Source: an uncultured delta proteobacterium
Lineage (GTDB): Bacteria; Myxococcota_A; Polyangia; Palsa-1104
DNA length: 64,000 nucleotides
NCBI GenBank assembly: GCA_963785725.1
Contig: CAWAWS010000009.1
Span: 1-64,000 of the forward strand
Direction: 5' to 3'
Shown here: one piece after another, positions 1-64,000 of the stretch
Layout: every line of letters begins with the position of its first letter
Numbering within the stretch: position 1 is the first letter of the stretch
Program-made: the position numbers and the translations under genes
Notes under the pieces: model-generated
The model's input: only the letters and a program-made list of their open reading frames with translations
What the model was told of the DNA's origin: nothing
Database searches by the model: none

Positions 1-510
1 ACCGTCAGGATCTTGCGGCCGGGCTCATTGAGCGTCGACAGCATCGTCGCCAGCGTCGTGGTCTTGCCGCTGCCGGTCGGCCCGGTGATGATCATCATGC
101 CGTGCGGCAGATCGAGCAGCCGCCGGATTTCGCTTCGTCGGCGCGCAGAAGCCGAGCTTGGCGATCTCGAGCAGGCCGCGGTCGCGCGGCAGCAATCGGA
201 TGACCGCCGATTCGCCGTGCTGGGTCGGCATGGTGGCCACGCGAATGTCGATTTCGAGCCGGGCGACGTTGAGGCGGGCCGCGCCGTCCTGCGGCAGTCG
301 CCGCTCGGCGATGTTGAGGCCGGCGAAAATCTTGATGCGCGAGATCAGCGCCTGCGGCAGCGCCTCGGCGGCGGCGGCGACGACGCGCAGCAGGCCGTCG
401 ACGCGCATGCGAACGGCGAGGCCCTTGCGCAACGGCTCGATATGAATGTCGCTGGCGCGCAGTTCAACCGCCTTCTCCAGGAGATCGTTGACCGCGCGGA
501 CCACCGGCGC
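1..510 (-). pseudogene. Fragment of GspE/PilB-family secretion ATPase (5' truncated, internal frameshift near 120-150)
   Basis: Minus-strand translation gives GAPVVRAVNDLLEKAVELRASDIHIEP...RMRVDGLL...SRIKIFAGLNIAERRLPQDG...RVATMPTQHGESAVIRLL. After a frame change it continues HGMMIITGPTGSGKTTTL (Walker A). There is no N-terminal part upstream of 510. Confidence 0.8.
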
Positions 511-1170
511 GCCGACGGCAAGAAGGTCGTCGCCGCCGACAGCAACGACGCGGTCGTGTGGGACTGGGCGACCGGCGCCGTGCAGCGGCTCGTCGGTCAC
601 TCGCTGCGCGTGCGGCGCGCGTTCTTCTCGCCCGACGGCGCGCTCGTCGCCACCGTCTCCGACGACGGCAACGTCGGCTTGTGGCGGCTCGCCGACGGCA
701 GCCACCGCTTCTTGCGCGGCCACAGCAACATGGTCGTGTGGGCCAGCTTCTCGCCCGACAGTAAGCGCGTAGCCACCAGCGGCATCGACGGCAGCGTGCG
801 CGTGTGGAGCACCAGCGACGGCCAGGCCGAGCTGACGCTGCACGGCCGCCGCGCCGCCGTCCAGCGCGTGCTCTTCTCGCCCGACGGCAAGCTGCTCGTC
901 TCCGCCGGCGACGACGCGACCGTGCACTTGTGGGACGCCAAGACGGGCGACGGCTACGTCGTGCGCGGCTTCGAGCGGCCGGTGCGCGACCTGGCGTGGT
1001 CGGCCGACGGCAAGCGGCTGGCCGCCGTCGCGTCCGACGGGCGCCTGCAGCTCATTCAGCTCGACGAGGTGCCGCCGTTCGGCGGCCACGATCCGCGCAC
1101 GCTGCACCCGCTGCTCGAGCACGCGACGACCGCCGTCATCGGCCCCGAAGATCGCCTCGTCGGCCCGTAA
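511..1170 (+). CDS. C-terminal part of a WD40-repeat protein (5' end missing)
   Basis: Repeated GH...FSPDG...W[D/R/S] units (LVGHSLRVRRAFFSPDG, LRGHSNMVVWASFSPDS, VLFSPDGKLLVSAGDDATVHLWD). Stop at 1170. The upstream part of ORF 13..1170 is only the antisense of the GspE fragment. Confidence 0.75.
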   Translation, partial: ADGKKVVAADSNDAVVWDWATGAVQRLVGHSLRVRRAFFSPDGALVATVSDDGNVGLWRLADGSHRFLRGHSNMVVWASFSPDSKRVATSGIDGSVRVWSTSDGQAELTLHGRRAAVQRVLFSPDGKLLVSAGDDATVHLWDAKTGDGYVVRGFERPVRDLAWSADGKRLAAVASDGRLQLIQLDEVPPFGGHDPRTLHPLLEHATTAVIGPEDRLVGP

Positions 1171-1232
1171 TCCTGACGCTTCGACCACCCCGAAGGCAGC
1201 CGGCTGGCGCCGACCTGGCCGCGGGCCTTGCG

Positions 1233-2234
1233 TTACGCGGCGGGGACTTGGCCGCGCTCGCGGAACCACGCGTAGGCTTCCGAGAACGCGTCCATCACCG
1301 ACGTCGGCACAAAGCCGAGCTCGGTGCGCGCCTTGGTGATGTCGGCGTGCTTGCCGCCGTTCAAGATCTTGATCGTGCCCGGCGTAAAGCGCGGCGGCTT
1401 GTCAGGTGCGAACGCGCGCATGAACACGCCCGAGACGTGCGCCAACGGCAACATGACGGCCACGGGAATGCGCAGGCGCGGCTTCTTGACGCCGCACAAC
1501 GCCGACAGATGATCGAGGATTTGATCGAGCGTGAATTGCCCGCCCGACAAGATGTAACGCTGCCCGGGGCGCCCGCGCTCCATCGCCAACAGGTGCCCGG
1601 CGACGACATCGCGCACGGCCACGAACTCGAACTGGCCGGGCACGTAAGCGGGCATGCGGCGATTGGCGAAGTCCAAGATCGTCTGCCCCACCGACGACGG
1701 CTTGTAATCGTGCGCGCCGACGATGCCGCAGGGGTTGACGATGGTGACGTCCTGGCCGCGATGCACGGCGCGATGCACCTCGAGCTCGGCCATCGCCTTC
1801 GACAGCTCGTAATCGAGGTGCGTCTCGAACGGATTGACCGTGAACGTCTCGTCGCTGGGGCCGCCCGACGGATTGTGGCCGACGGCGCCGAACGAGCTGC
1901 AGAACACGGTCTTCGTCACGCCCGCTCTGTCGGCGGCGGCCAAGACGTGGCGCGTGCCGGTGACGTTGGCGTCGAACACCTCCTGCTGCGCGCCGCGCCG
2001 GAGCGAGACGAACGCGGCCACGTGATAGACGCGGTCGCAGCCGGCGACGGCGCGATCGATCGACGCCGCGTCGCGCAAGTCGCCTTCGACGCGCTCGACC
2101 TCGAGGCCGTCGAGCGCGTGGTTGTTCGAGCGCGGGCGCACGAGCGCCTTGACCGCCTCGCCGCGCGCCAACAATGCGCGCACGAGGTTGGCGCCGACGT
2201 GGCCCGATCCACCGGTCACAAAAGTCTTGGGCAT
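1233..2234 (-). CDS. Extended SDR / NAD-dependent epimerase-dehydratase (3beta-HSD/HpnA-like; SdmB-like paralog 2)
   Basis: MPKTFVTGGSGHVGANL Rossmann motif and YELSK catalytic YxxxK. Strongly similar along its length to 12736..13824. ATG at 2234. Confidence 0.85.
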   Translation of the reverse strand: MPKTFVTGGSGHVGANLVRALLARGEAVKALVRPRSNNHALDGLEVERVEGDLRDAASIDRAVAGCDRVYHVAAFVSLRRGAQQEVFDANVTGTRHVLAAADRAGVTKTVFCSSFGAVGHNPSGGPSDETFTVNPFETHLDYELSKAMAELEVHRAVHRGQDVTIVNPCGIVGAHDYKPSSVGQTILDFANRRMPAYVPGQFEFVAVRDVVAGHLLAMERGRPGQRYILSGGQFTLDQILDHLSALCGVKKPRLRIPVAVMLPLAHVSGVFMRAFAPDKPPRFTPGTIKILNGGKHADITKARTELGFVPTSVMDAFSEAYAWFRERGQVPAA

Positions 2235-2251
2235 ATCAGATTTGGCGAGGC

Positions 2252-3460
2252 TCAGTTGGCGTGCGCGAGCGAATCGTCGGACGACGGAACCGGCACGGTC
2301 GGCGCCGGCCGCTTGGCCGAGCCCTCCGATTCCTTCAGGTGCGAGCCGGCCAGCGCCGAGCCGATGGCCCAGGTCGCCACGCGGCGAATGAACGGCGAGT
2401 TGTAGGCCATGGCCACGCCGTCGAGCAGCGGCGTCTTGAGCACGCCGCGCACGGCGTGACCGACGAGGAAGCCGGCCGTGAAGCGGCGCCGGCACTGCCA
2501 CTGATAACGCGACCACGCGCGCGCTTCGTCGGCGCCCGTGAGCACGTCGGCCAGCGCGTCGGCGGCGTAGAGCCCGGACTGCATCGCCTGGAAGATGCCT
2601 TCGCCGGTGGCGTTGTGCGTGATGCGCGCCGACTCGCCGAGATGCAGCATGCCGGGCGCCGTCAGATCGCGGATCCACGTCGTGTACGAGATCGGATGGC
2701 CCTTGAGCTTGCCGATCTGCCGCGCGTCGCGCAGCCGCTCCGCGAAGTGGTCGTCGAGGAAGCGGGCGAAGACGTCGCGCACGTTGCGCTCGGTCTTGCG
2801 GCCGTCGGGTCCTTCGCCGTCCATGCAGATGCCGATGTTGCAGCGGGTCTCGGTCTCGGGAAACATCCAGCCGTAGAGCGGCGACAAGTTCTTGTCGAAG
2901 ATCATCTCGAGCGTGCCGGGCAGAAACGGCATGCCTTCCCACCAGCCCATGAGCGTCGAGATCGTCCGTTTGGGCCGCCGGTCGGTCGAGAACATGGCGT
3001 GCGCGCCGTCGGCGGCCAGGACGTAATCGGCGCGGATGTCGCCCTCTTTGCTGCGCACGCCGACGACGCGGCCGTTCTCGCGAATCAGCTCTTGGACCTT
3101 GCAGCCGCCGCGGAACTCGACGCCCAGCGACTGCGCGCGCTCGACGAGCAAGTTGTCGAAGTGCTTGCGCAAGAGGATGACCGACGTGCCCGCTTCGGTC
3201 GTCATGTAGAGCTGGCGCTGGCCCGGCGTGATGACGCGCAAGGAGCCGATGGCGTAGCCGCGGCGCCGCACTTCGTCGCCGATGCCGAGCTCGTCGGTGA
3301 TCTTGAGGCCGTTGGGCGACAGTGCGCTGCCGCACGTCTTCTCGCGCGGGAAGCGATCTTTGTCGACGAGAACGACGTTGCGAATCCCGCGTTGCGCCAG
3401 CCGAACCGCCGCCGCCGCGCCACCCGGGCCCGCGCCGATGATCACCGCACTGTTTCGCAT
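2252..3460 (-). CDS. FAD-dependent oxidoreductase, geranylgeranyl reductase family
   Basis: IIGAGPGG, FPREKTCGSAL, LAADGAH, YGWMFP and GESARITHNATGEGIFQAMQSG motifs. Co-oriented with the SDR, 17 bp apart. Confidence 0.85.
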   Translation of the reverse strand: MRNSAVIIGAGPGGAAAAVRLAQRGIRNVVLVDKDRFPREKTCGSALSPNGLKITDELGIGDEVRRRGYAIGSLRVITPGQRQLYMTTEAGTSVILLRKHFDNLLVERAQSLGVEFRGGCKVQELIRENGRVVGVRSKEGDIRADYVLAADGAHAMFSTDRRPKRTISTLMGWWEGMPFLPGTLEMIFDKNLSPLYGWMFPETETRCNIGICMDGEGPDGRKTERNVRDVFARFLDDHFAERLRDARQIGKLKGHPISYTTWIRDLTAPGMLHLGESARITHNATGEGIFQAMQSGLYAADALADVLTGADEARAWSRYQWQCRRRFTAGFLVGHAVRGVLKTPLLDGVAMAYNSPFIRRVATWAIGSALAGSHLKESEGSAKRPAPTVPVPSSDDSLAHAN

Positions 3461-3573
3461 GGGCTTGTGCGTAACGCGAGACGCACGACCGGTCAAGCCG
3501 CGGCGTGCCGGATATTTCGCGGAGAATTAACCGAGTGGTGAGCTGACTGTATTCGTGGTGAGCTGACTGCCGA

Positions 3574-4990
<1,417 letters not shown>

Positions 4991-5138
4991 AGCGCCGCAA
5001 CATAATCGATGCGGACGCTGTGTCAACGTGCTGGCGCCTACTTAGCGCGATAATTCGCTCGCCGAGCGAGCAGGCGCTCCGTCGCTGTCACAGTCGCCGG
5101 ACGTGCGCTCAGCCACGGGGCCTGATAGAATTAACGCG

Positions 5139-6041
5139 ATGCCGCAAATGCTGTATGCGTCGCGCGAAGAGCGGTTCCCTTACGCCGAGCGCTCCTTTCT
5201 GTACGGCGACACGCCCATCATGTACTTCGACGAGGGCTCCGGCCCCGCCATTGTATTGACCCACGGGCTGGGCGCAAATCTGACGCATTTCGGGCATATG
5301 GCGGCGCCGCTCATCGCCGCCGGCTACCGCGTGTGCGGGCTCGACATGCCCGGCTTCGGCCTGTCCGGCAAGCCGCACCGCGTCTACACCATTCGCTGGC
5401 TCGCCGGCGCCATCGCCGCGCTGCTCGATCACTTGGGCATCGACAAGGCGACGCTGGCCGGCCACTCGCTCGGCGGTCTCGTGTCGGCCGACTTGGCGCT
5501 GGCCGAGCCCGATCGCGTCGAGCGGCTCATCCTCATCAGCTCCGCCGGTTTGTTCACGATGCCCCTTCCTTTTCAGTGGGTCGCGCGCACAATCATGAGG
5601 CCGGGGCTGGTCGCGGCGGCGCTGGAGCGCAACGCAGAGCGGCTGCTCACGAGCCGAGTGTTCGAGGAGCGGAACGAAAAGGTCGATCGGTTCATCGAAA
5701 TCTGTACCACTCGACCCGATACGCGCTTCGTCAAGGACTTGGCCCGCGTGATGTGGTCGATGCGCAAGGATCTGACGAGCTATCACCTGTTCGATCAGGT
5801 GGCGCGGCTGACGATGCCGACGCTGGTCATCTACGGCGCGAACGATAAATTGCTCCCGACCAAGGCGGTTCCGGCGTGGGCTGGGATGCTGCCCAACGGC
5901 GAGCTGGAGGTCATCGAGCGGTGCGGGCACATGCCGATCATCGAGAAGCCGGAGCAGGTCGTCTGGCGCATGAAAGAGTTCCTGCGGCGTACCGCGGCCA
6001 CGCGACAACGGGCGGCGGCGAAGGCGGCAGCGGCGAGATAA
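5139..6041 (+). CDS. Alpha/beta fold hydrolase
   Basis: HGLG oxyanion motif, DMPGFGLS, GHSLGG nucleophile elbow, GANDKLLP Asp and CGHMP His. Confidence 0.9.
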   Translation: MPQMLYASREERFPYAERSFLYGDTPIMYFDEGSGPAIVLTHGLGANLTHFGHMAAPLIAAGYRVCGLDMPGFGLSGKPHRVYTIRWLAGAIAALLDHLGIDKATLAGHSLGGLVSADLALAEPDRVERLILISSAGLFTMPLPFQWVARTIMRPGLVAAALERNAERLLTSRVFEERNEKVDRFIEICTTRPDTRFVKDLARVMWSMRKDLTSYHLFDQVARLTMPTLVIYGANDKLLPTKAVPAWAGMLPNGELEVIERCGHMPIIEKPEQVVWRMKEFLRRTAATRQRAAAKAAAAR

Positions 6042-6067
6042 TCGGCGTCCCGCAATGGGACGGCTCG

Positions 6068-6850
6068 ATGGTGCAGAAGGTCAACGCCTGGGTCCGACCG
6101 CTTCGTTCGATCTACTTCCGCTCCGAAATCGACGGCCTGCGCAACTTGCCCGACGAGCCGTCGATGGTCGTCGGCAACCATGACGGCGGCTACGTCTTTC
6201 CCGACGCCATCTGCATGGGCTCGTTCTATTACGACGCCTTCGGCATCGGCGGGCGACGGCTGTATGCGCTCATGCACGACTTCCCCTTTCGCATCGCGCC
6301 GACCTTGACCGAGTGGCTGCAGCGCTGCGGCGTCTTGCCGGCGTCACGCTTGAACGGCGATCGCGTGCTCGCGGCCGGGCATCATCTGCTCGTCTATCCG
6401 GGCGGCTCCTTCGAGGCGTTCCGCACCTACGCCGATCGGCGCACGATCAGCCTCGGCAACCGCATCGGCTTCGTGCGCCAGGCGCTGAAGCATCGCGTGC
6501 CGATCACGCCGCTGGTGTCGGTGGGCGCGCACGAGACGCTGTTCGTCATCGCGCGCGGCAATAATCTGGCGCGCTGGTTCGGGCTGCACAAGTTCGCGCG
6601 CGTCGACGTGGCGCCGCTGTGGGTCGGGCTGCCGTTCGGGATCGGCTGGGGTCCGCTGCCGAACATCCCGCTGCCGTCGAAGATCAAGCTGGAGATGCTG
6701 CCGCCGATTCGGCTGTGGAAGGAGCTCGGCGAAGCGGCCGACAGCGACGACCATGCGGTCTTGCGCGCCGGGCTCGACATCGTGCGCTCGCGGATGCAGC
6801 GCGTGAGCGACCGGCTCTACAGCGAGCGGAGATTCCCGATCATCGGCTGA
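6068..6850 (+). CDS. PlsC/DGAT-like (lysophospholipid) acyltransferase
   Basis: VVGNHDGGYVFPD, LVYPGGSFEAFR and GFVRQALKHRVPITP motifs. Start is approximate; follows the hydrolase directly. Confidence 0.8.
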   Translation: MVQKVNAWVRPLRSIYFRSEIDGLRNLPDEPSMVVGNHDGGYVFPDAICMGSFYYDAFGIGGRRLYALMHDFPFRIAPTLTEWLQRCGVLPASRLNGDRVLAAGHHLLVYPGGSFEAFRTYADRRTISLGNRIGFVRQALKHRVPITPLVSVGAHETLFVIARGNNLARWFGLHKFARVDVAPLWVGLPFGIGWGPLPNIPLPSKIKLEMLPPIRLWKELGEAADSDDHAVLRAGLDIVRSRMQRVSDRLYSERRFPIIG

Positions 6851-6861
6851 GGCGCGGGCGA

Positions 6862-7344
6862 TTACGGCGCGAGCAGGCCGCGTAGGCGCGGGACCATTTC
6901 GTCGACGGCGCCATCGCCCTTGACCGAGCCTTCGATCAGCCGACCCGAGAAGTTTCCGTCGGGCTTGGGCAGCGCGAACATGGGAATGAAGCGGGAGACA
7001 TAGCCGGCGACGGCCAGCCGCTCGTTGTCGCGGTCGGCGTCGAACTCGAGCAGCCGCAGCGTCGACAGCTCGGCGTCCAAGCGCCCGGCCGCCGCCGCCT
7101 CGTGAAAGCGCCGGCAGGGCTCGCACCAGGTCGCGCCTTCGTACACGAGGACGCGCTTGCCCTCGCGCTTGGCCTTGTCCATTTCGCGCAGCACGAGCGC
7201 GGCCACGTCGCCTTCGGGCGCCGCCACGAACTCGACGTGCGCCCGCTTGGCCGCCGCTTTCGTCGCCGCCGGTGACGTCGGATTACAGCTCGCCGCCGCG
7301 GCGCCCAGCGTCAACGCCAGCGTCACCGCTTGCTTCCATCGCAT
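6862..7344 (-). CDS. Thioredoxin-like lipoprotein
   Basis: Signal peptide ending AAASC, and a ATWCEPC CxxC motif. Confidence 0.75.
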   Translation of the reverse strand: MRWKQAVTLALTLGAAAASCNPTSPAATKAAAKRAHVEFVAAPEGDVAALVLREMDKAKREGKRVLVYEGATWCEPCRRFHEAAAAGRLDAELSTLRLLEFDADRDNERLAVAGYVSRFIPMFALPKPDGNFSGRLIEGSVKGDGAVDEMVPRLRGLLAP

Positions 7345-7398
7345 CGCTCGACTCTAGCATGCGATCCGCGACCTCGGCGCTTGCGCTATCATGGGCTC

Positions 7399-8163
7399 GT
7401 GCAGCTCCTATCGGCCAACCCGTCGAAGCGCTGGACCGAGCAGCTCGTGCTCGCCTATAGCCCGATTTGGATCGCGGCCATCGGCGCCTGCCAAGTGACG
7501 CATATCTTCGCGCGCTGGGGCGATCTCGGGCATCTGGCGTTCGGCATCTCACTGGCGCTGCCGCTGTGGCTGGTGCCGCTGGTCTGGCCGCCGCCGGCGG
7601 ATCTGAAGCTGCCGCTGCGCGACCGCCACGCCGTGCGCTTCGGCGTCTTCATCGCGACCTGGACGGCGCTGCAAGTCTACTTCGGGAGCGACCTCTTCTT
7701 CGACGTGCTCGGCATGCAGTACCACTTCAACGTCCACTGGCTCTTGCATCGCACGCCGGTCTTCCTCTATTTCGTCACGATCGCCTATTTCAGTACGTAT
7801 TACGTCGTCATGCAGATCGCCTGGCGCGCCTTTCGGACGCGCTGGCCAGAGGCGCCGGCGTGGCTGCGCCTCGGCGTGCTGTGCGCGATCGGCTACGCGG
7901 TCGCGTTCGCCGAGACGGCGGGCATGGCGACCGAGCAGATGCGCGACTATTTCTCCTACCGCGACAAGCGTTTCACGCTGCTGTTCGGGTCGTTGTCTTA
8001 CGGCAGCATCTTCGCGGTGACGTTGCCGCTCGTCTATCGGCTCGACGAGGAGGCGCAGCCCGACGGCCGGCACACGCTCGGCTCGCTGGTGTGGGATGCG
8101 TGTGCCGCGAACACGGTAGTGCTGGTTTTGTACGCACTATTCGCCGCCCTGGCCGTGCGTTGA
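7399..8163 (+). CDS. Cycloeucalenol cycloisomerase (cyclopropylsterol isomerase, CPI1)-like membrane protein
   Basis: Multi-TM protein collinear with plant CPI1 as I recall it: ANPSKRWTE (plant PNPSKRWGE), ADLKLPLRDR, YFGSDLFFDVLGMQYHF (plant YFWTHYFFKVLGASYTF), VAFAET, YFSYRDK, FAVTLPLVYRLDE (plant FIVSFPMFFRMDE), WDACAA. GTG start at 7399. Confidence 0.75.
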   Translation: MQLLSANPSKRWTEQLVLAYSPIWIAAIGACQVTHIFARWGDLGHLAFGISLALPLWLVPLVWPPPADLKLPLRDRHAVRFGVFIATWTALQVYFGSDLFFDVLGMQYHFNVHWLLHRTPVFLYFVTIAYFSTYYVVMQIAWRAFRTRWPEAPAWLRLGVLCAIGYAVAFAETAGMATEQMRDYFSYRDKRFTLLFGSLSYGSIFAVTLPLVYRLDEEAQPDGRHTLGSLVWDACAANTVVLVLYALFAALAVR

Positions 8164-8189
8164 CCTGAACGCGCGCTAAAACAGCAACC

Positions 8190-9584
8190 ATGCCGCGCGG
8201 ACTCGTAGGCCGTCTCATCGTCAGCTTCGTCCTCGCCGTCGTCTGCTTCTGCGGCTCCACCCTCTATTCCAGCTGGATTTCGCGCACGCTCGACGACGAG
8301 GCGCTCGCCATCGCCGCCAGCGCCGTGCCCGCCATCGAGCACTTGTCGATGGTGCGCGCCGAGCTGCGCCGGCTCGACACGACGGTCTTGCGCTACGAAG
8401 CGCACGCCGGCAACGCCGAGCGGGCCGAGGTGCTGGAGGCGCGCACGCAGCTCGACGACGCGTTCGAGCGCTATTTGTCGCTGCCGGTGCGGTTCGGCGA
8501 CGAGCAGGCGCTGTGGGCCGAGCTGCATCACCGGCTGGCCGAGGTCGACCGCCGCGTCGCGGCCAAGCTCGAAGACGTCGACAACGGCACCAACCGCTAC
8601 GACGACAAGATCAAAGTCGCGACCGACGCCGCGGCCGAGCCGATCCGCCGCATCATCGAGCTCAATGCGCAAAAGGCCCGCGATCTGGCGCTGCGCATGG
8701 AAGAGGGGCGGCGACGCAACGTGCGCGTGGCGCTGCTGCTCGACCTGTTGAGCACGCTGTTCACGCTGACGGCGGCCTGGCTGACGGTGCGCGCGCTGGC
8801 CAGCCATCATCGCGTCGTCGACGAGCGTAACCGCTTGGTGGCGCGCCGGGCCGAGGAGCTGGAGCAGTTCGCCGGCCGCGTCGCTCACGACGTGCTCGGC
8901 CCGCTGTCGTCGACGCGCCTGGCGGTCGGGCTGGCGACGTCGCGGGTGGAAGATCCGGCGGTGCAGCGCGCGCTCGAGCGCGGCCAGCGCGGCATCACGC
9001 GCGTGGCCACGATCGTCGACGGCCTGTTGCGCTTCGCGCGCGCCGGCGCGCACCCCGACCCGGGCGCGGTCACGGTGGTGGCCGGCGTCGTCGAAGGCGT
9101 CGTCGTCGACATGGAGACGGTGGCCGAGGCGGCCGGCGTCACGCTGCGCGCCGCGGCGGTGCCCGATTGCGCCGTCGCCGGCAACGCGGGCGTGCTCGTC
9201 AGCGTCGTCGAGAATTTGGTGCGCAACGCCATCAAGTACATGGGCGAGCGGCCGGTGCGCACGGTGGACCTGCGCGTCCTTCTGCGCGGCGCGATGGTGC
9301 GGCTCGAGGTGCAAGACAGCGGGCCCGGGATCGCGCCGGCGCTGCTCGACACCGTGTTCGATCCGCACGTGCGTGGCCGAACGCAAGGTCAGCCCGGCAT
9401 CGGGCTCGGCCTGGCGACGGTCAAGCGCATCGTCGAGTGCCACGGCGGCAAAGTGGGCGTGCAGTCGAAGCTGGAAGAGGGCAGCCTGTTCTGGTGCGAG
9501 CTGCCGCGCGCCGAGAGCGTCGAGAGCACGCCCGCCGAGGCGCCGGCCGCGCCTGCGCCGCTGCAGAATCGTCGCGAAGAGTAG
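8190..9584 (+). CDS. Membrane sensor histidine kinase (orphan)
   Basis: Two TM segments with a four-helix periplasmic domain. H-box FAGRVAHDVLGPL, N-box NLVRNAIKY, G-boxes DSGPGI and GLGLATVKRIVECHGG. Confidence 0.9.
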   Translation: MPRGLVGRLIVSFVLAVVCFCGSTLYSSWISRTLDDEALAIAASAVPAIEHLSMVRAELRRLDTTVLRYEAHAGNAERAEVLEARTQLDDAFERYLSLPVRFGDEQALWAELHHRLAEVDRRVAAKLEDVDNGTNRYDDKIKVATDAAAEPIRRIIELNAQKARDLALRMEEGRRRNVRVALLLDLLSTLFTLTAAWLTVRALASHHRVVDERNRLVARRAEELEQFAGRVAHDVLGPLSSTRLAVGLATSRVEDPAVQRALERGQRGITRVATIVDGLLRFARAGAHPDPGAVTVVAGVVEGVVVDMETVAEAAGVTLRAAAVPDCAVAGNAGVLVSVVENLVRNAIKYMGERPVRTVDLRVLLRGAMVRLEVQDSGPGIAPALLDTVFDPHVRGRTQGQPGIGLGLATVKRIVECHGGKVGVQSKLEEGSLFWCELPRAESVESTPAEAPAAPAPLQNRREE

Positions 9585-9587
9585 CGG

Positions 9588-11609
9588 TTACGCCGACTGC
9601 GTGAGCCGCGCGTAACGCGCCAAGGCCCACGCCGGGAAATAATCCTTGTAGAGCCGATAGTCGAGCATCGCCGTCGAGAAGAAGACGCCCGACTGCGACT
9701 GCTGCGGCCATTGTCCGTCGGCGAGCTGCCGCGACTGCAGCCACGCGATGGCGCGCGTGATCGCCGGATGCGTCGGCGGCAGTGTCTCCAAGAGCGCCAA
9801 CGCGGCCCACGCCGTCATCGCCGCTTGGCTCTCGGGATGCTCGACATATTCGTCGCGCACGCAGCTGGAGAAGTGCTCGCCCCAGCCGCCGTCGGGCTTC
9901 TGCTTGCCGACGAGCCAGTCGATGGCGCGGGCGATGGCCGGATCGCTCGCCGGCACGCCGGCCGCGCTCAGCGCCTCGACGACGTGGAAGATGGCGTAGG
10001 TGAAGTTGACGCCCCAAAAGCCGAGGTAGCTGCCGTCGGCGAGCTGGCGCGAGCGCAGGAGCGTGACGCCGCGGGCGATGGCGTCGTCGACTTCGCGGCG
10101 CATGAGCGCGGGAAAGACGCGGCGGAAGCGGGCCAGCGCGCCCACGCACGACGCCGTGCACTCGGTGTACGAGCGCTCGGTCATGCAGTTGCCGTACATC
10201 TCGGATGGGTTGATCCACTCGAGGATTTGCGAGCCGCGCCGCGCTTCGTAGCTGCCGAAGCCGCCGTCGACGTTCTGGCGCCGCATGATGAAGCGCGCCG
10301 CCTGCGCCAGCCGCTCGTCGCTGATGCGGCGCACGCCGGCGGGCAAGAGCGCCAAGACCTCATGGCTCGCGTGCAGCTCCATGAGCGACGTCATGGCTTC
10401 GGCGGTGCAATCGGAGACGGCCCAGCGATGCTCGCCGTCGGAGAAGCACCAGCCGCCGACGATGGGCTCGCGGCGCTCGCGCTTGCCGCCGATGAGCTCC
10501 TCTTGCATCTGCGCGTCGCGCAGCCAGTTGTAGGCGCGCGTCAGCGTCGTGGTCGCCGTGTCGCTCGCGCGCTGCGCCGCCGGCGCCTCCAAGATCGCGC
10601 GCATGCCGAAGGCCGTATCCCACGACGTCGAATGCGCGCCGCAGTAGCGAATGCCCTCGGCCTCGTCTTCCCACTTCCACGACTGCATCGCCGCCAGCGA
10701 CGACTCGAACGCGGCGTGCTTCTCGGCGAACAGCGCCAAACAGTTCAACAGGCCGTTGACCGGCGACAGGCCTTGGCCGCGCGTCGCCGTCTGCTCGTAC
10801 AAGATGCGCTCGAAACAGTGGCTGAGCGCGCGCTTGCGCAGCGGCGAGAGCGCGAATTTCTCGTAGCGATAGAGCACGTCGTAAGCCGCGCGCAAGGGAC
10901 GGCTCGGGCGCACGTGCAGGTCGCCGGCGGCGATGTCGTGACGATGGGCCGCGAAGTCGATCTCGTGATACGGCTGCGCATATAGCTCGCGGCGCAAATC
11001 GTCGCCAAGCGCGCCCAAGTCGTGACGAAAACGGCGGCCGTACAAATAACCGATACCCAAATAGATATAACGGGTATGGCAATAGAAGTTATTGGGATGA
11101 ACCGGAAGCCAGTCGGGCAGTAAGAATAACTCGGGCGGAACCGGGTTCATGCCCTCGTATTCGTAGAGCCCGACCATCGCCAGCCAGAACTTGCCCCACG
11201 ACGGCACGGACAGGACGCCGCCCGGCTGCGCGTGCAGCCACTGCCGGGCGCGACGACAGCGCGGATCGTCGGCGGCGACGCCGAGCAGGCGCAAGGCGAC
11301 GTAGGCGAGCGAGGTCATGAAGACGAAGGGGCCGCCTTCGCCGTGCATGGCCCAGCCGCCTTCGGGCGTCTGCGTCGTCTCGTACTGATGGAGAATGCGC
11401 GCTCGCGTGCGCGCGTCGATCGCCGGCAATTTGCCGACGATGTGCTGCACGATCACCCACTGCGAGAGCAGCATCGAGTTCCACACCATCTCCGCTTCCC
11501 AGGCTCCATTCGGGAGCTGGACGGCGGCGAGGTGGTCGATGGCCCGCGTCAGCGAATCGGCTTCGTCAGGCGCGCTGTCTATTTCGGCTTCCGCGCGCTC
11601 GAAAATCAC
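9588..11609 (-). CDS. osc: 2,3-oxidosqualene cyclase (sterol/triterpene synthase)
   Basis: Catalytic VSDCTAEA (OSC type, not the DxDD of squalene-hopene cyclase), PSWGKFWL, FYCHTRYIY, INPSEMYGNCMTERSYTECT, WGVNFTY, and QW repeats (QKPDGGWGE, QLADGQW). The GTG start overlaps the Rieske stop (GTGA, 11606-11609). Confidence 0.95.
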   Translation of the reverse strand: MIFERAEAEIDSAPDEADSLTRAIDHLAAVQLPNGAWEAEMVWNSMLLSQWVIVQHIVGKLPAIDARTRARILHQYETTQTPEGGWAMHGEGGPFVFMTSLAYVALRLLGVAADDPRCRRARQWLHAQPGGVLSVPSWGKFWLAMVGLYEYEGMNPVPPELFLLPDWLPVHPNNFYCHTRYIYLGIGYLYGRRFRHDLGALGDDLRRELYAQPYHEIDFAAHRHDIAAGDLHVRPSRPLRAAYDVLYRYEKFALSPLRKRALSHCFERILYEQTATRGQGLSPVNGLLNCLALFAEKHAAFESSLAAMQSWKWEDEAEGIRYCGAHSTSWDTAFGMRAILEAPAAQRASDTATTTLTRAYNWLRDAQMQEELIGGKRERREPIVGGWCFSDGEHRWAVSDCTAEAMTSLMELHASHEVLALLPAGVRRISDERLAQAARFIMRRQNVDGGFGSYEARRGSQILEWINPSEMYGNCMTERSYTECTASCVGALARFRRVFPALMRREVDDAIARGVTLLRSRQLADGSYLGFWGVNFTYAIFHVVEALSAAGVPASDPAIARAIDWLVGKQKPDGGWGEHFSSCVRDEYVEHPESQAAMTAWAALALLETLPPTHPAITRAIAWLQSRQLADGQWPQQSQSGVFFSTAMLDYRLYKDYFPAWALARYARLTQSA

Positions 11610-12715
11610 GCATCGGCCTTGGCGAGATGCTCTTCCCACTTACGAATCGTCAGCGCCTGGAACTCGTGCACCGCCGGATTGAGCTCGGCGATGGGCTTCT
11701 CGTAGTGACGATTGTAGCCCTCTTGCTCGAGGCGAACCGCGAGGCCGTCCTCGTCGAGCAGCGGCTTGACCTGGAAGATCTTGGCCAGCGGCATCACCAC
11801 TTTGCGCAACAGCCAGCCGGGCAGACGAATCGCGCCGAGGCCGGGAATCTTCACCAGCTCGTGCGCGAAATAGAACAGGAAGATGGCGCGCGTCGTGGTC
11901 TCGTCGATCGGCACCACGAAGCACCAATGCTTGATGAGACCGCCGGTGTTCGAGCGCTGATACGGATATTCGTAAGCCAATTTGATATGGCTGGTATCGG
12001 CATTCTCGCGATTGACGAAATAGGACGTGATGCCGCCGCCACCGACGAGCGTGTCGTATTCGAGGCTGACCATGTCGCCGGTCGATTCCAGCTTGGTCAG
12101 CTTGGCGTCCCAAAAGGGTTTGTACTTGCGGTGCAAATAGGCGTGCGTGAAATCGCTGACGTTGTCCATGACCATCGAGTGATGGCCTTTGACGATCATG
12201 TCGATGGGAATGAGCCCCCACGGATCGCGCCCTTGCAGCTCGGGAATCTCCGGGATCTTGCGCTCGTTGGCCAACGCCGCGTCGCCCGGGAAGATCCAGA
12301 TGAGGCCGTGCTTCACCTGCACCGGGAACTGCTTGACCTTGAACTCCGGCATCTTCTTGTCGAAGAGCTCGTGCGGAATCTTCACGCACTTGCCGCTGCC
12401 GTCATATTGCCAGCCGTGATACGGGCACACGAGCTGGCAGCCCTCGACGTGGCCTTCGGTGAGCTTGAGCTGACGATGGGCGCAGCGGTTCTCGATGGCG
12501 TTCATGGCGCCGTCTTGCCCGCGGAAGATGGCGATCGACTGCTTCCACCAGACGACTTCTTTGACTTCGCCGCGCTTGACGTTCTTGTCCCACTCGACCG
12601 CGTACCAATAGTCGGGGTTCATGCCAGCGGCGCGCGCCTTCTGACGACGATTGGTGGCTTCGTCGAACGACGGCGGACCGCTCCGCAACGTCACCAGCTT
12701 CACGGGCTCTTTCAT
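11606..12715 (-). CDS. Rieske non-heme iron oxygenase, putative sterol C-4 methyl oxidase (SdmA-like)
   Basis: Rieske ligands NRCAHR...CPYHGW and mononuclear Fe motif DNVSDFTHAYLH. Coupled to osc. GGGAG RBS upstream of ATG 12715. Confidence 0.8.
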   Translation of the reverse strand: MKEPVKLVTLRSGPPSFDEATNRRQKARAAGMNPDYWYAVEWDKNVKRGEVKEVVWWKQSIAIFRGQDGAMNAIENRCAHRQLKLTEGHVEGCQLVCPYHGWQYDGSGKCVKIPHELFDKKMPEFKVKQFPVQVKHGLIWIFPGDAALANERKIPEIPELQGRDPWGLIPIDMIVKGHHSMVMDNVSDFTHAYLHRKYKPFWDAKLTKLESTGDMVSLEYDTLVGGGGITSYFVNRENADTSHIKLAYEYPYQRSNTGGLIKHWCFVVPIDETTTRAIFLFYFAHELVKIPGLGAIRLPGWLLRKVVMPLAKIFQVKPLLDEDGLAVRLEQEGYNRHYEKPIAELNPAVHEFQALTIRKWEEHLAKADA

Positions 12716-12735
12716 GGTCGCTCCCAAAGTATTTC

Positions 12736-13824
12736 TCAGCCGGCGGCGCGCTTGTCGGACGCGGGCTTGCCGTCCGTCGCCGTCGTCGACTGCATGACGT
12801 CCGCGCGCGGATTGTGGATGTCGCCGCGATTCGCAAAGAACTGATAGGCCTCGCGCACGGCGTCTTCAATAGGCGTCGGGCGGAAGCCGAGCTCGCGCTG
12901 GGCCTTACCGGTGTCGGCGTGGCGATTGAGCCGCAAGACGCGAATGGCGCCCGGCGTCAGCCGCTGCGGGCGCGAGGGAAACAGCGTCGACTGCACGAAC
13001 TGCGAGATCGGCGCCACCATCGCGAGCAGGCCCGCCGGCAAGCGACGCGGCCGCTTCTTGCCCGTGACGCGCTCGAAGATGTCCATGAGCGTGTCCATCG
13101 AGTGGAAGCCGCTCGAGATGATGTATTTGTGGCCGGTGCGGCCTTTTTCCATCGCCAACACGTGGCCGTTGGCGATGTCGCGCGCAGCCACGAACTCGAA
13201 GCCGCCCGGGATGTACGCGCGCAATTTGCCGTTGGCGAAGTCGCGCAAGACCGCGCCCATGCGCGACGGCATGAAGTCGTTGGGCCCCAAGATCGCGCAC
13301 GACGTGGCGATGACGACGTCTTGCCCTTCGGCGACGGCGCGCAGGCACTCGAGCTCGACCGCCTGCTTCGACTTCTCGTAGGGCATGACGTGGTCGAACG
13401 GATTGAAGGGCTCGGTCTCGTCGCTGGGGCGACCGTCGGTGCGATGGCCGACGGCGCTGAAGCTGCCGGTGACGACGACGCGGCCGACGCCGGCTTCGCG
13501 CGCGGCCGCGAGTAAATTCTTGGTGCCGACGACGTTGTTCTCGAACAGCGCCTGCTCTTGCCCGTCGACGGTCGAGATCTGCGCGGCGCAGTGGAAGATG
13601 CGATCGATGCCTTTGACGGCGGCGCGCAAGGACTCGGGCTCGCGCAGATCGCCGTAGACGACTTCGACGTCAATGCCGGCGAAGGCGGCCTGGTTGGCTT
13701 GCGCTTCCTCGCGCCGCGCCAGCGCGCGAATCGAGACTCCGCTTCCCGCCTTAGCGTCAGCCAATAGGCGGCGAATCAAGTTCGCGCCCAGGTGGCCGGC
13801 ACCGCCCGTGACCAGGACCTTCAT
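12736..13824 (-). CDS. Extended SDR / NAD-dependent 3beta-HSD-decarboxylase-like protein (SdmB-like)
   Basis: MKVLVTGGAGHLGANL and YEKSK (YxxxK). First gene of the SDR-Rieske-OSC operon. Confidence 0.8.
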   Translation of the reverse strand: MKVLVTGGAGHLGANLIRRLLADAKAGSGVSIRALARREEAQANQAAFAGIDVEVVYGDLREPESLRAAVKGIDRIFHCAAQISTVDGQEQALFENNVVGTKNLLAAAREAGVGRVVVTGSFSAVGHRTDGRPSDETEPFNPFDHVMPYEKSKQAVELECLRAVAEGQDVVIATSCAILGPNDFMPSRMGAVLRDFANGKLRAYIPGGFEFVAARDIANGHVLAMEKGRTGHKYIISSGFHSMDTLMDIFERVTGKKRPRRLPAGLLAMVAPISQFVQSTLFPSRPQRLTPGAIRVLRLNRHADTGKAQRELGFRPTPIEDAVREAYQFFANRGDIHNPRADVMQSTTATDGKPASDKRAAG

Positions 13825-13994
13825 GCGCTCATTTGATTATCGCCGAAAGTGGCGGTTGTCCAGCGAAAGCTAGGTGCGAAATCGCACGAAACCTGCGCAA
13901 CACAAGGGTTTTCCGCGCTTGAAACCGCACGAGTGTTGACTGTGCACGCGCTTTTATGGCCAATTGCGCCAAACCATCAAAGTCAGGGTGACGA
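13825..13994. promoter_or_regulatory. Divergent promoter region between the SDR-Rieske-OSC operon and the sterol methyltransferase
   Basis: 170 bp, lower-GC intergenic segment between divergent starts. TTGACT (-35-like) at 13936-13941; the -10 match is weak. Confidence 0.45.
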
Positions 13995-15023
13995 ATGACG
14001 GAGAAGCCGCAGCTGACCGACCTCGTGCAGACCTCGCTGGCCAACGACGCGGTCAAGAACGTCGTCGACGAGTATCACTCGTTCCACGCCGGCACCGTCG
14101 AGACGCGCAAGGCGAACTACACGCAGATGGTGAACGACTATTACGATCTCGTGACCGACTTCTACGAGTTCGGTTGGGGGCAGTCGTTTCACTTCGCGCC
14201 GCGCCATAAAGGCGAGTCTTTCGATGCGTCCTTGGCGCGTCACGAGTTCAACCTCGCGCTGCGCCTCGGCCTCAAGCCCGGCATGAAAGTGCTCGACGTC
14301 GGCTGCGGCATCGGCGGGCCGATGCGCGCCATCGCGCGCTTCTCGGGCGCGACCATCGTCGGCGTCAACAACAACGACTATCAGATCAAGCGCGGCACCA
14401 AGCAGAACCAAGACGCCGGGCTCGCCAATCGCTGCTCGTTCATGAAGGCCGACTTCATGAAGCTGCCCGTGCCCGACAAGAGCTACGACGGCGTCTACGC
14501 CATCGAAGCGACCTGCCACGCGCCCGACAAGGTCAAGCTGTTCACCGAGCTCTTCCGCGTCATGAAAGACGGCGCCGAGTTTGCCGGTTACGAATGGTGC
14601 CTGACGAAGAAGTACGACGCCGGCAACCCCGAGCACCGCGCGATCAAGAAGGGCATCGAGGAGGGCGACGCGCTGCCGGACATTTGGTACGAGAAGGACG
14701 TCGTCGACGCGCTCAAGCAGTCGGGCTTCGAGGTCATCAACGCGCTGGACATGGCGCCGCAGTCCGACCACGAGACGCCGTGGTACTTGCCGCTCTCGGG
14801 CAAAATGTCGCTGCAGGGCTTCAAGCACACCGAGCTCGGCCGCATCGCCACCAACGCGTTCGTGCGCGTCCTCGAAGCGGCGAAGGTCGCGCCCAAAGGC
14901 TCGACGGCGGTGTCGTCGTTCTTGAACGCGGGCGCCAAGGCGCTCGTGCGCGGCGGCGAGACCGGCATCTTCACGCCCATGTTCTTCTTCCACGTCCGCA
15001 AGCCCGCCTCGTCCAAAGCGTAA
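13995..15023 (+). CDS. smt: Sterol C-24 methyltransferase (ERG6/SMT1 family)
   Basis: All SMT signature regions are present: YYDLVTDFYEFGWGQSFHFAP, VLDVGCGIGGPMRAIARFSG, NNNDYQIKRG, YAIEATCHAP, YEWCLT, IEEGDALP, PWYLPL, GGETGIFTPMFFF. Confidence 0.93.
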   Translation: MTEKPQLTDLVQTSLANDAVKNVVDEYHSFHAGTVETRKANYTQMVNDYYDLVTDFYEFGWGQSFHFAPRHKGESFDASLARHEFNLALRLGLKPGMKVLDVGCGIGGPMRAIARFSGATIVGVNNNDYQIKRGTKQNQDAGLANRCSFMKADFMKLPVPDKSYDGVYAIEATCHAPDKVKLFTELFRVMKDGAEFAGYEWCLTKKYDAGNPEHRAIKKGIEEGDALPDIWYEKDVVDALKQSGFEVINALDMAPQSDHETPWYLPLSGKMSLQGFKHTELGRIATNAFVRVLEAAKVAPKGSTAVSSFLNAGAKALVRGGETGIFTPMFFFHVRKPASSKA

Positions 15024-15034
15024 GGAGTCGCTCC

Positions 15035-15109
15035 GACATACTGTGCGCGGGCTCAGACAGTCCTCGGCTTACAGCCTGCGGGAGACAACTCGCCCGCGCA
15101 CAGTATGTC
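15035..15109. repeat. Perfect 18-bp inverted repeat (stem-loop) downstream of smt
   Basis: GACATACTGTGCGCGGGC (15035-15052) pairs with GCCCGCGCACAGTATGTC (15092-15109). The 39-nt loop contains a GGCT-TAC-AGCC hairpin. A T-rich tract follows at about 15120. Confidence 0.8.
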
Positions 15110-15329
15110 TCCGCTCCGCTTTCTCGTTTTAGTCTCGTTGGAACCCTTCAGAAATTGGCCCGCATGACCGACACGCTCGGTCGTCAAGGCCGCTCGTCGC
15201 GCAAGCCCCGAAACGCGACGTCTTGTGCCTATTTTTGCGCTGCTGATCTGGTGGAGTGACGTCGGCGCTGCGATAAAGCGGCGCCCATAAACCAACCACT
15301 ATTCGGCCCGATCAACCGATGGTCGCCGC

Positions 15330-16400
15330 TCAGTATACGAACGGAATCATGCGAAACCGCGCGCGCTGACAATACTCGCGCCACAGCTCGCCATACTTCG
15401 CCGCGCACCGCTGCTCGTCGCGCCACGCGCGATGCGTGAACAAACAAACGAGCCAGAACGGCAGCAAATAGGGGACGACCGAATCGAACCCCGTGCAAAT
15501 GGTCCACGAGAAATAGACCATCAGCTCGCCGGTGTAATTGAGCTTGCGGCCGATTCCCCAAAACCCCGACACCAATAGTCGGCCGCCGACCGTCTCCGGC
15601 GTCTTCCCCCAAATCGGCGCTTTGGGGTTTTCCTTGTACTGATGCTTCTGCTCGTTCGACCCGCGAAACAGCCAGAATCCGCAGGCGAACAGCAGCGCCA
15701 GCGCCGCCACTTCATAAGCCGGCATGGGCGCCGTATTGCGCAGCATGTACCAGCCGCAAATGCAGTAGAAGAACGGGACGACCACGTAATCGCCCCACAC
15801 CAGCATGAAGCCGAAGTTCTCGGCGATCACGTCCCAGGTATGCAGCATCCCGTATTCGAATTGAAAGTAATTGAAGATGTAAATGGTGAAGAACGTCTCG
15901 TATAGCGCCATGCGCGTCGTCAAATGGCCGAGCTCTTGATACTGCATGGCCGCGAATGAAAGATTGAGCACCCATAAGCCCATCAACGACGGCATATAAG
16001 CGAACATCTTCAGATCGACGCCCCATAAATCGGGGTTGAGCTCGGGGCCGAACCAGAAATCGTGGAGCACGCCTTTGTCGCTGTGCTTGCGACCGACGGC
16101 GTAGAGCCAGCCGGTATGCACGAACGCGAACACGTTGCCGACGACGAGCAGCGGCCAGAACAGCTCGTTGACGCGCGCCAGATTGCCGATCTTCGTAAAC
16201 TGCACGACGGCGAGCCCGACGGCGAGCACGATGAGCAAGAGAAAGCCGTTGAGCTTGTAAGTCTTGCGCGTGCCGTCGCGCAGCTGCTGCCCTTGCTTGA
16301 GCGGCCCCGGCAAGAACTTGCGCAGGACGAAGAGCACCGCCACGAAACCAATATAAATGGCCGTCGCCGATAAGAGGTTTTGCACTGTGATGGATTGCAT
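15330..16400 (-). CDS. ERG4/ERG24-family sterol reductase, most like Delta14 (C-14) reductase (plant FACKEL type)
   Basis: TYKLNG, DFWFGPELNP, WDVIAENFGFMLVWGD, FRGSNEQKHQYKENPKAPIWGK...GGRLLVSGFWGIGRKLNYTGE and HRAWRDEQRCAAKYGELWREYC...MIPFVY. Compact, 356 aa. Confidence 0.88.
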   Translation of the reverse strand: MQSITVQNLLSATAIYIGFVAVLFVLRKFLPGPLKQGQQLRDGTRKTYKLNGFLLLIVLAVGLAVVQFTKIGNLARVNELFWPLLVVGNVFAFVHTGWLYAVGRKHSDKGVLHDFWFGPELNPDLWGVDLKMFAYMPSLMGLWVLNLSFAAMQYQELGHLTTRMALYETFFTIYIFNYFQFEYGMLHTWDVIAENFGFMLVWGDYVVVPFFYCICGWYMLRNTAPMPAYEVAALALLFACGFWLFRGSNEQKHQYKENPKAPIWGKTPETVGGRLLVSGFWGIGRKLNYTGELMVYFSWTICTGFDSVVPYLLPFWLVCLFTHRAWRDEQRCAAKYGELWREYCQRARFRMIPFVY

Positions 16401-16493
16401 TTTCGATTTCTTTCGGAGGGAGTTTGCTGCGGTAATGCTTAGGACGACTAAGCGTTCATTCGTCTAATCGAGACGATTGCGTCCCGATTGAAT

Positions 16494-17990
16494 TTAGCTC
16501 TTCGAGCTGATCATCGCCTTGACGGCGCGCATCTCCTCGACCAGCGGCCGCATCGGCGGCTTCGAGCGATCGGTCTCGATCTGCGCGTCGAGCGCCTTCG
16601 TGGCGTCGGCCGACGTCTTGTCCGCGACTTTGCCGATCGCGAACAACACGGCGATGCGCACCACCGGCTCGTGCGAATTGACCTTCGTCAACAACGGCGC
16701 CAGCGCCGCCTTGCCGAGGCGCGACAACATGAACGCCGCCTTCTCTTGATGCGTGAGCTTGGAGTCATTGAGCGCCTTGCCGTAGCAGGTCACGTCCTTG
16801 CCGCACTGCTTGCCGACGTCGAGCCGCTCGGCGTCCTCGGCGAACTCCGCCGTCGCCGCCTTCTCGGCCGCCGCCACCGGCGCGAACGCCGCCGCTTCCG
16901 CCGGCCCGCCGAGTCGCCCGTACGCCAGCGCCGCCGCCAAGCGCACGTCGGGATACTTCTGGCCGTCCTTGGTCACGTCGCCCGTCTTGGCCGTCGACAA
17001 CAGCGCCGGCAGCGCCGCCGGATCGCCCGACAGGTTCAGCGCTTCCGCCGCCGAGATGCGCACCTTGAAGTCGCGCTTGCCGTCGGTGAGCACGCCCGTG
17101 ATGTCCTTCGTCGTCGCCGGATCGCCGATCATGCCGAGCGCGTACAAGGCGCCCGTGTGGTTGTCGCCCTTTTGCGGCTTCTTCAGCTCCGCCAGCAGCA
17201 AGCTCGTCGCCTCTTTGGCGCGCAGATCGCCGAGCATGAGCGCCGTCTTCTGCTCGATGACGCCGGGACGGAACTCGCCCTTCTTCGCGTCCGCTTCCAG
17301 ATCGGCGTTCTTGTGCTCGTGCGCGTCCATCAGCGGCTGAATCGCCGGCTTGCCGATCGTCAACAGCGCCACCCGGCACTCGGCGAAGATGTCCGCGCCG
17401 CGACCGGTCATGAACATGCCGCGCACGAGCGCCGGCACCGCCTTCGGATCGCTGAAGTCGGCCAGCGCCGCCGCCGCCATCTTGTTGAGATAGAAGTCCT
17501 GATCGTCGGCCGACGTCTCGACGACCTTGGCCAACGCCGGCACTGCGCGCGGATCGTGAATCTTCGCCAGCGACTTCATCGCCTCTTGCTTGACGAGGTT
17601 CGCGCGCGACTTGATCGACAGCGGCTTCTGCAGCGCCTTCACCAACGGATCGACCGCGCTCGGATCGGGCGTGTCGCCGAGCGCCGCCGCCGCCGTCGCC
17701 GCGTTGTCGAACGACTCTTCGGAATACTCCAGCGAGTCGATCATCACCGGAATCGCGTCCTTGGACTTGAACGACGCGATCGCCTTCAACACTTCCGGAT
17801 CGTGGTTCTTCTTGTAGAACGCAATCAACGGTGGAATGGCCGCCGGATCCTTCAGCTTCGCCAGCTCGCGAACCGCGTCCTTTTGCTCGACCGGACTATC
17901 GAGCTTCTTGATCCAGGTCTGAGGATCGCGCGGATCCGAGACACAGCCGATTGCAACCAACGACAACGATACCAGCCACCCATGCCGCAT
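16494..17990 (-). CDS. HEAT-repeat lipoprotein
   Basis: Lipobox-like AIGC and repeated AAxALGxxxDPxAVxxL units. Confidence 0.8.
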   Translation of the reverse strand: MRHGWLVSLSLVAIGCVSDPRDPQTWIKKLDSPVEQKDAVRELAKLKDPAAIPPLIAFYKKNHDPEVLKAIASFKSKDAIPVMIDSLEYSEESFDNAATAAAALGDTPDPSAVDPLVKALQKPLSIKSRANLVKQEAMKSLAKIHDPRAVPALAKVVETSADDQDFYLNKMAAAALADFSDPKAVPALVRGMFMTGRGADIFAECRVALLTIGKPAIQPLMDAHEHKNADLEADAKKGEFRPGVIEQKTALMLGDLRAKEATSLLLAELKKPQKGDNHTGALYALGMIGDPATTKDITGVLTDGKRDFKVRISAAEALNLSGDPAALPALLSTAKTGDVTKDGQKYPDVRLAAALAYGRLGGPAEAAAFAPVAAAEKAATAEFAEDAERLDVGKQCGKDVTCYGKALNDSKLTHQEKAAFMLSRLGKAALAPLLTKVNSHEPVVRIAVLFAIGKVADKTSADATKALDAQIETDRSKPPMRPLVEEMRAVKAMISSKS

Positions 17991-18022
17991 CGGAGCGCCT
18001 CGCTTTGTTAAGTCAGGCTGTG

Positions 18023-18066
18023 AAAATGAAAAGCGCCGGAAGGATATCCCTTCCGGCGCTCTTTTC
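18023..18066 (-). terminator. Intrinsic terminator after aglRQS (probably bidirectional)
   Basis: 12-bp stem AGCGCCGGAAGG (18032-18043) / CCTTCCGGCGCT (18049-18060) with a 5-nt loop. An A-tract on the left gives the U-tail on the minus strand; CTTTT lies on the right. Confidence 0.8.
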
Positions 18067-18091
18067 GCAACAATCGTGCGAACGTACCTTG

Positions 18092-18655
18092 TTAACTCTT
18101 GGACTTCTGCTGCACTGCGAAATTGACGTTCTGGTAACCGGCAATCGAGCAGCTGTACATGACTTTCTTGATGATCTTGAAGTCGACGCCTTTGTCGGCC
18201 TGCACGATCACCAAGCCCTTCCAGTCATCGGAAGGATGGAGCAGCTTGTAGTTGTTGTGCAGCGTCACGAGCATGTCGTGGAGCTCGACGATCTTCCAAT
18301 CCGCCGAGTTGTCCGCGTTCAGCGCCGTGGCGTCGGCGACCATGTGGCCGTCGAGCGTGACCGAGTCCTTCGAGACGGCGATGATCGGCGCCTGCTCGAG
18401 ATCCTTCCAGTTGTGCGCTTCGGGCAGGACGATGTTCTTCTGAACCGACAGAAGCTCGCCCGACGCCGAGAACGTCTGCAACAAGAAGACGGTCAAGATC
18501 AGCAGCATGTCGACCATCGACGTGATGTTGAGCTCGGCGTACACCGAACGACCGCCGTGACCGCCGCCGCGCACGAACTTGAGCGGCACGAACTTCCGCA
18601 GTCGCGGACCCGGCTTCGTGATCAGGTTCGGCTTATCGACTGAACTGGCTGACAT
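18092..18655 (-). CDS. aglS: ExbD/TolR-family protein, gliding motor subunit AglS-like
   Basis: LNITSMVDMLLILTVFLL TM with the conserved Asp, and VIVQADKGVDFKIIKKVMYS. Third gene of a TolQ-TolR-TolR triplet. Confidence 0.75.
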   Translation of the reverse strand: MSASSVDKPNLITKPGPRLRKFVPLKFVRGGGHGGRSVYAELNITSMVDMLLILTVFLLQTFSASGELLSVQKNIVLPEAHNWKDLEQAPIIAVSKDSVTLDGHMVADATALNADNSADWKIVELHDMLVTLHNNYKLLHPSDDWKGLVIVQADKGVDFKIIKKVMYSCSIAGYQNVNFAVQQKSKS

Positions 18656-18656
18656 G

Positions 18657-19139
18657 TTAGCTCCCCGCTCCCTTGTCCGACAAGCTGACGTCCGGGAATT
18701 TGGCCGACACGACGACGTCCACGGTCTTGATGACGTTGTTGTAGACCACGTCGTCGTCCGACTTGACCTGAATGTCGTTCTTGTCCGGGTAAGCCGTCTT
18801 GGCATCCTTCAGGGTGTCAGCCAGCTTGACGATGTCGTAGTCGTCGCCCTTCTTCGGGATCGCCGTCGATTCGCCCGTCGACTTGGAGAACGTGTAGCCG
18901 TCCTTGTCGATGAACAGCGTCAACGTCACCGTCGGCTCCGGCGGCTTCTCTTGCTCCGCGCCGGCCGCGCCTTGTCCCTTTTGCGTCACGTCCATGCGGG
19001 CAAGCTGCGTCCACACGGCCGTGATGATGAGGAACGAGATGCAGCACGACAACAGGTCGATGAACGGAACCAAGTTCAACGAGGCATCGAGCGGCTTTTT
19101 GCCGCCTTTGCCTGTTGGTGTAGGTGCTGCGCCGCCCAT
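18657..19139 (-). CDS. aglQ: ExbD/TolR-family protein, gliding motor subunit AglQ-like
   Basis: GGKKPLDASLNLVPFIDLLSCCISFLIITAVW, with the proton-conducting Asp. Confidence 0.8.
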   Translation of the reverse strand: MGGAAPTPTGKGGKKPLDASLNLVPFIDLLSCCISFLIITAVWTQLARMDVTQKGQGAAGAEQEKPPEPTVTLTLFIDKDGYTFSKSTGESTAIPKKGDDYDIVKLADTLKDAKTAYPDKNDIQVKSDDDVVYNNVIKTVDVVVSAKFPDVSLSDKGAGS

Positions 19140-19140
19140 G

Positions 19141-19785
19141 TTAGGCGGCCTTCATCGCGTTGCGATGACCAACGACCATGTTGACGACCTGGACCGACAC
19201 TTCGTTGATGTCGTCGAGAACGGTCTGCGTCCAGCCGTTGAGGACCGAGAACGCGAGCAGCGCCGGGACGGCCGTGATGAGACCGAACGCGGTGCAGTTC
19301 ATGGCCTCGGAGATACCGTTGGCGAGCAGGGTCGCCTTCATCGACGGATCGACGCCGGCGACACCGGCGAACGAGTGGATGAGGCCGATGATGGTGCCGA
19401 GGAGACCAACGAGCGTCGCGACGTTGCCGAGCATGGCGAGGTAACCCGTGCGCTTCTCGAGCTTCGGGATCTCGCGGAGAGCGGCCTCGTCCATCGCCGC
19501 CTGAACTTCGGCGTCGGGACGGTTGAACTTGGTCAGACCAGCCTGGACGATGCGGGTGACGGGCGTCGGGTTGCCCGAGCACACCTTGATCGCGCCCTGG
19601 ATGTTGCCGGCCATGATCTGCGACTTGAGGAGCGCGAGCAGCTTCTCTTTGTCGATACCGGCCTTCTTCAGATAGACGATGCGCTCGATGATGATCGCCC
19701 AGCAGACGATCAAGATGAAGAGGATGGGCCACATCGGCCAGTCGCCCTGACGGAAGTGATCAGCGAGCGTTTTGAGTGCGGACAT
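19141..19785 (-). CDS. aglR: MotA/TolQ/ExbB proton channel, AglR-like
   Basis: LAMLGNVATLVGLLGTIIGLI and LANGISEAMNCTAFGL. GGAGGAG RBS upstream of ATG 19785. Confidence 0.85.
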   Translation of the reverse strand: MSALKTLADHFRQGDWPMWPILFILIVCWAIIIERIVYLKKAGIDKEKLLALLKSQIMAGNIQGAIKVCSGNPTPVTRIVQAGLTKFNRPDAEVQAAMDEAALREIPKLEKRTGYLAMLGNVATLVGLLGTIIGLIHSFAGVAGVDPSMKATLLANGISEAMNCTAFGLITAVPALLAFSVLNGWTQTVLDDINEVSVQVVNMVVGHRNAMKAA

Positions 19786-20055
19786 CGGGACTCCTCCACG
19801 AAACGGTGACGGTTTCGCCGTCGGGCCCCTCGCCCTCCGGTCGACGGGATGACATAGCAGGCTCGATGCCAGGCGAAGAATCACACGAGTCGCGCGGAGA
19901 TCGCGGCGATCGACGCTGCCGGTTCGCGTAGCGCATGGCTACGCGCTGGGGCAAAAGGCTACGGATTCGGCCCCCACTGCCATTTGTTACAGAAATAAGT
20001 CGGAACGAGAGACCGTTGCTGCTGTCCTATTCGTAAGCATGGAGCGCGCGCGTAC

Positions 20056-20613
20056 ATGACCATTCCCCGGTTCGCCGATGTCGTCGCTGTGGCCGCCGTC
20101 GCTGTCGTCGTCTTGATGCCGTCCGGCTCGCTGGTGGCCAAAGCGGCGATGGTGGGCGACCGGGTCGAGCTCGACCGCGTCGCCGTGCTCGAGGACGCGC
20201 GCTTCGCCGAGCCCGACTCCGTCGAGCGCGCGCTGGCGCTGGGCGACGCCTACCTGCGCAGCGATCATCCCGACTGGGCGCTGGCGACGACGGCGCAGTT
20301 CGTCGACGCCGGCGATTATCGCGTGCACCTCTTGCGCGCCACGGCGTGGGCCGACCGGCTGCAAGCGCCCGAAGCCGTCGCCGAGACGACGCGCGGCTAC
20401 GCGGCGTGCGACCAGGAGGGTCCGACCAAATGTGACGCGACGGCGCGCGTGCGGATCGGCCTCGTGGCCGGCCCGATGCAAGCGCTCGTCGACGGCAACA
20501 TCGATCCGCGCAAGGATCCGAAAGGCGCGCGCGACGCCGTGCGCAGCGTGCTGCACGCGACCAAGACGCGCGACCTCATGAAGCACGACGGCGCGACGCC
20601 CAAGAAGAAGTAG
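20056..20613 (+). CDS. Hypothetical exported protein (helical/TPR-like)
   Basis: 185 aa ORF with an N-terminal hydrophobic segment and host-like codon usage. Confidence 0.55.
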   Translation: MTIPRFADVVAVAAVAVVVLMPSGSLVAKAAMVGDRVELDRVAVLEDARFAEPDSVERALALGDAYLRSDHPDWALATTAQFVDAGDYRVHLLRATAWADRLQAPEAVAETTRGYAACDQEGPTKCDATARVRIGLVAGPMQALVDGNIDPRKDPKGARDAVRSVLHATKTRDLMKHDGATPKKK

Positions 20614-20649
20614 ATCGCGACGAAATAGAACAAGTTCTAGTGGGTTACG

Positions 20650-22095
20650 CTACTGGCGCTCGAAGGCGCCGAGATCCCACTTCTTGGTGCGCGCATCCGG
20701 GCGCGGCAGGCCGAGATAATCGTGATCGGGCGCGCCCGACATCGTCCCCTGATCGAGACACACGGATCCGGCGGCTAGCTCATAATAGTCCGCAGTCGGC
20801 GGCACGGTGACGGTCGCGGCGAAGCCGGGCGACTGATTGCGCAGGTCGACGGTGGCGATGTCGGCGACGGCAGGATCGTCGGTGGCGAGGTTGATGTAAT
20901 TGCCGCAGCTGGCGTCGAAGTCGGAGATGTTGCCGGCGGCCGCTTTGTTGTCGTAGACGATGCTGTTGATGATGGGGAAGCTGCCCATCGCCACGCAGTA
21001 CATGCCGGCGTAGATGCCGGCGTTGTTGTCGGCGACGGTGTTGTTGGCGAACGTCATGACGCTGCCCGCGCTCGACTGGCTGAAGCCGCCCTGCGAGTTG
21101 TGCGAGATGATCGTGTTGATGATGGTGAAGCTGCCGGCGACACGCACGCCGACGCCGACGTTGCCGTTGATCCAGCAGCCGTCGAGCGTGAGCGTGCAGC
21201 TGTTGCTGTCGATGCCGTCGTTGCCGTTGCTGAGGAACTGCGTCGAGTAGGCGTTGACGATCGACGTGGCGCCGGCGCCTTGGCAGCTGATGCCGATGCC
21301 GGGTGCGCTGACGACGAGGCCGCGCATGCCCAAGGTCGAGTTGCCGGAGACGTCGAAGCCGTCGTGGCTGCCGTTCGGCTTGATGATGACGGTGCCGGGA
21401 TCGGCGACGAGGAAGACGCTGCGGCCGACGATCGACAGGACCTCGGCGTAGGTGCCGGGCGCGATGTGCACGTACGGCCGCGGCGCGTTCGACGCGGTGT
21501 CGATGCCGTCGAGGATGGCGGCCAGCGGCATGGCGGCGGTCAGACCGTTGCCGGGGTTGGTCGTGCTGCCGTCGACGTACACGACTTGGCTGGCGTCGAC
21601 GCAGCGGCCGTGCGTGACCGAGCTCTCGACGAGGTCGCACACGCCCGATGCGCACTCGGCGTCGGCTTGGCACGGGCGGCAGTCGTGCGCCGTCGCGTCG
21701 CAGATGGCCGCGGCCGGGTTGGTCGCGCAGTCGGCGTTGCCGAGGCAGGCGACACAGGCGCCGGCGCCGCTGCCGCTCGTCAGGCACAAGGGCGCGGCCG
21801 GCGTGACCGCGGCGCAGGCGGCGTTGGGCGTCGACGACGTCGTGCAGGCGGCGCAGCTCGTCTGCGCCGGCGTGCACAGCGGCGTCGCGCCCGTGCATTG
21901 GCTGCAGCTGAAGACGCCGCTGCCCATGTCGCCGACGGTGCCGTGGCCATGGCTGCTGCTGCATTGGTGGGCCAGCGTGTCGCAGGCGCGGCCGCCCGAG
22001 CACGGCGTCGTGGCGTCGCAGTATTCGCTGTTGTTCTTCTTGCACGCGACGACAGCCAATGCGCACAGCGCGAGAGCGAGCGAACGAATCATCAT
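20650..22095 (-). CDS. Secreted Cys-rich lipoprotein with right-handed beta-helix (pectin-lyase-like) domain
   Basis: Lipobox AVVAC, a Cys-rich repeat region, then GTYAE, Asn ladders (NNTVADN, NSIVYDN) and C-terminal DLGAFE. ATGA overlap with the upstream PEGA gene. Confidence 0.7.
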   Translation of the reverse strand: MMIRSLALALCALAVVACKKNNSEYCDATTPCSGGRACDTLAHQCSSSHGHGTVGDMGSGVFSCSQCTGATPLCTPAQTSCAACTTSSTPNAACAAVTPAAPLCLTSGSGAGACVACLGNADCATNPAAAICDATAHDCRPCQADAECASGVCDLVESSVTHGRCVDASQVVYVDGSTTNPGNGLTAAMPLAAILDGIDTASNAPRPYVHIAPGTYAEVLSIVGRSVFLVADPGTVIIKPNGSHDGFDVSGNSTLGMRGLVVSAPGIGISCQGAGATSIVNAYSTQFLSNGNDGIDSNSCTLTLDGCWINGNVGVGVRVAGSFTIINTIISHNSQGGFSQSSAGSVMTFANNTVADNNAGIYAGMYCVAMGSFPIINSIVYDNKAAAGNISDFDASCGNYINLATDDPAVADIATVDLRNQSPGFAATVTVPPTADYYELAAGSVCLDQGTMSGAPDHDYLGLPRPDARTKKWDLGAFERQ

Positions 22096-23033
22096 CGTTT
22101 GTGATCGGTTGCGAGAAGGACGATGGAGCCGATGGCCAAGGCGCCGCCGCCGGCGGTGAGCGCGATGCCGCCGGGCAGCGTGTCCCAGACCTGACGGCAC
22201 TCGAGCTGTCCGGCCGGCAGCGCACAGGTCCCGTGATTGTTGAGCGCGAGCAGCGCGATGCCGGCGGCGGCCGCGACGACGCCGACGCCGAGCCCGGTCC
22301 ACGCCAGCGGCCGGAGCGCGCGATGACGCGGCCGCTCGTCGACGATCGACGCCGCGGTCGCCGGCGCCGCGACGAGCGAGACGTCGATGTGCGCGGTCTG
22401 CGACGGCGAGACCTCCACGTCGCGCTCGACCCGCGCGTCGCCCGACTCGAGCGCGACGACGTGATCGCCGGGCGACAGCTCGCCCGACCACGGCGTCTTG
22501 CCCTTGGCCACGCCGTCGACAGAGATCGTGGCTGCCGGCTGCGCCGACACGTCGAGCCGACCGGGCCGCGACAGCTCGGCGTGCAGCCGCGTCGCGATCG
22601 TCTGCAGGCTCTGGCGCAGCTGGTTGGCGGCGTTGTTGGCGGTCACTCGCTCGACGGCGTCGGCGATGGCGTGCTTCTGCCCGGCGTCGTAGACGCTCAT
22701 GCCGACGGTGAAGCCGCCGTCGCTGGCGCGCTCGAGCCGCGGCACGGCCAGGCGGCGCACGCGCAGGAACGACGCCTCTTCCGCCAAGCAGCCGCCGGCG
22801 TGGCACTGCAAGAACTCGGGACGCTCGCCGATGCGCATGTCGACTTCGTTCGGCGGCACCAGGTCGAAGCCGGCGCGGGCCAGCGTGCGCGGCAGCTCGT
22901 CGGCGAAGGCGCGCTGCAGCTCGGCCGGGCAGGTTTGTCCGGTCGTGACCGGAGCGATCGCCGTCCGCGGCTCGCGCGCCGCTGCGACAGCGCAGGTCAG
23001 CACGACGACGGTGACGGCGGCAACGGCTCTCAC
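22092..23033 (-). CDS. PEGA-domain protein with C-terminal hydrophobic hairpin
   Basis: LDVSAQPAATISVDGVAKGKTPWSGELSPGDHVV PEGA motif, signal peptide, two C-terminal TM segments. Confidence 0.75.
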   Translation of the reverse strand: MRAVAAVTVVVLTCAVAAAREPRTAIAPVTTGQTCPAELQRAFADELPRTLARAGFDLVPPNEVDMRIGERPEFLQCHAGGCLAEEASFLRVRRLAVPRLERASDGGFTVGMSVYDAGQKHAIADAVERVTANNAANQLRQSLQTIATRLHAELSRPGRLDVSAQPAATISVDGVAKGKTPWSGELSPGDHVVALESGDARVERDVEVSPSQTAHIDVSLVAAPATAASIVDERPRHRALRPLAWTGLGVGVVAAAAGIALLALNNHGTCALPAGQLECRQVWDTLPGGIALTAGGGALAIGSIVLLATDHKR

Positions 23034-23112
23034 CGCGGCACTGTTGCGCGGTGCGGCGCGGCTGTCAATCCGCGTCGTCGTGGGAGTGTAGAGACGAACG
23101 AAAGGCGAAGAG

Positions 23113-24969
<1,857 letters not shown>

Positions 24970-25000
24970 TAGGCTCTCTAATCTCCAGCACGCGGAGGCG

Positions 25001-25016
25001 AGCAATCGCCGTGCCG
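25001..25016 (-). promoter_or_regulatory. sigma54 (RpoN) -24/-12 promoter of the tes-like gene
   Basis: The minus strand reads CGGCAC-GGCGA-TTGCT (consensus TGGCAC-N5-TTGCW), 31 nt upstream of the ATG at 24969. Confidence 0.7.
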
Positions 25017-25056
25017 CGTCCAACTCCCCGAAAACGTAAGCGCCACATAGCACGGT

Positions 25057-25132
25057 TGCACCGTTTGGTGCACGCCGCCGCGCCTCAGGACCAGATTCCC
25101 CGTCGCTGAGCAAAGATGCACGAAAATGTACA
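25057..25132. promoter_or_regulatory. Two putative enhancer-binding-protein sites upstream of the sigma54 promoter
   Basis: Palindrome TGCACC-GTTT-GGTGCA at 25057-25072 and a related TGCACGAAAATGTACA at 25117-25132. NtrC-like half sites, but with one base less spacing than the NtrC consensus. Confidence 0.5.
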
Positions 25133-25201
25133 GCTCATGACACGGCGATCATATGACGACCGTCGGCTGACGATATTCGAACGCAAAGCGTGTGAGGTTG
25201 G

Positions 25202-25504
25202 TCATACGAGATCGACGAGCGAGGCGGCGGTGACGATGGCGCGGGCGCCTTCGGAGCGGCCGGGAAGGTCGGGTACGATCCCGACGTAACCCGGCTTGCC
25301 GTCGCCGCGCGCCTGCTCGGCGAGCGCGAGACCGCGCGAAGACGTGAGCGTGGCGATGATGACGTGATCGTTGTCGTCGAGCGGACCTTGCGGCAGCTCG
25401 TCGACACGCGCGACCTGGAAGTAGTCGAGGTGGCGCGAGAGATCGGCGATGGCGTCGAGCACTTCGTCATCTCCGACCAGCCACAAGCGACGACGCAGGA
25501 TCAT
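25202..25504 (-). CDS. Small hypothetical protein (Rossmann-like)
   Basis: 100 aa starting MILRRRLWLVGDDEV. ATGA overlap with the upstream gene. Confidence 0.55.
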   Translation of the reverse strand: MILRRRLWLVGDDEVLDAIADLSRHLDYFQVARVDELPQGPLDDNDHVIIATLTSSRGLALAEQARGDGKPGYVGIVPDLPGRSEGARAIVTAASLVDLV

Positions 25505-26103
25505 GCGCGCCACAGGCCGACGAAGAAGGTGACGAGGCCGGCGGCGGTGCCGGCGGCCCAGCCGAGCGCGACGCGCGGGCGCAAGCAATCGTCGGCGCCG
25601 ACGCCGCGCAGGACGAGGCCGAGCGCGCAGCCGATCCACGCCGCCAAGCCGGCGAGCGCCACCAGCGTCCACGCCACCGACGGCGCTTCGTCTTGCGCGA
25701 GCCGCGCCGCGTGCCAAGCGCGCGCCCGTTCACGCGGCTGCAGCGTCGGGTCGGCGTCGGCCATGAGGTCGGCGAGGCGGGCGTTGGCTTCGTCGAGGAG
25801 CGCGTGCTCGGGCGTGTAGAACGAGCGCGTCGCCAGGCACGCCGAGCGCAGCTCGCGCCACGCCGCCAGCGCGCGCGTCGGCTCGTCGCGGCCGATCTGC
25901 CCGAGCTGCGCGAACGCGCGGCGCGAGTAAGGATTCCCGGGCGCGTAGAGCCGCGCGGCGCGGCCGAGATGGGTCAGCTGCGCGTCGCCTTGGGTCGCCT
26001 GCGCCGCTTTCCACTCGCCGCGCGAGGACCAGACGACGCGCACGGCCACGATCGCCAACAAGATCGCCACCAGCGCCGCGCCGTCGATGAGCCGCTTCAT
26101 CAT
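25501..26103 (-). CDS. Hypothetical membrane protein
   Basis: Three TM segments; translationally coupled to the ABC permease. Confidence 0.6.
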   Translation of the reverse strand: MMKRLIDGAALVAILLAIVAVRVVWSSRGEWKAAQATQGDAQLTHLGRAARLYAPGNPYSRRAFAQLGQIGRDEPTRALAAWRELRSACLATRSFYTPEHALLDEANARLADLMADADPTLQPRERARAWHAARLAQDEAPSVAWTLVALAGLAAWIGCALGLVLRGVGADDCLRPRVALGWAAGTAAGLVTFFVGLWRA

Positions 26104-26903
26104 ACGAAGTCACGGCGCGAGAAGACGATCATGGCGAGCACGAGCGCGCAGGCGGCGTAGGCGACGCCGTAGGCCGACGCGGACGCGACGTAGCTCCAGT
26201 CGACGTAGGCGCCGTGGACGCTGACGCGCTGGCCGTCGATGAGCGCGCCCGAGACGTAGAAAATGTTGAGATCGGGGAAGATGCGCAAGAGGCCGCCGCA
26301 GATGGCGCGCGCGGCCCCCGAGCCGATGCGGCCGATGACCTCGCGCAGCTCGGGCGTCGAGCGGCCGACGACGACCACGCCGAGCGTGAACAGGCCCGAC
26401 AAGATCGGCGTCGTGAAGCTGGAGAACAGGACGGCGACGGCGACGATGACCGCCTGCTGCATGAAGAGCAGCCAAATCGCGCGCACGACCGGCATGACGT
26501 CGTTCACCGCGCTCGTCGCCAGCCCTTGCAGCCCGAGCACGAGGAACAGCATCGCGCTCATGATGGCGACGAGCACCGCCAGCGTCAGCACGATGCCGAC
26601 GTACTTGCCGAGGATGAACTCCCAGCGGTGAATCGGCTTCGGAATGAGCGCGAAGACGGTCTTCTTGTCGATCTCTTTGTAGACGAGGTTGACGCCGATG
26701 AAGACGCCGATGATGGCGCCGAAGAGCGCGATGCCGGCCAGGCCGACGTCGCGCGAGACGCGCTCCTCCTCGTGCAGCGACAATTGGCCGAGCGCCAGCG
26801 CCGAGACGATGAGCGCGACGGCGAACAAGAGCAGCACATACAGCACGCGGTTACGAATCGCTTCGCGGAACGTGTTGAGCGCCAGCGCTAGAATTCGCGA
26901 CAT
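26100..26903 (-). CDS. ABC-2 type transporter permease (PilI-like)
   Basis: LALNTFREAIRNR, EIDKKTVFALIPKPIHRWEFILGKY and C-terminal FSRRDF. Confidence 0.85.
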   Translation of the reverse strand: MSRILALALNTFREAIRNRVLYVLLLFAVALIVSALALGQLSLHEEERVSRDVGLAGIALFGAIIGVFIGVNLVYKEIDKKTVFALIPKPIHRWEFILGKYVGIVLTLAVLVAIMSAMLFLVLGLQGLATSAVNDVMPVVRAIWLLFMQQAVIVAVAVLFSSFTTPILSGLFTLGVVVVGRSTPELREVIGRIGSGAARAICGGLLRIFPDLNIFYVSGALIDGQRVSVHGAYVDWSYVASASAYGVAYAACALVLAMIVFSRRDFV

Positions 26904-26904
26904 G

Positions 26905-27825
26905 TCAGGGCGCGGCTTTCTTCATGCGCTCGGCGCCGGCGGACGTGTCGCCGGCGTCGACCTCGCGCACGAACAGATCCTCGAGCGACTCGCGGCGCGG
27001 CGTCAGCGACACGACGTGCTTGCCGCCGGCCAGCGCCTCGCGCACGGCGGCGTCGACGTCGGCGTCGGGTTCGAGCCGCACGAGCTCGGTCGTGCCCGCG
27101 CTGTCGACGACCAGCTCGGTGTGCAGAAGGCGCGGCGAGAGCAGCTGCTTGAGCGGGCCGACGTCGCGCATGCGTCCGCCGACGATCATGGCCACGCGAT
27201 CGCAGATGAGCTCGACGTCGGACAAGATGTGCGTCGAGAACAGCACCGTCTTGCCTTCGCGCTTGAGCTCGACGATGAGATCGCGAATCTCCTTGCGGCC
27301 GATGGGGTCGAGGCCCGACATCGGCTCGTCGAGCACCACCAGCTCGGGCTCGTTGATGAGCGCCTGCGCGACGCCGAGCCGCTGCAGCATGCCTTTGGAA
27401 TACTTGCGCAGCGACAGGCCCATCGCGCCGGCGCGGCCGAGACCGACGCGATCGAGCAGCGCGCGCGCCCGTTTGCGGCGCTCGTGACGATCGAGACCGA
27501 AGAGGCGGCCCATCAAGTCGAGCAGCTCTTCGCCCGACAAATAATCGTAGAAGTAGGGATTCTCGGGCAGAAAGCCGAGGCGATGCTTGGCCTGCCGGTC
27601 GTCGATGGGCTTGCCGAACAGGCGCGCCTGGCCGCTCGTCGGGAAGATGAGGCCCATCAACATCTTCAGCGTCGTCGTCTTGCCGGCGCCGTTGGGTCCG
27701 AGGAAGCCGAAGATCTCGTTCTTCTCGACGGTGAAGCTGACGTCGGCGACGGCGCGCACCTTCTTGCGGAAGAAGCCGAGCGCGAACGTCTTCGCCAGAT
27801 GCTCCGCTTCGACGACGCTGCTCAT
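26905..27825 (-). CDS. ABC transporter ATP-binding protein (PilH-like)
   Basis: Walker A GPNGAGKTT, signature YSKGMLQR, Walker B VVLDEPMSGLDP and STH switch. Confidence 0.9.
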   Translation of the reverse strand: MSSVVEAEHLAKTFALGFFRKKVRAVADVSFTVEKNEIFGFLGPNGAGKTTTLKMLMGLIFPTSGQARLFGKPIDDRQAKHRLGFLPENPYFYDYLSGEELLDLMGRLFGLDRHERRKRARALLDRVGLGRAGAMGLSLRKYSKGMLQRLGVAQALINEPELVVLDEPMSGLDPIGRKEIRDLIVELKREGKTVLFSTHILSDVELICDRVAMIVGGRMRDVGPLKQLLSPRLLHTELVVDSAGTTELVRLEPDADVDAAVREALAGGKHVVSLTPRRESLEDLFVREVDAGDTSAGAERMKKAAP

Positions 27826-28784
27826 TTGCGCGAGCGATACCAGTAGATCGTGCGCAAGAGGCCCTCTTCCAAGTCGACTTTGGCGCCCCAATCGAGCAGC
27901 TCTTTGGCCTTGCCGACGTTGGGCACGCGCAATTCGACGTCGGGATGCTTCCACTCGACCAGCTCGAGGCGCGAGCCCGACGACGCCAAGCGGATGATCT
28001 CGCGCGCCAAGTTGTAGATCGTCACCGTCGAGCGCGGGTTGCCGATGTTGAAGCTGTGGCCGACGGCGCGATCGTCGACGAGCACGCGCTCGACCGCGTC
28101 CACGATGTCGTCGACGTAGCACCAGGCGCGGATCTGCGAGCCGTCGTTGTGCACCGTCAGCGGCTCGCCTTTGAGCGCGCGCGCGATGAAGTGGTGCACG
28201 GCGCCTTCGCCCACTTGCCGCGGCCCGTAGATGTTGAACGGCCGAATGCCGACGGCGGGAAAGCCGTATTGCCGCTGATAGGTCATCGCCAAGTGCTCGG
28301 TGGCGAGCTTGGCGACGGCGTAGGTCCAGCGCGCTTCACCGACGGCGCCGAGCGTCGTCACGTCGAACTCGGTGACGTGGTAGGCGTAGCGGCCGAAGAC
28401 CTCGGACGTCGAGAAGTCGATGAAGCGCTGGCACTTGCCGCTTTCGAGCGCGGCGTCGAGGACGTTGGCCGTGCCGAGCAGCGAGATGCGCATCGTCAAG
28501 GCCGGCATCTTCATGACCGTGTCGACGCCGGCGATCGACGCCAGGTGCACGATGTGCGTCACGCCGTCGACGGCCTTCTTGACCGAGGCCGGATCCATGA
28601 CGTCGCCTTCGACCAGCTCGACGTTGGGCAGCTTGTCGAGCCCGGCCGGCCGCAGCGCGTCGCGGCGGAAGGTGTCGAGCACGCGGATGCGGTTGCCCGC
28701 GCCCTTGGCCAGGTGCTCGACGAGATGGGAGCCGATGAAGCCGGCGCCGCCGGTCAACAGGATGTGCGCGCCTTGGAGGGTCAC
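27822..28784 (-). CDS. NAD-dependent nucleotide-sugar epimerase/decarboxylase
   Basis: LLTGGAGFIGSH, STSEVFG, YAVAK, RPFNIYGPRQ and DGSQIRAWCYVDD. Confidence 0.88.
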   Translation of the reverse strand: MTLQGAHILLTGGAGFIGSHLVEHLAKGAGNRIRVLDTFRRDALRPAGLDKLPNVELVEGDVMDPASVKKAVDGVTHIVHLASIAGVDTVMKMPALTMRISLLGTANVLDAALESGKCQRFIDFSTSEVFGRYAYHVTEFDVTTLGAVGEARWTYAVAKLATEHLAMTYQRQYGFPAVGIRPFNIYGPRQVGEGAVHHFIARALKGEPLTVHNDGSQIRAWCYVDDIVDAVERVLVDDRAVGHSFNIGNPRSTVTIYNLAREIIRLASSGSRLELVEWKHPDVELRVPNVGKAKELLDWGAKVDLEEGLLRTIYWYRSRK

Positions 28785-28994
28785 CGTCTCGCCATCGTAC
28801 GGGACGCGCGCCGTCGAGGCAAATGCAACTGCCGGGCGGCGATGGTCGGGCGCGCTCCCGAGATCGAGTGGATACCTGATTTCGCGGCCAACCGAGCGGC
28901 AGCGCGCGATGCGTCGCCGCGCGCCGGCACTACATTCCAGGCCGGCCCGCGTCGCCCGAGCCAGCCGGGCGGACGTTAATTCAAGGAGTCGCCC

Positions 28995-30383
28995 ATGGCG
29001 CAATCGGAACAGCTCGACGTCCTCGTCATCGGAAGCGGATTCGCCGGCAAGTGGGTGGCGTGGGACATGGCCGCCGCCGGAAAGCGCACGGCCGCCGTCG
29101 AGCGCCGCTATGTCGGCGGCGCGTGCCCGAACATCAACTGCATGCCGAGCAAGAACGAGATCACGAGCGCGAAAGTGGCCGACATCGTGCGCCACGCATC
29201 GTCGTTCGGGACCGACGTGACGGCGTCGCGCGTCAATATGCCCAAGGTGCTCGCGCGCAAACGGCAGATGGTCGACGCCGAGGTGGCGTTTCACCGGCAG
29301 ATGTATCGCGATCGGGGCGCGGAGCTGATCATGGGCGACGCCCGCTTCGTCGCGCCGAGGACGGTCGAGGTCAGCCTGAGCGGCGGCGGCACGCGCCAGC
29401 TCAGCGCCGACAAGCTGTTCCTCAACCTCGGCACGCGGCCGGCCATCCCGCCCATCCCCGGGCTCGTCGACAGCGCGATGACGAACATCGAGCTTTTGGA
29501 GCTCGATCGCGTCCCGGCGCACCTGGTCGTGCTCGGCGGTGGCTACGTCGGGCTCGAGTTCGCGCAAGCCTTCCGGCGCTTCGGCAGCCGCATCACCCTC
29601 GTCGCGCGCGGGCCGCAGCTGCTCGACCGCGAGGACCCGGACGTGGCCGAGGCCATGTTGCGCCTGTTCACCGACGAGGGAATCGAGGTCGTCTTGGGCG
29701 CGGAGACGCTGCGCGTCGACGGTCGCAAGGGCGATCTCCGGGTCGTCGTGCGCACGCGCTCAGGCGAGCGCACGATCGCCGCGAGCGACCTCTTGGCCGC
29801 GCTCGGGCGCACGCCGAACACGAGCGGCCTCGGGCTCGACGTGGCCGGCGTCAGCGTCGACGCGCGCGGCTACATCGTCGTCAACGAGCGGCTCGAGACC
29901 AGCGCGCCGAACGTGTGGGCGCTCGGTGAGTGCGCCGGCAGCCCGCAGTTCACGCACGTCTCGTACGACGACTTCCGCGTCGTACGCGACAACCTCCTGG
30001 CCGGAAAGTCGCGCTCGACGCGCGGCCGGCTGGTCCCGTCCTGCCTCTTCACCGATCCGCAGCTGGCGCGCGTGGGCCTGAGCGAGACCGAAGCGCGCGA
30101 CCGCGGGATCGCCGTGCGCGTGGCGACGCTGCCGATGACGAACGTGCTGCGCACCGAGACGACCGGCGAGACGCGTGGCTTCATGAAGGTGCTCGTCGAC
30201 GCCCAGCGCGACGACATTCTCGGCTTCACGATGTTCGGCGCCGAGGCCGGCGAGGTCATGGCGGTCGTGCAGACGGCGATGCTGGGCGGGCTGCCCTACA
30301 CGAGCCTGCGCGACGCGCTCTTTGCCCATCCGACCATGGCCGAGGGGCTCGGCTCGCTCTTTGCGCGCATAAAGGCGTCGTGA
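28995..30383 (+). CDS. Pyridine nucleotide-disulfide oxidoreductase (MerA/RclA/LpdA-like)
   Basis: IGSG, redox-active GGACPNINCMPSK, GGGYVGLEF and C-terminal HPTMAE. Confidence 0.88.
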   Translation: MAQSEQLDVLVIGSGFAGKWVAWDMAAAGKRTAAVERRYVGGACPNINCMPSKNEITSAKVADIVRHASSFGTDVTASRVNMPKVLARKRQMVDAEVAFHRQMYRDRGAELIMGDARFVAPRTVEVSLSGGGTRQLSADKLFLNLGTRPAIPPIPGLVDSAMTNIELLELDRVPAHLVVLGGGYVGLEFAQAFRRFGSRITLVARGPQLLDREDPDVAEAMLRLFTDEGIEVVLGAETLRVDGRKGDLRVVVRTRSGERTIAASDLLAALGRTPNTSGLGLDVAGVSVDARGYIVVNERLETSAPNVWALGECAGSPQFTHVSYDDFRVVRDNLLAGKSRSTRGRLVPSCLFTDPQLARVGLSETEARDRGIAVRVATLPMTNVLRTETTGETRGFMKVLVDAQRDDILGFTMFGAEAGEVMAVVQTAMLGGLPYTSLRDALFAHPTMAEGLGSLFARIKAS

Positions 30384-30438
30384 CGGCGAGCGGCGCTCGC
30401 GAACGCAGCGCCGCTCGGCCGGCCGTGCTAAAAACTCG

Positions 30439-31194
30439 GTGATGCTGCGCGTCGTGTCGCTGTCGCTGCTGTTGGCGCTCCTGGGCGCGACGGATGCGCG
30501 CGCCATGGGCGACAAGGACAAGCTGGCGTTCGCGCAGATCGCCTACGCCGGCAACTGGAATCCGCGCCCGACGGCGCCGCGCCGCCTCTTGTGGGAGATC
30601 GACAAGCGGACGTCGATCGAGGTGACGCTCGATCCCGTCGAGGTCCGGCTGTCCGACGAGGCTTCGCTGCGGCGCAATCCGTTCCTCTATTTGGCGGGCG
30701 ACGCGGCGCTGCCCAACTTCGACGACGGCGACGTCGCGCGGCTGCGGCGCCATCTATCGGCGGGCGGCTTCTTGCTCGTCGACAGCGCCGACGCGCGGCC
30801 GGGCGGCGGCTTCGATCGCTCGGTGCGCGCGCTCATGACGCGGCTCTTCCCGCGCGAGCCGCTGACGAAGATCGCGCCCGATCACGTGATCTACAAGTCG
30901 TTCTATCTGCTGAAGACGCCCGTCGGTCGCGTCGCGGCGGTGCCGTATTTGGAGGGCATCGTGCACGACGGCCGCGTCGTCGTCGTCTACTCGCAGAACG
31001 ATCTCGGCGGCGCTTGGGCGCGCGACAACTTCGGGCAGTGGGAACACGAGGTCTTGCCCGGCGGCGACACGCAGCGCGAGATGGCGTTTCGGCTCGGCAT
31101 CAACCTGGCGATGTACGCGTTCTGCCTCGACTACAAGACCGATCAAGTGCACGTGCCGTTCATCCTGCGTCGTCGTCAGTGGCAGTCGCAGTGA
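30439..31194 (+). CDS. DUF4159-like exported protein
   Basis: PFLYLAG, LSAGGFLLVD, HVIYKSFY, YSQNDLGGAW and AFRLGINLAMYAFCLDYKTDQVH. Confidence 0.75.
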   Translation: MMLRVVSLSLLLALLGATDARAMGDKDKLAFAQIAYAGNWNPRPTAPRRLLWEIDKRTSIEVTLDPVEVRLSDEASLRRNPFLYLAGDAALPNFDDGDVARLRRHLSAGGFLLVDSADARPGGGFDRSVRALMTRLFPREPLTKIAPDHVIYKSFYLLKTPVGRVAAVPYLEGIVHDGRVVVVYSQNDLGGAWARDNFGQWEHEVLPGGDTQREMAFRLGINLAMYAFCLDYKTDQVHVPFILRRRQWQSQ

Positions 31195-33587
31195 AGCTGC
31201 CGCCGCTGTTGCCTTTGGGCGCGACGTTCGACGAGTGGCACCTCGTCTCGCTGGCGCCGTGGGGCCGCATCACCGAGGCGCTGGCCATCGCCTGCTCGAT
31301 CGCGATCATCGCGCTGGCGTGGCGGGCGCTGCGGCTGGAAGAGAAGCCGCGCCGGCGCTGGATCCTCTTGGCGCTGCGCTTTGGCGCGGTGTCGGCGGCG
31401 TTGGCGCTCTTCTTCGAGCCGGCGGTGCGGCTGCAGAACGTCACGCGGCTGCCCAATCACGTGGCCATCCTCGTCGACGGCTCTGAGTCGATGCGCATCG
31501 CCGAGCAGGCGGGCGCGCCGTCGCGGGCGGCGCGGGCCGAGGCGTGGCTGCAACGACAAGCGCCGGCCTTGGCCGCGCTCGGTCGCGAGCGCATCCTCGA
31601 TTGGTACACCTTCGGCAATAAGCTCGAGCCGACGACGCCGGAGGCGCTGGCCGCCAATCCGCCGGCGCGCGCCGACACGACGCACGTTCGCGAGGCGCTG
31701 GCCACCTTGCGCGGCCGCTACGAAGCGCGCGACTTGGCCGGCGTCATCCTCGTCAGCGATGGCGCCGACAACGGCCGCTTCGCCGCGTCGACCACCCCCA
31801 GCGACGGCACTAAGCCGGCGTTCGACGCCGAGACCGGCGACTTCTTGAAGAGCCTCGACACGCCCATTCACGCCGCCTGGGTCGGCCAGACCGGCTTGAC
31901 CGACGTCGCCATCGCGCGCGTGCTCGCCGACGACTTCGCCTTCGTGCGCACCGCCGTCACCGTCGAGGCGGTCGTGCGCGTCGTCGGCCGCGGCCCGCAC
32001 GACGCGTGGAACGGCAAGACGCTGCCGGTGACGCTGCGCCGCGACGGCGTGCCCGTCAAAGTCGCCGAGGTCACCGTCGAGCCCAACCGCACCGACTATC
32101 GCGTGTCCTTCAGCTTCACGCCCGAGCGCGTCGGCAAATATTTGTACGAGATCTCGACGCCGGTCCTCGACGGTGAAGCGATCGTCGAGAACAACGCGCG
32201 CACCTTCTTGCTCAAGGTGATTCGCGACAAGATCCGCGTGCTTCAGGTGACCGGCCGGCCGTCGTGGGACGTGCGCGCGCTGCGCGGCCTTCTGAAGCAC
32301 GATCCCAACGTCGACCTGGTGGCCTTCTATATTTTGCGCTCGCCGACCGACTTGGTGCTGGAGTCGACCGAAGAGCTGTCGCTGATCGCCTTTCCGACCG
32401 AGGAGCTGTTTCAAGAGCAGCTGCGCAGCTTCGACCTCGTCATCCTGCAGAACTTCAACTTCGGGCCTTACGGAATCGGCGCCTATTTGGGCGAGATCAA
32501 GCGCTACGTCGAAGAGGGCGGCGGCCTGGTCATGACCGGCGGCGACCTCTCGTTCACGTCCGGCGGCTACGCGCGCACGCCCGTGGCCGACGTCCTGCCC
32601 GTCGAGCTCTACGAAGGCGGCGCGCCCGAGAAGCTGCTCGACGTGGCGCCGTTTCGGCTGCAGCTGACACCCGAAGGCCGCGCGCATCCGCTGACGGCGC
32701 TCAAGCTCGACGTCGCGCAGAATCGCGCGCGCTGGGCCGAATTGCCCGAGCTCGACGGCACCAACCTCGTCATGCGCGCCAAGCCGGGCGCGACGGTGCT
32801 CGGCGTGCATCCGACGCGCCGCGACGCCGACGGCAAGCCGCTGCCGGTGTTGACCGTCGGCGAAGCCGGCAAAGGGCGCGTCATGGCGTTCACGTCCGAC
32901 GACTCCTGGCGCTGGGGCTTCGCCGATCGCGCCGGCGACGACCGCGGCCGCGCCTATCAGCGCTTCTGGGACTCGGCGATTCGCTGGCTGATTCGCGATC
33001 CGGCGCTGTCGTTCCTGCGCGTCGAGACCGATCAGCCGGAGTATGCGCGCGGGCAAAAAGTGCAGGTCACGGTGCGCGCGCTCGGCACCGACTATCAGCC
33101 GCTCGCCAACGCCAAGCTCGACGTCACGATCGCGCGCATTCCGACGGTGCTCGACATCGCCACCGCGGCCAAGCCCGAGCCGGTCGCCTCACGCAGCGGC
33201 GTCACCGACGACGGCGGCGAGTGGACGTTCGAGCTCGGCGAGGGCGACAAAGCGCTGGCCTCGGGCGGCTATCGCATCACGGCGCGCGCGACGCTGGCCG
33301 GCCGGCAAGTCGAAGAGGACGAAGTGTTCCTCGTGCGCGGCGCCGGTCGCGAGTTGGAGGAGCCCGAAGCGCGCGACGACCTCTTGCGCGCCCTCGCCAC
33401 CGCCACCGACGGCAGCTTCCGCGGCCCCGGCCAGCCGCTCGGCGACGTCAAGCTGTGGCCGCCGCGCGTCGTGCGCGTCAATCAGCACCGCGACGTCGAA
33501 GTCTGGAGCCGCTGGTGGATGCTGCTCATCGCCGCCGGCTGCCTCAGCCTCAACTGGGCGCTGCGCCGTCGCTGGGGTTACGCTTAG
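31191..33587 (+). CDS. Membrane protein with vWA-like and glutamine-amidotransferase-like domains
   Basis: N-terminal TMs, LVDGSESM (MIDAS-like), VILVSDGADN, YVEEGGGLVMTGG, GKGRVMAFTSDDSWRW and C-terminal WALRRRWG. GTGA overlap with the upstream gene. Confidence 0.75.
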   Translation: MKLPPLLPLGATFDEWHLVSLAPWGRITEALAIACSIAIIALAWRALRLEEKPRRRWILLALRFGAVSAALALFFEPAVRLQNVTRLPNHVAILVDGSESMRIAEQAGAPSRAARAEAWLQRQAPALAALGRERILDWYTFGNKLEPTTPEALAANPPARADTTHVREALATLRGRYEARDLAGVILVSDGADNGRFAASTTPSDGTKPAFDAETGDFLKSLDTPIHAAWVGQTGLTDVAIARVLADDFAFVRTAVTVEAVVRVVGRGPHDAWNGKTLPVTLRRDGVPVKVAEVTVEPNRTDYRVSFSFTPERVGKYLYEISTPVLDGEAIVENNARTFLLKVIRDKIRVLQVTGRPSWDVRALRGLLKHDPNVDLVAFYILRSPTDLVLESTEELSLIAFPTEELFQEQLRSFDLVILQNFNFGPYGIGAYLGEIKRYVEEGGGLVMTGGDLSFTSGGYARTPVADVLPVELYEGGAPEKLLDVAPFRLQLTPEGRAHPLTALKLDVAQNRARWAELPELDGTNLVMRAKPGATVLGVHPTRRDADGKPLPVLTVGEAGKGRVMAFTSDDSWRWGFADRAGDDRGRAYQRFWDSAIRWLIRDPALSFLRVETDQPEYARGQKVQVTVRALGTDYQPLANAKLDVTIARIPTVLDIATAAKPEPVASRSGVTDDGGEWTFELGEGDKALASGGYRITARATLAGRQVEEDEVFLVRGAGRELEEPEARDDLLRALATATDGSFRGPGQPLGDVKLWPPRVVRVNQHRDVEVWSRWWMLLIAAGCLSLNWALRRRWGYA

Positions 33588-33623
33588 TCCCACTTCGCTT
33601 ACGCAATCGGAAGGAGCAGCTGC

Positions 33624-34145
33624 ATGCGCCAGGTATCGATTATCATCGGGCTCGCCGCGCTGCTCGTGAGCGGCTGCGGCGGCAACGGCACGACGAGCGG
33701 CACGACCGCGACCGTCGACATGAGCGCCGGCGCCGACCTGAACGGCAGCGCCGCCGTCTGCCACTTCCCGAACGGCGACGTCTGCGATCCCGTCATCGGC
33801 TGCTCGAACGGCTGCGCCTGGTGCGGCTGCACCATCGACGGCACCTCGACCCACGGCATCGCCGCCTGCAACGAGGACGAATGCGACGCCGGCGACGGCG
33901 GCGCCGTCTTCGCCGCGCCGTGCACGACCAGCGCCGACTGCGCCGGCGGCCTCGTCTGCGTCTGGGGCATCGGCTGCACGCAGACGGCCGGCCAGTGCAC
34001 GCCCGCGTCGGCCTGCAACAGCTTCGGCACCGGCATGCCGCCGACCGGCGCGACGACCCTTTGCGACTGCAGCAACCACACCGTCACCGTCACCACCACC
34101 TGCGGCATCCCGCAGCCCTACGCGCACACCGGCGGCTGCGGGTAG
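33624..34145 (+). CDS. Small Cys-rich lipoprotein
   Basis: Lipobox LVSGC and about 19 Cys in 173 aa. Confidence 0.65.
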   Translation: MRQVSIIIGLAALLVSGCGGNGTTSGTTATVDMSAGADLNGSAAVCHFPNGDVCDPVIGCSNGCAWCGCTIDGTSTHGIAACNEDECDAGDGGAVFAAPCTTSADCAGGLVCVWGIGCTQTAGQCTPASACNSFGTGMPPTGATTLCDCSNHTVTVTTTCGIPQPYAHTGGCG

Positions 34146-34176
34146 CTTTCAGCGCGCGCCGACGTACAATGGTGCC

Positions 34177-34962
34177 ATGTCGCACCTCGAGTCCCTGGCG
34201 CGCGCGCCGTTCGATCTCGGCATCTTCGCCCGCGTCGCGCGGCAGAAGCTGCGCCGAACCCTCGGCTTCCTCGCGCTCCTCATCGCCATCGCCACGGCGG
34301 CTTCGACGATCTCGCTGACGAAAGATCTGCGCGATGTCATCCGCAAGATCGAGCCTGAGATCGACAAGCTGCCGCAGATCGAGATTCGCAACGGCCAGGC
34401 GTCGGTCAGCGTCGAGCAGCCGTGGATCTACCGCTTCGGCAACGACGATCACGGCCGCCAGATCGTGCTCATCATCGACACGACCGGCCGCCGCAGCGAC
34501 TTTGCCCCCGACGAAATCGGCGTGTTCTTGAAGCGCACGAACGTCGTCCTGAAGACGCCCGAAGAGCAGCGCGACATGAGCCTCAAAGACGTGCCCGACA
34601 TGCTGATCGGGCCGCAGCTGGTGCACGAATTCATCGCCAAGTGGATGCGGCGCGTGCCGTTCTACATCGCCGCGCTGGCGTTCGTGTGGTTCGTCTTCGC
34701 GAAGACGACGCAGGCGCTCCTGCTCGTGTTGGCCGCGCTCGCCGGCTCGTCGCGCCAGCCGCTGTCGTTCCGCGGGCTCTTCGCCATCGGCGTCTACGCG
34801 CTGGCGCCGGTCATCGTCTTGGGCTCGGTGCGACCGTTCTTGCCGTTTACGATCCCCTACTTCGCGTTCATCTATTGCGGCTTGGCCATCGTCTACGCCG
34901 TGCTCGGCGGACAGCGCGCCGCGACCTCGCCTCCTCCCGCCGATAACGTCACCGACCTGTGA
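34177..34962 (+). CDS. Membrane protein (DUF1189-like)
   Basis: One N-terminal TM, a soluble beta-rich loop (LPQIEIRNGQ, LIIDTTG) and three or four C-terminal TMs. Confidence 0.6.
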   Translation: MSHLESLARAPFDLGIFARVARQKLRRTLGFLALLIAIATAASTISLTKDLRDVIRKIEPEIDKLPQIEIRNGQASVSVEQPWIYRFGNDDHGRQIVLIIDTTGRRSDFAPDEIGVFLKRTNVVLKTPEEQRDMSLKDVPDMLIGPQLVHEFIAKWMRRVPFYIAALAFVWFVFAKTTQALLLVLAALAGSSRQPLSFRGLFAIGVYALAPVIVLGSVRPFLPFTIPYFAFIYCGLAIVYAVLGGQRAATSPPPADNVTDL

Positions 34963-36704
34963 ACCCCATCATATTGACTGCGCTGGCGCTACTCGCTCCC
35001 GAGTCGGCGCTGCCGGCGTCACCGTCGCCGTTGACGACGCTCGCCGAGCAATCGGGCTGGCAGCGCACCGGCCGCTACGACGAGGTCGACAAGCTGTGCC
35101 ACGCCTTCGCCGCGCGCTACGCCGGCGTCGCCTGCGAGCGCTTCGGCACGACGCCCGAGCACCGCCCGATGCTCGCGCTCAGCGTCGGCAAAAAGGGGCT
35201 GCCGACGCTGCTGTTTCAAGGCGGCATCCACGCCGGCGAGATCGACGGCAAAGACGCCGGCTTCCAGTTCATGCGCCAATATCTCGACGGCGAGATCCTC
35301 GACAAGGCGCTGATGGCCAAGGTGCGGCTGGTGTTCGTGCCGGTCTTCAACGTCGACGGTCACGAGCGCTTCGGCGCGCACAATCGGCCCAACCAAATCG
35401 GGCCGGTCGAGAGCGGCTGGCGGACGACGGCGCAAAACCTCAACCTCAACCGCGATTACGTCAAAGCGCAGGCGCCCGAGATGGCGGCGATGCTGACGCT
35501 GCTGCGGCAGGAAGATCCGATCGTCTACGTCGATCTGCACGTCACCGACGGCGCGAATTTCCAGCATGACGTGGCCGTGCTGGTGCTGCCCGATCAGCCG
35601 GACGCGCCCAAAGGGCTGGCCGCGGCGGCGACGGCGCTGCGCGCGCGCGTTCAGCAGGCGCTGACGGAGGCCAAGCACCTGCCGCTGACCGACTTCTACC
35701 CGAGCTTCATGCGCGAGGACGACCCGACGGGCGGCTTCGCGATGGGCTTTACGCCGCCGCGCTTCTCGGACGCGTATTGGGCGACGCGCAATCGGCTCGG
35801 CATCCTCGTCGAGACGCACTCGTGGAAGGACTACGCCACGCGCGTCAAGGCCACGCGCGACACGCTCGTCGCGGTGACGCGCGAGCTGGCCGCGCACGGC
35901 GTCGAGTGGCAGAAGGCGGCGCGCGCCGCCGACGTCGAGCCGCTGGCGGGGCAGAAGCTGACGCTCGACTGGACCACCGACGAGCACAAGTCGCGGCCGA
36001 TCGACTTCTTGGGCTACGCCTATCGGCGCTCGCTGTCGCCGACCTCGGGCAAACAGCAGATCCATTACGACGATAAGACGCCTCAAGTTTGGCACATCCC
36101 CTACTTCGATACGCTCGTGCCCAAGGTGACGGTGGAGCTGCCGCGGCAGGGCTGGGTGGTGGCGCCGGCGTGGGCCGAGCTCGTGCGGCCGCTCTTGGTG
36201 GCGCATGGCATCACCTTCTTGCGGCTGACCGCGCGTCCGCTCGACGTCGACGTCTTCCACGCCGACGATGTGCAGCGGCCGCCGCTGACGTTCGAAGGCC
36301 GCGCCATGCTCAACGCGCACGGCGCCTGGCGCGCCGAGCACAAGTCGCTCGTCGACGGCGGGCTCTTCATCCCGGTCGCGCAGCCGCTCGCGCGCTTGGC
36401 GGCGAACCTCCTCGAGCCCGAAGGTCCCGATTCGTTGACGAGCTGGGGCTTCTTCGACGGCGTGTTCGAGCGCAAAGAGTACATGGAAGACTACGTGCTC
36501 GAAGACGTCGCCACCGAGATGCTGCGCGATCCGGCCGTCAAAGCGGCGTTCGACAAAGCGCTGACGAATCCCGAATTCGCCAAGAGCCCGCGCAAGCGGC
36601 TCGACTTCTTCTATGCGCGCCACGCCTCGTTCGACACGCAGATCGGCCTGATTCCCGTCTATCGCTTGCAGCAGCCGCTGGTCACCAAGCCGCCGCACAA
36701 ATGA
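34959..36704 (+). CDS. M14-family zinc carboxypeptidase
   Basis: GGIHAGEIDGKD, PVFNVDGHE, NLNRD and VDLHVTDG motifs, plus a signal peptide. Confidence 0.88.
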   Translation: MNPIILTALALLAPESALPASPSPLTTLAEQSGWQRTGRYDEVDKLCHAFAARYAGVACERFGTTPEHRPMLALSVGKKGLPTLLFQGGIHAGEIDGKDAGFQFMRQYLDGEILDKALMAKVRLVFVPVFNVDGHERFGAHNRPNQIGPVESGWRTTAQNLNLNRDYVKAQAPEMAAMLTLLRQEDPIVYVDLHVTDGANFQHDVAVLVLPDQPDAPKGLAAAATALRARVQQALTEAKHLPLTDFYPSFMREDDPTGGFAMGFTPPRFSDAYWATRNRLGILVETHSWKDYATRVKATRDTLVAVTRELAAHGVEWQKAARAADVEPLAGQKLTLDWTTDEHKSRPIDFLGYAYRRSLSPTSGKQQIHYDDKTPQVWHIPYFDTLVPKVTVELPRQGWVVAPAWAELVRPLLVAHGITFLRLTARPLDVDVFHADDVQRPPLTFEGRAMLNAHGAWRAEHKSLVDGGLFIPVAQPLARLAANLLEPEGPDSLTSWGFFDGVFERKEYMEDYVLEDVATEMLRDPAVKAAFDKALTNPEFAKSPRKRLDFFYARHASFDTQIGLIPVYRLQQPLVTKPPHK

Positions 36705-36763
36705 GCCGCGCCGCTGCGCCCGCGCGGGCCGGTCGGGTTACAGTCGCAGCGGACGAGCCTGGT

Positions 36764-36777
36764 TGATTCTAGAATCA
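36764..36777. promoter_or_regulatory. Perfect 14-bp palindrome upstream of sdhCAB (putative operator)
   Basis: TGATTCTAGAATCA is self-complementary and AT-rich, and lies 18 bp before a TTGACT -35-like hexamer (36796-36801). Confidence 0.5.
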
Positions 36778-36860
36778 CCTTGGCGGCCGGTCGCCTTGAC
36801 TTTACAGATGGCTACGCATAAGTATCGCGGCCAACCTCGAGCCAAGAACGAAGGAGTGAG

Positions 36861-37547
36861 ATGGCCTCCGCGCGCACGCGTTATTTCGCCAAGAAGCTGT
36901 TCGAGATCTCCGGCTTTTTGCCGGTCGGAGCCTTCCTCCTCGAGCATTTCTATACGAATTTCCAAGCCGTGGGTCCGGGCGGCGAGGCGCGCTTCAACGA
37001 AGCCGTCGTCGGCCTGCAGACGAACCCGCTCATCATCTTCTTGGAGATCGGCGCCATCGGCCTGCCGCTGCTCTACCACGCGATCTACGGCATCTTCGTA
37101 GCCTCGCAGGCGCGGCCCAACATCGGCAGCTACGGCTACCTGCGCAACTGGCTCTACTTCTTCCAGCGCGCCACCGGCGTCATCCTCTTGTTCTACATCT
37201 GCTATCACGTGTGGAACACGCGCTTCGTGCCCATCGTGAGCCCCGATTTGTCGTCGCTGCAGCACACCGGCGACGGTCAGCCGCTGGTCTCCGCGCGCTA
37301 CATGCACGACTACTTCAACGAGACGCACCTCGGCATTCCGGTGCTGTGGATCTACTTCGTCGGCATCGCCTGCGCCGTCTATCACTTCGCCAACGGCATC
37401 TGGAACATCGGCTACCACTGGGGTTTGACGGTCAGCCCGAAGGCGCAGCGTTGGTGGGGTATGGCGTGCGGTCTTCTCGGCGTGACGCTCTTGGCGATGG
37501 GCCTGGCGACGCTGCTCACCTTCGTCAACATGACGCCCAAGGCATAA
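36861..37547 (+). CDS. sdhC: Succinate dehydrogenase cytochrome b558 subunit
   Basis: Five-TM Bacillus-type subunit with His ligands (LEHF, LYHAIYG, CYHVW, VYHFANG). Confidence 0.88.
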   Translation: MASARTRYFAKKLFEISGFLPVGAFLLEHFYTNFQAVGPGGEARFNEAVVGLQTNPLIIFLEIGAIGLPLLYHAIYGIFVASQARPNIGSYGYLRNWLYFFQRATGVILLFYICYHVWNTRFVPIVSPDLSSLQHTGDGQPLVSARYMHDYFNETHLGIPVLWIYFVGIACAVYHFANGIWNIGYHWGLTVSPKAQRWWGMACGLLGVTLLAMGLATLLTFVNMTPKA

Positions 37548-37551
37548 GGAC

Positions 37552-39438
37552 ATGGCCATGGCCGAATCATCGGAAAAGCCGCGCTTCATCGTCGTCGGTG
37601 GCGGCCTCGCCGGCCTGATGACGATCATCAAGATCGCCGAAGCCGGATACGAGTGCGACGTCTTCTCGTTCGTTCCCTGTCGCCGTTCGCACTCGGTGTG
37701 CGCGCAGGGCGGCATCAACGGCGCCGTCAATACCAAGGGCGAAGGCGATTCGCCCGAGATCCACTTCATCGACAGCGTCAAGGGCGGTGACTTCCTCGCC
37801 AATCAGCCGCCGGTCAAGGCGATGTGCTACGCGGCGCCGGGCGTCATCTACTTGCTCGACCGCATGGGCGTGCCGTTTACGCGCACGGCCGAGGGGTTGA
37901 TCGACTTCCGTCGCTTCGGCGGCACGCTCATGCATCGCACGGCGTTCGCCGGCGCCACGACGGGCCAGCAGCTCTTGTACGCGCTCGACGAGCAAGTGCG
38001 CCGCCACGAAGTCGCCGGCAAGGTGCGCCGCTTCGAGCGCCACGAGTTCGTCTCGGTCGTCAAAGACGACAGCGGTCGCGCGCGCGGCATCGTGGCCATG
38101 GACCTGTCGTCGATGAAGCTCGAGACCTTCCCCGGCGCCGCGGTGGCGTTGGCGACGGGCGGACCGGGCGTCATCTTCGGCAAGAGCACCAACTCGGTCG
38201 TCAACACCGGCACGGCGGCGGCGCTCGTCTATCAGCAGGGCGCGATCTACGCCAACGGCGAGTTCATCCAGGTGCATCCGACGGCGATCGCCGGGCCGGA
38301 CAAGCTGCGCCTGATCTCCGAGTCGCTGCGCGGCGAAGGCGCGCGCGTGTGGGTGCCCAAGAAGCCGGGCGACACGCGGCGGCCGGAGTCGATCCCCGAG
38401 CGACGAGCGCAAGTACTTCCTCGAAGAGAAGTATCCCAAGTACAAGAACCTGGTGCCGCGCGACATCGCGTCGCGCGAGATCGTCAAGGCCGTGCGCCAC
38501 GAAGGGCTCGGCGTCGGCGGCAAAGACGCAGGTCTACCTCGACATCGTCAACCCCGACTACGAAGTCTCGCAGGGTCGCGGGCCCGACGAGATCGCCCAT
38601 CGCGTCGAAGGCGTCGTCGAGATCTACGAGAAGTTCGCCGGCGAGGATCCGCGCAAGACGCCGATGCTGGTCTTCCCCGCCGTCCACTACTCGATGGGCG
38701 GCTTGTGGGTCGACTACGATCAGATGACCAACATCCCGGGCCTGTTTGCCGTCGGTGAGGTCGACTACCAGTATCACGGCGCCAATCGCCTCGGCGCCAA
38801 CTCGCTCATCAGCTGCTTCTACGGCGGGCTCGTCACCGGGCCGAAGATGGTCGCCTACCTCGAGTCGGACTCGTACAAGGCGGGCGCGAAGCCGTCGTCG
38901 ACGGTGTTCGAGCGCGAGCAGCAGCGCGTCGCGGCCGAGTACGACGAAGCTCGGCAAGATGGACGGCGCCGAGAACCCGTACCAGATCTGGTGGGAGCTC
39001 GGGCAGATGATGACGACCTACGTCACCGTCGTGCGGCACAACAAAGAGCTCAAGCAGGTCGACGACAACATTCAGAAGATGATGGATCGTTGGCAGAAGT
39101 GCTCGGTGCTCGACACGGGCAAGCAGGCCAATCAGTCGATCATGTTCTTGCGGCAGCTGTGGAACATGCTGTGCTTGGCGCGCGTCATCACCGTCGGTGC
39201 GCTCATGCGTGACGAGTCGCGCGGCTCGCACTTCAAGCCCGAGTTCCCCGATCGCAACGACGAGAAGTACCTGAAGACGACCATGGCGAGCTACGACGCC
39301 AAGGACAACCACGGGCCGAAGATCAGCTACGCCGACGTCGACATCTCGCTGCTCAAGCCGGTGTTGCGCGACTACTCGGGCAAGAAGCAGCCGGCGGAAG
39401 CGCCGAAGGCCGCCCAGGCGACGGAGAAGACTGCGTGA
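37552..39438 (+). CDS. sdhA: Succinate dehydrogenase flavoprotein (about 3 frameshifts near 38400, 38530, 38950)
   Basis: RSHSVCAQGGIN, EFIQVHPT, SESLRGEG, PRDIASRE, VHYSMGG, HGANRLGANSL and ESRGSH spread over successive frames. Confidence 0.92.
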
Positions 39439-40183
39439 AAACAGTTACGCTCAAGATCAAGCGGCAGGATTCGCCGTCGGCGGCGCCGCGCTGGGAAGAG
39501 TTCACCGTGCCGTGGGAGGAGCGGCTCAACGTGCACGCGGCGTTGATGGCGATTCAGCGCCAGCCCAAGACGACGAGCGGGCAGAAGACGACGCCGGTCG
39601 CCTGGGACGCCAACTGCCTCGAGGAGGTCTGCGGCTCGTGCACCATGATCATCAACGGGCAGCGTGCATGCAGGCCTGCTCGACGCTGACCGATAGCCTC
39701 GGCGACGGCCCCATCGAGCTGCGGCCGATGACGAAGTTCCCGCTGATTCGCGACCTGTGCGTCGATCGCACGCGCATCTTCAGCGACTTCAAGCGCGTGC
39801 ACGCCTGGATCGACATCGACGGCACGCACGACCTCGGCCCCGGCCTGCGGCAGAAGCCGGAGCTGGCCGACACGCGCTACGAGCTGTCGCGCTGCATGGC
39901 GTGCGGCTGCTGCTTGGAGGCGTGTCCGAACTACGGGCCGCAGTCGCAGTTCATGGGCGCGGCGCCGATTTCGCAGGCGCGACTGTTCAACATGCATCCG
40001 TCGGGCGAGATGCACAAAGAGGAGCGGCTCGAGGCGCTCATGGAAGACGGCGGCGTCGAGGGCTGCGGCAACGCGCAGAACTGCGTGCAGGTGTGCCCGA
40101 AGGAAATTCCGCTGACGACGTCGATCGCCGACATGAACGGCCAGACGGCGAAGTTCGCGCTGTCGACGCTCTTCCGCCGCTGA
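39435..40183 (+). CDS. sdhB: Succinate dehydrogenase iron-sulfur subunit (frameshift near 39665)
   Basis: CLEEVCGSC...QAC, CMACGCCLEACP and CGNAQNCVQVCPKEIP. Confidence 0.92.
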
Positions 40184-40515
40184 TCTCCGCGCACTTCGTT
40201 TTTTCACCGCATCGTTAGCGCGTACGAATCGCCGGAGAGACCGTCGGGCCGGCGTGGGCCTGCGGCGATCGGTCGGGACGGGCGGTCGGCAAGGGGTTGC
40301 CGGATTGGCGACGGTGCGCGGGCGGCCGGTGGCCGCGCGCAGCGTCGCTCCGTCGGGCCGGCCATCGTGGAGTCGGGCACAACGGCGCAAGGTTTATTCC
40401 GGGCGCACGCGCTCCGCACCCACGCGCGCCCCCAAGAAGCGGAAATCGGACGGCGGGCGAAGCGGCAGCTGCGCGGGGAAACGTCAGCGGGGTGGCTGAC
40501 GGCGCGAACGGGCGG

Positions 40516-42522
40516 TCAGCCGAGCGTGATCGCCAGCGCGCCGGATGGCAGCACGTCGGCGCGCGCGTCGGCTGTCAGCAGCGTCGTCGCCGAATACTCG
40601 GCGATCAGCGCCGGCCCGCGCACGCTCACGCCGGCGCGCAGGCGTCGGCGGGACAAGAGCGGCGCGTCGTGCGGCTTGCCGTCGAGCCACAGCGTGACGC
40701 GGCCGAGCTCGGCCGGGCCGTCTTCGGCGGACTCGCGCGGCAAGGGTGGCGCCTCGGTCAACCCACGCCCCCGCAGCCGCAGCGTCACCAGCTCGACCGC
40801 GCGCTCGGGCAGCGCGTAGCCATAGCGCGCCTGATGCATCGCGTGGAAGGCAGCCACGACATCGCTGACGCCGCGTTCGAGCGTCACCGGCAGCGCGAAC
40901 GACTGGCCGGCATAGCGCAGCGTCGCCGTGCGCGTGAAGCGGCGCGCGGCCGGCGCCACGCCATCGGCATCGAGGGCGCGCGTCGCGGCCGTCGTCAACG
41001 GCAGGAAGTCGGCCGCCAGCGACTCGGGCGCCAGTCGCGCGCCCGCCGGCAGCGGGCGGTGGTCGCGCGGCGTCGCGACGACGTCGTGCACGACGTCGGC
41101 CGCCAGCGCGCCAAACGCGCACAACAGGCCCGGCGACGGCGGCACCAAGATGCGCGTCATGCCCAGCTCGCGCGCGACGGCACACGCATGCAGCGCGCCG
41201 GCGCCGCCAAACGGCAACAGCGTGCACGTCGCCGGATCGTGCCCGCGCTCGACGGAGATGACCTTGATCGCGCGCGCCATGACCGCCGCGGCGACGGCCA
41301 GCGCGTCCTCGGCCGCCTGCTCCACCGGCACACCCAGCGCCGCCGCCAGCTCGCCGACGACCGCCGTGGCACGCTCGCGCGACAACGACATGGCGCCGCC
41401 GAGCAGATCCGGCAGCCGACCGAGCACGACGTTGGCGTCGGTGATCGTCGCGCGCGTGCCGCCGCGATCGTATGCCGCCGGCCCCGGCTGCGCGCCGGCC
41501 GACTCGGGCCCGACCTTGAGCGCGCCGCCGCTGTCACGCCACACGATCGACCCGCCGCCGGCGCCGACGGTGTGCACCGCCAACATCGGCAGCTGCAGCA
41601 CGCAGCCGGCGACTTCGGCCTCGTCGGTCGCGGCCACTTCGCCGGCGACGATGAGCGCGACATCGGTCGACGTGCCGCCCATGTCGAAGGTGATGACGTC
41701 GCCGATGCCCGCCGCGCGCGCCACCGCCTGCGCGCCGATGACGCCCGCCGCCGGCCCCGACAACAGCGTGCGCACCGGCCGCGCCGCGCACTCCTCGGCC
41801 GACATCGCGCCGCCCGACGACTGCATGACCCGCACGCGCGCGCCCGCCGGCGCCAGCTCCGCCAGCCGCGCCAGATAAGGCGCGACCACCGGCTTGACGT
41901 ACGCATCCACCACCGTCGTCGACGTCCGCTCGTACTCGCGCATGAGCGGCAACACGTCCGACGACAACGAGAGCGGAAGGCCCAGCGGCGCCAGGGTCTC
42001 GGCGACGATCCGCTCGTGCGCCGGGTTGGCGTACGCGTGCAGCAGGCAGACGGCGATCGCGCGCACGCCGCTCGTGGCGATGGCGTGCTGCACACGATCG
42101 CGCAGTCGCGTCAGCTCCGCCGCGTCCGGCGCGCGCAGCACGCTGCCGTCGGCCGCGATGCGCTCGGCCAAGCCCAGCCGCAACGGCGCGTCGATGAGCG
42201 GCACCGGCAGCTGCGGATGGAGCGCATACAGCTGCGGCCGCGTCTGCCGCGCCAGCTCGAGCACGTCCTCGAACCCGGCCGTCGTCACCAACAGCGCCGG
42301 CCCGCCACGCCGCTCGATGAGCGCGTTCGTCGCCACCGTCGTCGAGTGCACCAGCTCGTCCACCGTCGTCGCAGCTTGGCCGCTGACTTGCCGCGCGCCG
42401 TCGATGACCGGCCGCCACGCGTCGTCACCGGCCGCCGACGGCACTTTGACGACGCGCAGCACCTCACCGTCGACGGCGACGACGTCCGTGAACGTCCCGC
42501 CGCTGTCGATCCCGATCCGCAA
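40516..42522 (-). CDS. Hydantoinase A / 5-oxoprolinase family protein
   Basis: RIGIDSGGTFTD, HSTTVATNALIER, EYERTSTT, LSGPAAG, DMGGTSTDV, GAGGGSI and FGGAGALHA. Start is approximate. Confidence 0.9.
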   Translation of the reverse strand: MRIGIDSGGTFTDVVAVDGEVLRVVKVPSAAGDDAWRPVIDGARQVSGQAATTVDELVHSTTVATNALIERRGGPALLVTTAGFEDVLELARQTRPQLYALHPQLPVPLIDAPLRLGLAERIAADGSVLRAPDAAELTRLRDRVQHAIATSGVRAIAVCLLHAYANPAHERIVAETLAPLGLPLSLSSDVLPLMREYERTSTTVVDAYVKPVVAPYLARLAELAPAGARVRVMQSSGGAMSAEECAARPVRTLLSGPAAGVIGAQAVARAAGIGDVITFDMGGTSTDVALIVAGEVAATDEAEVAGCVLQLPMLAVHTVGAGGGSIVWRDSGGALKVGPESAGAQPGPAAYDRGGTRATITDANVVLGRLPDLLGGAMSLSRERATAVVGELAAALGVPVEQAAEDALAVAAAVMARAIKVISVERGHDPATCTLLPFGGAGALHACAVARELGMTRILVPPSPGLLCAFGALAADVVHDVVATPRDHRPLPAGARLAPESLAADFLPLTTAATRALDADGVAPAARRFTRTATLRYAGQSFALPVTLERGVSDVVAAFHAMHQARYGYALPERAVELVTLRLRGRGLTEAPPLPRESAEDGPAELGRVTLWLDGKPHDAPLLSRRRLRAGVSVRGPALIAEYSATTLLTADARADVLPSGALAITLG

Positions 42523-42533
42523 TGGAACGCTGC

Positions 42534-43334
42534 TTAACCGCGCGCGAGGTGGCGCTGGGCGTGCTTGTCGAGCCGCGAGTAGAACTCGGGTCCGAAGATC
42601 TGCGTGATGACGCCCTGGCAAGCGCGATACATCGGGTCGTACTTCGGATCCTGGTCGACGAGGCAGGCGAAGACGTCTTCCTTCTGCTCGTCGTCGGACT
42701 CGTTGTCGAAGAGCGCCTCGGTGGCGTTGGCGTAAATCGTCAGCAGCAAGCGCTCTTTGCCGTCGTCATCCTCGTAATCGAGGATCGCCAGCGGCCACAA
42801 CGAGCAGCCGACCGGCTTGTACACCCACGGATCGAGCCCCTCTTCGAGACACGTCTTGTGGATGGCGCAGGCCGTGTGGCCCTTGTCGTAGACGACGAAC
42901 TGGCAGATGCCGTGATCGCGCTCGCGCATGGCGAACGAGAAGTCGGCCTGCAGCTCGAACGGCAGCTCCGAGTGATCCTGGTTGAACTCGTGATCGGGCG
43001 GCAAGCGCTTACGCACCAGCGGCAAGATCTCGAGCACCTTATCGCGATCGAGATCGCTCACCGGCACCGTGTATTTCGAGCAGCACGAGTTGTCGATGAT
43101 CGGCCGCGCGTCGTCCTTCTTGTCGTGCGGCGTCCACTGAATGCAGCGGTGCCGGTCGCACAAGAACGTCCGCTCGACGAGGCTGTCGATGTCGACGTCG
43201 ATGTTGCCGATGGTGATGAGCGAGCCGCGCGCCTTTTGCACTTCGACGTAGCGCTTGACGGGCGGCTTGCCCAGATCTTTGACGTAGAGCTTGAGCGCCT
43301 CTGATCGTTTGGGCGCCGCTTTTTGTTTGTTCAT
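42534..43334 (-). CDS. Cys-cluster protein (DUF3109/YkgJ-like)
   Basis: FLCD..C, SCC, CQF, CAIHK and KPVGCSLWPL pattern. Confidence 0.65.
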   Translation of the reverse strand: MNKQKAAPKRSEALKLYVKDLGKPPVKRYVEVQKARGSLITIGNIDVDIDSLVERTFLCDRHRCIQWTPHDKKDDARPIIDNSCCSKYTVPVSDLDRDKVLEILPLVRKRLPPDHEFNQDHSELPFELQADFSFAMRERDHGICQFVVYDKGHTACAIHKTCLEEGLDPWVYKPVGCSLWPLAILDYEDDDGKERLLLTIYANATEALFDNESDDEQKEDVFACLVDQDPKYDPMYRACQGVITQIFGPEFYSRLDKHAQRHLARG

Positions 43335-43346
43335 GTCGCGCTTTCT

Positions 43347-55430
<12,084 letters not shown>

Positions 55431-55637
55431 GTGGCGCTATCCTCACACGTTCACAGGGGAAAAGGGCGGCCTAAAGCGGCGTCGGTTATAACACGCGACA
55501 CCGACCCGATCAACTCGTTAAGGCGGCAAGACTACGCTGAGATTTCGGAAGTGACGAGATGAGAGCGACGGGTGAAACGGAGTGCGGCAACGCTTTGGTG
55601 TGCAACCGGCGCGCGGTAGACCAAAGCGGCGATCGAC

Positions 55638-56525
55638 CTACGGGGCGTCGAGCGCGTAGATCTCGTCGCTGGCGGCCTTCGACAGCTCGGGACCAGCCTT
55701 CGACCCGTAGCCCTTGATGAACTTGTCGAGCCACTCCTTGGCGTGCACCTTGTCGTTCAAGAGCTTGTAGGTGTGCCCGACGTTGTAATAGGCGAGATAG
55801 AGGTCCGGGTTGAGCTGCACGGCCTTCTGGAACTCTTTGATCGCCTCTTCGTACTGCTTTTGCTTCTGCAGCGCCTCGGCCAAGCCCTGGTGCGCGTCGC
55901 CGTCGGAGTCGCTGGCCAGAATCGCGTTCTGGAAGACCTGCGCCGCCTCTTTGTCGTAGTCGTTGTCGAGGTACATGTCGCCCAGCTTCAGGTACGGCTG
56001 GACGAAGCGCGGGTTGGACTCGATCGCCTTGCGATACTCGGCGTCGGCCTCGCGCAGCTTGTCCTGCGCCTGCAGCGCGATGCCCATCCGGTAGTGCGCC
56101 TTGTACAGCTTCGGGTCGAGCGACAGCGCCTTGGTGAACTCCGCCTGCGCTTCACCAATCTTCGCCGGATTGCCCAGCTTCTCCGGATGCGCCACCGGCT
56201 CCGGCGGCAGGCTCTGCTCGTACAGCGCGTTGCCGAGCTCGTAGTGCAGCGCCGGGTTGTCGGTGTCGAGCCGCGCCGCCGACGTGAAGGCGTCGGCCGC
56301 CTCCGGCCACTTGCGCATGTCCTTGTAAATGACGCCCATGTTGTAGAACGCGGCGGCATTCGTCGGATCGATCACGGTCGCCTGCTTCAGGTTCGTCAGG
56401 GCGGTGTCGAAGATCTTCTGCCGACCCGCCTCGACGCCCTTGTTCATCACTTCGATCGAGCGATTATGATCTTCATTGCAGCCCGTCGCGGCGACGAGCA
56501 TTGCAGCAGCGATGACTCGTTTCAT
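55638..56525 (-). CDS. TPR lipoprotein within the glt cluster
   Basis: MKRVIAAAMLVAATGC lipobox and multiple TPRs (AFYNMGVIY, LHYELGNAL, AHYRMGIAL, AYYNVGHTY). Confidence 0.85.
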   Translation of the reverse strand: MKRVIAAAMLVAATGCNEDHNRSIEVMNKGVEAGRQKIFDTALTNLKQATVIDPTNAAAFYNMGVIYKDMRKWPEAADAFTSAARLDTDNPALHYELGNALYEQSLPPEPVAHPEKLGNPAKIGEAQAEFTKALSLDPKLYKAHYRMGIALQAQDKLREADAEYRKAIESNPRFVQPYLKLGDMYLDNDYDKEAAQVFQNAILASDSDGDAHQGLAEALQKQKQYEEAIKEFQKAVQLNPDLYLAYYNVGHTYKLLNDKVHAKEWLDKFIKGYGSKAGPELSKAASDEIYALDAP

Positions 56526-56572
56526 GGCGCGAACCCTATCATTTCGAGGAGGGAAGGTGAAGCGAACGAGGC

Positions 56573-59100
56573 TTATTCCGCGCCCGCGGCCTTGAGGACG
56601 AACGGATACGAGACGATGACGATACCGCCGCCTTGCGGCTTCGGGAACTCCCAGCGCTTGACGGCCTGCGCGATGCACTGCTCGACCGACGGGTTGTTCA
56701 TCGTCGAGTTGGCTGCACGATCGAAGCAATGACCTGACCGGTGCCGCTGATGGTGAACTGCACCATGACGCGACCGTAGAGGTCCTGCTTATGCATCAGC
56801 TCCTTCTCGTAGCAGAACTTCACTTCGTTCAAGTGGCGGCGAATGATGCGGCGGATGATTTCCTTGTCGAGCGAGCCGCGCACCTGCGCCGTGCCGGGAA
56901 CGACGTCGGGCGCCGAGGCGCGACGACCGCCGAGACCGCCGGCGCCGCGGCCGTAGCCGGAGCCGTTGCCGCCGCCGCCGCCCTTGCCGATGGTGCCGAG
57001 GTTGCCGAGGCCGATCGTGCCTTCACCGGTGCCGCCGCCGCCCTTGCCCGAGCCGACGAGGCCGAGGCCGCCGACGCCGTACGCTTCGCCGATCTGCGTG
57101 CCGACGAGACCACCGAGGACGTTCTCGGCGTCGTTACCGAGCGCCGTGTCGCGACCGAAGATCGACGCCAAGTGCGAGCCTTCCGTCGACTTCAAGAGGC
57201 CGATGCACGCCCGACTTCTGCGCCTGCTCTTCGGCGAGCATCTTCGCGAGGTGCGGATCCGTGTTGTCCTTCGGACCCTTGAGGCCGTAGAGACCAGACT
57301 TGTTCTTGCTGGTCTTCTTGCCCATCTTGCCTTCTTCGCCCTTGTGGCGCTTGCCCTTGCCACCGGCTTCGTCGTTCGACTTCTTCTTGAGCCACTCCGG
57401 AATCTGCTCTTCCTTCTCCTCCGGCGGCTTGATCAAGAACTGCGCGAAGCGCTTGTCGTTCATGAAGGCGTCGAGCGACAGCGACTTGGGATCGGGCGGA
57501 ATCGAGTAGACCATGAAGAGGAACAGCAGCACGGCGAGACCGGTCGCGCCGGTGTACGCCTGCGTGTTCCAATCGATCTCGAATCGGCGTCTCGTAGTGA
57601 CGCGGCGGCGGCACCGACGAGATGAGGAACGTGTTCTGCGCGAGGTCGATCTTGGCGCGGGCGTTGTTCGGAATCGCCCAGGCGTACGCGCCCGCCACTT
57701 CCGACGACGCGTGCGCGCGGCCCGACTGCGCCAGCTGCGCCAGCGACATCGTCTGACCATCGACGGTGATGTCGCCCGACATCTGGTTCGTGAAGAGCAG
57801 CTCGAAGTCGGTGCCCGTCGAGTGCACGAGCGGGAACGACGCCACCGGCAGGTACTCGGCCGGCGCGTTGAACAGCGCCTTGCCATCCGGTCCGATGGTG
57901 AAGTCGCGGGGCCCACGCTCCGAGAACAGGCGGAACAGGCCGTGGAACAGCGAGTAGATACCGGCGCCGAGCATCAACACCGCGAGGATGTCGAGGAACG
58001 GACCGTCGTGCGGCAGCACGAACTCGTTGTGCGGCTTGCCGGCCGCGTCCCACGCATCCCACGCGCGGTGAATGCCGGAGACGTCGACGAAGGCGACGAT
58101 GAAGCTGATGAACGAGATGGCGAGCGCCGCGACGCTGAAGCCGAGGAGGCCCTTGGTCGCGCCGCTGACGGTGCCGGCGGTCGGGTTCGAGAGGTGGGCG
58201 ACCTCGACGATCGCGTCCTCGAACATGGCGTTGACTTCGATGGCGCGCGAGCCGTCCTGCACTTCGACGGCCGAGGGATCGAATCCCGGAGGCGCGCCGA
58301 AACCGGCGGGCGCGCCGGCGCCACGATAGGCACCGCCGTGACCACCGGCGGGCGCCGCGTGAGCCGCGGGCGGCGCGAAAGCCGGCGCGGGCGGCGCAAA
58401 CGCAGGCGCCGGAGGCGCGAACGGCGGCGGCGGATTGTTCGGCTGCCCGAACGACTGCGCCGGCGGCGGCGCGAACGGATTGGGAGCGGCCTGCTGCGGC
58501 GGCGCAAACTGCGGCGCCGGCGGAGCGTACTGCGGCTGCGGCGGCGCATACTGCGGCTGCGGCGGCGCGAACTGCTGCTGCGGCGGTGCAAACTGCTGCG
58601 GCGGCGCGGCTGCCGGCGGCGCCGGGAAGCTCGGCGCCGGCGGCGCGGCCGGCGCCGCGAACGGCGACGGCGACGCCGACATGCCCATCACCGTCGCGCG
58701 CTGCTGCGGCGCGGGCGCGGTCTGCGGCGCCAGCTGCACCTGCGTCGGACCGTCGTCGGCCTGAGCCGCGATCGGCTCCCCGACGGCGACGACGAGCTTG
58801 GTATTGCCGAGGACGATCTCGATCACCCGACTGCAGCTTGGTCTTGTTGACCTTCTGCCCGTTGACCAGCGTGCCCTTGGTCGAGCCGAGATCGATGATG
58901 TAGATCTCGCCCGGACCCGCGATCTCGATGACCGCGTGCATGCGGCTGACCGCTTCGTCGTCAATGCGCAGGTGGCTCGACGACAGCTTGCCGACCTTGA
59001 TGATGTCTTGGGTCAGCGTCTCGGTCCGCACGTACTGATCCCCCTTGGGATCGACCTTGTAGATCTCGAAAGTCAGGGGGACGTTCACGCCGCTCGGCAT
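56573..59100 (-). CDS. gltG: GltG/PglI-like protein: FHA, Pro-rich region, TM, Gly-rich linker, TonB-C domain; about 4 frameshifts
   Basis: FHA motif IKVGKLSSSHLRIDDEAVSRMHAVIE...DLGSTKGTLVNG. C-terminal GSLDKEIIRRIIRRHLNEVKFCYEKEL...VEQCIAQAVKRWEFPKPQGGGIVIVSYPFVL. Confidence 0.82.
58380..58660 (-). repeat. Coding low-complexity tandem repeats (about 21 bp units; APPQPQY / APPAPAF) in gltG
   Basis: Repeated CTGCGGCTGCGGCGGCGC-like units encoding PPQQFAPPQQQFAPPQPQYAPPQPQYAPPAPQF. Confidence 0.7.
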
Positions 59101-59118
59101 TGCCAGCTCCTAAGAGTG

Positions 59119-59382
59119 CTAGATGTCTTCAGCAGACTTGATCATCTCCGGGATGAAGTTCTCCCGGATCTTGATCAGCGACGAATGCTTGGCGCCTTTG
59201 CGCGTATCGACGAATTCACCGTCGGGCCGCACGAGGTCGCCTTCGACCGTGTCGTCATCGAAGTCGTAGACCGTCTTCGACTTGTACTGAGTCTCGCCGG
59301 CCGGCGGCGCCTGCGCCAACAAGGCGCCGGGACCAGCCAACAGCGTTGCTCCGAACACGAGAGCCATCAGTTTGCGCGACAT
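59119..59382 (-). CDS. gltF: Gliding motility protein GltF/CglF-like
   Basis: Signal peptide followed by KTVYDFDDDTVEGDLVRPDG...HSSLIKIRENFIPEMIKSAEDI. Lies between gltE and gltG. Confidence 0.8.
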   Translation of the reverse strand: MSRKLMALVFGATLLAGPGALLAQAPPAGETQYKSKTVYDFDDDTVEGDLVRPDGEFVDTRKGAKHSSLIKIRENFIPEMIKSAEDI

Positions 59383-59466
59383 GGTTCTAACCTCCCTAAT
59401 GGACAACGCGACTAGCGCGCGGTTCCAAAAATATTAAAGGTAGCGCACATCAGCAGATAATGCCCC

Positions 59467-60967
59467 TTACTTGCTGGGCTTTTCAGCGGCGTCGCCAGCC
59501 GGAGCGGCGCCCTTGGCGTCACCTTTGGCGTCCGCCGGAGCAGCGCCCTTGGCATCGGCCGGAGCGCCCTTCTTCGCGGCCTCCTGCTGGGCCTTCTCCT
59601 GCGCTTCCATCTCCTTCTGCTGCTTCTCCATCTGTTCCTGCATGACCTTGTTCTCGGCTTCGATCTTCTTCTGCTGCTCGAGCGCCGCGAACATGTCGTC
59701 GATGTCCTTGATGCGACGCTCGGAGTCCTTGACCTTGTCGGCGTTGGTGTTGCCGCAGCCGCGGTACTTCGAGAAGAAGTCCTTGGCCGTGTTGAGGTTG
59801 GCGTTGGCCGGGTCGCTCTTGTAGTCCTGGTAGAGCACGCCCATGTTGTACTGAATCGCGCAGTTCTTCGGGTCGAGGTCGGCCGCCTTCTTGTACCAGC
59901 TCTCCGCTTCCTCGATCTTCTTGAGGCCGCGCGACGCCACGCCCATTCCGACGGTGGCGTCGAGGTTCTTCGGGTCCAGCTTCAGGACCGCCGCGAACGC
60001 CGTCGCCGCCTTCTCGTACTGACGCGTCGACAAGCCGATGGCGCCGATGTTCAAGTGCGCCTCGACGTACTTCGGATCGAGCGACGCCGCCTGCTCGAAG
60101 TTCTTGAGCGCGACGGACATGTACTTCTTGCGCAGGTTGATGAGGCCGAGCGTGTTGTAGATCGGCGGATAGTTCTTATCGAGCTCCTTGCCTTGGTTGC
60201 AGACGAGCTCGGCCAGGTCGAGCTTGGCGCGGTCGTTCTCGGCGATCGTGTAGTAGACGAGCGCGAGCAGGCCGTAAGCCGGCAGCGAGTAGGCGTCGAT
60301 GGCGAGCGCGCGACGCAGGTTCGAAATCGCCTGCGTGTAGAGCGCGCGATCACCGGACTGCTTGCCCTGCTGATAGAGAATCGCCGCCAGGTTGTTGTAG
60401 GCCGGCGCGTTGCCGCGCGGATCCGCCTGAATGGCCTTCTCGAACCACGACTTCGCCGTCGCCGGGTTGTTCTGCTTGTAATAGAGCTCGCCGAGGTTGT
60501 TCAGCGCCGGCGAGTAGCCCGGATTCGCCGCCAACGCCGCGTTGTACTCGCTCTCCGCGCCCTTGTCGTCGTTGCACGCCTCGAGAATGGTGCCGGCGTT
60601 GAAGTGCGCCTGCGCCGCCAGCTTCGGCTCGCTGATGCGGGCGAACGCCGACGACAGCGAGCGGCAATCCTCGGCGTTCGGTGCCCGCCTTCTTCGCCGC
60701 TTCCCACTTCTTGACGGCGCCGTCGAACTCCGCCTTGACGCTGGCCGAGACCTTGGGCGGCTCCGGCTGCTTGGCGGCCGCTTGCTGCTGCTGCTGCGCC
60801 TGCTCGATCTTCTCCGAGGACGGCGGCTTGGGCGCGGTCTCGTTCTTCGCCGCTGCGGTCTGGGCCTCTTCTTCGTCGCCCTTGGTCGCGGGCTGTCCCG
60901 CCGTCGCGCAGCCGACCGCCGACGCCGCCAGCAGCGCCGACAACATGAATCCGTTGAAGCGCTTCAT
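59467..60967 (-). CDS. gltE: Gliding motility TPR lipoprotein GltE/AglT-like (frameshift near 60680)
   Basis: Lipobox AVGC, TPRs (AHFNAG, ALNNLG, IYNTLG, AHLNIG) and a C-terminal Q/E/K coiled coil. Syntenic with gltD and gltF. Confidence 0.78.
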
Positions 60968-63900
60968 TTACTTCGTCTCCAAAGGCTGAACCTGCGTCCG
61001 ATCCATCGTCACCGCGACGTAGCCTGGCTGCGCGCGAATCTCGGCCGCCAGCGGGTACTCGATGGGCTTGATCTGGTTGAGCTCGGCCTCGCACAGCTGC
61101 GACCACTCGTCGGAGAACGACAGCTCCGTCGACTTGTTGAGGCAGATCGAGAGACCGTCGATGGCCTTGGCCTCGATCGGCTCGGCCTGGTCGGTCAGCG
61201 CGTCGCAATACGCGTCGTGGAACATCTGGTCGAAGTCTTCCTGCGGATAGCCCTGCGGCGCCGAGCCCGCCTTCGGGACCGGAGCGGTGTAGAGCTGGCC
61301 CGAGAAGTCCTGGAAGACCTGGCCGATGCGTGCCGCGGCCGCGATGACCCAGTGCGCGTTCTTGAAGAGAATGACGTTCTGATAGATCTTCCGCGCCACC
61401 TCGAGCTGCTTGCCCTTGGCGTCGAGGTACGATTTGAACTTCTTCAGCGACTCGGCCATCTTCGCCTTCTGCGCCTTGACGCGACCGGGCGACGAGCCGT
61501 CCGGCGGCGGCGAGAAGTCGAGCTTCTCCGGGATCTGGATCTTGAGGAACTTCTCGTACTCGAGATCGCCTTCCATCATGCGCGCTTCGGCCGCCTGCGC
61601 CGTCATGTTGACGATGCGCGCGTTGCGCTCTTCCTCGTCTTTGCCCGGAACCTGCTTCTCGGCCGCGCCGCCCCTGAACAGCTTGAGCGCCTCGGCAAAG
61701 TGCGCCATCGCCTCTTTGACCAGAGCCGGCTTGCGGTCGTGGACGATGATCTTCGACTTCGTCTCCGGACCGCACTGCGGCGGCAAGCCAGCGCCCTTCT
61801 TGTGGCTCTTCTTCTTGCCCTTGGTCTTCGCCGCCTGCTTTTCGGCCGCGCGAGCCGCGCCACCGGCGCGCGTACGCTGCACTTCGATGCAGGCGCCGTT
61901 GATGCCGCCGTTCGGCAGCGGGCAGGAGTCGCGCCAGGCGATCTCGCCCAGCTTGACCTGCGCCGTGATCTGACGATCGACGCCGCCGCGCGCACCCCAG
62001 AACTTCAAGTAGTCGAGGTTGTGCTTGCGCAGCTTGTCCCAGTCTTTCTGCTGCTCGTAAATGAGGCCCTCACCGAACGCGACGCCGGCGGCCTTGTCGA
62101 CGAACTCTTTGCGACCGCCGTAATCCTTGACGTAGAGCTCGACGTCCTTGACCGACTTCTCGTTGTCGCCGAGACCACGACGATAGAATCGAGGCCGAGA
62201 AGAGCGCGGTCGGCGCGTCCTTTTCGCCGGGATACTTCTCGGCGAACTGCTCGTACTTGTCGGCCGCGAGCTCGTAAGCGGCGATGTCCTGATAGTTACG
62301 ACCGATCTGGAAGATCGCCTTCTTCGCCAGCACCGAGTCGGGGCGGACCTTGAGCAGCGCCTCGCGAGCGCCGATGGCCGAGCCGAGCAAGTGGGCGCGC
62401 TCGAAGAGGACTGCGGCCGAGTAATAGACTTCGTCGATCTTGGGATCGTTCGGGAAGTCCTGCGTCATCTTGATGTAGAGACCGGCGGCCTCTTTGAACT
62501 TGCCGTCCTTTGTCGCGAGCTCGATGCGCTTACGCGTCAGGCCCGAGGCCAGCGAGGTGCACTGGCTCGCGACGCTGGCGTCCCTCGGGGAGAAGGTCGG
62601 GCAGAACTGATCGAGCGTCGCCTGCAGCTCGTCGTACTGCTTCTTGATCGACAAGCAGTCGAACAACAGGTTGAGCGAGTAGATCGCCAGATCCGACTGC
62701 GCATGATGCTCGACGAGATCCTTGAACAGCGGGATCGCCTGATCGAAGTGGTTGTACTCGTAGTAGGTGTGCGCCTTCGTCCACTTGATCTTCGGCAGCT
62801 CGTCCGACGCCGGCACGTACTTGATGTACGTATCGAACGCCGCGATCATCTTCTGGAAGCGCTCGGGAATCGGCTTCGCCTCGAGCACCACCTCGCCCAC
62901 TTCGGTCTCGTCCTTTTCCTTGCCCTTCTTGCTCGCCTCTTTCGCCGCGGCGATCTCTTTGCTCTTCTTGACGCGCGTCTCACGCGTGTCCTCGCCCTCT
63001 TCGATCGAGAGGCAGTTCTTCCACGACAAGACCGAGGCGAACGCCGCGTCCTTGAGCCACTTGGCGTTCGGGTTCGGATCCATCTCGACGACCTTCGTGT
63101 AGACCGGCGCCGCTTCGCAGTATTTCTGGTTGTCGCCGGCCGTGCCCAGCTTCCACAGCAATTCGCCGTAGTAGTAGGTCATGACGTACGCGTCCTTCTC
63201 TTTCGGGAAGCGCGTCAGGTATTCCTTGTAGAGGTACTGAGCCAGCGCGTAGGTGTCGTTGTTGTTGGTGCGCTGCGCTTCTTTGTGCCAGACCGTCGCC
63301 AGCTCGCGCAGCGTGTTCGCCGTCGAGTCGCGGCATTCGTCGAGCATGTCCTTCTTGACGCCCGGCATGCCCTTGACCTTCTCGTAGATCGCCGAGAGGC
63401 GCTGGAGCTCCTTGACCGTGTCGGGCGCGGCGCGCGAGCCGGTATAGGCCAGCGTGTTCTTCATGACTTCGTTCTGCCAGGTGCAGACCTTGGGGCTGCT
63501 CGGCTCGAGCGTCATCAAGTTGCGATAGACCTTGATGGAGTCGGCGAACTGACCCTGGCCGTTGTAGAGCTCGCCGAGCTGCTCGAGCATCGTCATCGCG
63601 TAGTTGCCGCCGATGCGACGGAAGAAGTCCCACGCCTTCTCCGGCGTGCCGACGCGAGCGTAGGCGCGGACCGAGTCCTTCTTCGCCTCTTTCGAGAGCG
63701 CCGCCTTGCCGGCTTTGGCGCCCGGCGTGCCCGGCTTGTCGGAGAGCTCGATGACGTTGACGAACGTCGCCAACGCCTGCTTGAAGTCACCCAGGTTGAA
63801 GTAGACCCAGCCCTCGTAATACTTGGCGTAGATGAAGATCGTCGACTCGGGATACTGCAAGACCTTGTCGTAGAACTTGAGCGCGGCCTCGAGATCCTTG

Positions 63901-64000
63901 TTGTCGAAGTAGTACTGGCCGAACGCGAAGAACGCGTACGGCACGTACTTCGACTTCGGATAGTCTTTGACGAGGCGCTTGAAGTACTTGCGGGCGGCGT
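60968..64000 (-). CDS. gltD: Gliding motility TPR protein GltD/AgmU-like (5' end outside window; frameshift near 62190)
   Basis: TPR blocks, WVIAAAARIG, and C-terminal CLNKSTELSFSDEWSQLCEAELNQIKPIEYPLAAE. Immediately upstream of gltE. Confidence 0.78.

What the first reader, a model, noticed from the sequence alone, without database searches (positions are those of the whole stretch)
1233..16400. Bacterial gene neighbourhood for a plant-style, C-24-alkylated sterol pathway (OSC, SMT, SdmAB-like pair, CPI1-like, C-14 reductase)
Seen in sequence: within 15 kb are an oxidosqualene cyclase, an ERG6/SMT1-type methyltransferase, a Rieske+SDR pair coupled to the cyclase, a CPI1-like protein, a FACKEL-like reductase, a second SDR paralog and a GGR-type reductase. 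They are intronless, interleaved with bacterial genes (glyQS, a histidine kinase) and next to Agl/Glt gliding genes. Established: in plants the route is cycloartenol, then SMT1, C-4 demethylation to cycloeucalenol, CPI1, CYP51 and C-14 reductase. Myxobacteria make sterols, but C-24 alkylation is considered largely eukaryotic, with few bacterial SMTs reported. Inference: this organism may make C28/C29 phytosterol-like sterols through a hybrid pathway with eukaryote-like SMT/CPI/C-14 reductase and a bacterial C-4 demethylase. That would bear on sterane biomarker interpretation and on the origin of the eukaryotic pathway.
Basis: partly seen in the sequence, partly recalled or inferred. Interest (0 to 1): 0.95.

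Follow-up and report, generated by a model that had tools for sequence, protein, structure and literature searches.

The report
Myxobacterial lanosterol-route methyl-sterol gene cluster
An uncultured bacterium whose nearest database relatives are myxobacteria carries an intact, conserved cluster of sterol genes that likely makes side-chain-methylated sterols from lanosterol, not by the plant cycloartenol route; bacterial clusters of this kind were already reported in 2021-2023, so it is a further example.

Summary
The genes are real, intact and syntenic in relatives. The rest of the genome supplies squalene (HpnD/HpnE), squalene epoxidase and a CYP51-ferredoxin fusion. The 'plant-style' reading fails. 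The genome's only cyclase has A381/H449/V453/F697 and falls in the V453 (lanosterol-type) clade, not the Y381/I453 cycloartenol clade. The CPI1-like gene does not mark cycloartenol chemistry: among 401 sampled phylum genomes it occurs with 17 of 33 V453 cyclases and 0 of 11 I453 cyclases. This copy also lacks a C-terminal acidic residue kept in 72 of 89 homologs. The SMT keeps all family motifs, so C28 sterols are likely; C29 is untested. The GGR is probably the bacterial C-24 reductase (Bsr), which would compete with the SMT. The genome has one ERG4/ERG24-family gene, so Delta-5 phytosterols are not predicted. Brown 2023 assayed bacterial SMTs from such clusters. Hoshino & Gaucher 2021 listed OSC+SMT+CPI1+ERG24 in a MAG whose proteins are 56-72% identical to these. 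This scan found similar clusters before on other DNA. New member of a known kind. The open question is what the CPI1-like protein does beside a lanosterol-type cyclase.

The parts
1233..2234 (-). SDR of the SdmB/SdmC type (C-4 decarboxylase/3-keto reductase, inferred); the closer of the two paralogs to the methanotroph SdmB model
   Evidence: NF052578 427.5 bits, cut-off 600; GxxGxxG and YxxxK motifs; 46% identical to the other SDR
2252..3460 (-). Geranylgeranyl-reductase-family flavoprotein, likely the bacterial sterol C-24 reductase (Bsr)
   Evidence: TIGR02032 over cut-off; matches at E<=1e-45 in 25 of 59 genomes picked as family members or cyclase carriers and 0 of 21 genomes without a cyclase motif
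3574..4990 (-). Dimeric glycyl-tRNA ligase, housekeeping; frameshift at about 3950, likely a sequencing error
   Evidence: NF003211 over cut-off; contigs of runs X1 and X3 lack one base at 3950
5139..6041 (+). Alpha/beta hydrolase, syntenic with the cluster; possible sterol-ester hydrolase (inference)
   Evidence: PF00561; in tandem with the acyltransferase in loci of 7 relatives
6068..6850 (+). DGAT/PlsC-like acyltransferase (start approximate); possible sterol acyltransferase (inference)
   Evidence: PF03982, PF01553; same synteny; the pair also lies near the CPI1-like gene in L067 at 42-45% identity
6862..7344 (-). Thioredoxin-like protein; kept in the genus only; no sterol role shown
   Evidence: PF13899 E 1e-5
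7399..8163 (+). CPI1 (cyclopropylsterol isomerase)-family protein, mostly helical; keeps two conserved Glu, lacks the conserved C-terminal Asp/Glu
   Evidence: model pLDDT 94
8190..9584 (+). Sensor histidine kinase between the CPI1-like gene and the OSC; kept in the genus and in G004
   Evidence: PF02518, PF00512
9588..11609 (-). 2,3-oxidosqualene cyclase, bacterial Group I type (A381/H449/V453/F697, human numbering), predicted lanosterol synthase
11606..12715 (-). Rieske oxygenase SdmA (C-4 methyl oxidase, inferred); stop codon overlaps the OSC start
   Evidence: NF052579 406.6 bits; Rieske motif; overlap
12736..13824 (-). SDR of the SdmB type, first gene of the SDR-SdmA-OSC run
   Evidence: NF052578 288.9 bits; motifs
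13995..15023 (+). Sterol C-24 methyltransferase (ERG6/SMT family), divergent from the SDR-SdmA-OSC run
   Evidence: PF08498; motif conservation against 120 homologs
15330..16400 (-). ERG4/ERG24-family reductase, likely Delta-14 sterol reductase; the only member of the family found in the genome
   Evidence: PF01222; best solved match 4quv Delta(14)-sterol reductase, E 7e-67

Best explanation
This is a vertically conserved sterol gene cluster of an uncultured Polyangia-type myxobacterium that likely makes sterols from lanosterol and likely methylates part of them at C-24. Inferred route: HpnCDE (C18) makes squalene; the epoxidase (C15) makes oxidosqualene; the V453 cyclase makes mainly lanosterol; the SMT adds a C-24 methylene; CYP51-ferredoxin (C6) and the ERG24-like reductase remove C-14; SdmA with the two SDRs removes one or both C-4 methyls; an EBP-like protein (C39) may shift Delta-8 to Delta-7. 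Predicted end products are fecosterol/episterol-type C28 sterols. The Bsr-like reductase would compete with the SMT for the Delta-24 bond and give a C27 series alongside. The CPI1-like protein is an inherited companion of lanosterol-type pathways, and its copy here is probably not a working plant-type isomerase. Shown: genes, motifs, synteny, co-occurrence. Inferred: every activity and product.
For: One OSC in the genome. Aligned to human lanosterol synthase it has DCTAE, H232, Y503 and C533 equivalents, and A381/H449/V453/F697. In a 65-row tree the V453 rows (53) and I453 rows (12) lie on opposite sides of a branch with support 100; the window's enzyme is 35-41% identical to I453 enzymes and 41-76% to V453 enzymes. 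V453 tracked lanosterol in all bacteria tested (PMC4919349), and Group I is mostly lanosterol-producing (PMC8237579). CPI1-like genes: 17 of 33 V453 genomes, 0 of 11 I453 genomes, and 25 of 42 in genomes with neither motif; 15 of 16 genomes found by the CPI scan have a V453 cyclase as best match. SMT motifs are intact. 8 of 10 symbiont and 12 of 14 environmental bacterial SMTs were active in vitro (PMC10070321). OSC in 11, SMT in 7, CPI1-like in 9, CYP51 in 11 and epoxidase in 13 of 14 family genomes; all five in 4 of 4 same-genus genomes. HpnD and HpnE pass their cut-offs. A GGR-family enzyme is the C-24 reductase of Sandaracinus (10.1101/2024.11.01.621555), and E. salina needs a second SDR for full C-4 demethylation (PMC10202945).
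Against: No activity or lipid was measured. In Arabidopsis CAS, I481V with H477 kept still makes some cycloartenol (10.64898/2026.05.26.727834), and this cyclase has that H/V pair. Table 3 of PMC4919349 marks cycloartenol as well as lanosterol for E. salina and P. pacifica, although its text says lanosterol rather than cycloartenol. The CPI1-like gene is kept intact beside the cyclase in 6 of the relatives whose loci were read, which argues that it does something. The epoxidase and CYP51 are frameshifted in this assembly. The epoxidase shift is absent from contigs of two runs; the CYP51 shift was not checked against reads. The Bsr call rests on family and co-occurrence, not on a comparison with the tested enzyme. 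Neither SDR nor the Rieske protein reaches the NCBIfam cut-off of 600. SdmA was not found in G006, G007 and G013, so C-4 demethylation is dispensable in kin. 4 of 24 tested bacterial SMTs were inactive.
Confidence: 0.62

Rival explanations
1. Leaky cyclase plus salvage: the H449/V453 cyclase makes lanosterol with a cycloartenol (or parkeol) by-product, and the CPI1-like protein returns that by-product to the Delta-8 route. C-24 methylation proceeds as in the best explanation.
For: The H/V pair gives mixed products in the plant enzyme. PMC4919349 Table 3 lists cycloartenol plus lanosterol for two species that have CPI1, and lanosterol alone for Sandaracinus, which has none. The CPI1-like gene goes with V453 cyclases and is adjacent to the cyclase in several relatives. 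Two Glu are kept in 88 of 89 and 89 of 89 homologs.
Against: The window's clade (11 rows, SH-aLRT 97) has Ala where 72 of 89 homologs have Asp/Glu. I recall, without the paper, that the matching Asp260 and Gly108 are essential in Arabidopsis CPI1; Gly108 is also replaced here. Bacterial V453 enzymes also have A381 and F697, so plant mutants are an imperfect guide. 16 of 33 V453 genomes lack the gene.
Confidence: 0.18
2. One reading: the cyclase makes cycloartenol, followed by SMT, C-4 demethylation, CPI1 ring opening, CYP51 and C-14 reduction to phytosterol-like C28/C29 sterols.
For: CPI1-like, SMT, SdmAB-like and ERG24-like genes lie within 10 kb of the cyclase; H449 is retained; CYP51 is present.
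Against: V453/A381/F697 and clade placement; no second cyclase; 0 of 11 I453 genomes have CPI1 or SMT; cultured V453 species with CPI1 make lanosterol and zymosterol; no second ERG4/ERG24-family gene for Delta-7 reduction.
Confidence: 0.07
3. The CPI1-like protein and the SMT remodel sterols taken up from prey or plant litter, not the cell's own cyclase product.
For: 25 of 42 CPI1-like genomes in the sample had neither cyclase motif. The published CPI1 tree includes Steroidobacter, Gordonia and Mycolicibacterium (that these degrade sterols is my recall). A Chlamydiae SMT works without other sterol genes.
Against: Both genes are embedded in a conserved de novo cluster, and the SMT is divergent from the SDR-SdmA-OSC run in the genus.
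Confidence: 0.08
4. The SMT is inactive on sterols or is outcompeted by the Bsr-like reductase, so only C27-series sterols accumulate.
For: Bsr-bearing myxobacteria show no C-24-unsaturated sterols; 4 of 24 bacterial SMTs were inactive; SMT was not found in 7 of 14 family genomes.
Against: The SMT is 79-85% identical across the genus, more than the cyclase, and its motifs are intact.
Confidence: 0.05

Closest known systems
SMT-containing bacterial sterol clusters of Brown et al. 2023 (PMC10070321), especially the marine Sandaracinus MAG
   Same: OSC, SMT, SdmA, SdmB linked; CYP51 and ERG24 in the cluster or genome; mostly Group 1 cyclases
   Different: Here the lineage is found in soil runs, epoxidase and CYP51 are unlinked, there is one SMT, and a GGR and a CPI1-like gene are in the cluster. 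No CPI term was found in that paper's readable supplements (one file unreadable).
Myxococcales MAG Baikal-deep-G131 in Hoshino & Gaucher 2021 (PMC8237579, SI Table S3 and trees)
   Same: OSC, CYP51, ERG24, CPI1 and SMT in one myxobacterial genome. Its CPI1, OSC and SMT are 56%, 60% and 72% identical to the window's, and its cyclase has the same A381/H449/V453. It also has SdmA and the GGR beside the OSC.
   Different: In that MAG, CPI1 and SMT are on other contigs than the OSC and an ERG2 is present; here they are clustered and no ERG2 was found (where no control rang).
[quoted passage not shown]
   Same: Lanosterol-type cyclase, SdmAB, GGR-family reductase in the sterol cluster
   Different: The preprint's main text has no mention of an SMT; those species finish to cholesterol, whereas only one ERG4/ERG24-family gene was found here.
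E. salina SdmA/SdmB/SdmC (PMC10202945)
   Same: One Rieske oxygenase with two paralogous SDRs (46% identical here, 51% there)
   Different: SdmC was described as restricted to Nannocystaceae; orthology to SdmC was not tested.
Plant cycloartenol route (CAS1, SMT1, CPI1, CYP51, FACKEL)
   Same: Homologs of SMT, CPI1, CYP51 and C-14 reductase are present
   Different: The cyclase lacks Y381 and I453; C-4 demethylation is SdmA-type; the CPI1-like protein lacks residues kept in eukaryote-like copies; no Delta-7 reductase candidate.

Membership tests
2,3-oxidosqualene cyclase | DCTAE initiation motif, full two-domain length, best match to OSC rather than SHC | tested here: met
   VSDCTAE; TIGR03463 835 bits (cut-off 851) against TIGR01507 278; human LSS E 3e-129 against SHC 5e-51
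Cycloartenol synthase | Y381/H449/I453 (human numbering; PMC4919349) | tested here: not met
   A381/H449/V453; all 12 I453 enzymes have Y381 and N697 and form the other side of the tree
Bacterial Group I (lanosterol-type) OSC | V453 and placement with Group I enzymes | tested here: met
   V453 clade, support 100; sister clade holds the enzyme of G021, which the published tree lists among Methylococcus, Enhygromyxa and Gemmata enzymes
Bacterial Group I (lanosterol-type) OSC | Lanosterol as product | not testable with these tools
   needs expression and GC-MS
Sterol C-24 methyltransferase (ERG6/SMT) | SAM domain plus Sterol_MT_C domain and the conserved SMT motifs (motif roles recalled) | tested here: met
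   PF08498 86.9 bits over cut-off 21.7; YEFGWGQSFHF, LDVGCGIGGP, YAIEATCHAP, IEEGDAL and IFTPM present, core positions shared with 114-120 of 120 homologs
Sterol C-24 methyltransferase (ERG6/SMT) | Methyl transfer to a Delta-24 sterol; number of rounds | not testable with these tools
   PMC10070321 gives no residues that predict the number of rounds in the parts read
CPI1 cyclopropylsterol isomerase | Full-length homology to eukaryotic CPI1 | tested here: met
   33% over 251 aa to eukaryote-like P0092; Atlas 0.92 to a plant cluster; 56% to a protein of the MAG in the published CPI1 set
CPI1 cyclopropylsterol isomerase | Residues essential in Arabidopsis CPI1 (Glu29, Gly108, Asp260; recalled, paper not held) | tested here: not met
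   By alignment through P0092 (E26, G105, W109, D258): Glu kept; Gly replaced by Gln, Trp by Gly, Asp by Ala. The mapping is indirect because no Arabidopsis sequence was on hand.
CPI1 cyclopropylsterol isomerase | Works downstream of a cycloartenol synthase | tested here: not met
   Single V453 cyclase; 0 of 11 I453 genomes carry it in the phylum sample; one exception outside that sample, G016
SdmA/SdmB C-4 demethylase | Rieske oxygenase and extended SDR best matching the SdmA/SdmB models, linked to an OSC | tested here: met
   Top NCBIfam hits at E 8e-122, 5e-128 and 7e-86; coupled to the OSC
SdmA/SdmB C-4 demethylase | NCBIfam equivalog cut-off (600 bits) | tested here: not met
   406.6, 427.5 and 288.9 bits; relatives G005 and G021 also fall short
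Bsr bacterial sterol C-24 reductase | GGR-family protein confined to sterol producers and often in the cluster | tested here: met
   25 of 59 against 0 of 21 at E<=1e-45; within 5 kb of the cyclase in G384, G409, G084, G021 and G033
Bsr bacterial sterol C-24 reductase | Clade membership with the tested S. amylolyticus enzyme | not tested
   no named reference sequence was obtained
Delta-14 sterol reductase (ERG24/FACKEL) | ERG4/ERG24 family, and C-14 rather than C-7 or C-24(28) specificity | tested here: inconclusive
   Family met; best solved match is a Delta-14 reductase, but both solved matches are Delta-14 enzymes and no tree against DHCR7/ERG4 was built

The most novel reading that the evidence does not exclude
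Bacterial CPI1-family proteins are editing enzymes of lanosterol-type pathways. They rescue cyclopropyl or mis-deprotonated by-products of a leaky H449/V453 cyclase, and in this genus, after loss of the C-terminal acid, may act on a different isomer. CPI1 would then predate the plant cycloartenol route. A widespread soil myxobacterial family would also tune C27 against C28 sterols through competing Bsr and SMT enzymes.
Probability: 0.18. Interest if true: 0.65.

Novelty: new member of a known kind. Interest (0 to 1): 0.3.

Why it matters
It adds a free-living lineage, found in soil runs, to the bacteria with the genes for C-24-alkyl sterols. Brown 2023 had pointed to marine myxobacteria and noted that no isolate had confirmed the activity. 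In this family the trait looks stable (SMT in 8 of 15 genomes, against 22 of 401 across the phylum), so it is a sensible target for isolation and lipid analysis, and a minor caveat for C28 steranes. It also corrects a tempting shortcut: a bacterial CPI1 homolog is not evidence of a cycloartenol route. That bears on the use of CPI1 to argue for a plant-like ancestral pathway. The testable open points are the function of CPI1-like proteins beside V453 cyclases, the SMT/Bsr competition, and a possible sterol-esterifying pair.

Tried and rejected
Mis-assembly of the cluster: rejected, because gene order is conserved in relatives and run contigs bridge SDR-GGR, GGR-glyS, Trx-CPI, CPI-HK, HK-OSC, SdmA-SDR and SDR-SMT (no piece spans the whole stretch). 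Second cyclase or SHC in the genome: not found, one tblastn hit at E<=1e-8. ERG2: no match, but no control rang. C-5 desaturase: five PF04116 genes, none assignable. DHCR24 and the 8,14-reductase of PMC13277303 were not searched. Fold search of the CPI1-like model: no Foldseek match at E<=0.001; best wide match was an Insig homolog at Z 6.9, rmsd 3.7, 138 aligned, below the level that is meaningful for helical bundles, so not used. Expression: no RNA holder listed. The profile search of 50%-cluster representatives could not be run, so a deeper eukaryotic CPI1 sample is lacking. Accession look-up for the CPI homologs could not be made. The plant CPI1 mutagenesis paper is not held and a term search did not find those residues, so they remain recalled. 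A search for Myxococcota + sterol + methyltransferase + C-24 + metagenome-assembled from 2023 gave 0 papers; searches listed no assay of a bacterial CPI1 homolog, but the library lacks most subscription journals. A Fisher test on 17/33 against 0/11 gave p=0.003; kin are not independent, so it is descriptive only. The CPI tree is the quick tree, not the finished careful one, and five duplicate rows were dropped. From the OSC tree two duplicates, one fragment, one repeated row and three loci without a DCTAE frame were dropped. bioRxiv supplements (the Bsr homolog table) were not seen and may already list members of this family.

Full report
Setting. The window is the first 64 kb of contig C9 of an 8.9 Mb, 47-contig genome, 88% complete and 1.5% contaminated. 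Named homologs of its cyclase and CPI1-like protein come mostly from Polyangia/Myxococcales MAGs, so I treat it as an uncultured myxobacterium. Near-identical DNA lies in soil metagenomes. The cluster's genes have GC3 0.81-0.93, like a neighbouring gene at 0.90.

Observation. The SDR at 12736-13824, the Rieske gene and the cyclase form a minus-strand run; the Rieske stop overlaps the cyclase start. The SMT is divergent from this run across 170 bp. The ERG24-like gene follows a HEAT-repeat gene and ExbB/ExbD/ExbD. Among 14 other genomes of the family, OSC was found in 11, SMT in 7, CPI1-like in 9, CYP51 in 11 and squalene epoxidase in 13; all five were in 4 of 4 same-genus genomes. Gene order is largely kept, and run contigs bridge seven gene junctions. 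The cluster is therefore not an assembly artefact.

Rest of the pathway. The genome has HpnD and HpnE over their cut-offs, with a third PF00494 gene beside them, and a split SQS-like gene. It also has a squalene epoxidase (C15:411763-413131), a CYP51-ferredoxin fusion (C6:82781-84551; best solved match CYP51, E 1e-88), two EBP-family genes and five unassigned PF04116 genes. Only one ERG4/ERG24-family gene was found, although G005, G013 and G002 have more. The epoxidase and CYP51 are each split by a frameshift. In a test of 24 gene stretches, 3 were split: these two and the essential glycyl-tRNA ligase. Contigs of runs X1 and X3 lack the extra base in the ligase and in the epoxidase, and most relatives have long open frames for both sterol genes. 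I read these as sequencing errors; the CYP51 site was not checked against reads.

The cyclase is lanosterol-type. It is the only cyclase found. Against human lanosterol synthase it keeps DCTAE and the H232, Y503 and C533 equivalents, and has A381, H449, V453 and F697. Wei et al. 2016 (PMC4919349; passages and section 11 read) found V453 to track lanosterol and I453 cycloartenol in all bacteria tested. I scanned 401 phylum genomes for both motifs: 33 had V and 11 had I, with no control hits. All 41 loci returned held a cyclase; three V hits had no locus and are unverified. All 12 I453 enzymes have Y381 and N697; all V453 enzymes with the site in view have A381. The two sets are the two sides of one branch with support 100, and the window's enzyme lies in the V453 set, in a family clade sister to one holding the enzyme of G021. 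Hoshino & Gaucher 2021 (PMC8237579; passages, parts 1-2 of 6, SI passages and SI parts 3, 27, 28, 31 read) describe Group I as mostly lanosterol-producing. One caution: in Arabidopsis CAS the I481V change alone leaves some cycloartenol (10.64898/2026.05.26.727834, passages), so a by-product is possible.

The CPI1-like gene does not restore the plant route. It is a true family member. In the same 401 genomes, 42 had a homolog: 17 of the 33 V453 genomes, 0 of the 11 I453 genomes, and 25 with neither motif (cross-count mine). Of 16 further genomes found through the CPI scan, 15 have a V453 cyclase as best match and one, G016, an I453 cyclase. SI Table S3 of PMC8237579 lists CPI1 in Plesiocystis, Nannocystis, Enhygromyxa, Minicystis and Polyangium, and none in Stigmatella or Cystobacter. 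In an 89-row alignment, two Glu are kept in 88 and 89 rows; a C-terminal Asp/Glu is kept in 72 rows but is Ala in the window and its 11-row clade. Through P0092 this site maps near Asp260 of Arabidopsis CPI1, which I recall as essential; the paper is not held and the mapping is indirect. Against my reading: the gene is intact and kept beside the cyclase in 6 relatives, and Table 3 of PMC4919349 marks cycloartenol for E. salina and P. pacifica, both CPI1-positive, but not for CPI1-negative Sandaracinus, although the text says otherwise. That leaves a salvage role open.

SMT and GGR. The SMT has the C-terminal sterol-MT domain and intact motifs. It occurs in 22 of 401 phylum genomes: 15 with a V453 cyclase, none with I453, and 10 with both V453 and CPI1. 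Brown et al. 2023 (PMC10070321; parts 1-3 of 7 and Supplementary Data 1 read) found 20 of 24 bacterial SMTs active, so activity is likely; one versus two methylations cannot be read from sequence. The GGR matched at E<=1e-45 in 8 of 14 family genomes, 9 of 32 V453 genomes, 7 of 11 I453 genomes and G021, not in G016, and in 0 of 21 genomes without a cyclase motif (two weak hits at 31-32%). This fits Bsr, the C-24 reductase of Sandaracinus (10.1101/2024.11.01.621555; parts 1-3 of 6 and passages read). SMT and the Bsr-like gene occur together in G000, G005-G008, G013 and G021, whereas 0 of 12 genomes of family f4, most of which carry an SMT, matched the GGR. The two enzymes would compete for the same double bond.

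C-4 demethylation. The Rieske protein and both SDRs best match SdmA/SdmB models, below cut-off. Two SDRs recall SdmB/SdmC of E. salina (PMC10202945, passages); orthology was not tested. SdmA was not found in G006, G007 and G013 (92, 93 and 100% complete), where the SDR directly abuts the cyclase, while controls G005 and G021 rang. Those relatives would keep their C-4 methyls.

Most likely working. Squalene, oxidosqualene, lanosterol; C-24 methylenation in competition with C-24 reduction; C-14 demethylation and reduction; C-4 demethylation; perhaps Delta-8 to Delta-7 isomerisation. The predicted products are fecosterol/episterol-type C28 sterols with a C27 series. This resembles the early fungal route more than the plant one. 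All activities are inferred.

Comparison and verdict. SMT+OSC+SdmAB+ERG24+CYP51 clusters are in Brown 2023. OSC+SMT+CPI1+ERG24+CYP51 in one myxobacterial MAG is in Hoshino & Gaucher 2021, and that MAG's CPI1, OSC and SMT are 56, 60 and 72% identical to the window's. I also read parts 1-2 of PMC13277303 and passages of PMC8172173; neither changed the reading. Earlier scan notes report similar myxobacterial clusters on other DNA. The finding is a new member of a known kind, with its headline interpretation corrected. Interest 0.3; the remaining value is the unexplained CPI1-like protein, the SMT/Bsr pairing and a soil lineage worth isolating.

Noticed in passing
G016: L053 (ERG24 4-522, CPI1-like 648-1373, P450, SMT 7197-8186) and L084: This genome has a cycloartenol-type cyclase (Y381/H449/I453) next to a squalene epoxidase, plus a cluster of ERG24-like, CPI1-like, P450 and SMT genes, and a second SMT. 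It is a better candidate for a plant-style route than the window. The cyclase is on a separate short contig, and its CPI1-like protein aligns without the otherwise conserved N-terminal Glu.
   Followed up: partly
window 5139-6850; L067 2562-4364: An alpha/beta hydrolase and a DGAT-like acyltransferase travel with the sterol cluster in loci of 7 relatives and in another family; a candidate sterol esterification/hydrolysis pair.
   Followed up: partly
L030 (G006), L040 (G007), L033 (G013): SdmA is cleanly missing between the SDR and the cyclase while SMT and CYP51 remain; these relatives would make 4,4-dimethyl, C-24-methylated sterols.
   Followed up: partly
window 1-1170: The contig start joins a minus-strand GspE/PilB ATPase fragment (about 25-510) to the C-terminal part of a plus-strand WD40 gene; it looks like a chimeric contig end, outside the sterol cluster.
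   Followed up: no
G000:C39:384448-387655 (L009): An EBP-family gene lies near a gene that looks like a steroid 5-alpha-reductase (my reading of the sequence) and a third SdmB/HpnA-like SDR; possibly a second sterol-modifying locus.
   Followed up: partly
G000:C6:82781-84551 (L021): CYP51 is fused to a C-terminal ferredoxin, as in Methylococcus, and is unlinked to the cluster.
   Followed up: partly
L034 (G002), L072, L074-L078, L080: Several V453 cyclases have Asn in place of the Cys before the H232 equivalent (FYNH), in more than one branch.
   Followed up: no
window 42500-64000: A long minus-strand run of large repeat-rich ORFs in several overlapping frames, probably gliding-motility genes broken by assembly frameshifts; not annotated here.
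   Followed up: no

Follow-up and report, generated by a model that had tools for sequence, protein, structure and literature searches.

The stretch of DNA analysed here (the window, 64,000 nucleotides) holds a sterol C-24 methyltransferase (SMT) gene head-to-head with an sdmB-sdmA-osc operon, an arrangement that raises the question of whether the enzyme is functional, which sterols it would methylate and how often, and whether it is controlled together with their synthesis. The reading we favour, with a probability of roughly 0.6, is that an intact SMT adds one or two carbons to the lanosterol-derived sterols of its own host, and that a palindrome in the intergenic spacer serves as the operator for a GAF-PAS histidine kinase and NtrC-type regulator pair. 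In 2023 bacterial SMTs encoded beside osc and sdmAB were reported together with assays of their activity (PMC10070321); taken by itself the enzyme comes as no surprise, and the new part is the spacer palindrome with its candidate regulator. The host is a free-living soil lineage of Polyangia (Myxococcota) with a predicted de novo sterol pathway; among named genome records the closest are MAGs of uncultured Polyangia/Myxococcales (79–82%), and the two metagenome runs with the largest word shares are from soil.

The methyltransferase and its relatives

The SMT open reading frame (13995–15023, plus strand) begins with ATG and encodes 342 amino acids without an internal stop. Its translation matches the Pfam profiles Sterol_MT_C (PF08498, E 9.5e-25; residues 274–337, 14814–15005) and Methyltransf_11 (PF08241, E 4.5e-19), and carries Regions I–IV, including the sterol-binding motif YEFGWGQSFHF of Region I (residues 57–67, 14163–14195) and the SAM-binding motif DVGCGIGGP of Region II (14295–14321, within LDVGCGIGGP), together with the segments YAIEATCHAP and KDGAEFAGYEW. 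None of the 25 residues conserved in functional SMTs is missing, these being taken from the residue numbers in the main text of Brown & Welander 2025 (bioRxiv 10.64898/2025.12.19.695621). Yeast numbering is obtained by adding 24 to the SMT residue, an offset that is constant over 19 listed residues from 74 to 268; it places the Tyr and Phe of Region I at yeast positions 81 and 83, and Asp225 (14667–14669) at position 249. A preliminary description, made from the sequence alone, had called the gene intact with every signature region, naming the Region I motif and a C-terminal Sterol_MT_C-like segment, and in this it is borne out.

Codon usage is host-like with high GC3, as had also been proposed: GC3 is 0.93 (92nd percentile among 1856 composition-filtered long ORFs of the genome) and a CAI-like index lies at the 98th percentile of the same set. 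The gene is under purifying selection, because dN/dS against five relatives is 0.24–0.31 (a simple count, in which dS is probably underestimated). No SMT structure was found among the PDB sequence matches, and a scan 3' of the gene found no terminator above chance. By its sequence the gene is an intact SMT homolog of an already known bacterial kind, and we consider it very probable that the product is catalytically active. Twenty of 24 bacterial SMTs tested were active, including two from the sterol cluster of a Sandaracinus MAG (Brown 2023, PMC10070321), and four SMTs with all the conserved residues were inactive in vitro (Brown & Welander 2025).

The best 120 homologs are 62–99% identical and many are named sterol 24-C-methyltransferase by JGI; single stops are flagged inside some distant matches. 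Those of the best 50%-cluster matches that carry names are SMTs, not tocopherol or other methyltransferases. The protein had been described as eukaryote-like, and it is indeed homologous to eukaryotic enzymes (identities of 56% with a rice cycloartenol-C-24-methyltransferase-1-like protein, 48% with an enzyme from a chytrid and 46% with one from an oomycete), but the sequences closest to it are bacterial, as is the clade in which it is nested. This placement comes from a midpoint-rooted FastTree phylogeny of 188 rows, all of them SMT sequences, which took in 105 of 150 representatives with at least 270 aligned residues and 20 of the 120 close homologs, and in which sponge-symbiont loci were thinned. 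The SMT falls in a 47-row clade (SH 0.99) inside an 80-row clade (SH 0.97), the named members of which are bacterial and outside which the rice SMT1-like protein lies, names having been looked up for 20 representatives and most outer rows being unlabelled. A recent eukaryotic donor is rejected, given that the gene nests among bacterial SMTs and has host-like codon use.

SMT genes occur in 16 of 41 genomes of the order and in all four of the same genus, and the cyclase in 34 of 39 in-order genomes; sparse SMTs in myxobacteria had already been noted (Hoshino & Gaucher 2021, PMC8237579). The head-to-head layout with sdmB is found in seven of the 16 SMT-positive genomes, all in the family of the window and at 79–100% identity. 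At genus and family level the long residence previously suggested is upheld by the presence in all same-genus genomes and by dN/dS. The trees of SMT and oxidosqualene cyclase (OSC) are broadly congruent (Spearman 0.62 over 66 non-independent pairs); this falls short of showing strict co-inheritance, because deep support is weak and one genome (G021) is discordant.

Predicted sterol pathway and methylated product

The operon facing the SMT lies on the minus strand and comprises genes for an SdmB-like C-4 demethylation reductase (12736–13824; NF052578, E 7e-86, 289 bits), an SdmA-like Rieske C-4 methyl oxidase (11606–12727; NF052579, E 8e-122, 407 bits) and the OSC (9588–11639; TIGR03463, 835 bits), each scoring under its curated cut-off (600, 600 and 851 respectively). 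Alignment to human lanosterol synthase (1w6k) reads His449 and Val453 in the cyclase; Val453 recurs in all 19 further in-order OSCs where the motif is readable (one of 20 is unreadable), and its presence went with lanosterol in every strain of Wei et al. 2016 (PMC4919349). Because of Val453 the cyclase is a predicted lanosterol synthase, with lanosterol as the predicted entry sterol. Cycloartenol is disfavoured as entry sterol, Ile453 being the residue of cycloartenol synthase. His449 fits oddly with a lanosterol cyclase, as does the gene for a CPI1-like (cycloeucalenol cycloisomerase-like) membrane protein (7330–8163, plus strand), many close homologs of which are named cycloeucalenol cycloisomerase by JGI; a Pfam search with this protein gave no match, and its ESM Atlas matches are unnamed clusters only.

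Beyond the SMT lies an ERG24-like C-14 reductase gene (15330–16400, minus strand), the sole ERG4/ERG24 family gene found in the assembly; with 54% identity to cluster ERG24 and 29–33% to ERG4-like proteins, an ERG4 or DHCR7 role for it is disfavoured, and a search of the assembly found no ERG4 or DHCR7 homolog. Towards the contig start are a geranylgeranyl-reductase (GGR) family gene (2252–3496, minus strand; TIGR02032 above cut-off), a candidate Bsr-type C-24 reductase with no named Bsr among its best 120 homologs, and a second SdmB/SdmC-like reductase gene (1233–2234, minus strand; NF052578, 425 bits; 46% to the first copy), which recalls SdmC of E. salina (PMC10202945). Outside the window the genome holds a mevalonate-squalene operon (contig C18), squalene epoxidase (SMO; C15), CYP51 (C6) and two EBP-family genes; an ERG2 search with PF04622 found no match in the genome, and none in the controls either. 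Squalene synthesis, SMO, OSC, CYP51, ERG24 and SdmAB are all represented in the genome, which carries the genes for the de novo synthesis assumed by the preliminary description.

SMO and CYP51 each contain a frameshift in the present assembly, but each is intact in four of five relatives. Frameshifts affect 5 of the 37 genes testable against relatives, including glycyl-tRNA synthetase (3527–5026, minus strand), a sign of indel errors. Four metagenome runs were compared at the SMO locus, three of which cover SMO with close contigs, and contigs from two of these three lack one base at the break. Because of the frequency of frameshifts, the intact relatives and the one-base difference in the run contigs, the SMO and CYP51 frameshifts are likely to be assembly errors. 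At the contig start (1–1269) a type II/IV secretion ATPase fragment and WD40 repeats lie in overlapping frames, a possible misassembly.

Some further features of the cluster and genome were observed. A membrane histidine kinase gene 3' of the CPI1-like gene (8190–9584, plus strand) converges on osc in four of five close relatives, and sdmA is missing between sdmB and osc in three relatives (L003, L004, L018). Eight kilobases from the sterol cluster, a radical SAM protein (23113–25113, minus strand) is most like the tetraether synthase Tes (NF045702, E 1.7e-101, under cut-off). Elsewhere in the genome (G000:C39:384484-387652, L102) 3-beta-HSD-like, steroid 5-alpha-reductase (PF02544) and EBP-family genes form a group that could give stanols.

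From the mevalonate-squalene operon, SMO, the cyclase, CYP51, ERG24, SdmA and the two SdmB-like reductases the host would obtain Delta24 sterols, to C-24 of which the SMT would transfer the methyl group of SAM, giving 24-methylene and possibly 24-ethylidene sterols. Given that no ERG4 or DHCR7 homolog was found, the double bonds of side chain and rings may be retained unless the GGR-family reductase reduces them. The substrates of the SMT are in all likelihood endogenous sterols.

The number of carbons added had been thought unreadable from the sequence, a view that holds for one against two and gives way for three. Gly249 is reported as necessary for 24-isopropyl (C30) synthesis: C30 was made by none of 11 substitutions at this position in one enzyme, nor by G249D in a second, and all four known propylating SMTs carry Gly249, a rule that rests on these two mutated enzymes in one preprint (Brown & Welander 2025). 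Of the two features sought in a propylating SMT, Gly249 and a Phe at position 81 and/or 83, the window SMT has the second (Phe83, with Tyr81) and in place of the first has Asp; the column at position 249 is Gly in 4 of 87 locus SMTs. Three methylations are therefore unlikely, and it is highly improbable that a C30 product is formed. An enzyme that makes 24-isopropyl sterols all the same could appeal to Phe83, which raises C30 output in a propylating SMT (Brown & Welander 2025), and would have to do so with Asp249 where the known examples have Gly; we give this very little credence. The SMT thus likely adds one or two carbons, the choice between them being unreadable from the sequence.

A separate doubt concerns quantity, since methylated sterols would be a minor product in vivo if a Bsr-like reductase removed the Delta24 bond first, leaving sterols of the cholesterol type to dominate, or if prey sterols were mainly modified. 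A Bsr-type reductase acts on C-24 early in Sandaracinus and Minicystis (Lee & Welander, 10.1101/2024.11.01.621555); the GGR gene, 10.5 kb from the SMT, could by analogy compete for the Delta24 bond, and SMT genes are patchy where the OSC is common. The purifying selection on the SMT, its codon index in the top percentiles and its conserved linkage to the cyclase operon speak against a minor role, which we regard as improbable. We retain the reading of an SMT that would add one or two carbons to home-made sterols.

One SMT in the comparison set differs at position 249. The locus L028 (9925–10938; genome G042, also in cluster P0084) encodes an SMT 64% identical to that of the window and nested in its clade; the 25 conserved residues are all there, along with Phe81, Phe83 and Gly249. 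The genome (titled Pseudomonadota) has an sdmB-CYP51-sdmA-OSC-SMO-ERG4/24 cluster on another contig. We regard it as a candidate for de novo synthesis of 24-isopropyl sterols by a non-sponge bacterium.

The spacer palindrome and its candidate regulator

Between the start codons of sdmB and SMT lies a divergent spacer of exactly 170 bp (13825–13994), the distance given earlier between the SMT and the SDR-Rieske-OSC operon. It contains the 14-base palindrome GTGCGAAATCGCAC (13874–13887; consensus GTGCGA-N2-TCGCAC), a candidate operator 49 nt from the sdmB start and 107 nt from the SMT start. An alignment of seven spacers has two invariant blocks, GTCCAGC and GTGCG-N3-TCGCAC, with 11 of the 14 palindrome columns invariant; the 14-mer occurs in all seven head-to-head genomes, exactly in five to six (that of the window among them) and with one mismatch in one. 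The first block (13858–13864; TGGAC on the minus strand), invariant in seven of seven, is a possible −35 element of an sdmB promoter, and TTGACT (13936–13941, plus strand; TTGAC in five of the seven aligned spacers) a possible −35 of an SMT promoter; a strict sigma-70 scan of the spacer found no promoter and no matching −10 for TTGACT.

Two exact copies of the palindrome occur in the 8.9-Mb genome, the other preceding the IDI-2/mevalonate/squalene operon. No site was found before SMO, CYP51, ERG24, CPI or GGR in this genome (best 5–6 mismatches), nor in front of its FPP synthase gene, and none of four intact CYP51 loci of relatives has one. All 51 exact sites with a free centre in 39 in-order genomes were examined, against 27 for a reversed control and a Markov expectation of 0.8 per genome. 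Thirty-one precede sterol, isoprenoid or MMPL-transporter genes: sdmB (7), IDI-2 (8), FPP synthase (5), squalene epoxidase (3) and MMPL transporter (8), the last called by Pfam in two cases, by the same N-terminal translation in four and by flank or frame likeness in two. Once discovery-type sites are left out, 24 of 44 remain pathway-linked. Among the others, one precedes a hydrolase gene inside the sterol cluster and 19 lie at other or coding places, about the number that the reversed control predicts. One Pfam-confirmed MMPL protein carries a weak sterol-sensing-domain match, and the bacterial sterol transporter BstA is an MMPL protein (PMC10942540).

With an A/T centre the motif outnumbers its reversed pattern by 16 to 0 in one count and 46 to 2 in another, the reversed control including words of the TAG/CTA type, of which these genomes may have few; the case is therefore made on site positions and not on counts, and the genomes are related MAGs, not independent samples. 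Outside the order, 20 exact A/T-centred sites were found in 17 of 173 genomes and all were inspected; eight lie at a kinase-regulator pair, one before IDI-2, and 11 have no evident pathway link. When the choice of loci started from a cyclase-linked protein and not from the motif, five of eight new ones had a site (at most one mismatch), and the three that had none have no cyclase alongside. That the palindrome is a pathway operator appears on these positions highly likely.

Further observations stand beside this distribution. Two genus-specific conserved exact palindromes (L142–L147; L152, L153, L165, L168) have no recognised pathway gene nearby and may be further regulon members or chance. 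An MMPL transporter operon of this genome (G000:C16:402360-408056), 44% to the site-bearing MMPL of relatives and without a convincing palindrome, is a possible Bst-type sterol exporter. In another set of loci (L226–L229, L234, L237–L246) a peptidase-U32-family gene (PF01136) lies directly 5' of an Ile453 cyclase gene and behind the same palindrome, the pair being preceded in L234 by a chorismate mutase/DAHP synthase-like gene. Three of the five U32-cyclase genomes lack a squalene epoxidase match; the U32-family protein is a candidate oxygen-independent epoxidase, and no paper was found on such a gene beside a cyclase as epoxidase.

A candidate for the binding protein is suggested by what lies behind the sites. 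In the order, genes for a GAF-PAS histidine kinase, which has no clear membrane helix, and an NtrC-type regulator are located between the IDI-2 operon and FPP synthase, the regulator in 32 of 39 genomes; in this assembly its gene is frameshifted before the HTH. The regulator has receiver, sigma-54 AAA+ and Fis-type HTH domains and scores below every NCBIfam equivalog cut-off. In other orders the pair (regulator identity 44–51%) lies across the site from a cyclase operon, a squalene operon or an SdmB-like gene, and because the site precedes the pair beside such genes we take the pair as candidate regulator. The inverted repeat precedes the operon of the regulator itself, before the kinase, in five in-order genomes and at eight outside-order sites; a site before a regulator's own operon that survives a change of the neighbouring gene is a usual mark of autoregulation. 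Among 15 copies of the regulator, which share 44–100% overall identity, 14 have the recognition helix SR(F/Y)(A/Q)LLRR, whereas 11 paralogs in this genome all lack it; one site-bearing genome (L138) has a different helix, and in another (G003) no regulator match was found. The window spacer has no −24/−12 element (best 6 of 11); scores of 9–11 of 11 occur at 5 of 43 sites, against 7% in shuffles, and a second degenerate site lies near 14 of 43, against 9.5%. Binding of the palindrome by the NtrC-type regulator seems to us reasonably probable.

How far this control extends to the SMT, and whether the NtrC-type regulator exerts it, are the points at which other explanations compete. The preliminary description held that the SMT is co-regulated with de novo synthesis; the conserved palindrome supports shared regulation, and for the SMT itself co-regulation is inferred from position only, because the operator is retained at sdmB even where there is no SMT. 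The palindrome may instead control sdmB-sdmA-osc alone, with the SMT, still active on home-made sterols, under its own promoter: the site is nearer to sdmB than to the SMT, is kept before sdmB in two genomes that have no SMT at that place, and is lacking from nine of ten SMT genes elsewhere. Yet the head-to-head layout is kept in seven genomes, and the tenth of those SMT genes, that of L037 in another family, has a 1-mismatch site 58 nt in front of it away from sdmB (sites of at most one mismatch within 1.5 kb being counted). We judge a separate promoter possible though rather unlikely, and give slightly better than even odds to SMT transcription depending on the palindrome.

Another factor, such as a sterol-sensing repressor, might instead bind a true pathway operator, the kinase-regulator operon being merely one of its targets. 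The FPP synthase sites, about 10 nt from the start codon and overlapping the ribosome-binding region, are placed as for a repressor, and most sites lack a sigma-54 promoter; but enhancer-binding proteins can also repress, as PexR reportedly does. Moreover, the site keeps its place at the kinase-regulator pair from order to order even where the divergently transcribed gene is a different one, the recognition helix is preserved, and among 23 non-genic sites (at most two mismatches) the sole other regulator is the product of a gene behind a 2-mismatch site, which we take to be LysR-like. This alternative is accordingly, in our estimation, somewhat less likely still than a separate SMT promoter. 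We return to the pair as binding factor, through which the sterol pathway would be coordinated. Taken further, the same evidence would describe a dedicated Polyangia sterol regulon, read by a cytoplasmic GAF-PAS kinase and the NtrC-type regulator as a counterpart of SREBP and comprising mevalonate, FPP, squalene, epoxidase, cyclase, demethylase, transporter and, here, SMT genes, in a free-living soil lineage with de novo production of C28/C29 sterols; we offer this tentatively, at a little under even odds.

Comparison with known systems

The closest described counterparts are the SMTs 1 and 2 of the marine Sandaracinus MAG (PMC10070321), which likewise have two Pfam domains, a myxobacterial host and linkage to osc and sdmAB, with CYP51 and ERG24 in the genome as here. 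Compared by the description in that source, the window SMT differs in being single-copy, from a soil lineage and head-to-head with sdmB, and the window lacks an SMO-OSC fusion and has CPI1-like and GGR genes nearby. The propylating Chl_SMT and Ap_sym_SMT (Brown & Welander 2025) share with it the 25 conserved residues and Phe83, whereas it has Asp where they require Gly249. With plant SMT1 and fungal ERG6 it has Regions I–IV in common, but it nests in a bacterial clade and its Region I has Phe83 and Gln. No bacterial isolate has yet been shown to make ergostane and stigmastane biomarker sterols (PMC10070321); the SMT adds a widespread, terrestrial, free-living lineage to their possible bacterial sources.

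Among regulators, the candidate resembles enhancer-binding proteins of the NtrC/AtoC type in its domains, in the PAS kinase upstream and in the inverted repeat before its own operon, and departs from them in its presumed targets, which are isoprenoid and sterol genes mostly without a −24/−12 promoter. Bacteria lack SREBP, and the proteins regulating bacterial sterol synthesis are given as unknown by Lee & Welander 2025 (PMC12004948). No operator or regulator of bacterial sterol synthesis was found in the open-licence PMC and bioRxiv literature; a 14-bp site and a named candidate regulator make such control testable without culturing the host. In eukaryotes, SREBP acts through SRE, one DNA element before the sterol pathway genes. 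The candidate bacterial system has no homology to it, yet likewise places one element before mevalonate, FPP synthase, epoxidase, cyclase-operon and sterol-transport genes, and if true, the palindrome regulon would be the bacterial counterpart of SREBP control.
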